In this document: positions 1-64,000 of the stretch, piece after piece | Position numbering within the stretch: position 1 is the stretch's first letter | Layout of the letters: the number at the start of each line of letters is the position of its first letter | Assembly: GCA_044892505.1 (NCBI GenBank) | Contig: CM097882.1 | Coordinates: forward strand, 522,164,001-522,228,000 | Source of the DNA: Schmidtea nova | Taxonomy: Eukaryota | Direction: 5' to 3' | Length of the DNA stretch: 64,000 bases | Notes under the pieces: model-generated | Told to the model about the DNA's origin: nothing | The model's input: only the letters and a program-made list of their open reading frames with translations | Databases searched by the model: none | Program-made: the position numbers and the translations under genes

Positions 1-1639
1 AGTTATGGTGTGAGTTAAGATAATAACTTAAAATAATTTCTGGGGAAATTTTACCAGAAAATTTGTGCAGATCTCTTCACAAATTTTTCAAAAATCAATA
101 AAAGATAAAAATAACGTATCTAATAAGATGCAAGTACTTGCTAAAAGGCAAAATTTAATAAAATATGATGAACATAACAAAGTTATAAAATTTCCGAATG
201 TTAGTAGCAAGGCTACCAAGCAAAAGATCCCAATATTTTATCTGAAAAGAAATGAAGATAAAAGAAATAGAAAATAAAAGATTTCAAAAATCTTTTAATT
301 TTTTTGAAGTTGTCTAGATTAATGCAAAAATAAAGTTAAATACACAGAGAATAGTGCATAAATCAATAAAACAGGGCAAAATTTATTAAAATTCAAAAAT
401 TAATAAATGAAATACAAAATTGATTAAAAACTGGGAAAAATTAACATTCCGAGAAAAACAGATATGAGATGATGCCAAACAATGACGAATACAAATATAA
501 TAATATAAAATCAAAACTGGTTCCCCAGAAAGTTATTTAAAATTCGAATTAATTAAGAAAAACAGGCCAATTTAATTAATATATGGAAACACCTAGCTAT
601 ACAAAATAATTCAAAAATTCAAAAAAATTTATAACTAAGGCCTGGCGGCAGCGTAACAACAATTAGATTATGTCACTGCTTTTCAAGGCAGGCGCACCTG
701 CATAAGTTATAACTATTCAATTTTAAATTATTATGAATAGAAAGAGAACCTTTAAAAGCCAAATAAATAAATTGAAAATTGTCACTTGGTCAAAAAACAA
801 AAACAAAGAGAAGCGTTAATTTGAATAAAAACGAAGGAATCGAGTGAGAGTAAAAACTATCAAAATTAATAAGTATCTAAAGGCCATCTGCCATTGTGTT
901 ACCTACATTACTAGTTGGTGAAATGTGCAGATGAGTTTTAAAAGTATATTGGCGATCTTGTAAAATTGTTTTGAAATTCAATAAATCTATTGTGTTGGAT
1001 CTTATAAAAATTTGCACAGAAAATACATGGAATCAGATTTCGATACCCTTTAAAACAAATATAACCAAACATTTTATACAATACAAAATAAGGTGTTACT
1101 TTCTTGGCATCCTGAATTCTTTTATTTTTAAGCTAATTATTCAGAACTTTGAAACTCACTGATTTATAGAAAGTTTACAAATTACGAAAATCAGTCTCTG
1201 CACTTTACAACAGAATAATCCTATAATATTGCTAAAACATATTTTGTGTTTAATTTGATTAACAAAAGAAAAACAAATGAGACACAAAAAATATATTCTT
1301 AAATTTCTGTAATAAATAATAAAATTTTCATAAAAACAAAATGTGAAATGTGAAAATCTGACTCAGAATTTGAATAAATAAAACGCCATTACCAACAAGA
1401 TACAAACAAATTCAATAATAGAAAATAATTTGACATCAAATGAAGTCATTTAGTTAAAATTTCTTTATTAATCTTATTTGATACAAAATCTAAAATTAGT
1501 ATCAATTAAACAATCGTAAATAAAAAATATGAATTAAATATTAGCTATGAAAACTTGCTATAAATGTATTAAAGTCAAAATTCTAATACAGCAACCCTTC
1601 CCATTCTACAGTGTGATTTTTATAAATATACGTGTTTTT

Positions 1640-1960
1640 ACCCACGATGTCTTCTGTCGAACTTTTAAGATCTACTATGATGGATGTGTGGCGGCACATT
1701 CAATTGATCAAAGTCATTCAAATGCACAGGTAGAATTTTTACCGCCCATTACCACCTCAATTCTACAGTCTCTCGACGAAGGAATAATAGCAATGCGAAA
1801 AGTTTTCTACATTAGCAAATCGTTCGAACTAATTTTGCAGAAAATTGACTGAACAAATATTCCAGTCACCAAAGTTTGGAAGCAATTCTCAATTTTACAA
1901 TGAATGGAAATAGTTGGGTTGTCACTTAACAAAATGCGTTGTTTAACATGTCGGAAACAT
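1640..1960 (+). pseudogene. pogo/Tigger (DDE_1) transposase remnant
   Basis: ORF 1547-1852 contains YDGCVAAH...VEFLPPITTSILQSLDEGII, matching the pogo-family 'lDNa.aH...FLPpNtTs.lQPlDqGiI' motif; stop follows; boundaries approximate. Confidence 0.75.
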
Positions 1961-2531
1961 TATTGTCAGACTTGGTCAGCCAAGAAGATATAGCTCAACC
2001 AATTCTGGATCAATATAAAACTTTAATAAACCTAACCTATCAAACAGGAGAAGGATTCAAGGAAATAACAATTAATGACAATATGTCATTAACATTCAAG
2101 TGTCAGAAGTAGTACAAAACTCCAATTTTGGATGAAATTTTTACCTTCCCCAACGCGACATTTTTCTGCAGTGTATTTATCGTGTTGTAGGAGTTTTCTT
2201 ATACTTTCAATATATTTCTGAATTTTCCATTGGTTAATAAATGATCCACACTCACAACTGAATGAATTACCAAAGAAAGATCCAATAAATATTTGTTACC
2301 TTTTTTGTGTAGTAGCTGGCGAGTATGTGCACCTTGAAAACAAGGCACAAATATAAATATATAACTGGGTTATTAAAATAGATCATGATCTAAAGATTAA
2401 TTAACAACAAAATAATAAAAAATGGTGCATTTTGAACCTTTTCGGTGACAAACGCATCAATTGTTTAAAGGCTTTCAAATATATTTTAGACTTGTACGTC
2501 TTTAACTTTTAACATGTCCATTAATAGCTAG

Positions 2532-3361
2532 TGTTGGGGTCATGCTTAGATAAGCATAAAATAAAAAGCACAAAAACTATGTGCAAATCAATAAAAAACA
2601 CAAAATCAAAAAAAGGATAATAATTGTTCAAAAATTAATTAACAATTTGAAAAAAATAAAAATAAAGATTTAACGGGGGAAATTGGTATATACGGATGGC
2701 GAATGTGGAGATGAGTACGAATGTGATAATAAAATATCAAAGTAGGATCCCAGAAAAAGATATTCAGTAAAAAGAAATTAATTAAAAATTTATGAATAAT
2801 TTATTAGTTATGTAGAAAACCCGAATCAAGGGGAAGCCCGAGTACATGGGAGATCCAGGCTAGTGGAGAGCCCGAGCAAAGGGGAAATCGAATTAACAAA
2901 AGCGCGGATCAAATAAATCAAATTAGAACAAATTCTAATAAGCAAAATTCCAATTACGGAAAGTCATAATCGAATTTGACCGCAAATTTGGAAAATATAA
3001 CCAATTTGTTGACAAATTAGTAAACTATAAAAGCGGCAAGAAAAACAGAAAATTGCCAGTTTGGTCGAAGAAAATTACCAGTGTCTAAAAGAGTGGGTAA
3101 GTGAAAAGTAGATTGTTGTAAAGACTCATTAGCCAATCAAGCGTATCAGAAAAGGCAATCTACCTTTGGTAGACCTAACCCTATCGCTTAGAAAAGAGTG
3201 CAGAAAGAGAGCGTAGAAACAATAAAGACTGTACTGATTTTAGTTGTTGTGAATTGTCAGATTTGAATAAATAAAATTTATTGTGTTGGGTCTCAGTTAT
3301 ATTGTGATTGAAGGAGCACGAGGAGTCAGAAACTAGACCTACTCAAATTAATAACTCAACA
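2532..3361 (+). mobile_element. Solo LTR (~830 bp, TG...CA) with 4-bp TSD CTAG
   Basis: Starts TGTTGGGG and ends CTCAACA; CTAG on both flanks (2528-2531, 3362-3365); collinear with the copy at 44843-45688. Confidence 0.9.
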
Positions 3362-3519
3362 CTAGTATGAATTTGTTAGGGATATTTTGAGTTAGTTATT
3401 TCGTGTAAAATAGAAATACTTTAAATTTATGAGGTCAAATTTTATTTTTGAAATTTAAACAGTCTGGTCTAAATTAATTTTTTTTGAAAAAAAGAATGAT
3501 GGACAGGATTGAATATAAA

Positions 3520-4343
3520 GACTACTTATGTCAAGAAAGATGCCTGAAATGGTTTCTTGAAATCTAAGAAGTGCATAGAAGAATCAGTAGGTAGCAGAAA
3601 GTCGGGTAAGTCATCTTCGAAGTTAGATTTTAAAGGGTTAACATACACATGTTTAATTATAATATCATTTTGACGCCTGCCATTAATTCTTGTAATTTGA
3701 TTAATACGACGCTAAACAACTTCTGGAATTCCTACCGACTTGATTTCAGTATAGAATATCGAATGTAATAAACACAGCTAACAATTTATCAACCATTTAC
3801 TGTGGAAATTAAATCGGAAACCAGCTGGATAGCTTAAATAATCAACACAGTTTTAAAATGTGATTGTAGGAATGCTAAAAACAAATAAGATTTTATTAAT
3901 AGAAATTGATCTCCAATTGACAAGTTGATCTTTGGCAACCGGAAATCCTGACCGATGATAACAAGAGTTGAAATGAGCAAGCTCCATGACAGTCCGTATT
4001 GATTGATTTCTGGTGATGGCGAATAATCGTTTAATCGAGATTGATTGTGATCCAATGTATTGATTTGTAGATTTTTTGAGTTATACATTTCAGATTTGTC
4101 TGGATAGTAGATTAATATTGATCCAGTTGATGACAAGCATCTTCCAGTTTGTACGGCTTCTTTACGCACTCCAGCAACGAAACATTTCTGCAATCTACGG
4201 AACTGGCAATTGTTTCTTTTTTGAATATCGACTACACAATCTCCACTAGAGTAGAACTGATAATTGTTGTCATTTGATGAAAACGAGTTGCTGTGAATGT
4301 CTTGAGTGAATTGGCATATCGAATCATTGTTAACAGCTTGCAT
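3520..4343 (-). pseudogene. Degraded nuclear hormone receptor (NR2-like) sequence: second zinc finger/T-box plus partial LBD
   Basis: SGDCVVDIQKRNNCQFRRLQKCFVAGVRKEAVQTGR resembles the NR2 DBD C-terminal finger with one Cys replaced by Arg; LSIGDQFLLIKS resembles the LBD 'L...DQ..LL' signature; the downstream LBD-like segment (TYPTFCYLLILL) is broken by stops; first finger absent. Confidence 0.7.
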
Positions 4344-5592
4344 TTTTTTTGATTAGCGTGAAAAAGTGAAAATATGTAAATATTAAAACAACATCTAATT
4401 TAATCCATTTAATAATTAATTAATTTAAAAGATTGAAAATTTTATCTAAGGCACTACAGTGATTACCATCATTTTGGCGACAACAAATTAACCACAACAA
4501 AATTTGTTAAAAATTGAGCATATGGTGTTCGTTATGTTATGGTGACTTTTTTATTTGTTTGTTTGTTTGAAGTTGATGGAGAAAGAAGAATGCATAGGTC
4601 GTGCATGGAGTTTTGTGACAACTCTTCTAAAATTTTTTAAAGAAAATTTCTTCATGAAATTTTCATTTTGTCATTATATTATAAATAATATAAGAGTTCA
4701 AACTACATATATCCAACAACATGTAGAAGATATTAATGACCAATTTTAAAAATTTCAAAATAATATATTAAAATAGTTAAATTTTATCATTCAATTCAAT
4801 CTATACAACAAGGAACATATTCAAACTATTTTAAAACATTTAAAATACACGGCTTAACAGACTTCTAGACAATAATTGTTGGATTCAAAATTCTTATCAA
4901 CAACGTTTCACATATAATGCGTTTATATTGATTATTAAGAATTTTTGATAAGATGTTAAAATATTTCTTATAGCTTTTATAATGATCATTATTATAATAA
5001 AAATATTTTTATGTTATTCTATTCATTTGATGTAATGATAGTAATGATAGTAATTATAGTCATCTGTTTAAAAAATTTTGAAATGATTTTTTAGAGCTGT
5101 TTTCTAATGATGCAATTACAAGAATAGCTAGTCAACGTCTTCATAGCTACTCTTGCACTCTTACAAAACAGTTGATATTTATCCAGTTGTTTGTGACTGC
5201 CTGAGGTGATGAGAACGTGATAAGTGTTCATCGATTTCAGAGGAAACCATGTGAGTTCCAAGTCAATCTCTGTCATGGAGAGAAACAAGGTAGAACCATA
5301 TAGACGAGACTGATGTAAATATCGCTCTAGGAAAAGAATTAGTGGAGAATGATCCATATACGTTCATGTAAGACATGTATGACACATAAAACTACATAAA
5401 ATTTGTCCCATTATATTTTTGTGAAATATTGTAATCACGTGATAATTTATTCACACAAATAGCGCTCTATTCTAAATTCAATTTACCATAAGCAGAAAAT
5501 TTTACACACTGCCTGATACATATCCATATCCTTAGTAGTGGTATTTTGTCATAATCGCAAGATAACACGCAAAATTGAAATTAAATACATTC

Positions 5593-5594
<2 letters not shown>

Positions 5595-5671
<77 letters not shown>
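5595..5671. repeat. (TA)n microsatellite
   Basis: Perfect TA run abutting the 5' LTR of Gypsy element A. Confidence 0.98.
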
Positions 5672-5673
<2 letters not shown>

Positions 5674-8600
5674 TTATGAAATGTGTCATTGAAATATTTC
5701 ATTGTTTTGAAATAAAATTTATATTATGATTGAAAATACTTTTATTGGCGACCACGCAAAGGTGGAAACAATTCAAGCAGTTACAAGGCAACAACGGAAA
5801 CTCATCTTAGAGTCACTTCCGAAACAAGCACCAGATATCCTGAATTTTAATGTCAGAAATTCAATGGAAGAAATACAGCAGAAGCAGAACTGTGGATGAA
5901 AGATATCGAAGATTGGCTTATGATGAACGAGTTGAGTCTAGTAAGCATTTTTGATTTATTATTGTCAGAAGAAGCTGGTATATAATGTAAGGATTATAAA
6001 ATTCCAAATATTACCGATAAAGAGGCAAAAGAATGGTCCAGTGACACATTCACAAAGAAAAAGTCGATCACTGATAGAATATGTGATTTAGCAAGAGTTG
6101 AACAAGAAAAAAACGAAAGATTTGCAACTTTTGAAATTAGAGTAAAAAAATTACTTGATGATATTTTAGATTGTGGATTATCCAGAGAAGAAATTGTGAG
6201 AAATATTGTTACCGATAGGGTACACAATGAACGGTTAAAGGAGAATTTTGTTTCTAATGACAAAATGTCAAGAGAAGAAATGCGAACAATAGCAAAGGTA
6301 TTTGAATCAAACGATATCACGGAAAGAAACGTGCGATATGAAGAAATTCAAGCAGTGGATAGAAGGTCATATGCAAATGCGGTTCGAGAACGAAATACTC
6401 AGTGGGAGCATAAAAACAAACCAAAAGCAATAGTTCAAAATAACAGAGTATTTGAACCAAACTATCAGCGCAATATAACATATCAAGATAAGTAATTTAA
6501 TAGTAGTAAACCTATATCAGAAGATCAGAGAGACAGAAAAACGAATGAATATGAAGAAAGAAGACAATTACCAACCGTATCGATGAAGCATATTGCAAGG
6601 AGACTTTATAATAGATGTTGTGGATTACCAGAGCCGAAAGAAGAGAAGTTGAAACCAGGCCAGTGTTTCTGTTGCGGCGAGAGCAATCATTTACGATTTC
6701 AGTGTCCTTTGAAAGATAGATGCTTGATTTGTGGCAAAACCGGACACACGTTTAGAGACTGCCATGTGATTAAGAAGAATTTCGAAAGGAAACAACACCA
6801 AGTATATTTTATACACGATGAAGAACAAGATGATTCAGAAATAATCAATGAACCTCTTTTACATGATGTAGAGTATCAAAAACCAACGCGACCCTGTCGT
6901 ACACATTTCGTCGGTGGGGTCGAGTCAATAGGACAATCAAGAAATCGAAATGGAGTTATGAAGGATGTGATGTATATGAAGGAAGATGGTAGGAATTGGA
7001 GTAGAATTATTCTAAATGAAGTAGAAGTTGATATGTTGTGGGATTTTGGTGCGTCAATTAGCGTAATAAGTGAAGATTATTGGAAACGTATTGGCTGTCC
7101 ACCACTGCTAAGTAGCAAAATAGTTTTGAGTGGTGTATTTTCGAAAGAAAACGAAATGCCATTAGGAAGTATAAAGGTTAATGCGAAATGGAACAAAAAG
7201 TCTAAAATCTTAATATTGTTGTTGTGAAGAAGATATGTCCAGATTTCATAGGCGGTGTTGACACCATGAAGCAGTTCGGTCTAGAATTGAAAGAGGTAAA
7301 TAATATTGAAGCTTCGTTAATAAAAAAAACATTCACAAATGAAGAGAGAAGAGATAAGGCTCTACAATATATTAAATGCGAGAATAATTCATCACTAGGT
7401 AAAAATTATTTCAGACTTTACCGATATTTTCATGGCAACGCGATTCGATCTTGGCCATACACGTTTAATAGAACACGAAATAAAAACAATAGTACCTCCG
7501 ATATTACAGAATCCACGCAGACAACCAAAGCACTTAGAAACGAAAATTGACGAATTAGTATCACACTTATTGGAGGCAGGCGTTATTAGAAGATGCCAGA
7601 GTTCTTGGAATTCACCTTTAGTGATTGTTGGAAAGAAGGATGGTTTGATCCGCATGTGTTTGGATTTTCGAAGATTGAATTCAGTAACGGAAAATTTTCG
7701 TTTCCAATGCCCGATATGCAGTTATTATTGGATTGTTTAAGTAAGTCAAAGATATTTACAGCAATTGATCTAGGACAAGCATACTACCAAGTCGAATTGC
7801 AGAAGGATTCACAAAATAAGACGGCGTTTAGTACTAAGGAAGGACAATTCTGTTTTAATCGACAACTATTTGGATTATCGACGGCATCAGCAACTTTTCA
7901 AAGATTAATGCATAAAATACTGGAAGGGCTTATTTTCAAAGGAGTTGTTGTATATCTGGATGATATACTAGTTTACGCAGAAAATCAAATTGATCACGAT
8001 AAACTGTTGTTGGAGGTATTAACACGGATAAGAAACACAGGTTTGAGAATTAACCCGGAAAAGTGCTCGTTCAATAAGGCGGAAATCAACTTTATTGGCC
8101 ATACAGTCAGTGGTGAAGGTGTTCAAACAAATAAAAAAAGCGAAATTGAAAATGCAGCAGTACCAGAATGTGTATCACAACTCAGGGCGTGTTTAGGACT
8201 CACAAACTATTACCGTCGATTTATAAAAAATTATGCAAAGATTGCAGCACCGTTATACGCAGTAACATCAGGGGGTGAAAAGAAAGTTATATGGTCAGAA
8301 GAATGTAACATTAGTTTTAATAACTTAAAGAAGGCGTTATGTGAAGCACTGATTTTAGAATTTCCGAGATCAGATCGAAAGTTTATCATTGATACTGATG
8401 CAAGTTTTGGAGCTGTAGGAGCAGTATTAAGCCAGAGAAATGAAGAAGGCAGGGAAGTCGTATAGCATACGCATCAAGACATCTGACGACTCACAAAAAT
8501 GGGTTATTGTGTAACAAGAAAAGAATTATTAGCACTCCATGAGTTCATTGAATTCATTGAATTCGTCGCAAGAACCGACCACAAAGCTTTAACGTTCATG

Positions 8601-10135
8601 AAGGACACAAAGAAGCCAATTAGCCCTCAATTTCAAACTTGGATGGCTAATTTGTCAGAGGATAATTTCGAGTTACAGTACAGAAAAGGAGAAGATCATG
8701 GAAATGCTGATGGCTTATCTAGAATAAAAAATAACTCGTGTAGTCAATGCCAAACGAAACATAATGACGCAAAAGAAAAAAAATCGAAGATAAGATATAT
8801 AAATAGTTTACAAGAAAATCCAAATATTTTAGAAATTATCAGAGTTAAGCAAATGGAAGACGCAAATTTAAGAGAACTTATAAAATATTTGAAAGATGAG
8901 ATTGGTCAGGTTCAAAACTTTGTGGAACAAAGTTATTTTTTCAAACATATAAAAGAACTGCCGATAAACGAAGGGTTGTTATCAATTGAAATATCTAACA
9001 AAATAGTTGTTATAGTTCCAGAGAATTACACGGAAACTTTGGTTAATTTTATGCATAAGGAATTATGTCATTTAGGTAGCAAGAAAACGGGAAGTTATAT
9101 GAAAGATTTTTTTTATTGGCCTAATATGAATCAGGATATCAAAGAGATTATCAATAAATGCCAAATTTGTGCCAAGAGGAAAATAGAACAAGGAAGAACA
9201 AAGGAGATTTTATTACCAAGAACAGGGGAACAATTCCTTCAGCAGATCGTTGTTGACGTTGCGTATATGGAAAAGACGAAAGGGAATAAGAAATATGTGA
9301 TTGTAATTATAGATAGATTTAGTAAACTTGTGAGTTTAACGGCAACTTCAAAACAAGACGAAAACACAATCGTTAATGTAATTTTGAATAACTGAATATA
9401 CCGATATGGAAAACCAGAAAGCATACTGACAGATAGAGGTCGGGTTTTTGAAGGAAGAGTAATTCGAGAATGGATGAACAAGTTTGGGATAAAGCAAGAG
9501 TTTAGTTCACCTTACCAACATCAATCTAATGGTTTGGCAGAACGTATTAAGAACAGTTAGAGATATGATAAGTACATCTTTGAAAGGAGAACGTAATGAG
9601 AATAACTGGGCCGAGATATTACCTAGAATTGAATTTTGTCTCAATGCGACGAAACAAAGTACAACAAATTTCTCACCTTTTGAAATAGTCTACGGTAGGA
9701 AAATTAATTTGTTTTCTAGTCCAGGATATGTACAGCAAAGGAAAGATGAGGTACTACATACGACAAAATCAAATTTAGATAAAGCCGTTACTTCTATGCA
9801 AGAAAGAGACATAAACAAACGAGAAACAAGGCTCTTCAAGGTTGGAGAGAGAGTATTAATAAGAATTGAGCCAAACAAACAAAAAAAAATGGCGAACAGT
9901 ACGAAGGACCTTTTGAAATTTTAAAATTCCTGTCACCAAGACAAGTAGCACTACAATTCCAAAACTCAGTAAAGACGAGACGAATCGAATGGTTGAAGAG
10001 ATGGAAATCAAATTGAAGAGGGGAAAGTTATGAAATGTGTCAATATTAAAATAATAATATTGTTTTAATATTAACTTTTAAAAAGATAGTTAAGCATTGT
10101 TTTGAAATATAATTTATATTATGATTGAAATAAAA
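5672..10135 (+). mobile_element. Gypsy LTR retrotransposon A (short AGTT-starting LTRs, disrupted gag-pol)
   Basis: LTR-like repeats at 5672-5745 and 10026-~10135 (AGTTATGAAATGTGTCA...ATTATGATTGAAA); PBS TGGCGACCACG at 5746; PPT GAAGAGGGGAA just before 10026; the right end of the 3' LTR is approximate. Confidence 0.9.
5780..10016 (+). pseudogene. gag-pro-pol of Gypsy A, multiple frameshifts and stops
   Basis: Two CCHC knuckles (CFCCGESNHLRFQC, CLICGKTGHTFRDC); protease-like LWDFGAS; RT YLDD; RNase H DTDAS; integrase HKELCHLG...CQIC and DRFSK; split over at least 6 ORFs. Confidence 0.9.
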
Positions 10136-10328
10136 TAAAATTAATTTAGCATAAAATTATTTTAGACTATTTCCAATCAAATCATGATAATATAACATAA
10201 ATGTGACGTACTAATTGTTTGCTTATAACATATTAAACTTGAAAATAGTGTAACAGGAAAAGGGTTAGGAAAACTTTTTCTTTTTTCACTGAAAGTTTGT
10301 AAATGTTTGAAATCAAAGATATTCAGAC

Positions 10329-12497
10329 CAGGGACGTAGCCAGGGAAGCCTAAGATTCATTTCCCTCTTTCCCCGATAGATTATAGTTTATAAAATATAA
10401 TATAAGGACTTGTAGCCTATTCATGGGATGAAACATTTATATAAAACTTTTTAATTAAAACTTTTCTTAGTTCTATTAAAAATATATATTCAATTTTTAT
10501 TCAGATCAGAGTCAGCAAATGTAAACAAATGCATATGATATTCATGTGCAAAAGTAAACCAAGTTTTGTTCACAAATAGTAGTAAAACGCAATGAATCCT
10601 TGTATGAATAAATCAGAATCGAATCCATTACAAAATATACAAATAGAACAGTTGCAAGCAGACGGTATATCAGGCTCTCCGAGATATTTACATTTGGTCT
10701 GCGTCAGTTTTGAATAAAATGTATTTCAGTGCAATAGTTTTATTATTATATATTCAATAAAATGCTTAATAATCATTTAAATATTTGCAACAGTAAGTAC
10801 TATTATTCTTTCATTTTGTCGTCTCTCTAATTTTATTTAGAAAGATGAACAACATAAAAAAGGCAAATCAACATCAAACATTTTTGATGGGTTTTCTTAC
10901 TAAAAGAACTGCCGTTTCGAGTGAATCTTTGAATAAAAGCAGGTCATATTTATGAAAATTTATTAAATTATCAGATAGAAGAAAAAGAGACTCAAAATGT
11001 TAAGTTCACAAAACCGCTTATTTTTAGTCGAGATATTGGAATGTATGTAAAAATCACTACAAAAAAGACAGTATGCGAAGTTTTCTCATTCGCTAAATCT
11101 AGCAATATTAATCCAATTCTTCAATACGTAACTGTATGGGATTTTTTGAAACTTGATAGATTTTTTTAAATTCTTCCAAAAGACTGGCCCTACTTTCAAA
11201 ACCAATAGGTATATTAATCCATGAAAGTAAATTATAGGCTTAAAAACATAAAAAATACAATGAATGAAAAAAGGTTAATTGGGTAACTTTGTCATATATT
11301 CATCAAAATATTAAAATAAATCCAAATGAAATATTATCTGAATTAATGAAAAAGCAAAAATTAATTAATATTTTATTTTAATATATTCTATGTAATATAC
11401 AATGTTAATAATTAATAATAAATCCTATCAATATCTTGTAAGAAATTCTTTTTGTTAGGTTATTGGGCTATTAGTGAGATATAAATTTACCAATTAATTA
11501 TCCGACTCCAAACGTACTTTATTTGACCCATAAAATAACAATTTCAGACAATAACTTTTATTGATTATTACCAATGTCTATAGAGATTATAATGACACGA
11601 CCAATTCAATACATACATAAGTTACAGTGCTTATTACGACACTTCATGGAGAATAGCATTAGCGTATAATGCCTAAATTAAAACGATCACAGAATACTGA
11701 CTTGGATCCAATAATTGGCAAATTGATATGATTGTTTTCTTGCTTTGACTCGGTAATGTGCTCGATAAACTTCGATTGTTTTTCTTACTCAATTAATCCT
11801 TGTTTTGCTACGTTTAATTTTTTCTTTTCAAATTTTCCTTTGATTCCACGTTTTACAATAATACAACTCTATTTGCTTTATCGGTTTCGTTTAGCACAAT
11901 TTAATTTCTCCAATCTCTATAATTTTCTTATCTAAGTTTTTCTTCTCTAATTTTAATTTCTCCAATCTAAATTCTAATTCATCTCCTGTGGTTTTTCCCT
12001 TTCATAGTCTTTCATTCTCTTGTACACAAGATTATTCTTGCTTCTTGCTTCTTGCCCACAGCACACCTCATATCTCATTATGGCTTCATAATATCTATGA
12101 CAGCGGTCGAGATATACGATTTTTGATTATTTCCCTTTTTACGTTTCTCGATTCTTCCGGTTACATTTTAGTTATCTCAGACAAGTTGTCAAAATTTGAA
12201 CCTTTCTCTTGTTTATTTTTTACAATTTTGGAATTCCCTTTTGCCTTTTGTACTTGTTAATTAACAATGATCTTTTTTACTTTATTGTTTGACTTTCTCA
12301 ATTTTGAATATTATTTTCTGATTTATTTATTTATTTTTCACTTCTTCTTCTCCGAATTCCCGAACATGACACCTTTAGCTCCATCAATTTACTCTCCAAT
12401 CACATTTTCTTGTCAACTGTTAACATTGCTTGATGAAATACAATAATTAATATTTTTGCCCCTCCCCACTCACGTTGAAATCCTGGCTACGTCTCTG
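10329..12497. mobile_element. Non-autonomous hAT-type DNA transposon (2.2 kb)
   Basis: TIRs CAGGGACGTAGCCAGG and CCTGGCTACGTCTCTG; 8-bp TSD ATTCAGAC/ATTCAGAG (7 of 8 match); interior degenerate. Confidence 0.8.
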
Positions 12498-12943
12498 ATT
12501 CAGAGGGTTACAACAGTACATGATATATAGTCTTTTGTTATTGACTACGAAAGGATTAAATAATGTGATAAATCAATCAAAAATCTATTAATCTATAATA
12601 TAACATGAATTCTACATATCAAAGCCCTAAAAATGCACTAATTGGCCAAAATATGATCATTAGAAAAATCACATTGCTAGATACTGACAGAAATTATTAC
12701 TAAAAATAATATTTAGGATAATAATAACACCATAAATACAAAAATTACCGAATACTCTTAGTAAGGAATGTAATCAGTTTAAAACAAATGTTTTTCAAAA
12801 TATTTTTTAACCTATTATTCAATAAATTATAATAAATTTAGGGACTTACAACATAAAATTGGGAAATTTCAGGGAAATAATGGGTAGGTTATAACCAACA
12901 CAAGCATTCAATTAGATAGCATTTCTTTATTCATTATTACTAA

Positions 12944-13039
12944 TCAGATATCTTGAACCGTGTATTTTCGGGGATCAATTTTGTTGTGGTGGTTCAGTAG
13001 GCTGTCGAAATGATGAAAATTAAATTTTTGCACAAGTTC
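12944..13039 (-). CDS. GLS: Glutaminase, terminal coding exon (ELVQKFNFHHFDSLLNHHNKIDPRKYTVQDI*)
   Basis: AG acceptor at 13041-13040, phase 0; FNFH.FD.L...K.DPR matches the glutaminase C-terminal core; TGA at 12946-12944. Confidence 0.9.
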   Translation of the reverse strand, partial: ELVQKFNFHHFDSLLNHHNKIDPRKYTVQDI

Positions 13040-13087
13040 CTATTTATAAAAGATGAACAAAAATCATTGGCAACACCGCAAAATTAC

Positions 13088-13219
13088 CATACAAAATTGA
13101 AGAGAACGGGATGAATTTCCCTGTTTGTCAAGTGGCGGCGACCATAAACCAATTCCCATAACATTAGGAATTACCAGTAAGCAGCTGCCCGAAACTCCAG
13201 ATTTGCAAGGTAACCCACA
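13088..13219 (-). CDS. GLS: Glutaminase exon (CGLPCKSGVSGSCLLVIPNVMGIGLWSPPLDKQGNSSRSLQFCM)
   Basis: AG/GT bounded, 132 nt, phase 0/0; matches the GLPAKSGV.G...LVVPNVMG...WSPPLDK.GNS signature. Confidence 0.95.
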
Positions 13220-13431
13220 CTGAAAAATTATATAAATAGTTGAAACAAATTTATTGTCTAGACAAATCCGCTTATTATCCGAATAATGTATGCTTCATGG
13301 TTTTTAATAAGAAATAAAAATATAATTAATTTGGGGTCATTAATATCATCCAATATTGATAATTAAATAAATTATTAATATCAATAATTCCCATATTGGA
13401 TGACTACAGATCAAAATTTCTTTAAATAAGT

Positions 13432-13464
13432 ACACAATATTTCGGCACAGCCTTTATCAAGTGT
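13432..13464 (-). ncRNA. Putative minimal type I hammerhead ribozyme (intact copy)
   Basis: Reverse complement reads ACAC-UUGAUAA-A-GGC(UGU)GCC-GAAA-UA-UU-GUGU; it is the left arm of a palindromic repeat whose right arm (13470-13495) is mutated. Confidence 0.65.
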
Positions 13465-14433
13465 GAAATACACTTGATAAAGGCTGTGCCAGAATATATA
13501 ATAAATACGTCCGCTGTTATCTAAATCTACTACTGATAGTTATCAGTAGATGAATCCTTAGAAATTATAAATAAACCTTCTCTATCTATCGCCATCCATA
13601 TCTAATTTTATTTAAATTCAAAAAAGGCGACCTTTATTTGACAGGCTTCATATGGAGCTAATTAATGCATATAAAATTTATATAGTAGGGAGATATAAAC
13701 AACACAGAATAAGCAACGTTGCCAAAAACCACTCAAAATAATGATTATTATTTTGAAAATTTATCAAAAGACTAACATTCGAGAAGAATGAACGAGATTT
13801 TGATTGGTTTGTAAATAAATGATTAGAAGATGTTAAAATTATTGTAATTATACTACTTACTTTTAGTAGTATTATAATAATAACTAAAATTACGTAGATT
13901 TAGATATGAATAGGGCGGGCGGACAGTGTCATATAACTTTTGTCGGTATTTTATGCATTATAAAAATAATAAAAATTCAATCAATTTTACAGCTGACTTG
14001 AATTTAATCATTCTTTTTTTAAAAACTCACTTTGATGACTTGGTCTTTCACCCTATAGTACCCATTTTTATTTGTGAAAAATTAAAGAAAATATATTAGT
14101 AAAATGCATTGAAACAGTATGGACACTAAACTATAAGAATAATTTATCATGTAATATTAGCATTGTATAAATTATGCCTAATATGGTATAACACGAATTA
14201 TGATGATTTCTTACTTACCATTAGCTACAAATATCTTGATCTGGCTTATGCCAAACATGGCCCTATATGCACTGTAAGGTTAAGTAGAAAATTCGCGAAA
14301 ATTAAAGTTAATATCGGAAATAAATATATAATGAAAAAACTGACAAATTTTCAACTGCAAGATGTTAGACAAAAATCAGAGATTATCCCATAAGATGCAG
14401 AACATATAATCAGCTTAAATTATTCAAACCTAC

Positions 14434-14728
14434 CTTAAACGCAAATTGTCCTGAATAGTCATACATCCCGCATGAATGCATCAATGACAGAGTATCTCTG
14501 ACGGCTTCAGAACTCAGTACTTTATCATCAGTCGTAGGGCACAAACCACCATTTGCAAAGGTAGCCGCAATTACACTCATTGATTCACAGTTTGTTTCTA
14601 AAGAGCATAATTGGAAATAAAGATCCAGGATTTCTTGCAAATTAGAACTTTTAGGAAAGCAGCCATTTTCTCTCATATAATATGCAAGAGCATAGTTTCT
14701 GTCAGCAGATGACTTCTCTGACATAAAT
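14434..14728 (-). CDS. GLS: Glutaminase exon ([18 protein letters not shown]...[14 protein letters not shown])
   Basis: AG/GT bounded, 295 nt, phase consistent with neighbours; [13 protein letters not shown] signature. Confidence 0.97.
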
Positions 14729-15733
14729 CTAAATTGAAGACAAAAATGAAAGATTTAAAAACGTAATAAATCTGCTTTAATAATGCTTATAAATTTCAAT
14801 GATCGGTAGAGAACTATCCTTAAATGATAGAGCACAGTTTTCCTAAATATAGACATCCCACCCCGTCCATCAACCGTTCACATCACATTACATATTAAAA
14901 TTATAATTAAAAATAAACAATTTTTCAAATCTTCATTTAACCAGTTCAATACCATGGATGCAGGATAAATCCGGTGAACAAAAATAAATATAATACTTTG
15001 CATGTAGGACTAATTCAGCGGCATAACATTAACTTTTTTATAATGTTTGCTTAGGATTTTTCACTAGCAACTACGTGGAATAAAAAGTATTATAATTATT
15101 TTTGGTCTCCGAATATAATCGGAATTCATTATACTGAACAGGTTAATTATATTCAATTATTCCCTCAATGGTGTACAAAATTATTCGACTAAATATATTG
15201 ATATATTTATTTCGCTGGGTTCGCATAATTCAACGGCTCTTAAATTTAATTCTGATTTTTCGATCCAATTTACAGATTTGAATCATCTTTCCCCGCATGC
15301 TATAACAGAAATTAGTAAAAAATAAACAATGGGAATGTGATTATCTAAATCCTTTTGTATTGACAGACAAAATATGCCACTTGAATGTATTTTGAAATTC
15401 TTCAAGTCGCCTGGATCTCTTTAAAATTTAATAATTTAGTAATAAAAATTTAGTTTCATCTTGCGTCGAATTAATTTCTGTTTGCACTGAAAACTTTGGC
15501 GGAGACTAAAAATGGTAAACATTGATATTTTTATTTTGAAGATAAAAAATATGAAATACAAAATATACATTTAAATTCCCTTCTCTAACATATTCGAAGT
15601 ACAATGAAAACATTTATCAGAGTTAGAGTTCTTGTCACAACTTTTGTTATTTAAAACGTCCATTAATAATTCAAATCCAAATTAAGATTTATTTCTCATA
15701 AAATAATATTAAAACAACTTTTAAGGAGATTTG

Positions 15734-15736
<3 letters not shown>

Positions 15737-15791
<55 letters not shown>
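15737..15791. repeat. (TA)n microsatellite
   Basis: Perfect TA run. Confidence 0.98.
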
Positions 15792-15793
<2 letters not shown>

Positions 15794-16028
15794 CATCGAT
15801 AAAAAATTTTATTGGAAAGAAAATATATTGGTTCTGCGTTTTTCTTCTGTTGTTCGAACTTCATCTTGAATTGTATTTCTTTTCGAATTTGTGCCAGTGC
15901 GTGTTTTGTTGATTCTTAATTTAAATTCTGTTGGATTTTTTTGGTTATTTAAACAATTCTGGTTGTTTGTTATATATAATCATATTTTTAATATATTACA
16001 ATATAAAGATATATATGACGAAGGCACT

Positions 16029-16031
<3 letters not shown>

Positions 16032-16074
<43 letters not shown>

Positions 16075-16082
16075 TATATATA

Positions 16083-16113
<31 letters not shown>
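16032..16113. repeat. (TA)n/(TG) microsatellite
   Basis: TA run with short TG interruptions; source of spurious YI-repeat ORFs. Confidence 0.95.
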
Positions 16114-16116
16114 GTC

Positions 16117-16713
16117 TGTGTTATGGTAAATGTACATTTCCAGGTTAATGTACACATTTACCGGTAAATGTGTAGTTTAACTAAATGGTTAGGTAAATGT
16201 TTGTTATAACATTCATTTACCGATTATTTTTTTACCATATTTACTTTAACCTAGAGGTAATGGTAAAAGTGCAAATTACAATTGATTAGAAAATTTTGAA
16301 GTTAGATTCCGAAATTCCCAACAGATCAAATTACGTTGGAGTAGATAAAATCAATAAATCGCTAACGCAATCTCTTGGGATTTTGTGAAAACAAAACTCT
16401 ATTTAACGAAAAATAAATTCTAAATACTAAATGTTACTTTTAAATGTTAACTTTAGGATTTAATATAATTTAATATTTGGTTTTGAAGGTTTAATATTTG
16501 CTTATGATGATATGTACTATTCCCGGTAAATATACACATTTTTCAATTATTTCTACATTTTCCAAGGACGTAGACATAATGTATACATTTACCGGTAAAT
16601 GTATGTATTATTAATATTTACGAGATGGTAAACCTACATTTGCTTAATCTTGTAGTTAATGTACACATTTACAGACAAATGTATATATTATGACATTTTG
16701 TACTTGAGCCGTA

Positions 16714-16718
<5 letters not shown>
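16117..16718. mobile_element. MITE-like element with TGT...ACA ends inside microsatellite
   Basis: Imperfect TIRs TGTGTTATGG and CCGTAACACA; subterminal repeats TACACATTTACCGGTAAATG near both ends. Confidence 0.55.
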
Positions 16719-16745
<27 letters not shown>

Positions 16746-16758
16746 TCTCAGCAAAGAC

Positions 16759-19700
16759 TCTAGTAAAAATAATTAACGGGTTTTTGAATATTTATTTTTA
16801 TAACATCAACTGCTTATTAAAACAATTGAAATTAAATTAAACAATAATTGAATTAAGCACGTAAATTAAATTAAGCACATCTCCCCGTGATGTCGTCATC
16901 AATATCACTCGTCAGTTCATAGTCATCCAAGTAACGTGGCGGATTTCGTACTCTTATACTTCTACGCACTGAATCGTCAACTTCTAACTCTGCAACCTCG
17001 GTAGTGTGTTGCATTTGTAATTCATCCTCTGTGGAATTCTCTTTTTTACTTATGTCGGAAACATGACGAGGCATACCGCCAATCATAAAATTTGTAGATG
17101 AATTTACTTTTGTCACTCTGCCTTTATTCCACCGAGAAGTACATCTTGCATCAGGAGGTTTTACATAAACCACCTCTCCCACAGTAATCCCGCCTTCTGG
17201 ATCCGTCAAGACATATTCCACTTCATCTGGGTGTCTCCATACGCAATTTAACGTTAGGTAGGAAGGAGACAAGTCCTTATCAACATCGTCTCTTAACGCC
17301 ACATTGAACCAATAAACCATATCCAATGGTTCTCCGCCAGACCGTGCAGCCATACGCTTGATCGTTCTATGTTTCCGCTCGATTACCCCATTTCCAGCAG
17401 GTCGATATGCACATCTGAATATGCGCCTAACCCCCCACTTCTTGCACAGTGAATCCATCGCTCCAGATCGAAAGGATGCAGCGTTATCTACGAGTATTTC
17501 TACTGGTGAACCTCTTTCCCTGAATATCTGCTCTAAATTTCGAATTATGACTCCAACTTCCTCTCCAAATTGCAAATCGACTCAGTCCACAATCGATAAT
17601 TGTTAAATACCTTTTATCCTTATAGTGAGCCACGTCGATCGCGATCCTCTTCCAATTTACCTCGACACCAAGCTTCCCGTGCTTCCATGTAACCGGTGCT
17701 GGATCAATAGATCTGCATTCTACACATTTGATAATGACATCTTGCACGTCCTTTTTAGTAATATTTGGGAATTTTCTCTTAGCAAGATGCAACGTTCTTT
17801 CAGCGCCTAAATGATGAGCATTGTGAGACTTTACTAAGTCATCCATTCTTGTAATTACTACAGATGTTACAGCTTTTACCCAGTACAATCACATCTTAGG
17901 TACTCTCGTTAGTATATCTGTTTTATTCCTCTCTGTAAATACTAACTCTATCGAAAGAGCTAAATTGAAACTATCTTGCAACTCCTCGATTATCTGTATT
18001 CTCCGCTGAATTAACATCTCTGATATTCCGTGTGGACGTACTCTTTCTTGATTGGACAATATAGAGGTAACCCAACTTTTCAGTGGCTGAATCAGTTTTT
18101 ATTAAGATATCTTTCAGGCCCCAAGCTAGACTTACATTTATGCCTTTAATAACGGCATCTAGCTCAGCTACATTAATATGACATACATCAATCTTCTTCC
18201 TCAACCAGGACGCATCTTCAACTACATGACCTCCAATTTCCAAACAAACACCCAAGGGCAAACTAATTGCGTCACACCATACTACACTGTTAAGTTGTTC
18301 TGACACATGCCATTCGCCACGCACCGGGTCGTCTTTGGAAACACGATCAATAGTGTCAGTTAATATCTTTTGCGCAATATGTCCAATTTTAACATCCCAT
18401 TTCTCTCCACTACTGTGACGTTTTATGAAACCACACGCAACTCGCAACCAATTTGCCACTGGATAGTGACCGAGCAATTAACCACAAATTGAAAATAATT
18501 GACGTCTCGACACTTCCTGCCCACTCTTCAAGACAGGAAGCTCATTACCTCTTGTCCAAATCCGATCCATGTTACGCATTGTTATTTGCAATCCTAAATC
18601 TCTTGCATCATCGAACTTCTCTGGATCTTTCACTTTTAACCCATATTTCTGCAAATGATTTATAACATCCGAGACGCAAAATAATGACTTGTCTACTATT
18701 ATGTTGTCTATATAACTATCTGTCGCTTCAGCAATGTCACTTCGTAAACTCAACACCTTTTTCAAAACACTAGACATAATCTTTGGGACTACATTCAACC
18801 CGAATCCCAGTCTAGTCAAATAGTAAAACTTATTGTCATAGCATACCTTTTGATACTTCCAACATTCTTCATCGACATGCAACTGTAAATAAGCATTCTT
18901 TAAGTCGAGCATAATAACATCTCTACCCATCTTTCGCCATTGTCTCAATGACTCTCCACACACGTCACTTTGCCCAGTGTGACTCTTGACGAACTTATTC
19001 AATTCTCGGAAATCCATAACAGGTCGAACTTTATTCCTGTTCGGCTGATCCACTGCCATTAATGGAATCGTACCACCGACGGTTGATTCGGCCGGTACAA
19101 GCCATCCTTCCTCTATCGAACGCCTCATCTCTGCATCAAACGGTGCTTGAATATCGTTTGCCATCTTATAACAAGCAATCTTGTTCCACAATATCGCTGG
19201 TCCAGACTTCCATTTCCATTTGACGACCCATTTCTTGTCGAATCTAGCTTCGAAATCTTCGTCTATAATATTGATGACGCTCGGAGAAGAACTTGCCCCA
19301 GTGACACACTTATCACTCAGCACACATACCTTATCTTTCGAAAATACGACTCCATCTGTACTAATCAGGACACCCCCTAATCTTCCAATAATATCCATGC
19401 CCAGGATCATCTCAATATCGTAAGGTAATCTATACCTTTAATCACCAAGTTTACCAATATATCACAATAACACGACACAGAGGTTCCATTTGCTATCATC
19501 ACCTCATCCGTTCTTCTCAACTGTTTGCTTACCAACGAAGCCAAAACAACAGATCAAAGCATTTGCCTCTCTCCCATCCACTTTAATTGTGATTATTTGC
19601 AACGCCATTACTGGTTCAATGGAGTAGACACCGGCGTTACTGTCACCCCATTGTCGTTTTTTAATTCTTATTTGGACATACTCTAGATATGTGATCGGTG

Positions 19701-20434
19701 CCATTACAAGACCAACACCTTGTACCAAACTTCTTAAAACAACGTTCAGCTACGTGGCCAATCTTATCGCAATGAGTACAACGTCTTACTTTGTTATATA
19801 CAACGTTGACACATTCAATGTCTTGAAATCTCGTATTCATCATTGTCCGTGTTATCTGAACAATTTCCTCCATCGGCATAGTATCAATCTTTGGAGTAGC
19901 CTGCAACAATCTCGACAATTCTTTAGGTAGTCCTACGACAAACGCGTTCCTAACGGAGTTCTCATTTACTCTTGCAAGCTTTGCATGAAATCTTAGATCG
20001 GCCAAAAATACATCCACATATCCTCCAGTCCATCTACAATTTCTCATTTTTTCGTATGATAAAAACATACTTGGAGAAAAAGCTTTTTCCAATGCATCCT
20101 CGATTGCTTCAAAACTAGCCTTGTCCTTTTCTGATAAATGTTCGTAGACGGCATATGCATCGCCTTTCAAAAGAGTAGACATAAAAACTTCTATAGTTTT
20201 TATCTTCAACATCTTTACAATTGATTTGAGTTGAGCAACCAGCTTGCAACATTGCCGGTTCCATCGAATTTTTCCAGATATTTCAAAAACTTCCATCGAT
20301 GACCGCGATAGCTTGTAGTAAAAATTATTAACGAGTTTTTGAATATTTATTTTTATAACATCAACTGCCTATTAAAACAATTGATATTAAATTAAACAAT
20401 AATTAAATTAAGCACGTAAATTAAATTAAGCACA
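16759..20434 (-). mobile_element. Compact LTR retrotransposon D (3.68 kb), 121-bp LTRs, TSD AAGAC
   Basis: Near-identical LTRs at 16759-16879 and 20314-20434 (TGTGCTT...ACTACA); 5-bp TSD AAGAC on both sides; PPT-like GGGGAGA next to the 3' LTR; gag with two knuckles, RT (LDLKNAYLQ, YIDN), RNase H, integrase with HHCC finger; several frameshifts. Confidence 0.93.
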
Positions 20435-20883
20435 AAGACTTCATTCATTCATTCAACACAGTATTCTAGATTTTTAATTAGTTTTAATTAATTTAGTTAG
20501 TTTATTAATTATTAACATATAGTTTTAGTTTAATATCTCAAATTAATATTTATATTTTGAGTTTCACCTTTTTTACTATTTAAGTTTAAACCGTTGATTC
20601 AGACCAATGGCTGAAGACATTTCCTTGCTTTTGCTGCTTAATTTATATAAATAAATTTAAATAAACACTATTTTGTTATAACTGATATGAATATAATATA
20701 ATTTTACTTAAAATTATCTTTGTATGAAGAAGTGAAATATAAAAATTAATATGGCATTTTTTTAAAGATACTCATTTTCTCCTTTGTTACAAAGTGTCAA
20801 ATTTTAATTATTCCCCTCTTTCCAAAAAATAGGATCATTTAACGATAACTCAAATAAGGATTAGGTTAATAAATTTCACTTAC

Positions 20884-21034
20884 ACAGCATTGTTAAATCC
20901 GAGTGTTTCATTGCCACAGATTTTCTTAAATTGACGAAATATATAATCAAATCTTTCCGGCAAATTGAGGTGTTGCTTTATAAGACTGCATATTAAAATG
21001 GCACCCGAATTAATCATTGGATTATGAGGTTTAT
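20884..21034 (-). CDS. GLS: Glutaminase exon (KPHNPMINSGAILICSLIK...LGFNNA)
   Basis: AG acceptor and GTAAGT donor; 151 nt, phase-consistent; KPHNPM.N.GAI signature. Confidence 0.97.
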
Positions 21035-21158
21035 CTAGAAATGATAAAGGATGCATTCACTATTATTAAATAAATAATTCAATTAAACAGATTAAATTAA
21101 GTTTCAATAAAAATTTTTATCCTCCTCTCCATTGATCTTTTTTAAAATTTTCCTTGTA

Positions 21159-21437
21159 CACTTAGTCCTCGATTTGTACGGTTTTGGTTTAACACGATTG
21201 AAGAAATGCGGAAAATTTCTTGTATAGTACACTAGTTTTCAGTTTATAATATCGAAATATAGAAATTTGTAACATGTATTCTTTTACTTAAGATTCAACA
21301 CGCATATATTTTTTCAATAAAATATATATTTAATTACTAATTGTACGGTTTCAATTTACACGATTTCAATTTACACGATTTCGATTTACACGGCATTTTT
21401 GAGGAACCAATCTACCGTGTAGATCGAGGGCTAAGTG
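21159..21437. mobile_element. pogo/Tigger-type MITE (279 bp), TA TSD
   Basis: TIRs CACTTAGTCCTCGAT and ATCGAGGGCTAAGTG, each flanked by TA. Confidence 0.8.
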
Positions 21438-21736
21438 TAGTTCATTTTTTAAAACTATCGATCAATATTTTGTTTGTCACACCGAGTTTTGGCACCGCCT
21501 TTTTCAGAATAAATAAATAAATGAAAAATTATTAAGAATTGATTAAGTTTCTAATTTTCAGTGTATAACTCAGTGTATTTATTTTTGCACATTTGATTTC
21601 TGTTCATTTAACATGTGATACGTCTTAAGGATTATCTAATATATCTTGCAGTATATTTATTGCAATATAAAACATTGAAATTATCAATCTTTAAATATGC
21701 ATAACATTTTGTTATTTCTTCTGCAGAAATATGATT

Positions 21737-22560
21737 CACGTGGTGTGTTCAATAATTGCCTGGAAAACCCCCTAAAAATAATAATCTTTTAACAATATCC
21801 TAGTGAAATCATGATATATTATATAGGTTACAAAAATATAGCTTATTTAATATGCACCTGACGGGAGAGAACATTTTTAATCCAATTGTCAAATTGTGCT
21901 ACATCCTGTTGAGTATCGAAGTATGATTAAATTTTTTGTTTTGCGTTGTGATAACAGTCAGCAAATATTGAATCAGTTGCAGAGCTTATGGAAATAAATC
22001 TTTTCTTGTACCACAATCTAAGATTGGATAAGTCAGTTCAAACATGGTCTCCAGTCAGTGTTAGATGATGAGAAAGTTGGTCATCCTTCTATTATTGCTA
22101 ACCAAAAAATAGAGGAATATTTGCAAATTGAGAAGGAAGAAACGATGAATCACTATCAAGGATATCTCGAAGCGGTTGAGTATCGAAAGTGTGCATGCTA
22201 TTCTAAATGAATCTGGCGTAAAAAAATTGCACCCAGGTTCGCCCAACGTTTCCTTTCCTCTGAAATGTGTGAAAACTGGAAGGAATGCTACCAGCAAGCA
22301 TTTTCATTTTTGAAGAACATAGTGATCAATTCCACGGAAATATCATTACTGTCGATGAAACTCTTTTATCCCTGTATCTTCCTAAAACAAAGCGTGAATC
22401 CAGCGAATGGAAATTTCCTGGAGAAATGAGTTCTAGGAAGATGAGATCTGGAACACATAAATTGCCAGATGTATTGAAGCCGAATGCGGAAAAAATACTA
22501 GTCAATGAATTAAATTGCCATTAGTGTACATCGATCAGTTTGAAATTTGGATGAAATTTA
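21737..22560 (+). pseudogene. mariner transposase remnant
   Basis: Degenerate HTH region (EYRSMIKFF...WISQFKHG...DDEKVGHP) and IITVDETL...KRESSEWK (first D of the DD34D triad); C-terminal half missing; boundaries approximate. Confidence 0.8.
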
Positions 22561-23250
22561 AGATTTATTATTAAAAGAAAATATTAATTTAGCTCAAAAA
22601 GAAAATCACATGAATTCAGTTCAAAAGTATTTTCAATTTGATATCGTGTACAGAATAATTGGATCTGAAATGAAAGGTATTTTTTAGAAAGGAGTAGCAG
22701 AAGAAGGAAATTTAAATGCCAAGATACCAGCTGGTATAAATAAATATGAAACAATCATTAATACTTCTAAAATACAGGATACATTAAATGAAAAATAGGT
22801 CGAGTGTTGGAATTATATTTTAGTAAATCAGGAAACTTTGAACCTACGGATAAGCCTACATTATTTAGATAAACTTGAGTCATTGAAATTCAGATTAATA
22901 TTGATGATTTGAGGCCTAAATCATGACAACAAAAAAACTGGCACAAATTTATAAAAGACAAAAACTTAATGTCACATATATTATTGAAAACAATTATTTG
23001 CTGCATTTTATTTACCTTAAATTTTGAGCAAACTAAGAATAATTCATCCAATCAAGGATTAATAAACATTTCGGTGGAGAATTTTGGTAGGGTTTTGAAG
23101 GTCCTTTGATAGATATTGACAACCCAAATAATGGCAGAGATTTCATTATGAATTTATGTGGTGTAAAATAAATAAACCAAACTTTAATTAATTAAATAAA
23201 ATTAAGATTCTAATAAAATTAAAAAAAAATTTTAAAAATTAATAAAATAA

Positions 23251-23398
23251 NNNNNNNNNNNNNNNNNNNNNNNNNNNNNNNNNNNNNNNNNNNNNNNNNN
23301 NNNNNNNNNNNNNNNNNNNNNNNNNNNNNNNNNNNNNNNNNNNNNNNNNNNNNNNNNNNNNNNNNNNNNNNNNNNNNNNNNNNNNNNNNNNNNNNNNN
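23251..23398. other. Assembly gap (148 N)
   Basis: Run of N. Confidence 1.
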
Positions 23399-23458
23399 AA
23401 TTAAGATTCTAATTAAATAAAATTAACAATTATCTTTTTTCACCTTTGATCTTTTTTT

Positions 23459-23643
23459 ATTATTATTATCAATAATTCTCATAATGATGACTATAGATCA
23501 AAATTTTTTTTATAAACAATAACACAATATTTATCAAGTGTGTATTTCATACAGATTTGATAAAGGCTGTGCCGAAATATTGTTATTGTTTATAAAATAA
23601 TTTTTGATCTATAGTCATCATTATGAGAATTATTGATAATAAT
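23459..23643. repeat. ~185-bp palindromic repeat (hammerhead-bearing family)
   Basis: Arms ATTATCAATAATTCTCATAATGATGACTATAGATC and their reverse complement; left hammerhead partly deleted, right core intact. Confidence 0.85.
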
Positions 23644-24312
23644 TATAAGTACTAATTATAAAAGTTTTTAGTCAAAAATATTACATTTTTTAAACTCTAC
23701 TTATCGTTTATAATTAAAATGACTTGATATGTTCAGCAATATAATTGAAATGGTGTAATATTTTATGCAAAAGTTTAATCCAAAATAATAATTTTAATTT
23801 CATTTTATACTTAAATTTTGTAATGTAACCATGCCAAATAACCCTTCCTTCCTTAAATTTAGCAAACAAATGTTGGCAAATGTTTATTAGCAAATGTCAT
23901 TAGTAAGTCTTTTCTCAGTGTAGCATTTATCTCATTAAAATTTCTGGAAGACCCCTAACTACGACCAGTTCTAGTATATTTTTTGTCTCAATCTTCTCGG
24001 TCGAAATTCATTTCAAATCGATATACATTAAAGCAAACGAAAAATTAAAACAAACAACAAATTTTCATAATTAATTAAAATAAGAAAATTATTATAAATT
24101 CACAATAACTATTGAATTTCTTTTTTAATATATTAAATACCAACATATACTACATAGGCACACGAAATTCCAAGCACTTATCCTACCAGAAGGTTTATAT
24201 AAGCAGAGCTATTAGTATTAGAATTTGTATTCTTAGATTTTATTCTTAGTGTTTGTATTTTACTTTTTTTCATTTTTAGTATTTCATAGTTTTTCTTATG
24301 TGTATTTCATAC

Positions 24313-24344
24313 AGACTTGATAAAGGCTGTGCCGAAATATTGTT
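24313..24344 (+). ncRNA. Putative minimal hammerhead ribozyme (3-bp stem I)
   Basis: GAC-UUGAUAA-A-GGC(UGU)GCC-GAAA-UAUU-GUU. Confidence 0.5.
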
Positions 24345-26465
24345 ATTGTTTATAAAAAAATTTTTTGATCTATAGTCATCATTATGAGAATTATTGATAA
24401 TAATAATAAAATTAAGATTCTAAATAAAATTAATTAATTAAAGTTTGGTTTATTTATTTTACAGTTTATTTATTTTACACCACATTTCATTATGAATTTA
24501 TCTTCAAGCGACAGATTATTATTATCAAAGGAAGTCGAAGAAAAATTAAACTTATAAATTTCACTTTTGACTTTTAATTTGTTGATGCAAACTGATTTAT
24601 TCCAAAAAAATATCACCATTACAATCAAGTTTTCTGACATACTCAAAGCGCCCAATGAAGCATCAAAGCACCTCATATGCAAATTATATACTCACATTGT
24701 TGAACTATTACTTGTTAGGCTGGTCAAAGTCAGAAAAACGGTTTTTCATAGAAAATCATGGTCATTTTCCAAGATAAATATCCGCTACATCCCTGCTAAG
24801 AAATATAATAAACAGATTGCAGTGCATGTAGCAATTACATTTTTTGACCAAGAGGTCAAGCCAACTTTCAATAAGAGGCAGTCAATCACTCAGACAGTTC
24901 AGCTATTTTTGATTTCAATTCTGAAATATTATTAATAATAAATGAAAAAATATATAATATGTTGCTGCAATTTTGTTTTAATTAAAATGCTAGAAATAAT
25001 AATTGTAAGCTTTCCGTTTTTTAACAGGGTAAAATTAACTGCGAAGATTTTCAACGCCTAGTTTGCCATATGTCAAATGTATTTATAAATTTGATGGGGG
25101 TGGTGAATCAGTGGCACAGAATGTATTCTGGTAATGGAGAAATCAGTTGCAAATTTCAAAGACATGGAGTTTGATCTTGAAAGGGATAGTTTTTTTATTA
25201 GGAACTGATAAGATTCAAATAAGCCCAAAATTTTCTGCTTTAAAAAATTTCATTGATTATCATATCGCACTTAATAAAATTGCTAGATGATCCGTGATCA
25301 AATTATATTCTGCCGTTGATCTTCCTATAATGGTTCAGTTCGAAGATATTAGACAAAAAATTAGTCGACTTCTTTTCCATGAGCATCAACGATAGATTGT
25401 GTAACAATGACGATAACATATCATCACGTTCACTACTAAGTTTTCTGACAAGACTGAAAATCTAACTTTTTCTAGAATGAACCAAATTCATCTTGCATTT
25501 TATAATGGACCACTTTCATGTCTCCAGTGTTTGCATTTAACGTTAATGTCTCTCTTATCTTTTTTGTATATTTCTTAATTTCAGCTTTACTTTACATACT
25601 TGAATGATTTCCGCTTCTCTTCGATGACTTCCTTCTTTAATCTTGACCCATGGTCGTAAACGGTGATCTTTTACATAAAACTTTGATGTTTTTAGACTTT
25701 ATACTTGCTTTTTAACAGCACCTATCTAAATTTTGTTTTGATTATTTCTTTAAAACTTGTACTTTGATCAGGATATATTTATTGAATAGATATTAATAAA
25801 TAAATATTCCAATATTCCAAAAGATTAACTCCTTTTTACTTCAAAGATGACTTCTAAATTTTTTAAATTTACTTATAACTTTATGAAAAACTAACAGTTC
25901 GGTTGAGAGGGTGTTTAAAGTCGCCTCTTATAAGGGCGCTCGTTGAGTCGTGTTGCTTTTTCCATATAATACATCAGGGAGATCTTTAATTCTTTATTCT
26001 CTGGGCACAGTCTCATCTAGTTAAGGCCCTAGTAAATATAAGTCAATTTGAGGAAATAATTTATTTTATAAATAATTTTTGTAAATTTTAATCAATTTTA
26101 CAATTTTGTTAATTCTTATGAGGATTTTTTATTGAAACTGTTGACGAGGCTTGGATTAAAGAACTGTATTTTATAAAAAAATATTAAGAATTAAAATCCA
26201 TAAATATAAAAGTATGAGAATAAAATTACAAATTACAAACACTTGACAAAAAGACAGTGCCCAAAATTCGTGTTAAATAATTAAAAATATTTAATTTGTA
26301 ATCTGAAAAAAATAAAGAAAATTGATAATGATACTAATAGACAAATAGTAAAAATGATAAAGGATTTCACTGACATTTCACTAACATTTTAATAATAAAT
26401 TCAAAAGTATTTCGGCAAACATTTAACCGAAAGTGTAGAAATAATATAAAATGATGAAAATTTAC

Positions 26466-26629
26466 TTTCATTGTTCAACGTGAGATGATTGAAAGAAGTG
26501 CCTGACGGTTCATAGCCAACATATTTGTGGAGATTGTACGATCCAATCTCGGTCAACGCGAGAGCATAGTTAATGGGTTTGCTAGTGGACTGCAGGCAAA
26601 AATTGGCCGTTGTATCACCAATATTATAT
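26466..26629 (-). CDS. GLS: Glutaminase exon with catalytic SxxK motif (YNIGDTTANFCLQSTSKPINYALAL...VGYEPSG)
   Basis: AG/GT bounded, 164 nt, phase-consistent; QSTSKP corresponds to the catalytic Ser-x-x-Lys motif. Confidence 0.97.
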
Positions 26630-27751
26630 CTATTAAACAAATCCAGGATTACACGAATTATTAAATTGAGAATATTAAATAAATATTTAAATGACTTACT
26701 AGTCCATGATTACAATAGAAATTTATCGACAATAACTAGACCCGAAATCAAACAATAACACGGTTCAAAATTCATCATGTGAAAATAAAATGATTGATAA
26801 ATATTTAATTGCCTTTTTGTTTCTTATTAATTCGTGGCCCAGATCTGTATAATCCGGTAATGAGAACATTCAAGATCAAATTAGCAAATATGTTTATCTC
26901 AAATTTTACCCACCCGTAAATAATTTATGATTGTTGAAAGTGAAATCAGTTAGATAATCTTTACAGTAAATAAAATAATAAGTACATTAAAGTGAAAACT
27001 ATAGAAAGTCATTCTTTTAGAAAAAAGGAACCCATAAAAACAAGTTTTTAATGTAACTCTTTCTTTTTCTCATGTACTCGGTTAATTTTATTGTTGTATC
27101 ATTGTTTGGTAGTTTCTTGGCAACAGTAAATTGAAAAATCACATTGTTTCAAAATTTTTCAAAATTTTTCAATGGAATAATTTGTGGGCAACCACGAGTC
27201 TGCTCGCAAATTTTCAGATCGATTGAATATCGGGAAGTGGGTTAAAATTCGATCCAAAGTTTGACAAGAAAACAAACAGAAATTGGAAGTTAATAGAAAG
27301 AGTTAAAAAAGAGTTTATCTTACAGCGCTCTTTCAATCATATGCCAGTTTCCATTTATATAATATCAAATATTTACAGGTAATCATAATTTTGAACCCTT
27401 AAATTTAAAAAATAACAATTTATTTTAAAGAATTAGATAAATTATTTTAGTTTAGATATCACTTTACATTGTCAATTTTACATTAGAAAAAAGGAGAAAT
27501 TCAAGAAGTGAATGCACAGTATGTTTGCAATGTCAAATAATACATCCTGATCCAAAATAGGAAAATCGGAAACAAATATATTATCAATGATGATCGATAA
27601 CGGAAAAAATAAATTGAAAAATAAGTTGGCCGAAAAAAAAGATATTTAGCGGAAAATTTAAAAAATTGGACATTAAAATCTTTTTGTTGATATTAGCATA
27701 GTAAAAACTAACAGAAATAAGATACGAATATTTAAAATCAAAAGAAAAAAG

Positions 27752-27940
27752 TTGATTTTAAATTATTACGAGAAGTTATGTCATACGGAATTTGGAATAG
27801 TTGAAGAATATATTGAAACTAATTTTGGAATGAAAAGCATGAGTAACCTAATAAATGTTAGTCTAATTTGCAAAAATTGTCAAAAGTTAAAAGTTTTCAG
27901 TGAGAACAAAAGAAAAGATCAAAACACTAAAGGATATTAA
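27752..27940 (+). pseudogene. Retroelement integrase zinc-binding (HHCC) remnant
   Basis: YEKLCHTEFG...ICKNCQKLK; isolated fragment. Confidence 0.5.
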
Positions 27941-28062
27941 ACTAATTCAATCCTTTTTCATTATTTATTTCAAACTTACTAATAACTTTCTAATTTGATC
28001 TGTAAATGTATTCACAACCAATCAAATTAAAACTGACTAATAAATGCATGCATTTTCACATC

Positions 28063-28843
28063 TGTTGGGTATTTGCGATGTTTAGTCGGTGCTGTTAGTC
28101 TGACTCCTGGTGTTCTTTAAATTTGATTCAATAAAATAACCCAACACAGAAGAATTTATTTGTAACAATCACACTTTTTGACACACTAAGTCTCTTTAAA
28201 ATTTCACAATAACTTTTATCACTGCTTCTCCGACTTCGCGTAGGGATAAGTCTCCCCAAGGAAGATCTCCCTTTCTGGTACGCTGGAATAATAAATTTGG
28301 TTTGGAACTTTTCAAATATCGCTCTTAACTCCTCGCTTGCTAAATTCAAACTTTAGTATTTGTCGTTCCCTTTTATACTGCTTCTGATGATTGGTTTCCC
28401 ACTTCGCTGGAGCTGTCAAATGGTAGTACGATTTGACGTTTTAATTTTCCATCTGTCGGTTACTCTTCGGGTCTCCTCCAAAGTTATTTTTCTCAGGAAT
28501 TATTACCTGTCATATTGCTTGTCCGGGTTTCCCACACTCTCCGGGTTCTCCATTGTCTCGGGTTTCCCATTTGCTCGGGCTTTCCCTTAGCCAATTAATT
28601 ATTAATTAATAATTTAATATTTCAATTATTTCTTTCTGGGGACCCCCCATTGACTTTGTTTTATTATTTTTGGATTCGTTTCAATATTCGGCATCCACCC
28701 ATACCAATTTCCCCCGCTAATTCTCGGTTTTCGAATTTTACCTAAATTTTAATTAATTTTGAAAATTTTATACTTTATTGATTTTTACTAAGTTTTTATG
28801 ATTTTTATTTTTGTATTTTTCTAATTTTTACTAAACCTCAACA
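28063..28843 (-). mobile_element. LTR (781 bp, TG...CA) preceded by a polypurine tract, i.e. a 3' LTR of a minus-strand element
   Basis: Minus strand reads AGGGGAGAGG-TA-TGTTGAGG...ATACCCAACA; layout related to the 2.5 kb and 44.8 kb solo LTRs; flanks do not form a TSD. Confidence 0.75.
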
Positions 28844-28927
28844 TACCTCTCCCCTTTAATTTAGATTCGACCTCGAATCTATGTGTTTATATACATGTAT
28901 AAGTATTATTTGCCCATTTTTTTGCAA

Positions 28928-29114
28928 TGCTAATAATAACTCTAATAATAATAATAATAATAATAATATTAATAATAATAATAAAAATAATAATAATATT
29001 AATACTAATAATAATACCCTTAACAATATTAACAATAATACCAATAACAATACTAACAATACTATCACTAATAATACCAATAACATTACTAACATTAATA
29101 ATCCTAATAATAAT

Positions 29115-29194
<80 letters not shown>

Positions 29195-29245
29195 CACTAA
29201 CAATAATGATATTAGAGTATTACCGACGATAATGATAATGATAAC
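28928..29245. repeat. (AAT)n low-complexity tract
   Basis: Imperfect AAT/AAC repeat; source of poly-N, poly-I and poly-L ORFs. Confidence 0.95.
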
Positions 29246-31264
29246 TATCATCTTATATTTTATATATATAAGTATTTTCTATGTATTTATTCTGGAATGG
29301 AATCTTACAACTGTAACATTGTAAAATGTAACTATAAGTAAATAAAATTTAACCAAAAATGTTTTTAATAAACCTCAACCAATTGCAAAATTTTCATTAA
29401 TGCCAAAATACATCAAATGAAATATTTCATTACAAATTTCTAAAAATCTTATAAATTTATCTATATAATTATTACTGGGAATATCCGATATATATTACGG
29501 GACACGGTGAGTTGCCAATTATTTCATGTTGTTAATAATTTCTACATTCAGTCTATAATTAATAGAAGATTTATTTATTTCAGACATCAATTATTTCCTC
29601 ACTTAAATACTTTTTTACATATTATATATTTATGCATCTTATTGAATACGAACAATTTCGAGCAGGAAAAATTAAGAGAACAAAGAAATTGGTAGAATTT
29701 GATATATCAATGCGGCAGAAAACCATAAGAATAGGCAAAATTCGTCTGTGTCTAAAAATAATACAAGAAATCCTGTTATTTCGCATTTCTGTTTGTTAAA
29801 AAAATTCACTTAATTAAAACGACATAATAACGATAATAATAATTGATAAACCAATTTTTTTTTAAATTAACTATAATTAATGAATTTTTTTTTTTAAATG
29901 GAATCATTGTTACATTACGATAATGAATCGATTCTATGAGAATAGATTGAATCCTGTCAAAATACTATGAATGATGATTTATGATTAATAATGATTACTG
30001 TGATTAACTCTGATTAATAATTTACTGATGGAACTATTTTATCTCTAGGGATTAATTTCCTCCTCGGTGAAAAACACTCCCTCTCCGCCAGAATATTTCG
30101 AATCAGAAACTAGCAGAGACCATTTATCAAAACTGACAAATTTTTTTTAACGAGACTGACAAGGATATTTATGATAGTTACATTTCTGACTACTAAAACA
30201 AAACCTTTTCGGGATTAAGAACTGCTTTTTCTGTGAGGGTATGCCTATTGGAAAAGTGACGTTTGTTTCTCTCTCATTCGTCAGCCAGTTTGCCTATATT
30301 ACCAGGTTGACTATCATAATGTTCATCATATCATTTCATTATCTTGGTTTTCGAGCAAATCCACCTGTTATTTTTTTGGATCTATTCTTAAGTAAGATTT
30401 TAATAATTTCTTTCTTATTATTGCATTTCTTATTTTTTTTTTGATTTATAACTTTGAATTTTTTTTTTAAATTTATAAATTTGAATTTCTTAGTAATATG
30501 TTTATGTGATCATCTAATTCATTATTTTTCAGTGGCTACTGTGCTCCAATGTTTCAATGACAATGTTTCAAAATTCCTACAATTGTGTACACATTCGCTA
30601 AATACTGTCGCTACGCATCTGACTCGTAAAAGCATAAAACGAATTATTCTTAATTATTAAAAATAATAATAAATCGGTATGAAATATACGTTGTCAACAA
30701 TTCTTTTTGTTTTATTATTATTAAAAATAAATTTTTAATAGTTGAAATTACAGTCTACTTCTTTTTAATAGAAGGCATTTTTTTTTAAAAATGTATAGCT
30801 TATACATCGAGTTTACTCGGCGTATGTTTGATATATAAATCAAAGTTTAGGTAATCCTGAAATAAATTATGATTTTGAAACAAACGGTATTTAAGATGAC
30901 AAGTGGGTAAAGTAGTGATCTGCTTTCAAGATCACAGTGTTGATAAAAAGTTGAATGACAACTACATTTTTTTGCTTTGTATGTCAGTGTTTCAATTTAG
31001 CAATTGAGCATCAATATTCTCCTGTACTGTTTTCAATCATCTCATTTATAATTTGTTTCTTTTGGGAAATGAGAAGTAAAGAGGTATGATATATTGTATT
31101 CCCAATGATAAACACAGTGTGACAGGAACTGCAGAACGTAAATGTTTTACTTTATTTATTCAATTATATGTTTAATGTAAGTTCGATTTAATATTTATTT
31201 TACTTAACACTATGTGAAATTTGAAATTTAATAATAATTCGAATGATTGTGTGACGTCGTCAAC

Positions 31265-31311
<47 letters not shown>

Positions 31312-31356
31312 TAACAATAATATCATAATTATCTTTTTTCACCTTTGATCTTTTTT

Positions 31357-31540
31357 TATTATTATTATCAATAATTCTCATAATGACTATAGATCAAAAT
31401 TTTTTTTTATAAACAATAACACAATATTTCGGCACAGCCTTTATACACTTGATAAAGGCTGTGCCGAAATATTGTGTTATTGTTTATAAAAAAAAATTTT
31501 GATCTATAGTCATTATGAGAATTATTGATAATAATAATAA
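31357..31540. repeat. ~184-bp palindromic repeat embedded in (AAT)n
   Basis: Near-perfect inverted arms centred near 31445; same family as 13.4, 23.5, 24.3 and 50.3 kb. Confidence 0.9.
31445..31477 (+). ncRNA. Putative minimal type I hammerhead ribozyme (intact copy)
   Basis: ACAC-UUGAUAA-A-GGC(UGU)GCC-GAAA-UA-UU-GUGU. Confidence 0.65.
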
Positions 31541-31546
31541 CAATAA

Positions 31547-31577
<31 letters not shown>

Positions 31578-31978
31578 AATAAAAATAAAACTAACAACAA
31601 CAATATTAATTATTATTATTATTATTGCTTAGAACACTATAAAAGTATAGTGACATTATAAAATGATGATGCTACTGATATTAATTTCACTAATTATGAT
31701 GATAATGACACTGATTGCATTTACCTCTAACAACAGACCCTTCCCACTCGTCGTCCAGGGTAGCCAAACCCCGGCGATTGGGATTGTTTTGTTTGTTAGT
31801 TATTTATTTTATTTTTATCTCTATTTATAACAATTACTTATTTGCTTTATAAGTTGACTGAAAGTTAAAGCTACAGGGTCTAATTGGTGGGTTGCCATAA
31901 ATAAACGAATCCACAATATTTTACGATTATTTATTTTATAAATAAATCATATACAATTTAATAAATTTCAGTTAATCA

Positions 31979-33442
31979 TCAATCCATTTTTATCTCCATT
32001 CGATTTGATCCATGCTTGTACCGAACAATTGTTTCTTCTCGTTCATAGATAACACCGCTGTATAATATGGTTTTGCTAACTTCAATTGTCGAATCTGCTT
32101 TCCTTTTCAACTCGTTTACTTCTCTAGGCATTGGGCCATATTCTAACGTGGGTTGGAGTTTCACAATGTTCCAGTTTGGTATTGTTTCCAGACTCTCTTC
32201 AACTGGATTTATCAATGTTTCCACTGGATAACTTAGATCAATAATAGGAACTTCGCTCTCTTCCATTACTATGTCTTCACTTGTTAGATCTATTGCTTCC
32301 ATAGCCATGTTCTCCGGGATTTGTGCTAACTTTTGCCTATCGGTTCCTTGAGTTAATTTGGATGTGTTGGCATATAAATTTTTGTATTCCTTTAGAGAAT
32401 ACTTTCTTGATGGTTGTTTTCTGGGAATCACTATATCATCAATCCATTGATTCTCTACCCGTTGGTATATCTTCCGTATCGTTTTGACATCCTCCAGCGC
32501 AGAGTGTATCCCAACCTGCGTTTCTTCTCTGCATATTTCCCGTGCTACCGTCTGCAGCTTGAACCACTCTCCTCTTCTGGTTACGTTCATTCTTTGTAGT
32601 ATTTGTGCAGCTGCAAGATCCCGTATCCCATACAGTTGATCTACCCATAATCCCACATACTGTAGTTCGGCGTGTAAATCGTGGCCTATTAATATTTTTC
32701 CCACTGTTAGCCTCTGAATATCATTCATTTCCGAATATTGATCATGCTGATTTCTGCTGGCTACCTCTGTAATTCCATGGATCTTGGAATTGAAATGGCC
32801 AATTTTTCCTCTTGGGGTCAAATACACGTCTTTAATTATTTTTCCATGGTAATTTATCATCGCAACTGATAAAGGGATCATTCTTTTCGTTTCCGATGTG
32901 GCATATTCCGCGTCCACGAACATTATTCTGTTCCGAATTTCTTCCATATCCATTTCTTTCCTAATGAATGAGAGTTTCCTTTTTAACATTTCTGCTGATA
33001 TTTTCATCAACGTTGAATCCTGTTCCTCTGATGGCTGTGCGCTTGGCCTCTCATTTGGCTCGTTTTCTATTCTTGTTTCTATAACAATGATTGTTTCCTC
33101 ATTCGCTGCGCGTATAGGTTTCGCCATGATTTCCTTTTGGATCTTCCAGGACAAAAATTTCTTCAATTCCATCCACGGCTGATTCCCGTCCATTATTTCT
33201 ACTGTTCCTTTGATAACATGTAGGTAATATTGTTCTTTATTGGATATTCGAACTTTGTCCGTTAGCTTCATTCCCATCTTTCGGTGTATTCTGAGTATTT
33301 TAATTTTCATTTTTCGGTCGTCGATTCTGAAATAATTTGGGATTTGTAAGTTGTCTGTAATCTGGAATTTTTGCCCTGCATGGCGTCTTTGCAGCTTTGC
33401 ATAGCTGTCTAATGTGGATCTTGCCCATTGAATTTGTTCCAT
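31979..33442 (-). CDS. 487-aa protein with a DEDDh 3'-5' exonuclease domain (REX4/ISG20-like)
   Basis: ExoI FVDAEY, HGIT, ExoII LIGHDLHAEL, ExoIII HSALED; open and intronless. Confidence 0.85.
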   Translation of the reverse strand: MEQIQWARSTLDSYAKLQRRHAGQKFQITDNLQIPNYFRIDDRKMKIKILRIHRKMGMKLTDKVRISNKEQYYLHVIKGTVEIMDGNQPWMELKKFLSWKIQKEIMAKPIRAANEETIIVIETRIENEPNERPSAQPSEEQDSTLMKISAEMLKRKLSFIRKEMDMEEIRNRIMFVDAEYATSETKRMIPLSVAMINYHGKIIKDVYLTPRGKIGHFNSKIHGITEVASRNQHDQYSEMNDIQRLTVGKILIGHDLHAELQYVGLWVDQLYGIRDLAAAQILQRMNVTRRGEWFKLQTVAREICREETQVGIHSALEDVKTIRKIYQRVENQWIDDIVIPRKQPSRKYSLKEYKNLYANTSKLTQGTDRQKLAQIPENMAMEAIDLTSEDIVMEESEVPIIDLSYPVETLINPVEESLETIPNWNIVKLQPTLEYGPMPREVNELKRKADSTIEVSKTILYSGVIYEREETIVRYKHGSNRMEIKMD

Positions 33443-33849
33443 TCTTACTGAAATATTTATAATTAAAGGTTTATCAATATAAAATTTGAAGCTAGGGTTA
33501 AGATGAAGTGCCCAAAGGGTACTGTCTTACCTGTAGCTGTATATATATAAATATTAATAAAAAAATTACCAATTTAAAATTTTGAAATCGGATTTATTTA
33601 AAAAATTTTAAGTTTAAAGGATAAGCGCTTCTTTATATGCTCTTACAAATTTTCTATGACCTATTTCCTACTTTCCTACTCCCCCTTGTCTTTTAGTGTT
33701 AGCCAATCAAATTTATTCTTCCTTTCTTTCGTCGGAGAAGCAGTTTTACATAAACATTGATGATACTATCACTGAAAACACTGAATAAAATGTAAAAAAT
33801 AATACTACTACTACGTTATCAAAATTGCATGCAAATTAATCATGTCTTA

Positions 33850-36800
33850 CTACACAATTGTTTCTTCATAGATCATCCAAGGTCTCGAAGGCTCGGATTG
33901 AATCGTAGGTCTGTATATTTTTATCGATTCGCAAAAGACAATAGCGCCAAATGTGATGAGAAAGATTGTTAGGATAATGATGGTTATAAATAATATCACA
34001 CACGCGATTTCTTTGTCATTGTTTAATAATGGTATAGTTTTATTATTTACAATTGATTTATTGGTGATGTCATTGAAAGGCGTTGTCATCTGATTTTGGT
34101 ACAGTGTATTTGAATCGCTGTCATTTATCTTGTCGTAAAAGATTTGGACGAACTTGTCCTCGACTAAAGTTACTCGCCATAGATTAGAATACGAGGTGCG
34201 ACGCTGATATTTGATTTTCATAAAGACAAATTTTGACCTTGACTTTGATCGTAGTTGTTGAAATGTTAATATTTGAGATTTATTGCTGCTGTCTAAGATT
34301 GCCTGAACTTTTCCACAATAGTATATAATAGCTTTTTGATTTGGGTCTGCTCTCCAAGTAACATTTATTAGTTGATGGTATATATAAAACTGAACTCGGT
34401 TCGTTTCGTTGATCAATTTTATCGTTTGTTGACTAGACTGAATTTCAATCCATAGATTATCACTGACGGTTCCATTATCATATAAGGATTTTTCATAATA
34501 ACGAATCAAGATATTATATGTCTGAAATAATTTCAAATTATCATAGTTTATAAAGGGTTTTCTGCTGTTCAGCGTGTCTATAGCATAATTCTGGAAGACA
34601 GTTTTCACTTGTTGGGTTTCTTGTGGTTCCCAATGTACATTAATTCCATTCACAACGGGTTCAATCGAAACAAGATGCTCTAACCTTTTCGTCCAAACAT
34701 CGAGATGTACCATATTATATATTTTTGTAGTGTTCCCTTTAGAGCTTAATTGTGTTATTAGCCACTGATATTTATAATTCATCGTTAATTGCCGTGCCAC
34801 GTGAATGTTTTTATTATAATTCAATCTAACTGGGGGTTCAAAATAATCTAGTAAATTATTTACTTCAATTTCCTCTTCCCTTTCACCGTGAAAAAACCAT
34901 ACGATCTGGGTACATGTTGCATATATGTGAATTTTATCCATCAATGGGATTCTTTTTGTTGCATACGAGGGAAAAACTCGTATTTCACTTGTACAGAAGA
35001 CATTTGCCATCATTATTGTTGAAATCAACAAGACTTTGTTGATATAGTTTAGTGGAGCTGGGTTTTTTGTAAATTTTTGTTTTACTGCTCCTTCTACGTC
35101 TTTAATTAGTTTTGATCTCAATGGATATCGTCTTATTTCCTCCGACGGAACTTTCTTGGACCGGTTTACATGAACAATTATTGTTCCAGCTTTTTTATTA
35201 TTCTGTGGGCGTAATTTCAAATTAATTTCTGTAGTATCACATACGATATATGGTCCTTTAAACGGTCGCTGCAATTTTGGGGATAATCCCTTTGTTGGCT
35301 CTGGTTTATTCACATATACTAAGTCACCAATTTTAATATCATGTGCATGAGTGCGCTTGTCGTAGCACTCCTTATATGCTTCTTGCTGATGTTTTATTTT
35401 AAGTCCGGCTTGAATCCAAACTGTCTGGAGTCTTTCTTGCATAATCACTTTATAATCTGATACATCCATATATTGGGAAATAGGCGACTGAAATTTCAGA
35501 TCGATAGGCATATTGTTTCTTCGTAGGTACATGAGATAGAAAGGTGTTTCACCGGTACTTTCGTTCACTGCATTTCTGTATGCATACAAACATGGTTTAA
35601 TGAATAAATCCCAATCTTTTTGTTTTCTATTTACGTATGACGATATCATATTAATTAGTGTTTCATTGAATCTTTCCACTAATCCATATGTCTGTGGGTG
35701 ATATGGTGATGTACTGATTTTCATTATTCCAAATAATTCTGTAATTGATTTGAACAATTCGCTTTGAAAATTTGTTCCTTGGTCAGTAAGCACTTTCTTT
35801 GGTGCCCCATATCGAAATATTATGTTTTCCACAAATATCTTTGCAACTGTCTCAGCTTTCTGGTTTTGCATGGGGTAGGCTTCTGGCCATTTGGTTAAAT
35901 AATCACAGAAGACAATAATGTATTTATTGCCGTTTGTCGTTTCTGGTAATGGACCGACAATATCCATTGCCGTCATTTCCATTGGTGCCACCGGTACAGA
36001 CATTGGTTTTAAAGGAACTCTAATTTTTCGTCCTGTGTTTCGTCTAGTTAAGCATATTTCGCAAATGTGACACCATTGTCTGACATCTTGTTCTATAGTG
36101 TCCCAATAGTATTTTTGTTTTAATCTTGACAATGTTTTTCGAGCTGATAAATGCCCTCCTAATGCTCCGTCATGATACAACAATAATAATGATTTTCTAT
36201 GTTTTGTTGGAACTATAATTAATAAATTTTCATTTTTTACGCATTTTAGCAAACCATCATGTATAATGTATTTATGTCTTTCCTCGACAATATGCTTCCA
36301 GTCGCTTTCTTTTCTAATTGTGACAGCATGTTGACGTAGCTGATTCAATTCATCATCCTTTTCTTGATCACTTTGCAATTCCTTCATATTATTTGCAGTT
36401 TTAATTGCCATAAATATAGTGTTTTCATACTTTGTTTCATATTGAACAACGTCCTCCTCCTCTGAAATTCTCGACAGCGCGTCTGCATTTGCGTTCGACT
36501 TTCCTGTACGATATTTGATCTCAAAATCATATTTCTGCAAAGCAATTGACCATCTTATCAGCTTACTTGCCGAGTCTCTGTGCTTCATTAGCCATTGTAA
36601 TGGGTTATGATCAGTGAAAACAACAAATTTCATACCGAGTAAGTATTGCCTGAATGTAGTTATTCCATATACTAATGCTAACGTTTCTTTTTCAATCGTA
36701 GAATAATTCTTTTCATGCGGTCTTAACGTTCGACTGGCATAAGCGATAACGTGATCTTTCTCACCTTCTACTTGTTGACCTAGTATCGCCCCTACTGCAA

Positions 36801-37587
36801 ACTTACTAGCATCTGTCATCAATAAGAATGGCCTTTTAAAATCAGGGCATCTTAATATAGGTTGTTTCATTAGGCTTTCTTTGAGTGCATCGAATGCTTC
36901 TTGTTGAACCGATGCCCATTTAAATTTTGCTTGCTTTTTCAACAGCACATTTAAAGGTTGTGCGACATGCGAAAAATTTCTTATAAATTTTCTGTAATAA
37001 CTAGCTAGTCCTAGAAATTGTCGGACTTGGTCTATATCTTTGGGAATCGGATATTTCTTAATCTTTTGTACATTTTCCGGATTCGGCTGCAATCCTCGCC
37101 GGGAAATAATATGACCTATGTAAACAACTTCAGATTTTCCCCATTCACATTTTGACGGTTTTATCTTTAGGTTTGCCTTTAACAATCGTTTAAATACTGT
37201 TCCCACATCCCTCAGATGTTCCTGAAAATTGTTTGAAAATATTATTATATCATCAATATACACTAGTGCATGTGGGATGTCCCGTAATACGAAATTCATA
37301 CCTCTTTGAAAGGTAGCCGGTGCTCCCGTTAAACCAAACGGTAAGACATTAAACTCGTACAGACCTTTACCGTCTGAATACGCAGTTTTTCTCCTGTCCT
37401 CTTCTTTGACCTTAAACTGATTATACCCTTTGTTAAGATCAATAACAGTAAAGAATTGCACCTCCCCCATTTGATCGAACATTTCTTGGGGAACTGGAAT
37501 AGGGTATGTATCTTTTCTTGTGACTTGATTTAACTTTCGATAATCTACACAGAATCGTAGATCACCATCTTTCTTTTTCACTACCAC
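33850..37587 (-). CDS. Pol (RT-RNase H-integrase) fused in frame to a signal peptide, an Ig/FN3-like ectodomain and a TM helix
   Basis: RT YIDDII; RH LMTDAS...EKE..FTDH; IN HHCC (YHDGALGGH...CEIC), MDIVGP, LTDQG, LVERFN; GPY motif; then hydrophobic KVLLISTIMMANVFC, ~320-aa N-glycosylation-rich region and TM IACVILFITIIILTIFLITFGAIVFC. Confidence 0.9.
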   Translation of the reverse strand: MVVKKKDGDLRFCVDYRKLNQVTRKDTYPIPVPQEMFDQMGEVQFFTVIDLNKGYNQFKVKEEDRRKTAYSDGKGLYEFNVLPFGLTGAPATFQRGMNFVLRDIPHALVYIDDIIIFSNNFQEHLRDVGTVFKRLLKANLKIKPSKCEWGKSEVVYIGHIISRRGLQPNPENVQKIKKYPIPKDIDQVRQFLGLASYYRKFIRNFSHVAQPLNVLLKKQAKFKWASVQQEAFDALKESLMKQPILRCPDFKRPFLLMTDASKFAVGAILGQQVEGEKDHVIAYASRTLRPHEKNYSTIEKETLALVYGITTFRQYLLGMKFVVFTDHNPLQWLMKHRDSASKLIRWSIALQKYDFEIKYRTGKSNANADALSRISEEEDVVQYETKYENTIFMAIKTANNMKELQSDQEKDDELNQLRQHAVTIRKESDWKHIVEERHKYIIHDGLLKCVKNENLLIIVPTKHRKSLLLLYHDGALGGHLSARKTLSRLKQKYYWDTIEQDVRQWCHICEICLTRRNTGRKIRVPLKPMSVPVAPMEMTAMDIVGPLPETTNGNKYIIVFCDYLTKWPEAYPMQNQKAETVAKIFVENIIFRYGAPKKVLTDQGTNFQSELFKSITELFGIMKISTSPYHPQTYGLVERFNETLINMISSYVNRKQKDWDLFIKPCLYAYRNAVNESTGETPFYLMYLRRNNMPIDLKFQSPISQYMDVSDYKVIMQERLQTVWIQAGLKIKHQQEAYKECYDKRTHAHDIKIGDLVYVNKPEPTKGLSPKLQRPFKGPYIVCDTTEINLKLRPQNNKKAGTIIVHVNRSKKVPSEEIRRYPLRSKLIKDVEGAVKQKFTKNPAPLNYINKVLLISTIMMANVFCTSEIRVFPSYATKRIPLMDKIHIYATCTQIVWFFHGEREEEIEVNNLLDYFEPPVRLNYNKNIHVARQLTMNYKYQWLITQLSSKGNTTKIYNMVHLDVWTKRLEHLVSIEPVVNGINVHWEPQETQQVKTVFQNYAIDTLNSRKPFINYDNLKLFQTYNILIRYYEKSLYDNGTVSDNLWIEIQSSQQTIKLINETNRVQFYIYHQLINVTWRADPNQKAIIYYCGKVQAILDSSNKSQILTFQQLRSKSRSKFVFMKIKYQRRTSYSNLWRVTLVEDKFVQIFYDKINDSDSNTLYQNQMTTPFNDITNKSIVNNKTIPLLNNDKEIACVILFITIIILTIFLITFGAIVFCESIKIYRPTIQSEPSRPWMIYEETIV

Positions 37588-37617
37588 GATTGAAGCTGAA
37601 AATGGTGATGAGCTATC

Positions 37618-38482
37618 TCATATTATTTTGAATTCTTTCATTGCTTTGATTTGCCTATCACTTTCTTCTTGATGAATGTATGGAATCCTATATGGCCTCA
37701 ATTTTATAGGGGTTTCGTCCAGCAATGGTATCTCATGTTCAATCACTTGAGTGAGTCCCAAATCATATTCATGTTTCGCGAACACATTCCTGTATCTCTT
37801 TAGTAGTGCTGTAAATTCTTGTTTTTGCTCATCTGTCAAATCATTACTTGTAATTTGAGGTCCTTTGTAAATCTTTATATTTCTGGGCAACCTTTGTACT
37901 TCTTCTTGTTTTATTTTTGTCAGTTTCCCGAGCTTTGTTTTGGGTTTCATCTGAACAGATTTTGTGCTACAATTTGCTAATCTTACTGGTACGGTTTTGT
38001 CTTTAACTTTTACTACTTCATCGCACATTGCTCCGTCGTACTTCTCTATTAATTTTTGATTTGGTTCAAATATACATTCATCTTCGGAGACATTCATTAC
38101 ATTGGCATAGTATATAACTTCGCTTTTTGGTGGTATTTCCAAAGTTTGATTTAAAAAAACTTGTCCCGCTTCGTGTACAACTTCACCAGTTAGTCCTTTT
38201 ATCAATTTTCCCGTTCTTAAATCAAGAGAAATTCCTTGTAATTGTTCCATAACGTCCATTCCAATCAAGCATTTGACAGGGCTTTTTCTCATTACAGATA
38301 CCCAATGAGTTACTTCTTGATTTCCAATATTCAGCTTAACTTCCAATTTTCCAACGATATTCAATACATTATGCGTCATTGATAATAATTTTCGTAGTTG
38401 GCTTTATTCTTGCCTTCTCCTGACTCGTCAAGAGATTCTCAGATACTATGCTGTGACTTGAGCCTGAATCCAATAACGCTTA
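37618..38482 (-). pseudogene. Aspartic protease and RT N-terminus of the large element
   Basis: ALLDSGSS at 38462-38470 directly after an in-frame TAA (38480-38482); 1-nt frameshift near 38400; in-frame TGA at 37618-37620 before SSSPFSASIVVVKKKDG. Confidence 0.9.
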
Positions 38483-38950
38483 AACTTTTCGTCTATTAAA
38501 TTGTATGACAATTCGAGGTTGTTTTCCTCCCAATTCTATGGTCAATAATGCATAACTACATGGTAAACCAAGCATATTCTTTCTTTCAATTTCGGCGCTT
38601 GATGGTTCAATCTTTTCTAATTCGACTTTAATCTCATCAACTGGTTTCATTTCTCTCAACTTCTCACTTGGATATACAGGAGCTGTTGGCATAAATGTCG
38701 GTGTGTACCACTTAGAGAGAGTGTCAATTCCAGTTAGTTTTGGTATTGGTTCCAGCAAGAATCTGGATTCGGGGTCTATTCTACTTTTTATTATACCCCG
38801 TCGAAACGATTTTGGCTCTGATCTGCCGCCATTGCTATCATTGTTGTGACCATTATTTTTATCCTCAAATTCGCATAGTGATTCTTCACTTTTCGGATCA
38901 TTTTTCAATTGTGCTCTAACACTTGCCATTTCCTTATATTGATGATTTGT

Positions 38951-40804
38951 AATGAAGAATCTAGCCAAAAACGGAATACAACCAATAATCATTTTCCATG
39001 ACCATCCGTAAATTGCATATATTCGATGAGCGGACAATATTTGTGATATTATTACTTTTATTGTTACTGCAACTACATAAATGCCAATTAAGCCTGCACA
39101 AGCTTGTCCTAAAAACATAAATCTTCCCCAAATTTTTTTCATTGTTTTAAATGTAGCTCGTTTAAAATGATCAGGTGTCAGCAAATATTCGTAATTAGCT
39201 TTTCCTTCTCTATTTGGCAGTATTGGATCAATCATCTCAGAAATCACTCGTTCCTTTTTTGATGGGAATAATAAATTTCTTTGGGCTTCTTCTATATCTT
39301 CGCTTGCGTATAGACCCATTTGTGCCATCTTATTCATTGATGTGAAATTTACCAAGTACTCTAAATTTATTAATTCCAATTTATCTGGAGTTCTAACTCC
39401 CCGGTATTCTGGTAACGCTATCTATGAATCTTGTGCTAAACGATATAGTGGAGCTAATAGTCGATTACATTGTAGAATTTTCGGTTTGACTTGTTCTTCC
39501 AACAATATTCGAGTTATCGGTTCCATGAATCGTAATTTCCCGCCAACACTTACCAATAATTCATTTGTACATTTCTCATATTTCGCGATTTTCACTATAG
39601 TTTCTTTGCATCTGTAACTGTATAATGCTTCTCCAAAGATCCTAGCGAATACACCATTTTATGATATTAGCATGGGTGCTACTAAATTTGGATTAGTAAT
39701 TGCCATTGCCATTCGATTTCTAAGTATTTCCTTGTTCAACTTACAGTCGTTTAGAATCATTTCTCTATATACGTTTTCCATGATGTTTTGACTAAAATGA
39801 AACAAATAGTCAATTTTATTATTGAAGTAATGAGTTAATTTGATATCATCCCGGTGAATTCTTGTTTTAGCCTCATATACGATTGTTTTAGATACATAAA
39901 CTCCTTTGTAATTTGTTGCATATACAGTTTGACCACATTTACTCGTTATGTCTTTTTTTATGAACCGCATGCTGTCTGTTGGCAATGTTGACATTAACAC
40001 TGTTGCCGTTTGTCTCGTCCAAACTTGGGTTGATCTAACTGTATTGTTCGGTTTATAATTCACATTAAAATTGTCCGGTCTTTCCCTAAATTGCTCTCCG
40101 CTCAATTCTTTGAAATTAATAGTTTTTAAATGGGATAAGTTGCATATATTAGTCTTGACATCATAGACAAGAATCGATTCTCCAGTGTGACAACTAGTTT
40201 GTTTCATATTACAGAATGGATGAGTTTGTAACTTTCCTGTATCGTCATCAAACGACCCTTCGAATACTCTCAATTCTGTTAGATATTCCTCTATTACTAC
40301 TGCTTGTTTTATCACTTGATCATTTATTTTATACGGTTCTCCCTCACAATCGCCGTCTGATTTCATTACTCCTTTCACAATTAATGTTTCTCTGATTTGA
40401 TGGTTTACTCGAGCTTTCAATCGAATTTCAGGACTAATTTTTAATTCCCCTGTTTGAAATGCCGTTAAACAGTTTTCTGGTAACACGTCCACCGGTCGTG
40501 GAATAGCATGCATTTTTATCATCGAAGTATGGCTCCATTTGCCACAAAAGAATACGAACGTGGTTCGTTTAACGATACATTCCCTAACTTGAGAACGCCG
40601 TAAATCGGATTCTTGGTAAACATGATATTTTGCTTCATTTTCAATTTTTAATTTTCTTGGGTATGCATCTGGGCATTCTGTCATATCGACCACAGAATAA
40701 ATTTTCCCCATTTCTGTTTGTGAGCAATCGTATGCCACCAATGAAGTAGCTTGTGCAATTATTGTGCATAAAATAACCATCATGAACATCACCCAAGGGA
40801 ATAT
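38951..40804 (-). pseudogene. Chuvirus-type envelope/fusion glycoprotein with signal peptide and C-terminal TM region; two in-frame stops
   Basis: Signal IFPWVMFMMVILCTIIAQATS then LVAYDC; Cys-rich ectodomain; GEALYSYRC...C.NEL.V...F.EP.TRIL...C; TM region WGRFMFLGQACAGLIGIY...YGWSW; stops at 39659-39661 and 39422-39424. Confidence 0.75.
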
Positions 40805-40891
40805 CGTAGTTTTTCTTAGTTTTGGGTCTATTTTTTCGTTCAACTTTCTTTGAGGTGGATTCTCATCTTCTTGTTTCTTTCTTTTCTTTGT

Positions 40892-41265
40892 TAAAGATGA
40901 ATTTAATGCATTCCAACCTCCAAGCTCTTTTATCCCTTTCATCAAACATTCATTTAATAGTCGAGCCGCAGTGTCAATCAAATTCTCAATCTGATCTGGC
41001 CTAGTAAATGCACGAATACCAATTTCGGAAACCATATGTGTTAAACTTGTTAACACTGTTTTTCTATCGATTCCATTTTCGATCAATTTTTCAATCCTTT
41101 CTCTTTTACAGAAATCACCCTTTTTCCAAATTCATGCTCAATTTTTGGAAGTCTCTCTTTCACTTCCTCAACCATCCCTTTCAATTCCTCCTCAGCTTCT
41201 GGTTCTATTTTTAGAATTGGGTAAACAGTTTTAACTAGGTTTCTTATTATTTCTTTAGTTTCATC
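40892..41265 (-). pseudogene. Bcl-2-like helical domain (split by a frameshift near 41095)
   Basis: BH4-like EIIRNLVKTVYPIL; BH3-like ELKGMVEEVKERL; BH1-like KLIENGIDRKTVLTSLTH; BH2-like LNECLMKGIKELGGWNAL. Confidence 0.6.
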
Positions 41266-41589
41266 AACTTCCCGCTCTATATTTACCAAATATTTCTTCA
41301 TCTCATATAAAGTTCTAGGTTTAGTACTCCAATTATTCATTTCCACTTTCTCGACATTTGTCTCTCTGCTAATTGTAGTTTCTGCTACCTGAATATTGAT
41401 TTCCTTCTGATCATCACCTTCATCGTTAGCTATTGCGGTTTCATTTTCTCCTATTTCATCTCTCTTTTCTTCTGTGTCGGAGGATTCCCCATTACCAAGC
41501 ATTCTCGGGTTAAATTCTTTATTTGCTATTATACGATTAATTAAATATCCCTGACTTCCATCAGTACTTAAATATCCATATTCATCTAA

Positions 41590-42276
41590 TTCTTGTGGTA
41601 TGCATCCACAGTCATATAAATATTCATCGTCATCCAGTGCTTCACCTTTATGTTTCAACACTATAATTCCATCTTGTCCTAACATCTTCGTAGCTCTTCT
41701 ACGTATTTTCCGCACTTTCGTACACCAATGCTCTTCTACATACTCAGTTTTTCCAATATCTTCGTATTCTATTGCAATTACTAATAAATTCATTTCTGCT
41801 CTATCTTCTCTAAGCTCCTTGCCCAATTTTCTCAGTAATCTCTTTAAATTTCTACTATATTTGGTTCTTTTAAACAGATGCGGTCGTATTACGTTGATAA
41901 TTTCTATTTTATCTTTTTGCTCAAATTCAGATTTCTCAATTAATTTCACTATTTCATTTATTTCGCTTTCATCGCCAATATATAAAACATCAGATAGCTC
42001 CTTTAACACTTCCCTCGGATCACTTTTCACCATTTCACAACTACTCCTCATATTGACTATTTGTAACTCATTTTTATCTCCTGTTATAAAACCACAGTCT
42101 ACCAAATATTCCTCGTTATCTAATTCTCTATTTTTAAATTTTAATTCTACTACCCATCCTTCGCATTTTTCTCTTAGTCTCCTTTTTAAATCTTTCACAC
42201 AATCATAGGCTTCACATCGACAAGTAATCACACTTTTATCACAGTCATTAACAACATCAATAAAAATAAAATCTAA
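41590..42276 (-). CDS. Two ubiquitin-like modules within the polyprotein (part of ORF 41083-42939)
   Basis: CVKDLKRRL...VELKFKNRELDNEEYLVDCGF and TKVRKIRRR...VLKHKGEALDDDEYLYDCGC; pattern resembles ubiquitin 'vK.ki...rLif.Gk.LeD..tL.dy.I'. Confidence 0.6.
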
Positions 42277-42779
42277 CCATCCATTTTCTCGGAATGCTTT
42301 TCCAAATGTTTTCATCAACTCTTTGATTTCATCTCTATCTGCTAAATTTATTTGATAATAGTTTGCACACAAATTAATCACGCATTTTAGTTTCCTCATA
42401 CTCAGCGACATTTGACTCAACTTTTTAATTGACATTAATATTTTGGATGATTCTCTTGCGCTAGCTTCTAGCAATTTCTCAAGTCTCTTCATCATTATTG
42501 TAACTTTTTCGCTTTCCAAATCGTCCTTTGTACAAACTCCTTTCGCTTCCGTTTCAGTCATATCCGACCCATACATCATATGATTATCTAATTCCTCATC
42601 AGATTCAAACTTAGACATTAAAAGATCCAAGCGTCGACCCATTTCTTTCACTTGATTTTCAATTCTATCATTAAATTCGTCTGATTGAACAAAAGCAACA
42701 TTTTCTGCTGGCATTCTATCATTTTGAAAACGAATTGATTTTTTTAATATTGGTTTCTGAAATTTATCGACATTTCTCG

Positions 42780-43972
42780 GGCATGATCTAGCTATATGTC
42801 CATAGCCTCGACATGAATGACATTGGATTTGGCCTTGAAGGTTCACTCTATGGCGAAGTGGATGGAGATCTCGATCTGGCAAAACAATTACGTGAAACAT
42901 GTCCTTTCCTTCCACAGTTGTAGCATTGTATATTATCATTAGTTCGTTGATCTTTAATACTAAATTTATTTAAGCTTTTTTCACTATTACCCTTCATCCA
43001 ATCTGGCCACATTCGTTTTGGGCTTCGTTGTACATTATTTTTAGACCAGCATTGATTGCTATTGTGACCAATCTTTTGACAGTGATCACATTGAATTGGA
43101 GTTGGGCTTTTTTGCGATCGGTTCTTGAACCAACATTGATCGGCATGATGTCCCATCCGTTGACAATAACTGCATTGAATTGGTTGTTCTTTTTCGTCAA
43201 TTTGAACACGTGTTGATTTATTCATCTCAAATTTTGGTCTAAATTTTGGTGATGGACAACTTGATTGCTGGAGCAGATTGTTTCTGACTGGAGAATTGGA
43301 TCTTTCTCTTGATTCATTGATAATGGCGAAGGATTCTGATTTCGGCTTTGCACTTTTTAAATTTAATTCAATTTTCATAGCCTTTTTGATTAACTCATCG
43401 AAGTTATTGAAATCTACATAACATAAGGCTTTTTTGATTTCCCCTTTTACTCCCGCTAAGAACTGATCTTGTAATAGTTCCTTTATCTGCTTTGCCACTT
43501 CAATCTGTTCCGGTTTTACTTCGAAGGCCTTTTCTGCAAGCGTGGTCAAATGGTATGCAAATTCACTTACGGATTCGTCTGATTTTTGTACTCTATTATA
43601 GAATTTCTGCCTCATTATCCGTTTTATGTCTCCTCCGACTAACTTCGCGGCTAAGGCATCTTTCAGTTTTGTCCAGTCATTGGCAATTGTCCTTTTGTCA
43701 ATTTGTTGCCAGGCTTCTCTTGCTGCTCCCTTTAAATACAGTGGTAGTCTTTGCACCATTATTGATTGGCTCCATCCATAGGCTGTGGCATACATATAGT
43801 AATCTGCCATAAAGTCGACAAATTCCACTGGATCACCCCCATATTGGTTAACTGGTAATTTTTGGCAGCTAGCATAATCATTGCCATTTCCGGTATTGCT
43901 TGTGGACATGGGTGTATCATCATGACCGTTTGGGTTGTTCATTTCGTCTTCTGGTTTCCTGTTGCTTCTCAA
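42780..43972 (-). CDS. Gag of the large element with four CCHC zinc knuckles (fourth after a frameshift near 42860)
   Basis: Retrotransposon gag-type capsid region (YGGDP.EF...F..RVQK.DESV.EF...L..LA); CSYCQRMGHHADQC, CDHCQKIGHNSNQC, CYNCGRKGHVSRNC, CHSCRGYGHIARSC. Confidence 0.9.
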
Positions 43973-44263
43973 TTCGTAAAATGGTCTGGTTGGTATAACT
44001 TTATCTCTTCTGAATTTTAATATATCAATTATAAAATTTTACCTTTTGTTGAACTGCTTTTCATGCGATACATATAACGTTGAAATATGATTTACAAAAG
44101 AAAAGATGAGTTGTATAAACGTGTTTTACGCATTTTTCGTGGTGGGGGTCACCGACGACCCTCAAGGCGCTGCAGACTATTTTTGTGATTATCAGTTGTT
44201 CCAGATTATTACGCTTAAGTTTCTAAGCAGTTATTATCATTGCTTAGTCTTATTAAGTAGTTG

Positions 44264-44500
44264 AACCTTATTAGCAGAACATTAGTTGCAAAACATTAGT
44301 AGCAGAACATCATTAGTGATGGTTATTTTCCGCAAAAGCTTCATACTGTATTTTTTCACTCATATATCAATCAATATTATTGTAAAATCTTTTAATTTCA
44401 ATTATATCCAGTATCAGAACCTTAGCAACAGAACCCTCGTAGCAGAACCCTAGTAGCAGAACATGTTTATTAATGGTTTTTATCTGCAAAAGCTTCATCC
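44264..44500. repeat. Duplicated ~83-bp block with internal AGCAGAAC repeats in the 5' leader of the large element
   Basis: 44264-44346 and 44418-44500 share AACCTTA..AGCAGAAC..TAGTAGCAGAACAT..GGTT..GCAAAAGCTTCAT. Confidence 0.7.
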
Positions 44501-44689
44501 AACATTTTATTGACAAATAAGTGTGTGCGTGAGTAAATAATTAGTATATATACCAGTTATTTTTCATTTATATTTTAAAATGTCCAACTTAACATCGAAT
44601 GGTAAATTTTGATTATTTTTAATTATTTTTAACAGTTATTTAAAAAAACAAATGCAAATTTTAATTCCCAAGACAGGGGAGCTTTATCA

Positions 44690-45902
44690 ATGTCTTTTAA
44701 AAGATTTGATATACTGGCACCGGGAATTATACCATTTCGAATATGGATGTCAAGCGGAATAGATCTCAATGCTGTTTTAATGGATTATTTAAAGACGATT
44801 GATCAGGAACTATTGGTAGTAATATATCATGAACCTTGTGTATGTTGGGGTCATGCTTAGATAAGTATAAGATAAAATAAAAAGCACAAAACCTATGTAC
44901 AAATCAATAAAAAAACACAAAATCAAAAAAAGGATAATTAATGTTCATAGATTAATTAAAAATTTGAAAAAAATAAAAATAAAGATTTGACGAGGGAAAT
45001 TGGTATGTACGGTGGGAAATGTAGAGGAGAGTACGGATATGATAATAAAATATCAATGGGGGTGCCAGAAAAAGATATTCAGAATATAGAAATTAATTAA
45101 AGATTTATGAATAATTTATTAGCCATATAGAAAACCCGAGTCAAGAGGAAGCCCGAGTGCATGGGAGATCCGGCCTAGTGGAGAGCCCGAGCAACGGGAA
45201 ACCCCAGAAGAAATCGAATTAACAAAAACGCGGATCAAATAAATCATATCAGAGCAAATTATAATTAGCATAATTCCAATTACGGAAAGTCATAATCAAA
45301 TTTGACCGCAAGTTTGGAAAACATAACCAATTTGTTGTCAAATTGGTCAACTATAAAAGCGGCAAGAAAACAGAAAATTACCAGTTTGGCCGAAGAGAAT
45401 TTCCATTAGTTTTTAAGATTGGGTAAGTGGAAAAGGGGATTATCGTACAGTAACCTTTGCCAATCAAGCGTATCAGAAAGGGCAATCTACTCTTGCTAGA
45501 CCTAGCCGTATCGCTTAGAAAATAGTGCAGAAAGAGAGTGTATAAACAATAAAGATTGTACTGATTTTAGCTGTTGTGAATTGTCAAATTTGAATAAATA
45601 AAATTTATTGTGTTGGGTCTCAGTTATATCGTTATTAAAGGAGCACGAGGAGTCAGAAACTAGACCTACTCAAATTAATAACCCAACATGTATATCGATG
45701 TGAAAGTTGCGTTGATCAGTTGAAGAACGATCATGTATGGATTCTAAAAAATGAGTTGAGAAAATATCATTTTTCAACCATTGTAGATAAATTTTCAAAC
45801 ATTGTAGATAAATTTTCAAACATTGTATATAAATGTTCAAACATTGTTGATAACTGTTCAAGCATTGTTGATAACTGTGCAACCATTGATGAAAACTGTT
45901 GA
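44690..45902 (+). pseudogene. ~120-aa ORF split by the solo LTR
   Basis: ATG at 44690; 51 codons to the TSD; after removing the LTR and one TGTA the frame continues (CVYRCESCVDQLKNDHVW...) to TGA at 45900-45902. Confidence 0.5.
44843..45688 (+). mobile_element. Solo LTR (846 bp, TG...CA) with 4-bp TSD TGTA
   Basis: TGTTGGGG...ACCCAACA flanked by TGTA on both sides; same family as 2532-3361. Confidence 0.9.
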
Positions 45903-45905
45903 TAA
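45778..45905. repeat. 21-bp minisatellite (~6 units, CATTGT(A/T)GATAA...TCAAA)
   Basis: Tandem imperfect 21-mers. Confidence 0.85.
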
Positions 45906-47116
45906 ATAATAAATGTTTAATTTGTTTGATTTTTAATTACATGTATTTTATACTATTTACTTTTGAAAAAACATTTCGTTCAATATAAGCGCAAGAGTAA
46001 TATAATCACAATACATAACATATCCAATATAAGTGCATAACACTTGCAAAACAAGTGCACTACAAGTGCATACCATATGCGTAAGACACATAACATGAAT
46101 CATTCACACACAAGTCATTTTATCTACTTTGTTTTAAAAAAACCATCATTATAGCAAATTTAATTGATTTTTGTAACTCTTGTCATTATTTTGATGAATC
46201 ACATAAATTTTACAGTCTTATTGCGTTAAAAAATTGATTTTATTCTCATAAATCTAAAAACTATTTAATTTCGTTTAGACAAGATGTAAAATCATTAAAT
46301 CTTTCACTCGTGACCTAACTAAAGTAATATGTATTTAACTAGTTTTACGAAAAAATTTATAATAATCTGTTAAAACCTTTCAATAATCACCAAAATTAAA
46401 ATTACAATCAAACAAAAATACATTTATTTTCGATAAATTAAATTTACAATAGCATAAATGCTACAGAATCCAATAGTTATCTTCAATATATTTATCAATC
46501 TTTTTTTGGTTTTTCTAATAGACCTACTATTTTCAGCCAATTCTATTAGTTTTTGCCATTGCCCATTTTTTTGAACCCAGGGGCATATTTCACTTTCGAT
46601 AATCTAAAATAATATTAAAAAAATATAATTAAATAAAAATAATATACCTGTAGTGACCATTGAAAATAATTTTCATAATTTGACCCGAATTTTCCATTAT
46701 TTGTTTTAAATACATTAACGCCACAATAACATGTGAACACTTTTTCTTTTGATAAGAGACCATCAATTTAATTTATAATAAATATTTCTTGTTTCATTTT
46801 ATTAATAATTATAAATTTTTAAGTATTTATACAAATTTATCCAATATTTGTGTGTTATACTCATGAATTACAACTTGATTGCATCTCTATTGCGATTTGA
46901 TTGCATCTCAAGAGCATGAACAACAAAGATATTGTAATACAACTGTAAGTCATAAAACTACATGAAATACAGGTTATTTGTAAACCCGTACATTTGAAAC
47001 CCACCATATCCAATCTTTAACTACATTGTAGTATCTATATAATACTGACATTTTCGGACAACCTATGTCAACCAATCACATTCTTTACTTATAAAAGTTG
47101 TGTGCCAGTAATTAGT

Positions 47117-47125
<9 letters not shown>

Positions 47126-47191
<66 letters not shown>
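47126..47191. repeat. (TA)n microsatellite
   Basis: Perfect TA run. Confidence 0.98.
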
Positions 47192-47194
<3 letters not shown>

Positions 47195-48773
47195 CCACAT
47201 TGATTTACCCTGACAAGTAAGTTTTGACTACCTGGTACTCTAATAAACACTGACCATGTTCTTTACTAAAATCGTCATAAAATACTAAACAAGTGTGTTT
47301 TCACTAAACGTGTATGTTTTCACTAAATTATAAGTCTTAAAATCATCCATATTAACACAAAAAATACATGAAATAGTATTTGCGACTCACCCACTAAAAA
47401 ATCACAATAAAACTACGATTTATACATTGTGTTGACTCACCCGGTTCCGGTTGAATAATCGGATCAAATTAATACAAATAAGTTTTTTACATGAGAACCT
47501 TGTTCTATATGGGAATTTTGTGCTACATAAGTTCATAGTTATACATAAAAATCTTGTTTGATAAAAACACTTGTGTATGTGCGCGGGAAGGATTTACATG
47601 TTTTACTCATTTAGATTTGATCACTATATGCTTCAAAAGTTCAACGAAAATCCATATATATCATTTGTTAACTAAACATAAAATATTACAGTAAATTAAA
47701 ATGTAAATTATAAAAATTTTAAAGAAAATTTTAAAATTTAATCTAATTTATAAAGTTTAACCTAATTTATAAAGATTAAATAAATTTATAAAGATTTATT
47801 TACAATGAAAAATGCATTCAAACTTTAAAAGGTAAATTATTTTACGCGATTAAGAGATCTATAATAAATGATTTTATTTTTAAAACAGCGTTTTTGGGTA
47901 AATATTTGGACAATTTTCAAAGGGAGTTGTCGAGAAAATGAATAAATAACGTCGGAAATTTTTTTAAATGAATTTTAATATAAAATTTCATATATTTCCA
48001 AAAAATATTTTGCCGTTTTCAAAACCTAAAAAGATAATACCGTCTAATTATTTGCAATTTATGGACAATTAAATATATTTACATTGCAATTTAGATCATT
48101 TTGAAGTTTCAAATAATACAGGACAATAAGATTTGGTAATGCTTGAAATAAAAAATAAAACTTGAAATTTCAATGTTGAAAATAAAATATTATAATGGAA
48201 TTCCGAAATCTACCAAATCAGAATAATCAAAGCCAGGCAAAATTGCGAAAACTACTTCCGATTTTGAAGATTTCGTGGACTATCCAAAAAGATATATTTC
48301 GGAAAGTTTTTATTTAATAATAATTATTATAATAAATCTTAGTTAAAGGGATTTTTTAACTTTATTTTTTTGTAAATAATTCCCAAAACATGTTTAAAAA
48401 ATCATCATTTCATAAAATGTATTTAAAAATTAAATAAAAATCAAATTATAGAACATAGATAATCTTTCAAAGTTTCTATAGTGATCTCATGTCATTATGA
48501 GATCAAAAGAAAAGCTTTAAAAGATATCTTGATAAATAAACTTACCTGATAACCATTTTTAAAAAATGGCTAAACAATATTAAAAAAGCATAATTATGAG
48601 TCACACGCGGGTTTACACATGTGCGTGCAATATAGTTATTGTAGTTACAGTTGAAAATAGATTAATTAACTAATTTAAATAAAATGCTTTATAATAAATA
48701 GTTTAGTGATAATTTAGTGAAATTATTAACAGATTGATGAGAAATTTTAAAAATACAATAAAATTAACGAAAC

Positions 48774-48986
48774 CTCTGCCCATCGACAGTGCACAGCGAC
48801 ACTCCCCAATAGTGAGGGCTAAACCGTGACAATTGGGGAATATATGTCGCAACTGATCCGTTCTGATTGTGTACACAATGATTGTATATCTCTTTGATAT
48901 GTTCTGTGAAACCTTTGAAGTTTGGAATTGCTAAATCGCCGGTAAGAATTTTATTAATAACACTAAAATCTTTGTTATCCAATAAT
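48774..48986 (-). CDS. GLS: Glutaminase exon (LLDNKDFSVINKILTGDLAIPNF...VATYIPQL...WGVSLCTVDGQR)
   Basis: AG/GT bounded, 213 nt, phase-consistent; VA.YIPQL and WGVS.CTVDGQR signatures. Confidence 0.97.
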
Positions 48987-49598
48987 CTAAAATTAAAAAT
49001 TGTTATAAACAGATCAAATTATTTTAGGTTTTTCGCTGAATTATTGAATAAAGTTTTTAAATCTGATATTTGTTGTGATTTCTAACGGCAGATGCTTTCA
49101 TTTGACTCTGTCATCAGTACTATGAAAGAAACTTAGACCAAGACCCAGAATCGAACCAGTTGACTTTTTGACCAGAACAAAGCAGAATTTGACCAATCAG
49201 CCATAAGGCTATATCAAATATTATCATTAACATCTCTTATTTTTATCATTGATATTTTCGTTTCTATTTTAGAAAGTTTCAATATTTTTTATGAAGACTA
49301 TAGATCAATATTTTTTATAAAGGATTTTAATGTGATTTTTTCATCACCTTTTAAAAAAATATTGATCTATAGTTTTATAAAAATAATATATTGAATATCA
49401 CAACTTCTGTACCACTCTGAATAAATGTATAAAAATACATTTGATATCTTACAAATCAGGGTGCGTATAAGCAAGTCGTATCATCCCCGTATCACACTAA
49501 ATAGGTACAATTACAGTTAAAGTTTTAATTGGCATAAAATAGTGCTGAGTAATTAAATAGAATAAAATCATTTTTGGTCGGAATTTTTTTTATATTAA

Positions 49599-49790
49599 CC
49601 CCTTAAGCGGTTATGCCGTATATTTTAGTCATTGTAACGCTTATGACTTATATATTCGCATCATAAATTTACTTTCGATTCTTAATGATCGTTCCTAGTA
49701 ATAGAAAATCTAGATATTGGTGCGAGGAATGTAAAATGATATTATGTTCAGCTCCATGTTTTTAAATTTATCATACCAAAGAATACATTC
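49599..49790 (+). mobile_element. piggyBac-like deletion remnant
   Basis: TTAA-CCC terminus followed by a degenerate Cys-rich C-terminus RYWCEECKMILCSAPCF...YHT. Confidence 0.55.
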
Positions 49791-49868
49791 TATGTTATCA
49801 AATCTGTTTCTTTATGAATAAATATAATATTTTTCACAAAAATATAATATAATTACAATACTATAACT

Positions 49869-50173
49869 CAGTGGTTCCCAAAATGTGGGTCGCGAAAAAT
49901 TTTGATATTTAGTTGTTCGTATTAGTTGTGTGCTTATTAATTTTCTTTTAATTAATTTGAAGCAATATACAAGTAAATTTTGAAGATGTTATTGTTAAAA
50001 AAGAAACCAAGCTAATTCAACTCACGCATCCTCTGAATTATGCTTAAATATGTGCTTTTATTAAATATAGAAATTAAAGTTTTTATTTGTTTTCCTTGTT
50101 TTTTTACAAGTGGGCCGTGAAACTTAACGGTTTTAATAGCGGATCTAGACTGGTAAAAGTTTGGGAACCACTA
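49869..50173. mobile_element. hAT (Charlie-like) MITE, 305 bp
   Basis: TIRs CAGTGGTTCCCAAA and TTTGGGAACCACTA; 8-bp TSD CTATAACT/CTAAAACT (7 of 8 match). Confidence 0.8.
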
Positions 50174-50307
50174 CTAAAACTTCTTCATCTTTGTAGTTTT
50201 TATTTCAGTTTTTTATAAGCTGTTATAAATATAAACTAAAATAATAATTATTAATATCAATAATTCCCATAATGGATGACTGTAGATCAAAATTTCTTTA
50301 AATAAGT

Positions 50308-50340
50308 ACACAATATTTCGGCACAGCCTTTATCAAGTGT
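50308..50340 (-). ncRNA. Putative minimal type I hammerhead ribozyme (intact copy in a half-palindrome)
   Basis: Reverse complement identical to the 13432-13464 and 31445-31477 motifs. Confidence 0.65.
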
Positions 50341-51584
50341 GTAATTGTCGTGCAGAATGTAAAACATAATCATAGGGAATGAATAAAATGGATATGACAT
50401 GCAAAAATAATAATTTAACGGATAACGAACAAAACTTTCATCTGATGGATATGACGAATTTATATGCTAGCGAATATACCACTTTGTGCAATGCAACATA
50501 CAGCTTAACGTGTTAATTGTATTTATATGATAATAAATGGCTTAAATAAATAATTACAAAGATTAATTTCGAAAATTTTTAAAGCAATTATTTTATTTAT
50601 AAATTTATTCTTTCTCATTGAAATTGAACCAAGACACAATGATTAACATTCAACTTTAAGAAATCACACATATTATTCAGTAAATATCATTATTTGGAAA
50701 AATTTTTTTAATATATACGCTGATACAATGAAAACTGAAAAACAACATTTATCAGTAAATAAAATTTAATATTTCCTTAAAAAACACTTGTGCGGTGTGA
50801 AAGAAAAAAGCAATTTATTTACTCTATTCTCTTTCTGATATTTAGTAGATAATTTTGTCTATATATTGTTAGACCAAAAACAATTTAAACCATTTTATCA
50901 GTGTATAAAAATTTTTAAAAAATGTAAAATAGTATCAATTGAGAAGTTTGGTACAAGCCAAAATCCCTGAACAAACTCGAAGCGGCTTGGTGGTGGATAG
51001 TTCAGATTCTGCTGGGGTATGCTAATAAACTCACAACGTTTTATTCCGAGTGCAATCGAGTTTCTTACATAGTACTGATGAGTAAAATAAACTCTAATAT
51101 GTTTGCAATTAGAAACCGCATCGACAATCACATTAAAATGTTATTAGAAGAAAAAAAAATTTGAGAATTTTTGGTAATCACGATTGTATATGGACAAATT
51201 TAGAAGGCGATTTAAATGATAATTCGCTCTATGTTTTTCCCACATATAGCTATGTTGTCATTAAATACTTTCACGCTGTACTCAGATTTTATCTCTTAGC
51301 AAATCAAATAGACTTAATCAAAATGAACGTTGATATTTTCTATTTTAAAGTATAGAAAATATATCTGAGCATATTATGAGTTACGCTTTTGCATAAAAGA
51401 ATATAGAGAATGATTATTGTGTTGTATTTTATCATTTTATGATGTAGCAAGACTTTACGTTACATTTTCCTAAATTTTAATTCGTATCACTAACATTTGA
51501 CATCTTGTACTGACATAGTAGTAGAAGTAGTAGTAGGATGTGTCTCAATTATATAATGACGTACTAATTGACCTTAACCTTTTA

Positions 51585-51586
<2 letters not shown>

Positions 51587-51622
<36 letters not shown>
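51587..51622. repeat. (TA)n microsatellite
   Basis: Perfect TA run. Confidence 0.98.
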
Positions 51623-51624
<2 letters not shown>

Positions 51625-52527
51625 ATGACTTCATATTTGACCTTTGACATATGGCGTTATATTTGACCTATTACATTATAATTGACCTCTAACTTATTAT
51701 ATCACTTCTGAATTTTGACACCAGTTGTCCATTAGTTGCTATTCAGCGACATACGTAATCATTTAAACAAACGCTTATTAAATTACACACATGGTTACTC
51801 ATTTTCACAACGAGTTCACAATTACTACCCACTCTCATAACATCTCAGATTTACTTCCCACCCCACACTCACACCCCCTGTACCACTGAATATAACCTAA
51901 GAAGAAGTGAATAATTAAAAAAAAAATTTAATTTAACCTATTAAAGCCCAGATTTTTAAAAAATTTTTTTTGTAGAAATAGATTTAATTGTTCATCAAAA
52001 CGAAGTAAAAATTACCAAAAGAAATTTGTTTACTACCTGTAGGGATAAACTTGATAATATCGGTGGTAGTAAAATGACGACCATGGGTCTTAAAAGTAAC
52101 TAAATAAATTAATATTATGGGCATTCAAAGCTTATTGGTTTAGAGTCGTGAACACCATGGGTGCTAATGGGTTGATAAAACCACTGCATTGAAGTTAATT
52201 TTATTTTCATTTCTTTTTTAGACTTTTTACCGGCATTTTGTATAAAATATATAATAAAATATTGATTAAAGTCTAGAAAAAGAAATGAAGATAAATAAAA
52301 AAATCAATGATGGAAAAGATGAAGGTTTACCTACAAGTCCATTTTTACTGTGGATATTCGTTAGAAAAGTCAGACTGGGTTCGAGTCTGTGTGGGATCAA
52401 TTTTTTTAATATGGTACTAATAACATCGAAATAAGCTCGAAAGCGCCTGTCATTAGAAATCGCATTATAAATACATCATTTTAAGTAGTTTTTTTCTTTA
52501 AGAGCTAGCAAAAAATCAAAACCTTAC

Positions 52528-52637
52528 GACAGAAACTTATCCCTGCTCATCATAAGATCGGCGGATTCCTCCACCAATAAATGCAGGCATTCTTTAATCC
52601 GAAAATCAGTAAAAGGAATACCAGAATTCACAATTGC
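52528..52637 (-). CDS. GLS: Glutaminase exon (AIVNSGIPFTDFRIKECLHLL...MSRDKFL)
   Basis: AG acceptor and GTAAGG donor; 110 nt, phase 0/2 fits the next exon; aligns with the GLS N-terminal region ALKSTGLRTSDPRLKECM. Confidence 0.88.
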
Positions 52638-52690
52638 CTATTTAAATCAAATGTCAATCAAAAAAAATATTAAAAAAGAACTATAATTAC

Positions 52691-52798
52691 TTTTCTAACA
52701 TCATCTAGATTCACTTCAGGAGTATTTAAATCTATCAAATACTTTTTATGTTTTGCTGTATTAACTGTATTACAAAATAATCGATTTCTTGAAGTTTC
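52691..52798 (-). CDS. GLS: Probable glutaminase 5' exon (ETSRNRLFCNT...VNLDDVRK)
   Basis: Open, AG/GT bounded, 108 nt, phase 0 donor joins the next exon across a 53-nt intron; weak homology. Confidence 0.55.
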
Positions 52799-53715
52799 CT
52801 AAAAATTTCAAAAAAACAAAAAATTAAATAATTACCTCAATTTAAAACGGAAAATGAAATTAAATCTATGCAAAACATTTAAAATTTTCATTGCATATAA
52901 AAATCAACAATATTGAATAATATTAGTTACAAATTATTATGATATTTAACCTACAAATTGAAGAATTAGAACAAAGGCAAATAACAATAAAATTAAGTTT
53001 TATTTTTAATTAAATTACATATATTTTAAATTTTGAATTTTGACAAATAAATAATTTTCCAAACAACTTTATAATAAAAGATTATATTTTAATATTTGAG
53101 AAAATATAGTAATTGTTAATAAATAATTATTTTAAAATTTATTTTTGTTAACCTGTTGGGTTTATTTTAAAAAGTTAAAATTGTGTAATTCACCCAATAC
53201 AATTGTTGGGCAAAACTAAACCCAAACAAGTCTTGTTTAATTGAAACGGTAATGCAGCATGTAGAGAGCATGCAAGATTGGAACCATAAGCGTTTTCAGA
53301 AAACATCAAGTAAACACAGAAACACAATACAGAATTATTAAAACACGTTTTAAAAGTTAATTGAACAAATTGGAAGTAAACACGTAAAAAACACAAAAAT
53401 AACATAAAACTGTTGGGAGGTATGGGTGTTGTTATAAAAATTATTTATGATTTCTAGAGATTAATACAACCCCTACCGCGACATAAATACTAATTTACCT
53501 CACTCATGTACCCATAGTTATTCCCTAACAGTTAGGGCCTAACTAACTATGTTGGTACTGTACACGGTGGAGAGAATTAAGTGATAAGGTGAGCTTCATT
53601 GCCGAAACTACTCCTCACTATATTCTCTCTTTCGGGTTCTTGCTGCCGATAGAAGGACTTACGCATCTGCTTACTTTTCAGTCCTATCACATGGTGGGTT
53701 ATTTGTCAGAAGATT

Positions 53716-55121
53716 GTCAAATCCAAAAATATACAATACCTGATATAACACCTAGATATTAGAATCATCTCACTGAGATCAAAAAAAGGTCAGATCTACA
53801 CGGAGTATCCCACCTCATCGAAGACAAAGACTTTATTCCAAAAACAGAATGGATAACTAACAATGAGGGAATTAAAACTCATCCCCATCAAATCACAGAA
53901 TACAAGAAATCCGATAAAGAAAACAAAATCATGTTCACCAGACAAAATGTTGAAAAATTTACCAAACAACAAATCACAAAAGAATTATTTCATACCATCA
54001 GAAGATTCTTCTTGACCACAATCAAATACAACTTCAAATGCCCAAAAGATCGAAATACTACCTACGAAATAATGGATGCGTTTATACATCAATCAGAACA
54101 TCAACATGATTAAAATAAAAGAAAAGGCTTGCACACCAAGATTGGGTCATTAACCTCAAAGGAAGTCCAAAAAATCCAAGAATCTATTGAAGACACATTA
54201 CATCTGGAATCCCTCCAGAAAATAATTAACCAATACCCATTCGAAAACCAAGAAGAGCTAACAAGAATTGCTAATTTTTTCCAATTTTACACACACAGAA
54301 ACATCATCGGGATCACAAGAAGCTTCAAATTTCAAAAAACAATAACGCTACTCTCAGAAAGAAATCATACGGAACTATCAATAGAAGATCCAATTATCAA
54401 TCAAAACCTTGAACCAGCAAATTTCCATGAACAAATGGAAATCCAAGAACTTCCTAATAGAGAAATCTCTGAAACCCCACATAATGCTATCCGAATAGAC
54501 TCTGACGATGATTCAAACTTCAAAATAATCACAAATGCAACTATCAAAAACCATACTCTGGGTATCTCAGAAACCTCCAAAGAAACTGAAGAAAAAACTA
54601 CCTTCAAAAAAACTTCAAATGAATCACAAGTTGATAATATTACCCAACCACAGATCAGCAAAGAGATTAGAAAGAAATTAAACTCTATAATTGCCAAAAA
54701 AGAAGAAAACCTAAAACTTTTCAGATTGATCGACCAAATCTATAGAGAAAGTATTAATAAAGCCAAAATAAAAGCAAATTATGAAAATCTAAATTCATTC
54801 AACAGAGCACAAGAAACATGGAATCAATTAATAGATGAAGATAACATATTAGTAGAACAGTTCCAAACCATCTATGATGAAGCAGATTACAATGACAATC
54901 AGAGCATTAATATCCTGAACAATATCCATAATAGATATTTTTCAGCAGAAGAAAAAATCAACCAAATAGTTGATGACTTAGACAAAATAGTAAATGACTT
55001 TTTGCAGCAAATACAAAACCCAGTGACTAAGATTAGCGCACCCATCGAAAACTTAATGCCAAATGAACAAATGAAGACATCAAAAAGAACAAAGAAATCA
55101 AAGACAAACAAAGCGTTCTAA
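53716..55121 (+). pseudogene. A/C-skewed unknown ORF, possibly ORF1 of a non-LTR retroelement
   Basis: ORFs 53931-54113 and 54129-55121 are in one frame separated by a single TAA; strong A/C strand skew; no recognisable motif. Confidence 0.35.
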
Positions 55122-55389
55122 TCGCTTCTAGGACATTTACCCCCCGGACAATTCCCCCCGGACGATTACCCCCGGACAATTACCCCCGGACAAAAAACCC
55201 CCAGGACAATAACCCCCGTGCTAAAAACCCCCCGTGCTAAAAACCCCCCGTGCTAAAAACCCCCGTACAATCCCCTCATAAAAAAATATAGATTAAAATA
55301 TTTATTATAATTGTTAAAAAAAACATATTTTTATGAAAAAACAATCACAAACAATAACCAAAAAATATTAAATTTGAATATAAATTTAA

Positions 55390-56760
55390 TTAAAAGGATA
55401 AATTATACGCTATTCCACGTAGATAGTCTATAATGCTGCGATCACGGTAGCTACGGACTATTGAAAGTATTCTTATATTTGCATCTGCATACTTCTTTCT
55501 CGACGTCTGGGATGAATGACCGGCCAGCATTTGAGCACAGTGCAATTGTTGCAGAGCTTGTTCTCTTTGGATAAATGAAATAAATTTCCAAATGGTAGGA
55601 TGGTAACTTCCTACGTTGGACTGAAAACTTCTATGCCATCCTTCCACTGCATTATTAGTTTTTGGTAATTCATATTCGGCTCTTTGGTGCATATTCCACA
55701 TGTCTATGTTATAAGTGGATTGACGTCGTCCACGCCGTTGTGGTCTGCCTATATAAAAATCTTCAAAATAATCTGCAATTGGTAAAACGTTCGCAGGAAG
55801 CAATTCGGCCAATGCTTCAAAAGCGCCGACTACATCTTCTGGAATCATCCGTATTTTTAATGCGAATTCAGAATCTTCCTGGTAACGCTGTTGAAGACTG
55901 TTTTCTTGAATCTTGCGGTAGATGTTCTGGCTTAGATGAAAGAAACATCCTTTTATTTGGCTGTCAGGAAATACTGTCTTCAAACTATTTATAACTGCCA
56001 ATTCAAAATCAACCATAATGCTTCTGGGCTTCAAGTTGACATTAAGAATACTTAATTGTTGAAAAAGTTCTTTATACGTATCTTGTCTTTTGTTCTGCAG
56101 TAATGCGTAAACACAAGGAATACATCGCCCATTAGCTAATGCGTGAACTGTATATAGATGCGTAAAAAGCATAGGAGCTGTTTTAAAAGTTCCATCCATA
56201 AACCAGTGAAATGTTGATTCCAAAAGTTTTAAATTGTTATCTGTTCCAAATATCAACTTTCTATTATTACTATCTGTACCAGAATCAAACAGAAGAAAAT
56301 TTTGGCCATCAGTTGTTACTTTATAACGTTCAGGAATTACGATTGCGTCAACATTCAGTGGCACTGGTAAAGGGTTGTTGACAACTTGACGCTGACGTCT
56401 AATATTACGACGTAAATGATGTAATGTTGTCAGCTTTGCTTTTGCACTTTCACTTATTGTAGAAACAGATTGCGTAATTATCTGCTGAGGCGTTTCTTCA
56501 GTTTCTTCTGCTAATCTTTTCATTTTTTGAACTGATTTCAGCACTTCCTTTTGTGCTGGATCTGGACCATGAGAATGGTCATTAAAGCGCCCCACAAGAT
56601 CTTCACCACGAACTTTAATTTTTGCTTTGCACTCAGCCTTGTTACGCCTTTTTTCACATTCAAATGAGACAACCCCATGAGCCAAATTTTTCTGCTTCAC
56701 ATATATATAACCTTCGAAAACTACTTTTTCCGCTCCTCTATTTGATTTCAGAAATTCCAT
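55390..56760 (-). CDS. FLYWCH-MULE transposase, 456 aa
   Basis: N-terminal FLYWCH-type finger (GYIY...FEC...EC...HSH); catalytic FMDGTF, MVDFE, CFFH, NAVEGWH; uninterrupted. Confidence 0.92.
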   Translation of the reverse strand: MEFLKSNRGAEKVVFEGYIYVKQKNLAHGVVSFECEKRRNKAECKAKIKVRGEDLVGRFNDHSHGPDPAQKEVLKSVQKMKRLAEETEETPQQIITQSVSTISESAKAKLTTLHHLRRNIRRQRQVVNNPLPVPLNVDAIVIPERYKVTTDGQNFLLFDSGTDSNNRKLIFGTDNNLKLLESTFHWFMDGTFKTAPMLFTHLYTVHALANGRCIPCVYALLQNKRQDTYKELFQQLSILNVNLKPRSIMVDFELAVINSLKTVFPDSQIKGCFFHLSQNIYRKIQENSLQQRYQEDSEFALKIRMIPEDVVGAFEALAELLPANVLPIADYFEDFYIGRPQRRGRRQSTYNIDMWNMHQRAEYELPKTNNAVEGWHRSFQSNVGSYHPTIWKFISFIQREQALQQLHCAQMLAGHSSQTSRKKYADANIRILSIVRSYRDRSIIDYLRGIAYNLSF

Positions 56761-56821
56761 ATTTAATTTTAATCGATGGTCTATAATATTGAATATTTAT
56801 TTTTTTTTTAAAAATCACTCT

Positions 56822-56999
56822 AAGTCACCACTTATCCACTCGAAATAGTATGTTATGAGTATTTTATTTATTTAAATTTAAAAGAATAATGAATAATGAA
56901 ATAATTCAAAAAGTCACCACTTATCCACTCGAAATAGTATGTTATGAGTATTTTATTTATTTAAATTTAAAAGAATAATGAATAATGAAATAATTCAAA
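56822..56999. repeat. 89-bp perfect tandem duplication in the MULE 5' region
   Basis: AAGTCACCACTTATCCACTCG...ATAATTCAAA twice (56822-56910, 56911-56999). Confidence 0.95.
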
Positions 57000-57125
57000 T
57001 GAAATGTTTTAGCACGGGGGGTTATTGTCCTGGGGGGTTTTTTGTCCGGGGGGAATCGTCCGGGGGGAATTGTCCGGGGGGTAATTGTCCTGTTACCTTC
57101 TAATCATGGAACCTCCTTTGTCATT

Positions 57126-60100
57126 AGATATAATCTCTTCATAATTCATAACAATTTAACAAATTAAAATATATATTTTTAAAACAGTGCCAACTTGATA
57201 ATATTTAAACAAGGTTAATTGTTGAACATCACTCTCCTCCTCTTAATTTTCTTTGAATCTCTTCAGCCATTCAATTCTTCTTGATTTGCTTGAGTTTGGA
57301 AATTGTAATTCAACTTGTCTTGGTGATAAGAATTTTAAAATTTTGTAAGGTCCTTCATATAGGATTCCCTCCTTCTTTCGTATATGTGGTTCCAAGCGAA
57401 CTAATACTTTCTCTCCCACCGTGAAAACTCGAGTACCCCGGTGTTCTAAATCTCTATTTTGCACTGTTGTAGCTGCTTTCTCTAGATTAGTTTTTTGTTT
57501 TATCCACGATTTCTTCTTTGCTTTTTTGTATATGTCCTAATCTAGAATATAAATTAATCTTCCGACCATATACAATTTCAAAAGGTGAGAAATTTGTTGA
57601 GTTTTTGTATTGTAGCATTCAAACTAAATGCAATCTTCGGTAACAATCTGCACCAATAATTTTCTGTTCTAATCTCTGTCAATGATGTTGCCAACATGTC
57701 CCGAACTGTTCTTATGATTCGTTCTGCTAAACCATTTGATTGATGTTGATATGGTGAACTTGTGGTGGGGGTTTTATTTTGTCCGGCGGGTATGTCGGAG
57801 TTTGTGGGAAAAGTTGGAAATTGCTCATAATAGCGATATAGATTATGAACAACTGATAATCAAGTCTGTAGATGAATTGGATACTTTAATCAATACTGAT
57901 TGCAACGAAAAGCCTTCTCAATGTTCACGCTGTGAAGCAGTTTTAAATAACTCATTTGAACTTTTAGCTCATTCATATACTCAGGCTGAACATAGTAAAG
58001 AAATTGAATTGTTTCAAATTTGCCCCAACTGTAGTAGATTATTTTTCAAAAAGAAAAAACAGTAAAAGCTATTTCAAAGATCATTATAATTCTGAACATC
58101 TCAAAAAGTCACCTCCTCAATGTGATGCGGAATGGATGGAAAACTGCTCTGACTTTTCGCAAGAGGATTCACAGAATTTTTGGTCTCCAATTAATAAATA
58201 AAAACATTAATTGAAATTTATCTTTATGTTGTGCCTTGACATTAATTTTCGATATTTTATCATTCTACAAATTTTGTATTGAAGCGGATTATATGTAATT
58301 TTGATTTAAGAAATATGTTTAAATGTCGCTATTAAATAACTCTGTACAAATTTTTTATTATTATTTGTTGATAAAAAAAGTTTACTTATAAAAGTATTTA
58401 TGATATTCAGATATTTTTTTATATGTTGTTTAAATAATCATTTTTTGTAATTTAGTTTTTTTAAAAAATATAAATTTTAAATTTTGAGAGATTTGTTTAT
58501 TATACAACTTGGAATTCATTTTTTTGACAATAAATTTTATCTATAAGTAAAGGAGTTTTCAGAAACAAATTAGTTTGGAATTTTAATAACATGGCTAGTA
58601 ACCTAGAAAATGGTATCAATGTAATTACTGATCAGATGGAAAACCTTGATGTAAACTCAAATGAAAATATCAATACAAATCAAAGCTCTAATATGACATC
58701 GGATTTTAATCTTTTGAGGCGGAATTAGTATCTAGAAAATATGGTCACGATGAATTCATATAACTATGATCCATTACTTTTATCTCAAAACGTTGCCTAT
58801 TTACCTGCTCAACAGTTATCTAATAATCAAATCAATTCGTGGTATAAAACCACCAAAATGGTATAAAACCACCAATTGGTGTTCTCCATCCAATCACGAA
58901 ACATCGATCCTTCAAAAATTCTTCCTCTATCTGTAAGAATGCTTTCTGGTCTACCAAAACGATATATCCAATTATTTAAAATGACATTCAAAATTGTTGA
59001 TTTATCCTGCGTACTTGTTGCTGATAAGCTGACCAATTTACTAAAACGATCTATTATCACTATCATATATTTCTTACTTCCTTTTGTCTCCATATATGCA
59101 ATAATCACTACTATCTGTTCTAAAAACCGTTCTCCTGTTCTTGGCAATAAAGTTTCCTTTGTTCTTCCTTGATCAATCTTTCTACTAGCACAAATGTTGC
59201 ATTTATTAATACATTCCGTAATACTTTGATTCATCGATGGCCAAAAGAAAAGGTCTTCTAAATAAAATAAAGTTTTATTCATACCCAGATGGCACAGTTC
59301 AATATGAAAATAATTTACCAATGTTTTTACGTACTTGTCAGGTACTACAACTGCAAGTTTTTCATCTGCATTAGTCATCAATACGTCATCTTTATATACT
59401 TGAATATACTGCTTCTGATTGTTTCATAAGATATATGAGCCTCATTTCCATTAAGATGTGATATGATTTCTGAAATAATTTTGTCTTCGTTTTGCTGCTG
59501 TTTAATAATTTTCATAATATTTGAACTTCCTTGTAGACTATTAATGTACCGAGTTCTACATTTTGCCTCTTTGGCATCCTTGTGTTTCATCTGACAATGA
59601 GCGCATATGGTATTATTTAAACGAGACATACCATCTACATTTCCATGTTCTTCTCCCTTCCTATATTGTAACTCAAAATCGTATTCAGATAAATTTGCCA
59701 TCCATGTCTGAAACTGCGGACTTATTGGTTTCTTTGTCGTGTTCATAAACGTCAATGCCCTGTGATCCGTTCTGGCTACAAATTTTCTTCCATATAAATA
59801 TTGTTTGAAATGTACGATAAACTCGTGAAGTGCCAACAACTCGTTTCTAGTAACACAATATCCCATTTCATGTGTTGTCAAATGTATTGAACCATACGCT
59901 ATTACTCCCTCAGTACCATCTTCCTTAATCTGAGATAAAACTGTACCTATGGCTCCAAAACTAGCATCCGTATCAAGAATAAATAGTCGATCTGCCCTTG
60001 GAAATTCTAATATTGCTACTTCACACAAGAGTTTCTTTAAATTGATAAAACTTTTTCTACATTCTTCAGTCCAAACAATAATTTTATTGTTTCCTGTTGT

Positions 60101-62711
60101 TGCGGCATACAAAGGTGCTGCTATCATTGAATAATTTTTGATATACCGCCGATAAAAATTAGTTAAACCTAAGAATGACCTCAATTCTGTAACACTCTTC
60201 GGTTCAGTTGCATTTTCAATTTCTGAAATCTTTCTTTTATTTGTTTGAATTCCCTTTTCATTCACTGTATGACCAATGAAATTTAATACGCTTTTATGGA
60301 ACGCGCATTTCTCGGGATTAACTTTCAAACCGGCATCTGTAATGCGTGTGAATACTTCAAGTAGAAGTTTATCATGAGTTTCCTGATTTTCAGCATATAT
60401 TAAAATGTCATCAAGATAGACAACCACTCCTTTGAAAATTAATCCTTCCAATATCTTATGCATCAGTTTTTGAAAAGTGGTAGGAGCTGTTGATAAACCA
60501 AATGGTAACCTGTTAAAACAGAATTGTCCCTCTTTTGTACAAAATGCCGTCTTGGTTTGGGAATTTTCATGCAACTCTACCTGATAATAAGCTTGACCTA
60601 AATCAATTGATGAAAATATCTTTGATTTACCGAGACAATTCAATAATAACTGCTTGTCTGGCATCGGAAATGAAAACTTTTTTGTAACCGAATTTAATAG
60701 CCTAAAATCTAGACACATTCTTATAGAGCCATCCGGTTTTCCAACTATTACTAGTGGTGTGTTCCACGGACTCTGACATTTTCTCACAACTCCAGCTTCT
60801 AATAAATTCTGTATTAACTCTTCAATTTTGACTTCTAAATGCATGGGTTGTCTTCTTGGATTTTGTAAAGTTGGAGGACCCGAAGTCGTTATTTCATGTG
60901 TTATTACTTTTGTATGACCTAAGTCAAATCTGGATGCCATAAAAATGTTGCTAAACCTAGATATTAAAGTAACCAACTTCGAATTCTTGTCCAACTTGAG
61001 AGTCGATAAAGCAAACTCTAAACGATCAGAATCTGTAAATCTCTGGGTAATTAACGATGCATCTATATTATTGACTTCTTTAAGCTCCATGCCAAATATT
61101 CTCATGGTGTCTGCACCTCTTATAAAATCTGGATGAATTTTTCTGACAATAATAACATTCAATTCTCGACATTTGTTGTTCTATTTTGCAACGATTTTAA
61201 CGCTTCCAAGAGGTTTCTCGTCTTCTTTTGAAAATACTCCACTCAACCGTATTCTGCTCTCCATCAATTTTGGACTGCCAATTAATCTCCAACATTTCTC
61301 ACTCATCACACTGATTGAAGCTCCTGAATCCCATAGCATCTCTACATAAAATCCATTTATTTCAATCTTACTCCACTTTCTGTCATCATCCTTCTTAAAC
61401 ATCACATCCTTCTTTACAACATTTCGTTTTTTATACTCATCTACTGTCTCGACCCTAATGACGAAATGTAGACAACAGGGTCTTCTTGGTTTTTTTGAGT
61501 CTCAACATTATGTATGACTGGGGCTATCAATTCCTCTGATCTGTCATCGTCTTCTTCGTGTATACAGTACACTCTTCGTTCCAGTCTTTGTGTATTGCTT
61601 CTTGATTTCACTGACAAATTGTAATTTCTAAATGAATGACCTTCTTTACCGCATATTAGGCATTTGTCCTTCAAAGGACACTCAAATCGCATATGGTCAC
61701 TTTGTCCACAACAAAAGCATTGACCAGATCTTAACCTTTCTTCTGCTGGCTCAGGTAGACCACAATATCTATTATAAACTTTTCTTGCGATATGTTTCAT
61801 TGAAACTAACGGTGGTGGTCTACGATCCATAAATGTCCTCTCATTATATTATTCTACCACGGGTTTCACTCTATCAATTTGTCTTTCGCTTCTTTCATTT
61901 CTATTTTGATAACTTATTTCTGGTTGACGACTCGAATACATTCTATTATTTAAAGATGTTGTTTAGTCCATTGCTTCTGTTTATCTTGAGTAACGTTTGC
62001 AAAGGTTGATTTCACTACTGCCTGAACTTCTTCAAATCGTTCTTTTGCATCGTAGCCTTCTTGTGCCTCATATACTTTTGCTAAATTTCTAATTTCTTCC
62101 CTCGTGATATTAGCCTTCGTTGATATATTTTTTTTCAAACGGTCGTTCCGAACTCTGCTGCACAAAATTAGTTCCACAATATTTTCTTTTGAAATTCCAC
62201 AGTCAAAAACTTCGTCAACAAGTTTCTTTACTCGTATCTCGAATGTGATAAATCTTTCATCGTTATTTTGTTTTATTGCTGATAAGTCACAAATCTTATC
62301 TATAATGGACTTCTTTTTGCTAAATGTTTCATTAAACCATTCACGAGCTTTTTTCATTCGTTGTGGAAATGTCCTTAAATTCTTTAAATTTATAGATGTC
62401 TCTTCAGACAATAATAAATCAAAAATACTCACTAAATTTAGATCATTTAGCAGCATTCAATCTTCAATATCCTTGAGCCATTTCTCTGCTTCTACCGTGC
62501 TTCGGCCGTCGAATCTTCTGTTTAGGCAAAGATTCCATAATCATCTTTCTATGCTGGTTTCTTGTCACCGCTTGAATCGGCTCAATTTTTTCGGCGTGGT
62601 CGCCAGTTACAATCTCTTCATAATTCATAATAATTTAACAAATTAAAATATATATTTTTAAAACAGTGTCACTTGATATTATTTAAACAAAAGTAATTAT
62701 TGAACATCACT
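57126..62711 (-). mobile_element. Gypsy LTR retrotransposon B (relative of A), ~107-bp LTRs
   Basis: LTRs at 62605-62711 and 57126-57233 (AGTGATGTTCAA...); PBS TGGCGACCACGCCG overlapping the LTR by 1 nt; PPT AGAGGAGGAG; gag knuckles, LWDSGAS, RT-RH ORF 59378-61162, integrase; no matching TSD. Confidence 0.92.
57761..58881 (+). other. Foreign 1.1-kb insertion in the integrase of Gypsy B carrying C2H2-like zinc-finger coding sequence
   Basis: Integrase reads FRDWME at the right junction and SSPYQHQSNG at the left, with ~8 codons lost; insert encodes CSRCEAV...HSYTQAEH and CPNCSRL...HYNSEH. Confidence 0.7.
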
Positions 62712-63175
62712 GTGCACAAGGATACTGAAATTGGTATAATCATAATAGGTTAAATTTGATAATATTCTAAAAATTTTCATTGTAACCATCACTTGAACTA
62801 GCATTTAATTGGATCATTTGCGAACCATACACGTAGGACACGAGGTTTTAACCCGGAAGAGATCGTCGACCATAAATCCCGCTTGAAATAACAGTTTAAA
62901 TTACCACACGTAGAGGTACAGATTGCACGATGTACACTTCCTTAACGATCTAATGGCAGAGATGAATGCATACATTACAAATTGCTAAGTTTCATTTATT
63001 TAAATCAACAAAATAAATCAGTAGGTTCACTTTGATGATCGTTAAAATTTATCAGCGTATAGATAATCCATCATAACTTCTTCGATATTACCTACGTAAA
63101 TTTAAAACATCTGATTCAAGCAAGTCATAACTGCGACGTTAATATTTGATTAGACTTAAAATTTACATAATTAAC

Positions 63176-63295
63176 CTGATCCCTGTATATAGGGCAGCAG
63201 ATCAAAAATTGTAAATTAAAATAACCTGATTGCTGTAGATAGCACAGGTATAAATACCCTAACTAAATTAATCTCATCGCTGTACATAGCGACAG
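63176..63295. other. Three tandem covarying stem-loops
   Basis: CTGAT-CCCT-GTATAT-AGGG-CAG, CTGAT-TGCT-GTAGAT-AGCA-CAG, CTCAT-CGCT-GTACAT-AGCG-ACAG. Confidence 0.65.
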
Positions 63296-63531
63296 TGTTT
63301 AGAAATTATTGTACATTTATTCATGTTCTTCATTTCCAAATTTCCAATAAAAGTATGTAAACATTCGGAGGAACTCGTCATCCCAACAATGACATGAGAT
63401 CCGGCAATATTATAGAATATAATTCTCCGAATAAAAGTAATTTTTAGAGAATCTTAACGACATTCATTTATCAATCATTAAATGCGAAACTTAAAGTAAA
63501 CAAGGAATAATCACAATTGATTTTCAGAACA

Positions 63532-64000
63532 ATGTCGACAAATCAACAGAACTCGCAAACCGAATTGGATAAGGCTTGGCGAATCATTCGCAGCCTGGAG
63601 AAAGAGATGGGAGCGAACCAAGAAAGTTGAAGAAATCTGAAGCTACAATAACTCATCTCCGTAAAAGCTGGTTCAGCCCAGAACAAATGAAAGATCAAAT
63701 TATGAAGACGCAGCGCGCCCAAAGAGCAGGCGAGGAGTATCGCATTGAATTAGAGGCGACGAAGATCGAATTAAGGAAATGTCTACGCTCAGTTACTACG
63801 TCCTTCATTGGCACTGAGTTGAAGAGATTGATACGGCCAGTTACATACCAACACTGGTCGCCTGAAAAAAAATCAGGATGTTCCAGGGGAACTAATCGAA
63901 GGGTTATCGCAAATCCCTGAGGTCATAGCAACCACAGCACCGATCGCGAGAAGTTCGTCGACAATTGAAAATAAGAAGAAAAAGAAGAAAAAGATGGGCT
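63532..64000 (+). pseudogene. Start of a frameshifted coiled-coil ORF, probably a retroelement gag/ORF1 running off the window
   Basis: ATG at 63532 (MSTNQQNSQTELDKAWRIIRSLEKEMG), frameshift into KLKKSEATITHLRK...; higher GC than flanks. Confidence 0.35.

Follow-up and report, generated by a model that had tools for sequence, protein, structure and literature searches.

The open reading frame described here, ORF2, is the fixed second gene of a young gag-env-pol element of the Ty3/gypsy group, about 17 kb long, and its product is predicted to join a cupin-like N-terminal domain to an exonuclease domain of the ISG20/REX4 type. ORF2 is linked to pol and present in many copies, has been under purifying selection during the spread of the element and retains intact D-E-E-H-D residues; it is almost certainly a selected accessory gene of the element. 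The copy from which we started lies in a stretch of 64,000 nucleotides of Schmidtea nova (contig CM097882.1, positions 522,164,001 to 522,228,000 of the forward strand; hereafter, the window), and its features are collected in Table 1.

Table 1. Features of the ORF2-bearing element in the window (positions are those of the window)
Feature	Positions	Strand	Description or basis
3′ LTR	28063..28843	minus	TG...CA
Polypurine tract	28844..28857	minus	
3′ untranslated region	28859..31978	minus	AT-rich, about 3.1 kb
ORF2	31979..33442	minus	487 aa: cupin-like domain, linker, DEEDh exonuclease, low-conservation tail
C-terminal part of ORF2	31982..32437	minus	aa 336–487, variable; KRK cluster at 446; no family assignment
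Exonuclease domain of ORF2	32438..32932	minus	aa 171–335, ISG20/REX4-like: D177, E179, E259, H313, D318
N-terminal domain of ORF2	33068..33442	minus	aa 1–125, predicted cupin/double-stranded beta-helix; conserved P35, N36, H75, E122 (model, Foldseek cupin matches, conservation)
Predicted 5′ UTR intron	33448..33569	minus	122 nt, G/GTAATT ... TTTCAG/ (from sequence alone)
Predicted TATA box	33631..33639	minus	of the internal promoter
Inverted CCAAT box	33703..33711	minus	TTTGATTGG, identical in 6/6 families
GCATG motif	33825..33835	minus	conserved, directly after the pol stop; 6/6 families
Polyprotein	33850..43942	minus	broken in the window copy (4 stops, 3 frameshifts)

The frame from 31979 to 33526 on the minus strand is unbroken and its first ATG, at 33442, yields the intact 487-residue product given in the initial annotation; this ATG lies 407 bases from the pol stop codon (33850), in agreement with the distance of about 400 bp given there. 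An extension in frame upstream of the ATG was rejected, its 28 codons being open solely in the family of the window copy. The exonuclease motifs reported before are all in place, ExoI as VDAEY (D177/E179), ExoII as GHDLHAE (E259) and ExoIII as HSALED (H313/D318), and the placement among DEDDh enzymes of the REX4/ISG20-like branch is upheld, for a member of that branch carried as element cargo. The Pfam family PF00929 (RNase_T) matches ORF2 weakly (E = 4e-4, below the curated cut-off), ORF2 matches ISG20 at 3.5e-7 and ISG20L2 at 4.5e-7, and the family profile matches ISG20L2 at 7e-31. Judged by sequence comparison, the homology of ORF2 to exonucleases exceeds chance.

The window copy is without a 5′ LTR and primer-binding site, and its likeness to other copies ends at 44063. 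Sister copies have paired LTRs of 810–990 bp, a primer-binding site, a polypurine tract and 4-bp target duplications, and within these a single polyprotein of about 3400 codons is followed by ORF2 and then by an AT-rich 3′ region of 2–3 kb; six full-length copies with two LTRs measure 15.6–17.3 kb. The two LTRs are at least 99.5% identical in seven of the eight two-LTR loci of one set and in six of the seven of a second set, and thus the lineage has spread very recently. The polyprotein comprises gag, a region without assignment, a gB-type (Monjiviricetes-like) env, PR, RT, RNase H, IN, an ectodomain and a transmembrane helix, in this order; a Pfam search of the upstream frames found gag and a zinc knuckle, and PF24664, PF03732, PF00078, PF17917 and PF00665 in that order, with the gB-type env between gag and PR-RT-RH-IN. 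The seven lesions first counted in the polyprotein of the window copy were recovered by comparison with a natural unbroken copy, as four in-frame stops and three frameshifting deletions. The backbone is that of a known GAG-ENV-POL errantivirus type: the flatworm elements Smed_errantivirus_1 to 6 are described as carrying a gB-type env between gag and pol (PMC13524379), and 43 of the first 50 residues of the window env match the env of Smed_errantivirus_1 when compared by eye.

Some features of the polyprotein may be recorded here. Between gag and env, a region of about 570 residues (41083–42969, minus strand) has no Pfam match and is 34–72% identical between families. Past integrase, the polyprotein runs on for about 400 residues (33853–35061, minus strand) into the ectodomain and transmembrane helix, and would thus add a second membrane protein beside env; for this tail the Atlas search gave fibronectin type III receptors as a lead (0.88–0.90), and the end of pol in the metagenome contig L116, described below, is similar. 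The primer-binding site is the same in every family in which it was seen among sister copies, and resembles a tRNA-Trp primer site. A fusion of the exonuclease to pol was rejected as the normal layout, as it occurs at one of nine loci and arises from an internal deletion; this single copy (L040–L041) has the nuclease joined in frame to pol.

The exonuclease domain has at least 150 matches in the genome, from 2178 candidates. All of the 30 nearest copies of ORF2 continue into the pol end. Reciprocally, of the 30 nearest pol ends, 28 are followed by ORF2 within 1.5 kb, and the other two carry an inversion at that place; the linkage to pol, for which a check was proposed at the outset, is thereby shown. 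Among more distant copies (a set of 20, from which locus L106 was left out), the polyprotein of the element was found upstream in 19 of 19, 17 with integrase and two with gag joined by deletion. A further 16 loci had element genes upstream in 15 cases; at the remaining one, which belongs to eight distant loci, there were none within 14 kb. The copies fall into six element families, between which the nuclease domain is 49–97% and the RT 86–100% identical; the two identities fall together, as expected for inheritance of ORF2 with pol.

The REX4-like gene of the host is found at a separate locus, has introns and a canonical DEDDh set and is 23% identical to ORF2. In an unrooted tree of 92 nuclease domains, ORF2 does not group with cellular REX4-like proteins: the 32 cellular rows lie beyond a 100/100 branch from 59 family rows and one unassigned row. 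On this phylogenetic evidence ORF2 has an ancestry separate from that of the host REX4-like gene, and the possibility, raised initially, of a single-copy host gene unlinked to other copies of the element falls away; ORF2 is borne by the element. Elsewhere in the genome, locus L050 holds a host DEDDh gene, the genome's best match to PF00929, with the domain within one open frame; from its motifs we take it to be an ERI1-like gene.

The dN/dS ratio over ORF2 is about 0.11–0.12 between families, a rough estimate because synonymous sites are near saturation at this distance, and constraint is weaker in the C-terminal tail (0.3–0.6). These values point to purifying selection on ORF2 between families; no positive selection on ORF2 was seen in these substitution comparisons, and the six families agree at each of the five catalytic positions across saturated synonymous divergence. 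In the family of the window copy, the ratio of non-synonymous to synonymous changes (N/S) in ORF2 is 0.23 for shared as against 0.68 for private changes (Fisher p = 0.02), and the pol end shows the same pattern (0.18 against 0.85), as does ORF2 of a second family (0.12 shared, 0.65 private). In a third family, private changes are also constrained (N/S 0.22; 0.16 in its pol), which probably reflects subfamily structure. ORF2 is intact in 15 of 28 close copies (the nearest 30 minus L005, a tandem twin, and L008, the reference) and has 0.61 lesions per kb, compared with 0.69 per kb in the polyprotein of the window copy. Since private changes are near neutral, shared changes constrained and the lesion rate like that of the polyprotein, selection has acted during the spread of the element and not after insertion. 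Meaning had also been attached in the initial annotation to the absence of stops from ORF2 downstream of a polyprotein with seven lesions. This does not survive: seven lesions in 10.2 kb lead one to expect about 1.0 in 1461 bp, with a probability of finding none of about 0.37, and this, together with the share of intact close copies, makes the lesion-free ORF2 of the window copy a matter of chance. Its intactness is uninformative as to selection after insertion.

The spacer between pol and ORF2 carries the elements of a predicted promoter. The CCAAT box sequence, TTTGATTGG, turned up in 17–29 of 5000 sequences made by shuffling the bases of one spacer, and a TATA-like site follows the box by 32–75 nt in all six families. 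In four of the six, G/GTAATT and TTTYAG bound a segment of 116–129 nt; both signals are absent from the other two, whose spacers are shorter by about the length of the intron. After removal of the intron, the distance from TATA to ATG is 54–104 nt, compared with 84–96 nt in the two intronless families. The TTTCAG noted earlier as a candidate splice acceptor just 5′ of the ATG stands in part: it ends 5 nt before the ATG and is kept as TTTYAG in four of six families, but its partner is a donor about 120 nt upstream, so that it would close an intron of the 5′ UTR, and two families have neither signal. As the CCAAT and TATA boxes are kept in all families, transcription from an internal promoter is more probable than a message spliced from the LTR, and we predict from the sequence that an internal Pol II promoter and an optional 5′ UTR intron precede ORF2. 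A donor-like CAG/GTAAGA in the spacer was rejected, being seen in the family of the window copy only.

All six families of this genome read D-E-E-H-D: ExoI D-x-E and ExoIII H-x4-D are kept, and the ExoII Asp is replaced by E259 throughout. Coronavirus nsp14 tolerates Glu at ExoII, and nidoviruses have either Glu or Asp there (PMC7654266); by analogy D-E-E-H-D can be regarded as a catalytically tolerated variant. The wider family was assembled as 64 rows, assigned by score and by the shared N-terminus, with genomic context known for this genome and for L116–L118 only; 24 rows are DEEHD, 16 DEDHD, 13 degenerate and 11 incomplete, and the 13 degenerate rows keep P35, N36, E122, P210, R211, D234, R274 and W333. 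PF00929 was found in 25 of 44 members and PF01612, weakly, in three. The Arg that binds ribose (R53 in ISG20, R185 in SDN1) is N218 in ORF2; it is present in one of 40 active-looking members of the family as against 26 of 33 cellular rows, and the family carries His at 222 and Arg at 211 instead. In SDN1, R185 is reported to bind the 3′ ribose and to be needed for full activity (PMC6123492, in part). With this Arg gone, the substrate may differ from that of ISG20, and the activity may be low or directed at DNA. The product of ORF2 is probably an active nuclease.

A profile search returned 754 clusters at E ≤ 0.001 and 27 at E ≤ 1e-30, the best of which share the N-terminal region; nearly all of the clusters looked up are without protein names. 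A word-based search for homologues gave no match among 4084 candidates, but an HMM search did recover the family. In a scan of IMG/VR, none of 72 pattern matches was related, and a scan of metagenomes gave four loci of 33, one of which (L119) is a cellular gene of the REX4 type.

A model of residues 1–345 built from 97 sequences reached a pLDDT of 96.4 and a pTM of 0.90, an earlier model from six sequences having been poor (pLDDT 34). The second domain of the model is DnaQ-like, with ISG20 as its nearest match (Z 18.5, rmsd 2.3 Å over 160 residues), followed by ISG20L2, Pan2 and SDN1; further fold matches include RNase T, DnaQ and TREX1. The first domain is modelled as a beta barrel, for which Foldseek returned the cupins 1y9q (E = 1.1e-4), 1v70 and 3d82, with modest E-values obtained for the domain within a longer model; a low-confidence model also matched the Mif2/CENP-C cupin, EutQ and folds that bind cyclic nucleotides (cNMP). 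Thus, the N-terminus of about 170 residues, formerly without assignment, is predicted to take a cupin fold. The metal site of cupins has the motif His-x-His...Glu...His; among residues of these kinds, the domain of ORF2 conserves a single His, kept in 40 of 46, and a single Glu/Asp, kept in 43 of 46. A search of the ESM Atlas with the N-terminus gave no usable match.

ORF2 is also found behind pol in a different gypsy element. On the metagenome contig L116, the RT is 58% identical and pol is extended by a second protease and by ankyrin repeats before a transmembrane end; behind it lie two tandem ORF2 paralogues (L116:7268–10371), one catalytically dead and one DEDDh, followed by a weakly SUMO-like ORF. 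That ORF2 holds its place after pol even in an element this distant makes the association old. ORF2 diverges faster than RT (34–72% as against 58–96% identity). A non-autonomous derivative of about 10.5 kb (L080–L083, L094–L095), with LTRs 96–99.8% identical and common breakpoints, lacks env and pol and retains ORF2, still open, beside a gag-like ORF; in two of its copies, ORF2 is separated from the autonomous version by five and two synonymous codons, respectively, with no non-synonymous difference. Open in three gag-only derivatives without RT and env, ORF2 may look better retained in derivatives than it is, since these were found by searching with the exonuclease domain.

The closest arrangement known to us by description is that of the Juno/Vesta LTR retrotransposons and Terminons of bdelloid rotifers, which carry a DEDDy-type ORF3 (Rodriguez et al., 2017; PMC5408684, in part); a change from DEDD to DEED is noted there, and a function for ORF3 is only proposed. 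As in Juno/Vesta, ORF2 is a separate DEDD-superfamily ORF that lies behind pol and within the LTRs, in a freshwater invertebrate. The rotifer ORF3, however, is an RNase D-like DEDDy protein of elements without env, whereas ORF2 is a DEDDh protein with His313 of the ISG20/REX4 branch, is fused to a cupin and belongs to an element with env and a predicted internal promoter. We infer, the rotifer side being known by description, that ORF2 was captured independently. Exonuclease ORFs are cited as known accessory domains (PMC6338049, in part). In the text and seven supplements of PMC13524379, as far as they were available, exonuclease or DEDD is not mentioned; that paper lists neither LTR nor tRNA for its six Smed elements and scanned 3 kb past pol, short of the roughly 5 kb at which the 3′ LTR is reached here. 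The giant Burro LTR elements of planarians (25–30 kb) share the position of env, in frame between gag and pol, and accessory ORFs; the available part of the review names no Burro exonuclease (PMC6431247), and its description of Burro is resembled by L116, with its ankyrin repeats, SUMO-like ORF and two ORF2 paralogues. Thus, exonuclease ORFs behind pol are known from rotifers and the cupin-DEDDh version appears new: no DEDDh or cupin-exonuclease ORF in LTR elements was found in the open literature searched, Repbase, closed papers and the first Burro report lying beyond it.

With cellular REX4, ISG20, ISG20L2, SDN1 and Pan2 (PDB 1wlj, 7yw5, 5z9x, 4czw), ORF2 shares the fold and the D-x-E, H-x4-D, GHD and RD motifs; unlike these cellular enzymes, it has Glu at ExoII, a cupin N-terminus and a separate branch, and is without the ribose-binding Arg and the Met after ExoI. 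Coronavirus nsp14 ExoN (PMC7654266) and arenavirus NP are likewise virus-borne DEDDh/DEEDh domains, but ORF2 is a separate ORF and not a domain of a replicase or nucleoprotein, and with one Cys in 487 residues it is without the zinc fingers of nidovirus ExoN. Neither nsp14 nor arenavirus NP is among the 50 fold matches listed, which is compatible with kinship.

The reading that we prefer, and hold tentatively, as possible and short of probable, is that this conserved second gene encodes, from its own promoter, a cupin and ISG20-like exonuclease protein that removes short RNA directed by the host against the element. The protein would act in the host cell and not inside the particle, where its 3′–5′ exonuclease would trim or remove short single-stranded RNA; the substrate may be silencing RNAs (piRNA or siRNA) or other RNA that triggers defence, and the cupin-like domain may be a binding or targeting module. 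The predicted promoter, the selection on ORF2, its fast divergence, its survival in derivatives without RT and the dead paralogues argue for a factor facing the host rather than for a part of replication. The nearest relatives of solved structure act by trimming RNA at the 3′ end; SDN1 is described as trimming Argonaute-bound small RNAs and taking off the methylated end (PMC6123492), and planarian LTR elements as strong targets of piRNAs (PMC8532177). A more specific form, in which ORF2 suppresses piRNA silencing, its remodelled ribose pocket trimming 2′-O-methylated, PIWI-bound piRNAs with the dead paralogues as partners or decoys, seems quite unlikely to hold in full. The nuclease might instead do housekeeping work, trimming nucleic acids of the element's own cycle, namely the genomic RNA at its 3′ end, the primer tRNA or by-products made of single-stranded cDNA, as was proposed for the rotifer DEDDy ORF3 (PMC5408684, in part). 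This we consider rather unlikely, although selection on ORF2 during spread resembles that on pol, and the active site, without the ribose-binding Arg, could have become accessible to DNA (the fold matches include RNase T, DnaQ and TREX1); a separate promoter would be odd for a step bound to the particle, and dead paralogues are kept. Moreover, most gypsy elements replicate without such a nuclease gene.

It is unlikely, too, that catalysis is weak or dispensable and that the protein works by holding RNA in its cupin-nuclease fold or by competing with REX4/ISG20-like or PIWI-pathway factors of the host: loss of the ribose Arg, the 13 of 64 relatives that are degenerate in the active site yet keep the eight residues listed above, and the dead and live paralogues in tandem in L116 all agree with such a role, but none of the six families here has a change at any of the five catalytic positions. 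The initial annotation had also considered that ORF2 might keep the copying of a long genome accurate, here by reverse transcriptase, in the way that nsp14 proofreads for coronaviruses, and the DEEDh signature, the same as in nsp14, and the DnaQ-like fold would suit such a role; the idea is nevertheless very unlikely for an element of this length, as the gene stands outside the polyprotein and is fused to pol only through the deletion described above, ORF2 persists in derivatives without RT, many relatives are without an active site and the nearest solved relatives are RNA-processing enzymes. That ORF2 does nothing for the element, as a passenger or as a host gene that was domesticated, could be suggested by an intact ORF2 beside a broken polyprotein, but is hardly credible given the number of genomic matches, the purifying selection on shared changes with neutral-like decay after insertion and the divergent, intron-containing host gene with its cellular relatives across the 100/100 branch; it is refuted for the family, domestication at a single locus elsewhere being possible. 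Viruses are well known to encode counter-measures against small-RNA silencing; in animal retrotransposons such counter-measures are, to our knowledge, scarce. ORF2, for which the host-facing reading remains our preference, is a widespread, old and selected candidate for one, with a confident model and with live and dead natural variants, in a host group in which PIWI knockdown is routine. Were it merely to process RNA of the element, it would still mean that LTR elements have acquired a DEDD nuclease twice, independently, and would add an architecture, cupin joined to nuclease, of which we found no published description.

Other repeats were noted in passing. The 3′ region of the element has a hairpin-forming insertion near 31333–31527; a near-perfect inverted repeat of 92 nt at 31353–31543 is part of a small repeat of very high copy number inserted there, which is also present at 13370, 23411–24434 and 50246. 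Two solo LTR-like copies (2556–3361 and 44872–45688), in the opposite orientation, are about 90% identical to each other and about 72% like a sister-family LTR. Other decayed gypsy elements and one MULE/FLYWCH transposase ORF occupy 5986–9924, 16871–20368, 55390–56796 and 58827–62456. At another locus (L031–L033), two units of 10.6 kb stand in tandem, each an internally deleted element with an intact ORF2.

Follow-up and report, generated by a model that had tools for sequence, protein, structure and literature searches.

An FN3-type membrane protein predicted in frame behind the integrase of a gB-carrying errantivirus in Schmidtea nova

The window, a 64,000-nucleotide stretch of the Schmidtea nova genome, carries on its minus strand a Ty3/Gypsy errantivirus of gag-env-pol order whose Env is of the gB type. 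Gag (42848–44038) is recognized through the Pfam families Retrotrans_gag and zf-CCHC, the latter marking its CCHC knuckles, and lies next to a region (41083–42969) in which no Pfam family scores above the cut-off. This region comprises approximately 600 acidic, helical-looking residues and, judging by length, lies within the long frame of other copies. The gB-type fusion glycoprotein (38480–41131) is broken in this copy and exhibits its own internal signal and transmembrane segment according to hydropathy; the Monjiviricetes/gB-type family PF24664 matches Env with E-values of 5e-36 and 4e-25. A preliminary description of this DNA had placed the real fusogen upstream of the segment under study, which agrees with the location of this Env between gag and pol. 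The adjoining region (37618–38403) has no Pfam match, and in this copy a stop separates it from the RT; from its motifs and position we take it to be protease-like. The core of RT, RNase H and integrase (35257–37617; RVT_1, RT_RNaseH, Integrase_H2C2 and rve) completes the order PR-RT-RH-IN, in which PR is placed by position alone, and includes the H2C2 zinc finger. The end of the integrase (35110–35256) runs from the GPY/F motif to a basic YPLRSK motif. Further along, a separate ORF (31979–33442) that is part of the element encodes a putative DEDDh-type exonuclease, with an RNase_T match below the cut-off (E 4e-4), a D-x-E motif, a glutamate at the third acidic position and then HSALED; its DEDDh-type domain is preceded by an N-terminal region of 170 residues. 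The 3′ LTR (28063–28843) was identified by an LTR match and by its ends, with a polypurine tract ahead of it.

Searches of the same genome revealed five subfamilies of related copies, A to E. Within this family, LTR pairs with TG...CA ends, a primer-binding site, a polypurine tract and target-site duplications are found, the LTR is approximately 0.8 kb long and the full polyprotein comprises approximately 3,400 residues. Four of the six copies examined combine LTR pairs of 99.2–100% identity with 4-bp target-site duplications, indicating that the family was active recently. The window's copy has its 3′ LTR only, with no 5′ LTR beside gag, and this LTR matches those of two subfamily A copies at 94–95%. 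It also contains stops and frame changes across the part from gag to protease; due to this damage, the segment behind the integrase could not be made from this copy by way of its polyprotein. The exonuclease ORF or homologous DNA occurs in five of the six copies examined (subfamilies A–D) and was not seen in the one copy of subfamily E examined. Subfamilies A, B and C share one primer-binding-site-like sequence behind the 5′ LTR (L201–L208), which presumably resembles a tRNA-Trp site. Long AAT microsatellites (28860–29260 and 31260–31620) occupy parts of the 3′ non-coding region of the element, as they do in several copies, and an inverted repeat element with perfect arms of 92 bp (31353–31543) is found between the window's two AAT tracts. 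An LTR-like repeat is present in two copies (2556–3361 and 44872–45688) which are approximately 90% alike, lie 42.3 kb apart, and are distantly similar (approximately 70%) to the element's LTR in the opposite orientation. The window additionally harbors two related Gypsy remnants, an RT/rve element with DUF7047, a MULE-FLYWCH transposase and a C4 zinc-finger piece, located at 5986–9395 (plus strand), 16871–20368, 55390–56796, 58827–62456 and 3834–4352 (all minus strand).

A single stop-free frame of 1,255 residues extends on the minus strand from 37617 to 33853 and is closed by a stop at 33850–33852. Pfam assigns RT, RNase H and integrase to its first ~800 residues and no family to its last 416. 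The preliminary description had proposed that this reading frame passes the integrase without a stop and continues into a receptor-like type I membrane protein, and the verified frame bears out the continuation. All of the motifs on which the proposal was based were located, namely GPY (35256–35248), RRYPLRSK (35133–35110), the signal-like stretch KVLLISTIMMANVFC (35037–34993), CTQIVWFF (34914–34891), INVHWEP (34644–34624), YNILIRYY (34518–34495), INVTWRA (34368–34348), a transmembrane stretch of 26 residues (34008–33931) and the short tail with its terminal PWMIYEETIV (33882–33853). At least eight N-x-S/T sequons had been claimed and exactly eight were counted, a number marginally above chance for an Asn-rich sequence (shuffle mean 4.3, p = 0.05). 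All eight are shared in position with at least one of six other lineages, two of them with five of the six. A basic YxLR motif after the integrase (35110–35133) is retained across all lineages: Y-x-LRS is found in all five subfamilies and in the outside record P0005, and the outside record P0006 has YNFRPR at the position of YPLRSK. We take the YxLR motif to resemble the chromatin-binding motif of foamy virus Gag.

The extension is predicted to begin with an internal signal (34984–35046), consisting of a hydrophobic core followed by small residues. The hydropathy of this stretch amounts to 2.0–2.6 in all 14 genomic rows covering it and in P0005, and to 1.6 in P0004; an AlphaFold2 model places a helix of low confidence here (residues 28–44), and small residues occupy the likely −3/−1 sites in subfamilies A–E, P0005 and P0006 despite sequence change, as judged by eye. 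The proposed signal-like character is thus supported at the level of prediction. A Ser/Thr/Asn-rich stalk (34018–34134; pLDDT below 50), variable in length and sequence and with an identity of 7–45% between subfamilies, is followed by the transmembrane helix (33931–34008), which appears as a helix in the model and reaches a hydropathy of 2.8–3.6 in all 17 rows extending that far. Across the polyprotein, hydropathy indicates one signal and one clear transmembrane segment per glycoprotein, with PR, RT and IN containing neither; in subfamilies B, C and E, the Env signal is preceded by an extra stretch of moderate hydrophobicity, a possible complication for the topology. For the extension, hydropathy, sequons and model agree on the type I layout put forward earlier, which is a prediction. 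The remaining tail of 26 residues (33850–33930, including the stop codons that follow) ends in E-T-I-V, a PDZ-ligand-like terminus. E-T-x-V/L closes the tail in all 58 open copies of A–D and is absent from all 17 of E, while P0004 and P0006 end in S-T-L-V and P0003 in V-T-Q-V, so that three of four deep lineages carry an S/T-x-V end, with a chance expectation of ~0.01–0.04 each. S/T-x-V at the C-terminus is the pattern of class I PDZ ligands. The references of PMC3395148 include a title on the trafficking of HTLV-1 Env and a PDZ-binding motif. As subfamily E lacks this end and yet comprises many open copies, the tail motif is dispensable.

The signal region also bears on the way in which the protein is produced. 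Fusion to the integrase might exist in the DNA only, with the protein being produced chiefly from a message that is spliced or initiated internally, in the manner of a classical env gene. A methionine lies just ahead of a canonical signal in P0004 and P0006, and subfamily E has one at the start of the hydrophobic core; the methionines shared by A–D, however, sit late in that core, neither an acceptor-like site nor a methionine before the signal is common to the five subfamilies, and no lineage has a stop after the integrase. A separate message is therefore quite improbable as the main source. RNA evidence was sought and none turned up. Splice-type joints at the signal were not seen among those listed in four contig runs of unknown kind, a result uninformative on expression.

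The fold of the ectodomain was modeled with AlphaFold2 on an alignment of 18 sequences, with middling confidence (mean pLDDT 67, pTM 0.47). The model exhibits three beta-sandwiches, mostly at pLDDT 70–90, in addition to the disordered stalk and the transmembrane helix. Its best PDB matches in Foldseek are three-domain fibronectin fragments (~297 columns, E ~1e-8); among the named viral matches, FN3 proteins and phage tail proteins predominate. Matches to FN3 type I proteins in the Atlas, at scores of 0.90 or lower, agree weakly with this fold. Domain 1 (34687–34953) has seven strands and superimposes on fibronectin FN3-6 with a Z-score of 8.8 and an rmsd of 2.6 Å over 82 of 86 residues, while domains 1 and 2 together superimpose on FN9-10 with a Z-score of 9.3 and an rmsd of 4.0 Å over 166 aligned residues. 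A host FN3 profile was built from 28 host FN3 domains, with 60 column shuffles per domain as control. Domain 1 (score 20.9, probability 14%) and domain 2 (34414–34686; score 26.7, probability 56%), the most conserved of the three, each scored above all 60 shuffles, whereas domain 3 (34135–34410) did not match the profile. The FN3-like assignment of this last domain is based on structure, comprising seven strands and its place inside the three-domain FN3 superpositions, and on its likeness to domain 2 (E 0.0005). FN3 hallmarks, namely the seven-strand sandwich, the strand-B Trp, the Leu-x-x-x-x-x-Tyr corner and the lack of an Ig disulfide, are present in the predicted model and alignment. Pfam fn3 (PF00041) gave no match in any of the 18 members at E-values up to 10, and a sequence search of the PDB with the extension returned nothing meaningful. 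The ectodomain is accordingly predicted to comprise three FN3 domains, the third being less certain.

An FN3 fold had been proposed at the outset, with two such segments behind an Ig-like one. Fold searches and the host profile support the FN3 assignment and raise the number to three, since the supposed Ig-like segment is itself FN3-like and has no Ig cysteine pair. In fact, the cysteine of C.QIVW is a tyrosine in subfamily E and P0004, and strand F contains no cysteine, leading to rejection of an Ig domain. Class I cytokine receptors carry paired N-terminal cysteines, WSXWS and a Box1 tail. None of these is found in the alignment, the tail has just 26 residues, and the structural matches rank plain tandem FN3 arrays, such as those of fibronectin, contactin and receptor phosphatases, ahead of cytokine receptors, making the cytokine-receptor-like role suggested earlier a poor fit. 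FN3 is a generic fold and does not by itself imply a function.

The occurrence of the fusion was scored at 104 distinct loci (L001–L030 and L061–L140, minus six duplicates), leaving out L031–L060, which are mostly the same places, and L141–L170, which are centered on domains 2 and 3. The junction from GPY to domain 1 is open in 89 of the 104 copies, across the five subfamilies, and the frame stays open from GPY through to the end in 75 (101 reach the end), counts which are biased towards intact copies since the scored loci are top hits. Nine stops near the junction lie at eight different positions and are thus scattered rather than confined to one site. A conserved stop after the integrase is contradicted by these data, and copies stopping right there, which the preliminary description had named as evidence against its reading, are not the rule. 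Furthermore, 23 of 108 extension matches lie within frames of at least 3,300 codons, and fusogen matches are found in frames of equal length. Outside this genome, P0006 exhibits the same layout and the same fusion, with 67% identity in the integrase and 23% in the extension, and in P0005 the YxLRSK motif precedes the signal; these two, the only homologs with judgeable sequence upstream of the signal, look element-borne. The four database homologs are unnamed, P0006 being a “hypothetical protein” in its source. A search of 90% clusters with a single protein returned none and with a profile returned only P0004 and P0006, and a scan of metagenome contigs with P0006 revealed no relative.

Selection on the extension was estimated from 45 open copies by the Nei-Gojobori method. 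Among A–D, dN/dS amounts to 0.23–0.33 at dS values of 0.9–1.4, which points to purifying selection beyond the window's copy. Of the four pairs involving E, two are saturated and two yield 0.26–0.30, and values within subfamilies are 0.32–0.65. Domain 2 has the lowest dN/dS of the three domains in five of the six A–D pairs. These results also bear on the possibility that the extension is passenger DNA or a chance read-through in a single copy. The window's copy, being broken upstream, has no polyprotein route to the protein, but most copies in the five subfamilies are open across the extension, an outside lineage has conserved it, and its dN/dS lies well below 1 at synonymous distances that approach or exceed 1. 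Read-through in one copy is refuted for the family by this selection and conservation, and the passenger explanation as a whole is scarcely credible.

The integrase core has a dN/dS of 0.02–0.05 among A–D. For the Env ectodomain, which was compared in 14 of 15 fetched copies (one has no start motif), dN/dS is 0.04–0.09 in eight unsaturated pairs and identity between subfamilies is 70–92%, as opposed to 33–59% for the extension; sequons number 1–3 in Env versus 6–9 in the extension. Between A and C, Env is 92% identical and the extension 59%, and between A and B the values are 82% and 59%. By these comparisons, the extension is a functional protein that diverges at several times the rate of the fusogen and out of step with it. 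The uncoupled divergence argues against a subunit tightly engaged in triggering Env. The fast change of the extension may reflect relaxed constraint rather than host binding. The integrases of A and C and of A and B are equally close (92–93%) though Env differs, which could reflect env exchange or a difference in rate (L213–L221).

A purely intracellular role was also considered, in which the second signal would tether Pol to the membrane, the transmembrane helix and tail would steer assembly to a polarized site, and the FN3 rod would act as a spacer or a folding helper for Env. The presence of signal and transmembrane helix in every lineage examined, the conserved basic linker and a stalk that is nearly unconstrained in several pairs are consistent with such a role. 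Yet purifying selection acts on each of the three domains, whose core residues and sequons are conserved, and three folded domains exceed the needs of an anchor; a role of this kind is thus unlikely.

The origin of the protein was addressed in a limited test of 30 of the 108 host fn3 loci, none of which gave a match better than E 0.03. Accordingly, the term “captured,” applied to the gene in the preliminary description, remains a guess. Clusters of many similar host fn3 exons, located at 428–432 Mb of C1 and 83–85 Mb of C2, suggest expanded FN3 gene families. Another explanation is that the protein acts on the surface of the producer cell as a decoy or modulator which would block superinfection, mimic a host FN3 receptor or occupy PDZ scaffolds. 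Its receptor-like layout fits such a role, as do its Atlas neighbours, small FN3 type I proteins and cytokine receptors matched with weak scores of 0.85–0.90, and so do the S/T-x-V end in most deep lineages and the fast divergence between co-resident subfamilies in the absence of co-divergence with Env. Conversely, the limited test found no host homolog to be mimicked, adhesion and matrix FN3 arrays come first among the structural matches, and synthesis at a 1:1 ratio with Env and Gag would fit a structural role equally well. Overall, we consider a surface decoy or modulator somewhat unlikely.

The explanation we favor, at roughly even chances, is that the extension is a second type I glycoprotein which serves in attachment or cell-cell adhesion alongside the gB-type fusogen. 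Herpesvirus fusogens of the gB type require separate receptor-binding partners. A single polyprotein of the order Gag-X-Env-PR-RT-RH-IN-FN3 would thread the ER membrane in an alternating fashion: the first signal would lead the chain in and the Env transmembrane segment out, the enzymes would remain cytosolic, and the second signal and the final transmembrane helix would lead it in and out once more. Signal peptidase would free both ectodomains, and the element's protease would trim the integrase. Through alternating translocation of one polyprotein, both glycoproteins would arrive in the same membrane at a ratio of 1:1. Env, conserved and sparsely glycosylated, would then carry out fusion, while the variable and heavily glycosylated FN3 rod would bind a partner on the host surface or in the matrix, and the S/T-x-V end may anchor the protein on PDZ scaffolds at cell contacts, thereby favoring spread to neighboring cells. 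An attachment or adhesion role is favored due to the 1:1 synthesis with Env, the glycosylated rod on a stalk, the fast change and the adhesion-type structural neighbors, whereas two observations weaken its more specific versions, namely that the extension does not diverge together with Env and that E has lost the tail motif. One such version can be offered tentatively and is doubtful as a whole, namely a two-glycoprotein entry system assembled from unrelated parts, in which a class III fusogen derived from an RNA virus lies before Pol, and the integrase of the same ~3,400-residue polyprotein is followed by an FN3 adhesin whose tail binds PDZ domains, with spread at cell junctions and subfamily-specific tropism.

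The backbone of the element is of a known kind. GAG-ENV-POL elements with gB-type Env are described from flatworms, nematodes and bryozoans in the available text of Chary and Hayashi (PMC13524379), and the Smed_errantivirus_1–6 elements of that study share with the present one the gag-env-pol order, a gB-type Env, multiple copies and near-identical LTRs. The window's Env is ~78% identical to that of Smed_errantivirus_1 over ~155 residues compared by eye with the supplement (PMC13524379), and judging by this comparison the element appears to be close to that published one. The available text of PMC13524379 contains no mention of fibronectin, immunoglobulin, exonuclease, polyprotein or attachment, and seven text supplements contain none of fibronectin, FN3, immunoglobulin or exonuclease. 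Burro/GYPSM1, a giant Gypsy element of planarians, likewise encodes a single long polyprotein in which gag, env and pol follow each other in frame and accessory domains are present, but it comprises 4,900–5,100 residues, as opposed to ~3,400 residues and LTRs of ~0.8 kb here, and the accessible part of its description lists MATH, BIR, BCL2, SUMO-like, ankyrin and dUTPase domains and no FN3 domain or second glycoprotein (PMC6431247).

Precedents exist for accessory cargo, adhesion-protein capture, two glycoproteins and DEDD exonuclease ORFs. The crocodilian CrocERV31 captured nectin3, a three-domain membrane protein of adhesion type which lies at the env position, is under purifying selection and was proposed to aid spread (PMC4299795, as far as available). 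That protein is of Ig type, is ~76% identical to a known host gene and replaces env (PMC4299795), whereas the protein described here is of FN3 type, lacks an identified donor, continues the integrase frame and stands alongside a fusogen. The Atlas virus, a hookworm element of the Belpaoviridae, makes two glycoproteins, GN-like and GC, from one Gag-Pol-Env polyprotein; as in phleboviruses, a conserved fusogen and a separate attachment glycoprotein thus come from one precursor (10.1101/2021.11.23.469668, available part). The Atlas pair is adjacent, phlebovirus-derived and of class II, in contrast to the class III fusogen and unrelated FN3 protein which here flank Pol on opposite sides. The bdelloid elements Juno and Vesta carry an accessory exonuclease ORF of the DEDD family after pol, in which the third acidic residue is a glutamate as it is here, but their ORF3 is DEDDy according to the accessible text, as opposed to the DEDDh-type ORF (HSALED) placed after the FN3 protein (PMC5408684). 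Two further candidates were set aside judging by the parts available: fibronectin is only a histological marker in the OVEX1 study (PMC2717909), and the planarian nidovirus PSCNV contains FN2 rather than FN3 domains (PMC6211748). The literature searched (text rather than figures, and outside Repbase and most subscription journals) holds no description of an FN3 type I protein behind the integrase and beside a gB fusogen.

In recently active elements, a dedicated FN3 surface protein that evolves fast would provide a testable answer to the question of how gB-carrying retrotransposons locate their target cells. Flavivirus and alphavirus polyproteins have a multi-pass topology. By analogy, the arrangement described here would amount to a flavivirus- or alphavirus-like multi-pass polyprotein topology in an LTR retrotransposon. 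For the planarian host, a surface protein of this kind suggests that the elements may move among somatic, stem and germ cells.

Follow-up and report, generated by a model that had tools for sequence, protein, structure and literature searches.

The minus strand of a 64,000-nt stretch of the Schmidtea nova genome (hereafter, the window) carries a glycoprotein-like sequence between a gag and an aspartic protease, raising the question of what this glycoprotein is, how it came to lie there and whether the surrounding element makes use of it. The initial annotation had read it as a chuvirus-type glycoprotein gene, captured independently by a Gypsy lineage at an unusual internal position. The reading that we consider probable is that it forms the envelope domain within a copy, dead and 5'-truncated, of a young Ty3/gypsy element, whose intact siblings encode capsid, a chuvirus/gB-type glycoprotein (G) and enzymes in a single frame of ~3,400 codons and likely travel from cell to cell in an enveloped particle.

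The element runs on the minus strand from ~44063 down to 28063, with the following features in the order in which they are read:

42751..43942 (lower bound approximate), minus strand: Gag, with capsid domain and CCHC zinc knuckles (Pfam Retrotrans_gag, E = 1e-8; zf-CCHC, E = 1e-7)
41216..42750 (bounds approximate), minus strand: spacer of ~500 aa without a family match
40885..41215 (bounds approximate), minus strand: Bcl-2-like helical domain, with a frameshift across the domain in the window copy
40742..40804, minus strand: internal signal-like hydrophobic segment (hydropathy 2.2), which is also the tail of the Bcl-2-like domain
39131..40741, minus strand: predicted class III (chuvirus/gB-type) fusion glycoprotein ectodomain, interrupted by two private stops (39659-61 and 39422-24)
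38951..39130, minus strand: membrane anchor of G (39121-39047) and the amphipathic YGWSW stretch after it (a single TM peak in hydropathy; within the PF24664 match)
38483..38950, minus strand: putative cytoplasmic linker of ~155 aa between G and protease
38100..38479 (lower bound approximate), minus strand: aspartic protease (LLDSGSS, from sequence), frameshifted in the window copy
36529..37581, minus strand: reverse transcriptase and RNase H (Pfam RVT_1, E = 6e-31; RT_RNaseH, E = 2e-38)
35695..36213, minus strand: integrase zinc finger and core (Pfam Integrase_H2C2, E = 9e-18; rve, E = 1e-11)
33850..35037, minus strand: post-integrase polyprotein extension (by hydropathy, signal-like segment 35037-34987 and TM 33993-33937; eight N-glycosylation sequons in the ectodomain)
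31979..33526, minus strand: separate 515-codon ORF with a DEDDh-type exonuclease core (~32914-32492), ISG20/ISG20L2-like (profile against PDB; Pfam RNase_T, E = 4e-4, below cut-off)
28846..28857, minus strand: polypurine tract adjoining the 3' LTR (from sequence)
28063..28843, minus strand: 3' LTR, TG...CA, 781 bp (94% against sibling LTRs)

The order of gag followed by protease (PR), then reverse transcriptase (RT), RNase H (RH) and integrase (IN), together with the exclusively gypsy-type Pfam families recovered in a scan of eight window frames, places the element in Ty3/gypsy (Metaviridae). In the test for an Anakin-like element, BEL/Pao-type gag and pol domains, under what we take to be their family names, were found on none of these frames. 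The broken pieces of the window protease gave no Pfam match; a Pfam protease is present at the same place in relatives. The landmarks first noted for the glycoprotein are all in place: a hydrophobic segment (40804-40742) precedes LVAYDC (from 40741), GEALYSYRC, CTNELLV and FMEPITRIL lie in one frame, the TM region extends from WGRF at 39130 with its YGWSW ending at 38996, and ALLDSGSS starts in frame at 38479, ~470 nt after the TM region (initially put at ~480 nt) and with one TAA (38480-82) between. The Cys-rich ectodomain, estimated at ~550 aa, spans ~540 aa but is not open in the window copy, where two further in-frame stops interrupt it.

The window copy contains four in-frame stops (the two in the ectodomain, the TAA before the protease and one at 37618-20) and three frameshifts (~42850-42970, 41085-41130 and 38370-38405). 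The stops are common to 0/29, 0/28, 0/28 and 0/26 aligned copies of its own family (family A, below), and the frame changes to 1/25, 2/27 and 0/27. Programmed readthrough of the TAA before the protease was therefore rejected, since none of the 28 aligned siblings has this stop, which represents private damage, and programmed frameshifting was rejected on the corresponding sibling counts. Likeness to the siblings stops at 44063, the 5' LTR and primer site are missing, and the 3' LTR and polypurine tract are the only LTR-element ends retained; this copy is dead and 5'-truncated. The 3-kb 3' non-coding region also holds a palindromic, MITE-like insertion (window 31262-31626), with arms of 92 nt that are 99% complementary, and an AAT-rich array (28856-29324).

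The architecture of the intact element was established from sibling copies. A DNA search of the window's genome returned 1,248 candidates, of which 40 were scored and all 40 were matches; among these 40, family A comprises 30 copies at 94-100% (the window copy included) and family B 10 copies at 85%. All 39 other copies examined hold G in the same position, in the order gag-spacer-G-PR-RT, wherever landmarks exist, a few rearranged copies lacking the flanking landmarks. The frame is uninterrupted from gag to RT in 10 of these 39, with breaks scattered in the remaining 29. Searching at protein level with the element's 3' end recovered 106 matches, of which 20 lie in frames of 3,390-3,402 codons, and revealed a third family (C), and a distant query uncovered a fourth (D), with frames of up to 3,427-3,442 codons. 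The intact sibling frame thus reads Gag, spacer, Bcl-2-like domain, G, PR, RT, RH, IN and a second membrane protein over 3,390-3,442 codons, followed by the separate exonuclease ORF, in an element of ~17 kb. The position of G between gag and protease was correctly noted at the outset, but because intact siblings carry a single frame, G is a domain of one Gag-to-integrase polyprotein and not a separate gene. Nematode NERV elements reportedly have a continuous gag-env-pro-pol frame.

Both ends were retrieved for 10 copies. The LTR pairs are 99-100% alike in eight of them, 98.5% alike in one and badly bounded (90%) in the last, and the near identity of these pairs indicates that the family is young. 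A 4-bp target duplication is readable in 8/10 copies and a primer site in 9/10, so that the siblings present the TG...CA LTRs, target duplication, primer site and polypurine tract of Ty3/gypsy elements. The primer site is complementary to the 3' end of the genome's own tRNA-Trp. The tRNA-Trp genes that supply the primer of these elements form a tandem array (G000:C3 from 128,022,754; L171-L174) with a spacing of ~282 bp; the tRNA-Trp pattern has 1,984 exact genome matches, all on one strand, and 10 genes were called in 3 kb.

Several lines of evidence bear on the identity of G. The three open pieces of the window copy match the Monjiviricetes_fusion family (PF24664) at profile positions 5-363, 367-438 and 446-636 of 653, with E-values of 5e-36, 9e-11 and 4e-25, all over the cut-off; as these pieces cover successive parts of the profile, the match is not due to chance. 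Whole copies match at E = 1e-86, and no PF24664 match over the cut-off was obtained in 14 control genomes. Hydropathy and the PF24664 match together outline a signal-ectodomain-TM layout. A single-sequence PDB search with G gave no match, and a profile built on 88 relatives matched herpes gB (E = 1.2e-4). On a structure model of a natural 762-aa stretch (pLDDT 79.8), Foldseek retrieved post-fusion herpes gB (E = 3.8e-14), and VIA aligned the model to post-fusion gB with Z 9.8 over 421 residues (rmsd 8.8). Among viral models, in a library without retroelement proteins, the chuvirus glycoprotein of Tacheng Tick Virus 4 ranked first (E = 2e-37), followed by chu-like viruses and then a xinmovirus (5.5e-31). 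Fourteen ectodomain positions, 11 of them Cys, are nearly invariant across viral and retroelement relatives. Word-indexed homologue searches returned three matches for G and one for the alignment. The resemblance to viral fusion proteins anticipated in the initial annotation was thus recovered at both profile and structural level, and since chuvirus glycoproteins rank first among viral models and gB is matched as well, the label of chuvirus-type is fair. On sequence and modeled structure, G is a class III fusion glycoprotein of the Monjiviricetes type with a gB-like fold, and a predicted fusogen.

Three further parts of the element accompany this glycoprotein. The post-integrase frame consists of a signal-like segment, a ~325-aa ectodomain with 6-8 N-glycosylation sequons, a TM helix and a short tail, which in the window copy ends in YEETIV. 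The last residues are ETIV, ETIL or ETFV in 49/50 loci, some of which represent the same copy twice, the remaining locus lacking the region; ETFV is found in 9/9 family C and D loci. The domain is 50-62% identical between families, yet its C-terminal end is kept, in a form that we take to be a class I PDZ-binding pattern. Among distant elements carried by metagenome contigs, L175 ends in GTMV and L176 in ATFV, the end of L178 does not fit the pattern, and among four long database proteins running past integrase one ends in ATAV. The post-integrase protein showed no sequence match to the corresponding regions of distant polyproteins, so their kinship is one of position and layout only. A word-indexed homologue search with this protein returned nothing; its ectodomain had no Pfam or PDB sequence match and, with a model of pLDDT 37.9, no Foldseek match at E < 0.001. 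Atlas gave an FN3 score of 0.87 with 147 shared features for this ectodomain, which we treat as a lead only.

The domain directly preceding the signal of G likely belongs to the Bcl-2 family, a sequence- and model-based assignment on which four weak lines agree, none of them decisive singly. Pfam Bcl-2 matched 5/6 members below the cut-off (best E = 0.0011), 59 of the 60 matches listed for its profile against PDB are Bcl-2 family proteins (best E = 0.007), Atlas gave a Bcl-2 score of 0.85 with 186/256 features, and VIA gave Z 8.4 to viral Bcl-2, a value also within the range of unrelated helical bundles. A BH2-like motif (window 40900-40935) has its first Trp in families B, C and D, a position taken by Gly in family A. 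The separate ORF, in turn, appears to encode a DEDDh, ISG20-like exonuclease, with activity predicted from sequence: a profile of the four families matched ISG20L2 (E = 2.5e-9) and ISG20 (E = 9e-8) in PDB, and the catalytic motifs are kept in 4/4 families, with Glu at the second site. An exonuclease ORF also follows the polyprotein in L175 and L176, and was not seen in L178.

Hydropathy along the polyprotein follows the order signal, anchor, signal, anchor, from which it follows that Gag, the Bcl-2-like domain, PR, RT-RH and IN would be cytoplasmic and both ectodomains lumenal. We infer topology, cleavage, particles and infectivity along these lines, with signal cleavage sites read by eye from hydropathy. 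Threading of the polyprotein across the ER membrane would be co-translational, with the hydrophobic segment that follows the Bcl-2-like domain acting as an internal signal peptide that directs G into the lumen. Signal peptidase, presumably cutting just before LVAYDC, would free G and leave Gag tethered on the cytoplasmic side; the anchor of G would then bring the chain back into the cytoplasm for release of PR, RT-RH and IN by the protease of the element. A further type I membrane protein, bearing a PDZ-type tail, would result from the second signal and anchor after integrase and would likewise be freed by signal peptidase. Budding particles might carry G and enter a further cell by fusion, a stem or germ cell being a plausible target, and the Bcl-2-like domain and ISG20-like exonuclease could act as accessory, anti-defence cargo. 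Barring splicing or premature termination, a single frame would yield Gag, G and Pol in equal numbers.

Whether the element requires G can be assessed through selection. In a comparison of a family A copy with a family B copy, a single pair with dS near saturation (0.5-2.8), the G ectodomain shows a dN/dS of 0.03, with 92% amino-acid identity at dS 1.2, near the values for RT (0.017) and gag (0.074), which argues that G is required by the element. Estimates likewise resting on single pairs near saturation are 0.16-0.20 for the post-integrase extension, 0.19 for the spacer, 0.21 for the linker after G and 0.35 for the Bcl-2-like region, the fastest-changing part. G is moreover kept in frame in four families, at 81-92% identity, and the pattern is consistent with a working env. 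The notion that G is a passenger or a host-domesticated fragment, of no use to the element, could appeal to the broken window copy and to the 29/39 siblings broken somewhere between gag and RT, but these breaks are private and, barring an alignment artefact, the selection data refute it, leaving it hardly credible. It is also conceivable, but in our judgment unlikely, that the same anatomy operates without free infectious particles, G working inside or between touching cells by anchoring capsids to membranes or by fusing a somatic cell or vesicle with its neighbor. Selection on G speaks for its use and not for its route, a 1:1:1 ratio of Gag, G and Pol follows from the single frame, and the entry mechanism of gB-type elements is called unknown in the eLife survey describing them (PMC13524379), all of which such a role would accommodate. 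However, a whole class III ectodomain with its 14 nearly invariant positions and a post-fusion gB-like model is more than an anchor needs, and we favor the enveloped, cell-to-cell particle.

The origin of G was addressed through its relatives. A search returned 366 matches, the best-scoring of which are long proteins; among 14 that were scanned for domains, 11 have protease, RT or gag-type domains next to G, one a weak Bcl-2 match and two G only. The nearest relatives are retroelement polyproteins, at 37-42% identity, and G is 23-25% identical to the glycoproteins encoded by two contigs from negative-strand RNA viruses, both carrying an L polymerase. In a 49-row tree (27 of 63 non-polyprotein rows kept), all 20 polyprotein G's, the window's and 19 others, fall on one side of a branch with SH-aLRT 94 and both viral G's lie outside; an 81-row tree, from which seven of 88 rows were dropped for low coverage or length, gives SH-aLRT 95 to the same group plus three truncated fragments. 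Both are quick, midpoint-rooted searches with few named viruses, and their support is just under or at 95. The RT-RH region is 45-56% identical to that of env-carrying polyproteins, against 35-38% to two env-less window elements, and in a 13-row tree without named references RT relationships broadly follow those of G. The gypsy-type host element proposed in the initial annotation stands, but an independent capture is not supported: G groups with the G's of other retroelements, lies in the frame of an LTR element and sits apart from viral G's, as neither a Chuviridae/Jingchuvirales virus nor a fragment endogenized directly from one would. The idea that this gypsy lineage recently and independently acquired its glycoprotein gene from a chuvirus could draw on chuvirus G's being the best structural matches among viruses and on the identity to the two viral contigs, yet the grouping without viral G's, the broadly concordant RT and the same env position in the planarian element Burro have already largely refuted it, and we hold it to be very improbable. 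Since the trees are quick, midpoint-rooted and contain few named rows, they argue against a recent private capture and leave the original one undated; G appears from sequence comparison to be inherited within an old GAG-ENV-POL lineage and not freshly captured from a chuvirus.

The distant elements share this layout. L175 and L176 have the same polyprotein layout with RT identity of 55-56%, and the contigs carrying it span L175:2-12104, L176:97-13470 and L178:440-8518; L176 has an extra 222-aa ORF without a Pfam match. In P0006, P0009, P0154 and L175, two to four aspartic-protease domains follow G, and P0154 (4,844 aa) also has ankyrin repeats. A full env-carrying retroelement polyprotein (P0008) is deposited as a protein of a Flavobacteriaceae MAG and is probably animal DNA in a bacterial bin.

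The internal position of env, initially thought unusual, has precedents. An in-frame env between BCL2 and PR was reported in 2019, as the first such case, for planarian Burro (PMC6431247), and GAG-ENV-POL elements with a gB-type env, which are not monophyletic, were described by Chary and Hayashi (eLife, 2026; PMC13524379) in Platyhelminthes, Nematoda and Bryozoa, with nine flatworm elements listed, six of them from S. mediterranea. The present elements conform to the GAG-ENV-POL HSV/gB errantivirus group in ORF order, gB-type env and multiple copies >98% alike. By sequence, the window element is closely akin to Smed_errantivirus_1 and represents a compact relative of Burro, and its layout is already published. 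It shares with Smed_errantivirus_1 the ORF order, the gB-type env and many near-identical copies (45 in S. mediterranea, a different genome; PMC13524379); ENV domains I-II are identical at 196/251 residues (78%, a hand count), the comparison covering ENV. The main text of PMC13524379 contains neither 'polyprotein' nor 'exonuclease', and its Schmidtea rows give no tRNA type or LTR; the present analysis maps LTRs and a primer site for tRNA-Trp, together with the Bcl-2-like domain, the second membrane protein and the exonuclease ORF. At 14.8 kb including flanks, Smed_errantivirus_1 as published is shorter than expected with the extension, which is thus either unannotated or absent there. Like Burro/GYPSM1 (PMC6431247), the present element has its env in frame, with a BCL2-like domain before it and the protease after it in one polyprotein, env matching mononegavirus fusion proteins; unlike Burro, which exceeds 30 kb and encodes 4,873 aa, it measures ~17 kb and 3,400 codons, and none of the Burro-type BIR, ankyrin, MATH and dUTPase families was found in the window element. 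The Burro section of PMC6431247 mentions no post-integrase membrane protein or exonuclease.

Other systems are similar in part. Nematode NERV (Sacco et al. 2022, cited in PMC13524379) also has ENV before POL in a metavirus, in a different host phylum. Anakin of mosquitoes (PMC7642597) combines a chuvirus-like glycoprotein of the same Pfam family with an LTR element, but is BEL/Pao and not gypsy, a different capture context; arthropod chuvirus-derived glycoproteins are covered in PMC10084718. Chuvirus and xinmovirus G's share family (PF24664) and fold, yet are encoded by genes of their own, with an N-terminal signal, in RNA viruses that possess an L polymerase, at 17-25% identity. ORF3 of rotifer Juno and Vesta (PMC5408684) is, like the ORF described here, a DnaQ-like exonuclease encoded separately after pol, with DEED for DEDD, but is RNase D-like and DEDDy, whereas ours is DEDDh, ISG20-like and in an env-carrying element. 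Troyka elements (PMC12440569) were rejected, as their CG ends and 3-bp duplications do not fit.

In its core layout, the element extends a published group by one genome. The two cargo proteins that look undescribed are the second membrane protein with its PDZ-type end and the exonuclease, for which no description was found in the literature searched; Repbase, Grohme 2018 or further supplements may hold one. Both are kept in the four families analyzed here and in two distant metagenome elements. Strong selection on G and very young insertions make these elements good candidates for a cell-to-cell retroelement in an animal built on adult stem cells, and the conserved second membrane protein is a concrete candidate for the entry partner of gB-type elements lacking herpes-like partner proteins, a point left open by the eLife survey (PMC13524379). 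More tentatively, and as a possibility to which we give limited weight, the elements could be full enveloped invertebrate retroviruses that derive a two-protein entry machine from one polyprotein, pairing the gB-type fusogen with the second glycoprotein as attachment or trigger partner (cf. gD or gH/gL for herpes gB), with the PDZ tail steering the latter to a membrane domain and a Bcl-2 mimic and ISG20-like exonuclease blunting cell death and RNA defences.

The window also holds other features. Just upstream of the truncated element lies a solo LTR of a related family (44843-45688, plus strand; TG...CA, TGTA on both sides), 88% alike to a second copy at ~2532-3361 (plus strand) and 65-73% to stretches within the family A-D LTRs. 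A 42-kb element between the repeats at 2.5-3.4 kb and 44.8-45.7 kb was considered and rejected, the latter being an other-strand solo LTR with its own target duplication. Three further decayed, env-less LTR elements occupy 5986-9924 (plus), 58827-62456 (minus) and 16871-20368 (minus), the first two being 70-78% alike and forming inverted repeats. A 468-aa ORF at 55390-56796 (minus), which to us has the look of a FLYWCH/MULE-type transposase, faces a 335-aa ORF at 54114-55121 (plus), and we take 48764-49018 (minus) to be an exon resembling glutaminase and 3834-4352 (minus) to be a decayed, nuclear-receptor-like zinc finger fragment.

What the first reader, a model, noticed from the sequence alone, without database searches (positions are those of the whole stretch)
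40742..41265. Bcl-2-like domain whose C-terminal anchor doubles as the glycoprotein signal peptide
Seen: across the frameshift near 41095 the helix pattern matches BH4 (EIIRNLVKTVYPIL), BH3 (ELKGMVEEVKERL), BH1 (LIENGIDRKTVLTSL; the NWGR motif has diverged) and BH2 (KGIKELGGWNAL). A basic linker and one hydrophobic segment follow, ending just before LVAYDC. Established: Bcl-2 proteins are tail-anchored, and many large DNA viruses carry diverged Bcl-2 homologues. Inference: signal-peptidase cleavage would leave a membrane-anchored Bcl-2 mimic, giving the retroelement an apoptosis or autophagy modulator. I know of no such case in LTR elements but cannot search.
Basis: partly seen in the sequence, partly recalled or inferred. 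Interest (0 to 1): 0.85.

Follow-up and report, generated by a model that had tools for sequence, protein, structure and literature searches.

The report
Bcl-2 domain in flatworm retroelement polyprotein
A virus-like jumping gene carries a diverged copy of the cell-death regulator Bcl-2 just ahead of its envelope protein, a layout already reported for planarian Burro elements, and the hydrophobic stretch between them is likely the envelope's signal peptide, which would leave Bcl-2 tethered to a membrane.

Summary
The Bcl-2 domain is real, but the layout is known. The region lies in a broken copy of a multi-copy 17-kb gypsy element whose intact relatives encode one 3,402-aa gag–insert–Bcl-2–env–pol protein. 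Seven of 8 sister sequences hit Pfam Bcl-2; the window's own subfamily does not. An AlphaFold model of a 75%-identical natural copy (pLDDT 72) matches Bcl-2 folds at ranks 1–29 (top Z 11.5). dN/dS between families is 0.18–0.42, so the domain is constrained, though it evolves about ten times faster than env. A BCL2-like motif followed by in-frame env was described for planarian Burro elements (PMC6431247), and this scan noted it twice on other genomes. The hydrophobic segment looks like env's internal signal peptide (aligns to the glycoprotein model's N-terminus; small residues at −3/−1 in 8 of 8; a second such segment follows integrase), not a captured Bcl-2 tail. Anchoring and anti-death activity are untested; BH1 W-G-R is lost and this subfamily lost a BH2 tryptophan. 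Side finding: a Polinton-like element in the same genome captured Bcl-2 separately.

The parts
42848..44038 (-). gag (Retrotrans_gag, CCHC knuckles); 5' LTR missing, copy starts at about 44060
41400..42700 (-). conserved insert between Gag and Bcl-2; two ubiquitin-like motifs by eye, no Pfam hit
   Evidence: (dN/dS 0.18)
41266..41316 (-). extra helix ahead of the Bcl-2 domain (BH3-like in three sister families)
40895..41265 (-). Bcl-2-fold domain (helix 1/BH4 41212-41253, BH3 41149-41187, BH1 41042-41086, BH2 40904-40939); frame broken near 41120 in this copy
40805..40894 (-). charged linker (34 residues from the BH2 Trp to the uncharged run, 11 K/R)
40742..40804 (-). first hydrophobic segment of the polyprotein; predicted internal signal peptide of env, predicted cut after A-T-S
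38480..40741 (-). env: Monjiviricetes-type fusion glycoprotein (PF24664) with C-terminal TM; stops at 39661, 39424, 38482 in this copy
35040..38403 (-). PR-RT-RNase H-integrase; frame break near 38383 and stop at 37620 in this copy
33850..35040 (-). second signal-like segment, ectodomain and TM after integrase; no Pfam hit
31979..33526 (-). separate ORF with a weak DEDDh exonuclease (RNase_T) hit
   Evidence: E 4e-4, under cut-off
28063..28843 (-). 3' LTR (about 810 bp)

Best explanation
The element encodes a Bcl-2-fold domain inside one gag-env-pol polyprotein, and the hydrophobic segment behind it is likely env's internal signal peptide, whose predicted cleavage would leave the domain tethered to the cytosolic face of the ER, where it likely acts as a pro-survival decoy for host Bcl-2-family or other BH3-bearing proteins. 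Steps shown: domain homology and fold, one open frame in intact copies, purifying selection, four hydrophobic segments in the same order in five families. Steps inferred: the first segment threads env into the ER lumen, env's TM stops transfer so that PR-RT-IN lie in the cytosol, signal peptidase cuts two residues before the AYDC motif, the element's protease frees Bcl-2 from Gag, and the domain dampens death or autophagy signals in the producing cell. Odds by step: Bcl-2 fold 0.97, env signal 0.85, lasting tether and host-death modulation about 0.5.
For: Fold: model of natural copy L057 (75% identical to the window's subfamily), mean pLDDT 71.6; VIA-align ranks 1-29 of 48,161 chains are all Bcl-2 folds, top Z 11.5, rmsd 3.3, 122 of 130 aligned, best unrelated Z 6.1; Foldseek rows are all Bcl-2 family, best E 5e-3, TM 0.56. 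Sequence. Selection: whole-domain dN/dS 0.42 (95% 0.24-0.73), 0.31 and 0.18 for three family pairs. One origin: the 10 LTR-borne rows form one clade, 96/96, kept across families whose RT is 49% identical. Signal: PF24664 match begins inside the hydrophobic segment (model position 5 at ORF residue 115); small residues at -3 and -1 before xxAYDC in 8 of 8 sequences, with the letters varying; no other strong hydrophobic segment upstream in 4 of 5 families, the exception being Bcl-2's own core helix; an unnamed metagenome fragment P0005 (39% identical env) keeps BH2-linker-segment-AYDC. Precedent for signal left as anchor: HCV core-E1 (PMC5402940, abstract). Planarians have Bak/Bcl-2 orthologs and mitochondrial apoptosis (PMC7022251, passage).
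Against: BH1 N-W-G-R is D-R-K-T here and the Gly position is charged or Asn in all 9 family representatives; that this Gly matters for BH3 binding in Bcl-2 is recalled, not tested. The first BH2 Trp is Gly in 26 and Arg in 2 of 30 copies of this subfamily, which is also the one sequence of 8 without a Pfam hit. The domain evolves about ten times faster than env or RT (0.38-0.47 against 0.01-0.03). The uncharged run is 12-17 residues in families C, E and P0005, short for a stable anchor. An ER-inserted signal does not by itself reach mitochondria. Only 1 of 5 models reached pLDDT 70, and a first model of the window's own subfamily was poor (53.6) with TetR proteins on top of its fold search. 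The -3/-1 rule is recalled; no signal-peptide predictor was on hand, the 8 sequences are related, and P0006/P0007 look like chimeric gene calls.
Confidence: 0.48

Rival explanations
1. The domain is freed from the signal remnant (by the element's protease in the charged linker or by signal-peptide peptidase, as for HCV core) and acts as a soluble, anchorless Bcl-2-fold protein, possibly outside apoptosis like poxvirus A46/A52/B14.
For: Long charged linker of 33-45 residues and short h-region in several families; integrase is followed by the same kind of segment and must work unanchored; degenerate BH1; non-apoptotic viral Bcl-2 folds exist (PMC7022251, passage).
Against: No protease site was identified; the uncharged run is 27 residues in the window's family, long enough to anchor; the model is closer to cellular-type Bcl-2 (Z 9-11.5) than to A46/A52/B14 (Z 4.9-6.3).
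Confidence: 0.22
2. The Bcl-2 fold has been repurposed as a structural, matrix-like link that holds Gag on the membrane where env is inserted, aiding budding; it no longer binds death regulators.
For: It sits between Gag and the first membrane segment in one frame; internally deleted derivatives that lost env and pol keep gag-insert-Bcl-2-segment and transposed recently (LTRs 99.7% identical); groove motifs degenerate.
Against: A structural part should be conserved like Gag (dN/dS 0.04-0.08) rather than 0.4; BH2 GGW is altered in 5 of 7 derivative ORFs read.
Confidence: 0.15
3. The domain is a decaying passenger in the window's subfamily, kept only because the frame to env and pol must stay open.
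For: BH2 Trp lost in this subfamily, no Pfam hit, poor model of this subfamily, among the fastest parts of the polyprotein.
Against: dN/dS below 1 between this family and its sister (4 of 2,000 bootstraps reach 1); hydrophobic core positions kept across families; retained in all five families found.
Confidence: 0.1

Closest known systems
Burro / GYPSM1 gypsy-like LTR elements of dugesiid planarians (Jurka 2007; Grohme et al. 2018, both not seen; as summarised in PMC6431247, section 7 read whole)
   Same: One polyprotein: Gag with CCHC knuckles, then a BCL2-like motif, then an in-frame mononegavirus-type env, then PR-RT-RH-IN; Ubi/SUMO-like motifs before BCL2 (here by eye only).
   Different: About 17 kb with a 3,402-aa ORF instead of over 30 kb and 4,873-5,140 aa; no MATH, BIR or ankyrin hit; second membrane protein after integrase and a DEDDh ORF. 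The section does not discuss signal peptide, anchor, fold or selection.
GAG-ENV-POL errantiviruses with HSV/gB-type env in Platyhelminthes (PMC13524379, passages)
   Same: env between gag and pol; ectodomain flanked by a signal peptide and TM, or by two TMs.
   Different: The main text has 0 occurrences of 'bcl' or 'Burro'; supplements not read.
Cellular and viral Bcl-2 proteins (trBcl-2L2 6yld, canarypox CNP058 5wos, Bcl-xL 3spf)
   Same: Helical bundle in BH4-BH3-BH1-BH2 order; Z 11.0-11.5, rmsd 3.3-3.4.
   Different: 11-15% identity; BH1 WGR and BH3 G-D degenerate; embedded in a polyprotein; the membrane segment is followed by a glycoprotein.
HCV core-E1 junction (PMC5402940, abstract)
   Same: A cytosolic domain ends in the next glycoprotein's signal sequence and is left ER-anchored after signal peptidase cleavage.
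   Different: Analogy only; there the domain is the capsid and is later released by signal-peptide peptidase.

Membership tests
Bcl-2 family | Bcl-2 helical-bundle fold | tested here: met
   Model of sister copy L057: ranks 1-29 all Bcl-2 folds, Z 11.5, rmsd 3.3, 122 aligned. The model of the window's own subfamily was too poor to decide.
Bcl-2 family | Sequence homology over BH1-BH2 (PF00452) | tested here: met
   7 of 8 sister sequences hit, 3 at or over cut-off; profile against PDB E 8e-8.
Bcl-2 family | BH motifs in order BH4-BH3-BH1-BH2 | tested here: met
   BH3-BH2 by hhalign; helix 1 by structure only; BH4 is a weak motif (PMC7022251).
Bcl-2 family (canonical pro-survival type) | Intact BH1 N-W-G-R groove motif | tested here: not met
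   D-R-K-T in the window; no Gly in 9 of 9 representatives. Several host-type Bcl-2 ORFs of this genome also deviate, so this lowers only the 'canonical' claim.
Bcl-2 family | C-terminal tail anchor | tested here: inconclusive
   One hydrophobic segment follows, but it aligns to the glycoprotein model's start and is short in 3 of 6 families.
Bcl-2 family | BH3 binding or control of apoptosis | not testable with these tools
   Needs binding and cell assays.
Burro elements | BCL2-like motif followed by env, in frame between gag and pol | tested here: met
Burro elements | Giant size (over 30 kb, ORF near 5,000 aa) | tested here: not met
   About 17 kb LTR to LTR, 3,402 aa; filed as compact Burro-like, not as Burro proper.
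Burro elements | Ubi/SUMO-like motif before BCL2; dUTPase-like between PR and RT | tested here: inconclusive
   Ubiquitin-like motifs by eye; no Pfam hit for either.
Burro elements | RT groups with Burro-1 to -4 | not testable with these tools
   No Burro reference sequence was returned by any search.

The most novel reading that the evidence does not exclude
Planarian mobile elements are in an arms race with host cell death: an enveloped LTR lineage releases an ER-anchored, fast-evolving Bcl-2 decoy by using env's signal as its anchor, and a Polinton-like element in the same genome has separately captured a tail-anchored Bcl-2, so that many hundreds of element copies could tune apoptosis in a highly regenerative animal.
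Probability: 0.3. Interest if true: 0.7.

Novelty: new member of a known kind. Interest (0 to 1): 0.36.

Why it matters
The presence of the domain is in print, but only as a motif annotation. This work adds a fold, selection, a single origin and a processing model, which makes the open proposal that Burro elements meddle with host apoptosis (PMC6431247) testable with a 130-residue domain. If active, it would be an anti-death protein carried by a retrotransposon in an animal that depends on regulated cell death. The separate Bcl-2 capture by a Polinton-like element suggests repeated selection for this cargo.

Tried and rejected
Single-sequence and profile searches of the large protein collections found no relative of the Bcl-2 domain (one search gave one repetitive, evidently spurious protein); these searches are weak for a domain inside a 3,400-aa protein. 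Env searches of viral and metagenome contigs gave nothing, so range outside this genome rests on P0004-P0009. No RNA holder listed; expression and splicing stay open. Complex prediction with a host Bak-like BH3 helix: no answer, score 0.01, alignment not used. First model (window subfamily plus extra helix) was low-confidence: Foldseek no E under 1e-3 though top rows were Bcl-2; VIA top was TetR, Z 7.6. ESM Atlas gave only a weak lead, Bcl-2-like protein 15 at 0.75. The viral structure library was not searched. The shuffle control ignores relatedness and is not used as a statistic. No host donor gene could be assigned. Grohme 2018 was not held. Paper searches (listings) found no paper on the signal/anchor model or on Bcl-2 in Polintons; subscription journals and supplements were not seen and may bear on both.

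Full report
Context. The finding lies on the minus strand inside a gypsy-type LTR element: gag with CCHC knuckles, an insert, a Monjiviricetes-type fusion glycoprotein (PF24664, E 5e-36 and 4e-25), then PR-RT-RNase H-integrase. The window copy has a 3' LTR at 28063-28843, lacks the 5' LTR, and is broken near 42850, 41120 and 38383 and by stops at 39661, 39424, 38482 and 37620. Other copies in the same genome are about 17 kb, with 810-bp LTRs 99.3-99.9% alike and one open 3,402-aa frame. Of the 30 closest copies, 22 are open across the region of the finding. The host is inferred to be a planarian from the element type. All folds and profile searches below use natural open-frame copies; the window copy itself was not folded.

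Is it Bcl-2? The window's pieces give no Bcl-2 hit (0 of 3). A PF00452 search of the genome scored 150 of 1,679 candidates; of the top 30 loci, 16 are LTR polyproteins in which the Bcl-2 match sits in the same place, before a hydrophobic segment and xxAYDC. With further searches this gave five families, A (the window's) to E. Seven of 8 aligned sequences hit PF00452, among them copies 60-75% identical to family A; the miss is family A itself. The family profile matches human Bcl-2 and Bcl-xL at E 8e-8 over BH1-BH2 (2e-6 with the larger alignment). A first AlphaFold model (family A, with an extra upstream helix) was poor, pLDDT 53.6, and its fold searches were inconclusive. A second, of copy L057 (75% identical) on an alignment of 21 element sequences only, reached pLDDT 71.6 in 1 of 5 models. 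Against 48,161 chains, ranks 1-29 are all Bcl-2 folds, top Z 11.5, rmsd 3.3, 122 of 130 aligned; the best unrelated chain has Z 6.1. Foldseek agrees without reaching E 1e-3.

Is it under selection? Nei-Gojobori estimates on one young open copy per family give whole-domain dN/dS 0.42 (95% 0.24-0.73) for A against B, 0.31 for D against E and 0.18 for D against C; the last two are near saturation. Env, RT and integrase are at 0.01-0.05 for A/B and D/E, the acidic spacer at 0.49. So the domain is constrained but fast, which fits a host-facing protein or relaxed constraint alike. The 10 LTR-borne rows of a 21-row tree form one clade (96/96) with no clear host donor. Against full canonical function: the BH1 Gly position holds no Gly in 9 of 9 representatives, and the first BH2 Trp is Gly in 26 and Arg in 2 of 30 family-A copies, 2 not read.

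Anchor or signal? All five families have four strong hydrophobic segments in the same order: after Bcl-2, at the end of env, after integrase, and near the C-terminus (family B shows one more, Bcl-2's core helix). Alternating them puts Gag-Bcl-2 and Pol in the cytosol and both ectodomains in the lumen (inference). The glycoprotein model's match starts inside the first segment. Small residues stand at -3 and -1 before xxAYDC in 8 of 8 sequences (A-T-S, T-T-S, G-N-A, S-T-G, C-T-G, A-N-G and two more), the recalled signal-peptidase rule; these sequences are related and two are doubtful gene calls. P0005, an unnamed metagenome fragment with 39% env identity, keeps the same layout. The uncharged run is 27 residues in A and B, 21 in D, but 17, 14 and 12 in E, C and P0005, and integrase is followed by a like segment. 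The segment is thus best read as env's internal signal, not a captured Bcl-2 tail. Whether it stays as a tether is open: in HCV the same arrangement first anchors core and is then cut by signal-peptide peptidase (PMC5402940, abstract).

Mechanism. Most likely the polyprotein is inserted at the ER by the first segment, signal peptidase frees env, the element's protease trims Gag away, and a membrane-tethered Bcl-2 decoy dampens death or autophagy signalling in the producing cell (about 0.48 overall). Rivals: a released soluble domain (0.22), a structural Gag-to-membrane link (0.15), a decaying passenger in this subfamily (0.10). No call gives evidence on binding, expression or processing.

Known? 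Yes in outline. PMC6431247 (section 7 read whole) states that a BCL2-like motif was noted in Burro-2, -3 and -4 by Grohme et al. 2018 (not held), that env lies in frame between BCL2 and PR, and that meddling with apoptosis deserves testing. PMC13524379 (passages) reports GAG-ENV-POL elements in flatworms without mention of Bcl-2. PMC8532177 (passages) shows BURRO1 is PIWI-silenced and expressed in differentiated cells when silencing fails. PMC11410931 (passages) notes gypsy expansion in planarian genomes. Two earlier notes of this scan on other genomes reach the same reading; they were seen after my reading was set and are not independent evidence. The element fails Burro's size feature, so it is filed as a compact Burro-like member. 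Seven paper searches found no account of the signal/anchor model.

Verdict. Observation confirmed, interpretation partly supported, new member of a known kind, interest 0.36. The Polinton-like element with Bcl-2 and TBP in its inverted repeats deserves its own look.

Noticed in passing
G000:C1:676072-690844 (L166+L167); also L168/L169, L174/L175: A 14.8-kb Polinton-like element with 3.8-3.9-kb terminal inverted repeats (99.5% alike in 3 of 3 read), AGT...ACT ends and a 6-bp target duplication. Each repeat holds a Bcl-2 ORF (PF00452 over cut-off, with its own hydrophobic tail) and a TBP-like ORF; the core holds a 1,427-aa PolB-like ORF (motifs by eye) and an adenain protease; no integrase, capsid or ATPase ORF seen. 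Most of 150 scored matches appear to belong to it. Its Bcl-2 groups with host-type L066 (94/93), apart from the LTR clade. No paper found; possibly more novel than the finding itself.
   Followed up: partly
L127, L145-L146, L151-L165: Internally deleted derivatives of a sister family lost about 6 kb (env, pol, second ectodomain), join the first hydrophobic segment to the last TM, and keep gag-insert-Bcl-2; 40 of 40 scored matches span the joint; LTRs 99.7% alike in the one copy checked.
   Followed up: partly
window 33850-35040 (-): A second signal-ectodomain-TM protein follows integrase in all five families, no Pfam hit in family A, dN/dS about 0.2; candidate attachment protein.
   Followed up: partly
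L070, L071, L121 just upstream of the Bcl-2 domain; window 41266-41316: Families C, D and E carry a BH3-like helix (L-R/K-E-I-A pattern, no Asp) ahead of the Bcl-2 domain; it could fill the domain's own groove or bind host Bcl-2.
   Followed up: no
L140:2229-4445, L142:1900-3846, L144:2460-4367: Families C, D and E have a 636-739-aa ORF of no known family behind the polyprotein, where families A and B have the DEDDh ORF.
   Followed up: no
L065, L067, L177:1395-1577 (-): Host Bak-like exons, with a BH3-like exon about 11 kb upstream of L065; the Bak label is recalled.
   Followed up: partly
window 5986-9924 (+), 57200-62500 (-), 16761-20434 (-), 55390-56796 (-): Other elements in the window: two related gypsy copies in opposite orientation (70-75% alike), a decayed gag-RT-integrase element with 119-bp terminal repeats, and a MULE transposase with FLYWCH finger.
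   Followed up: no
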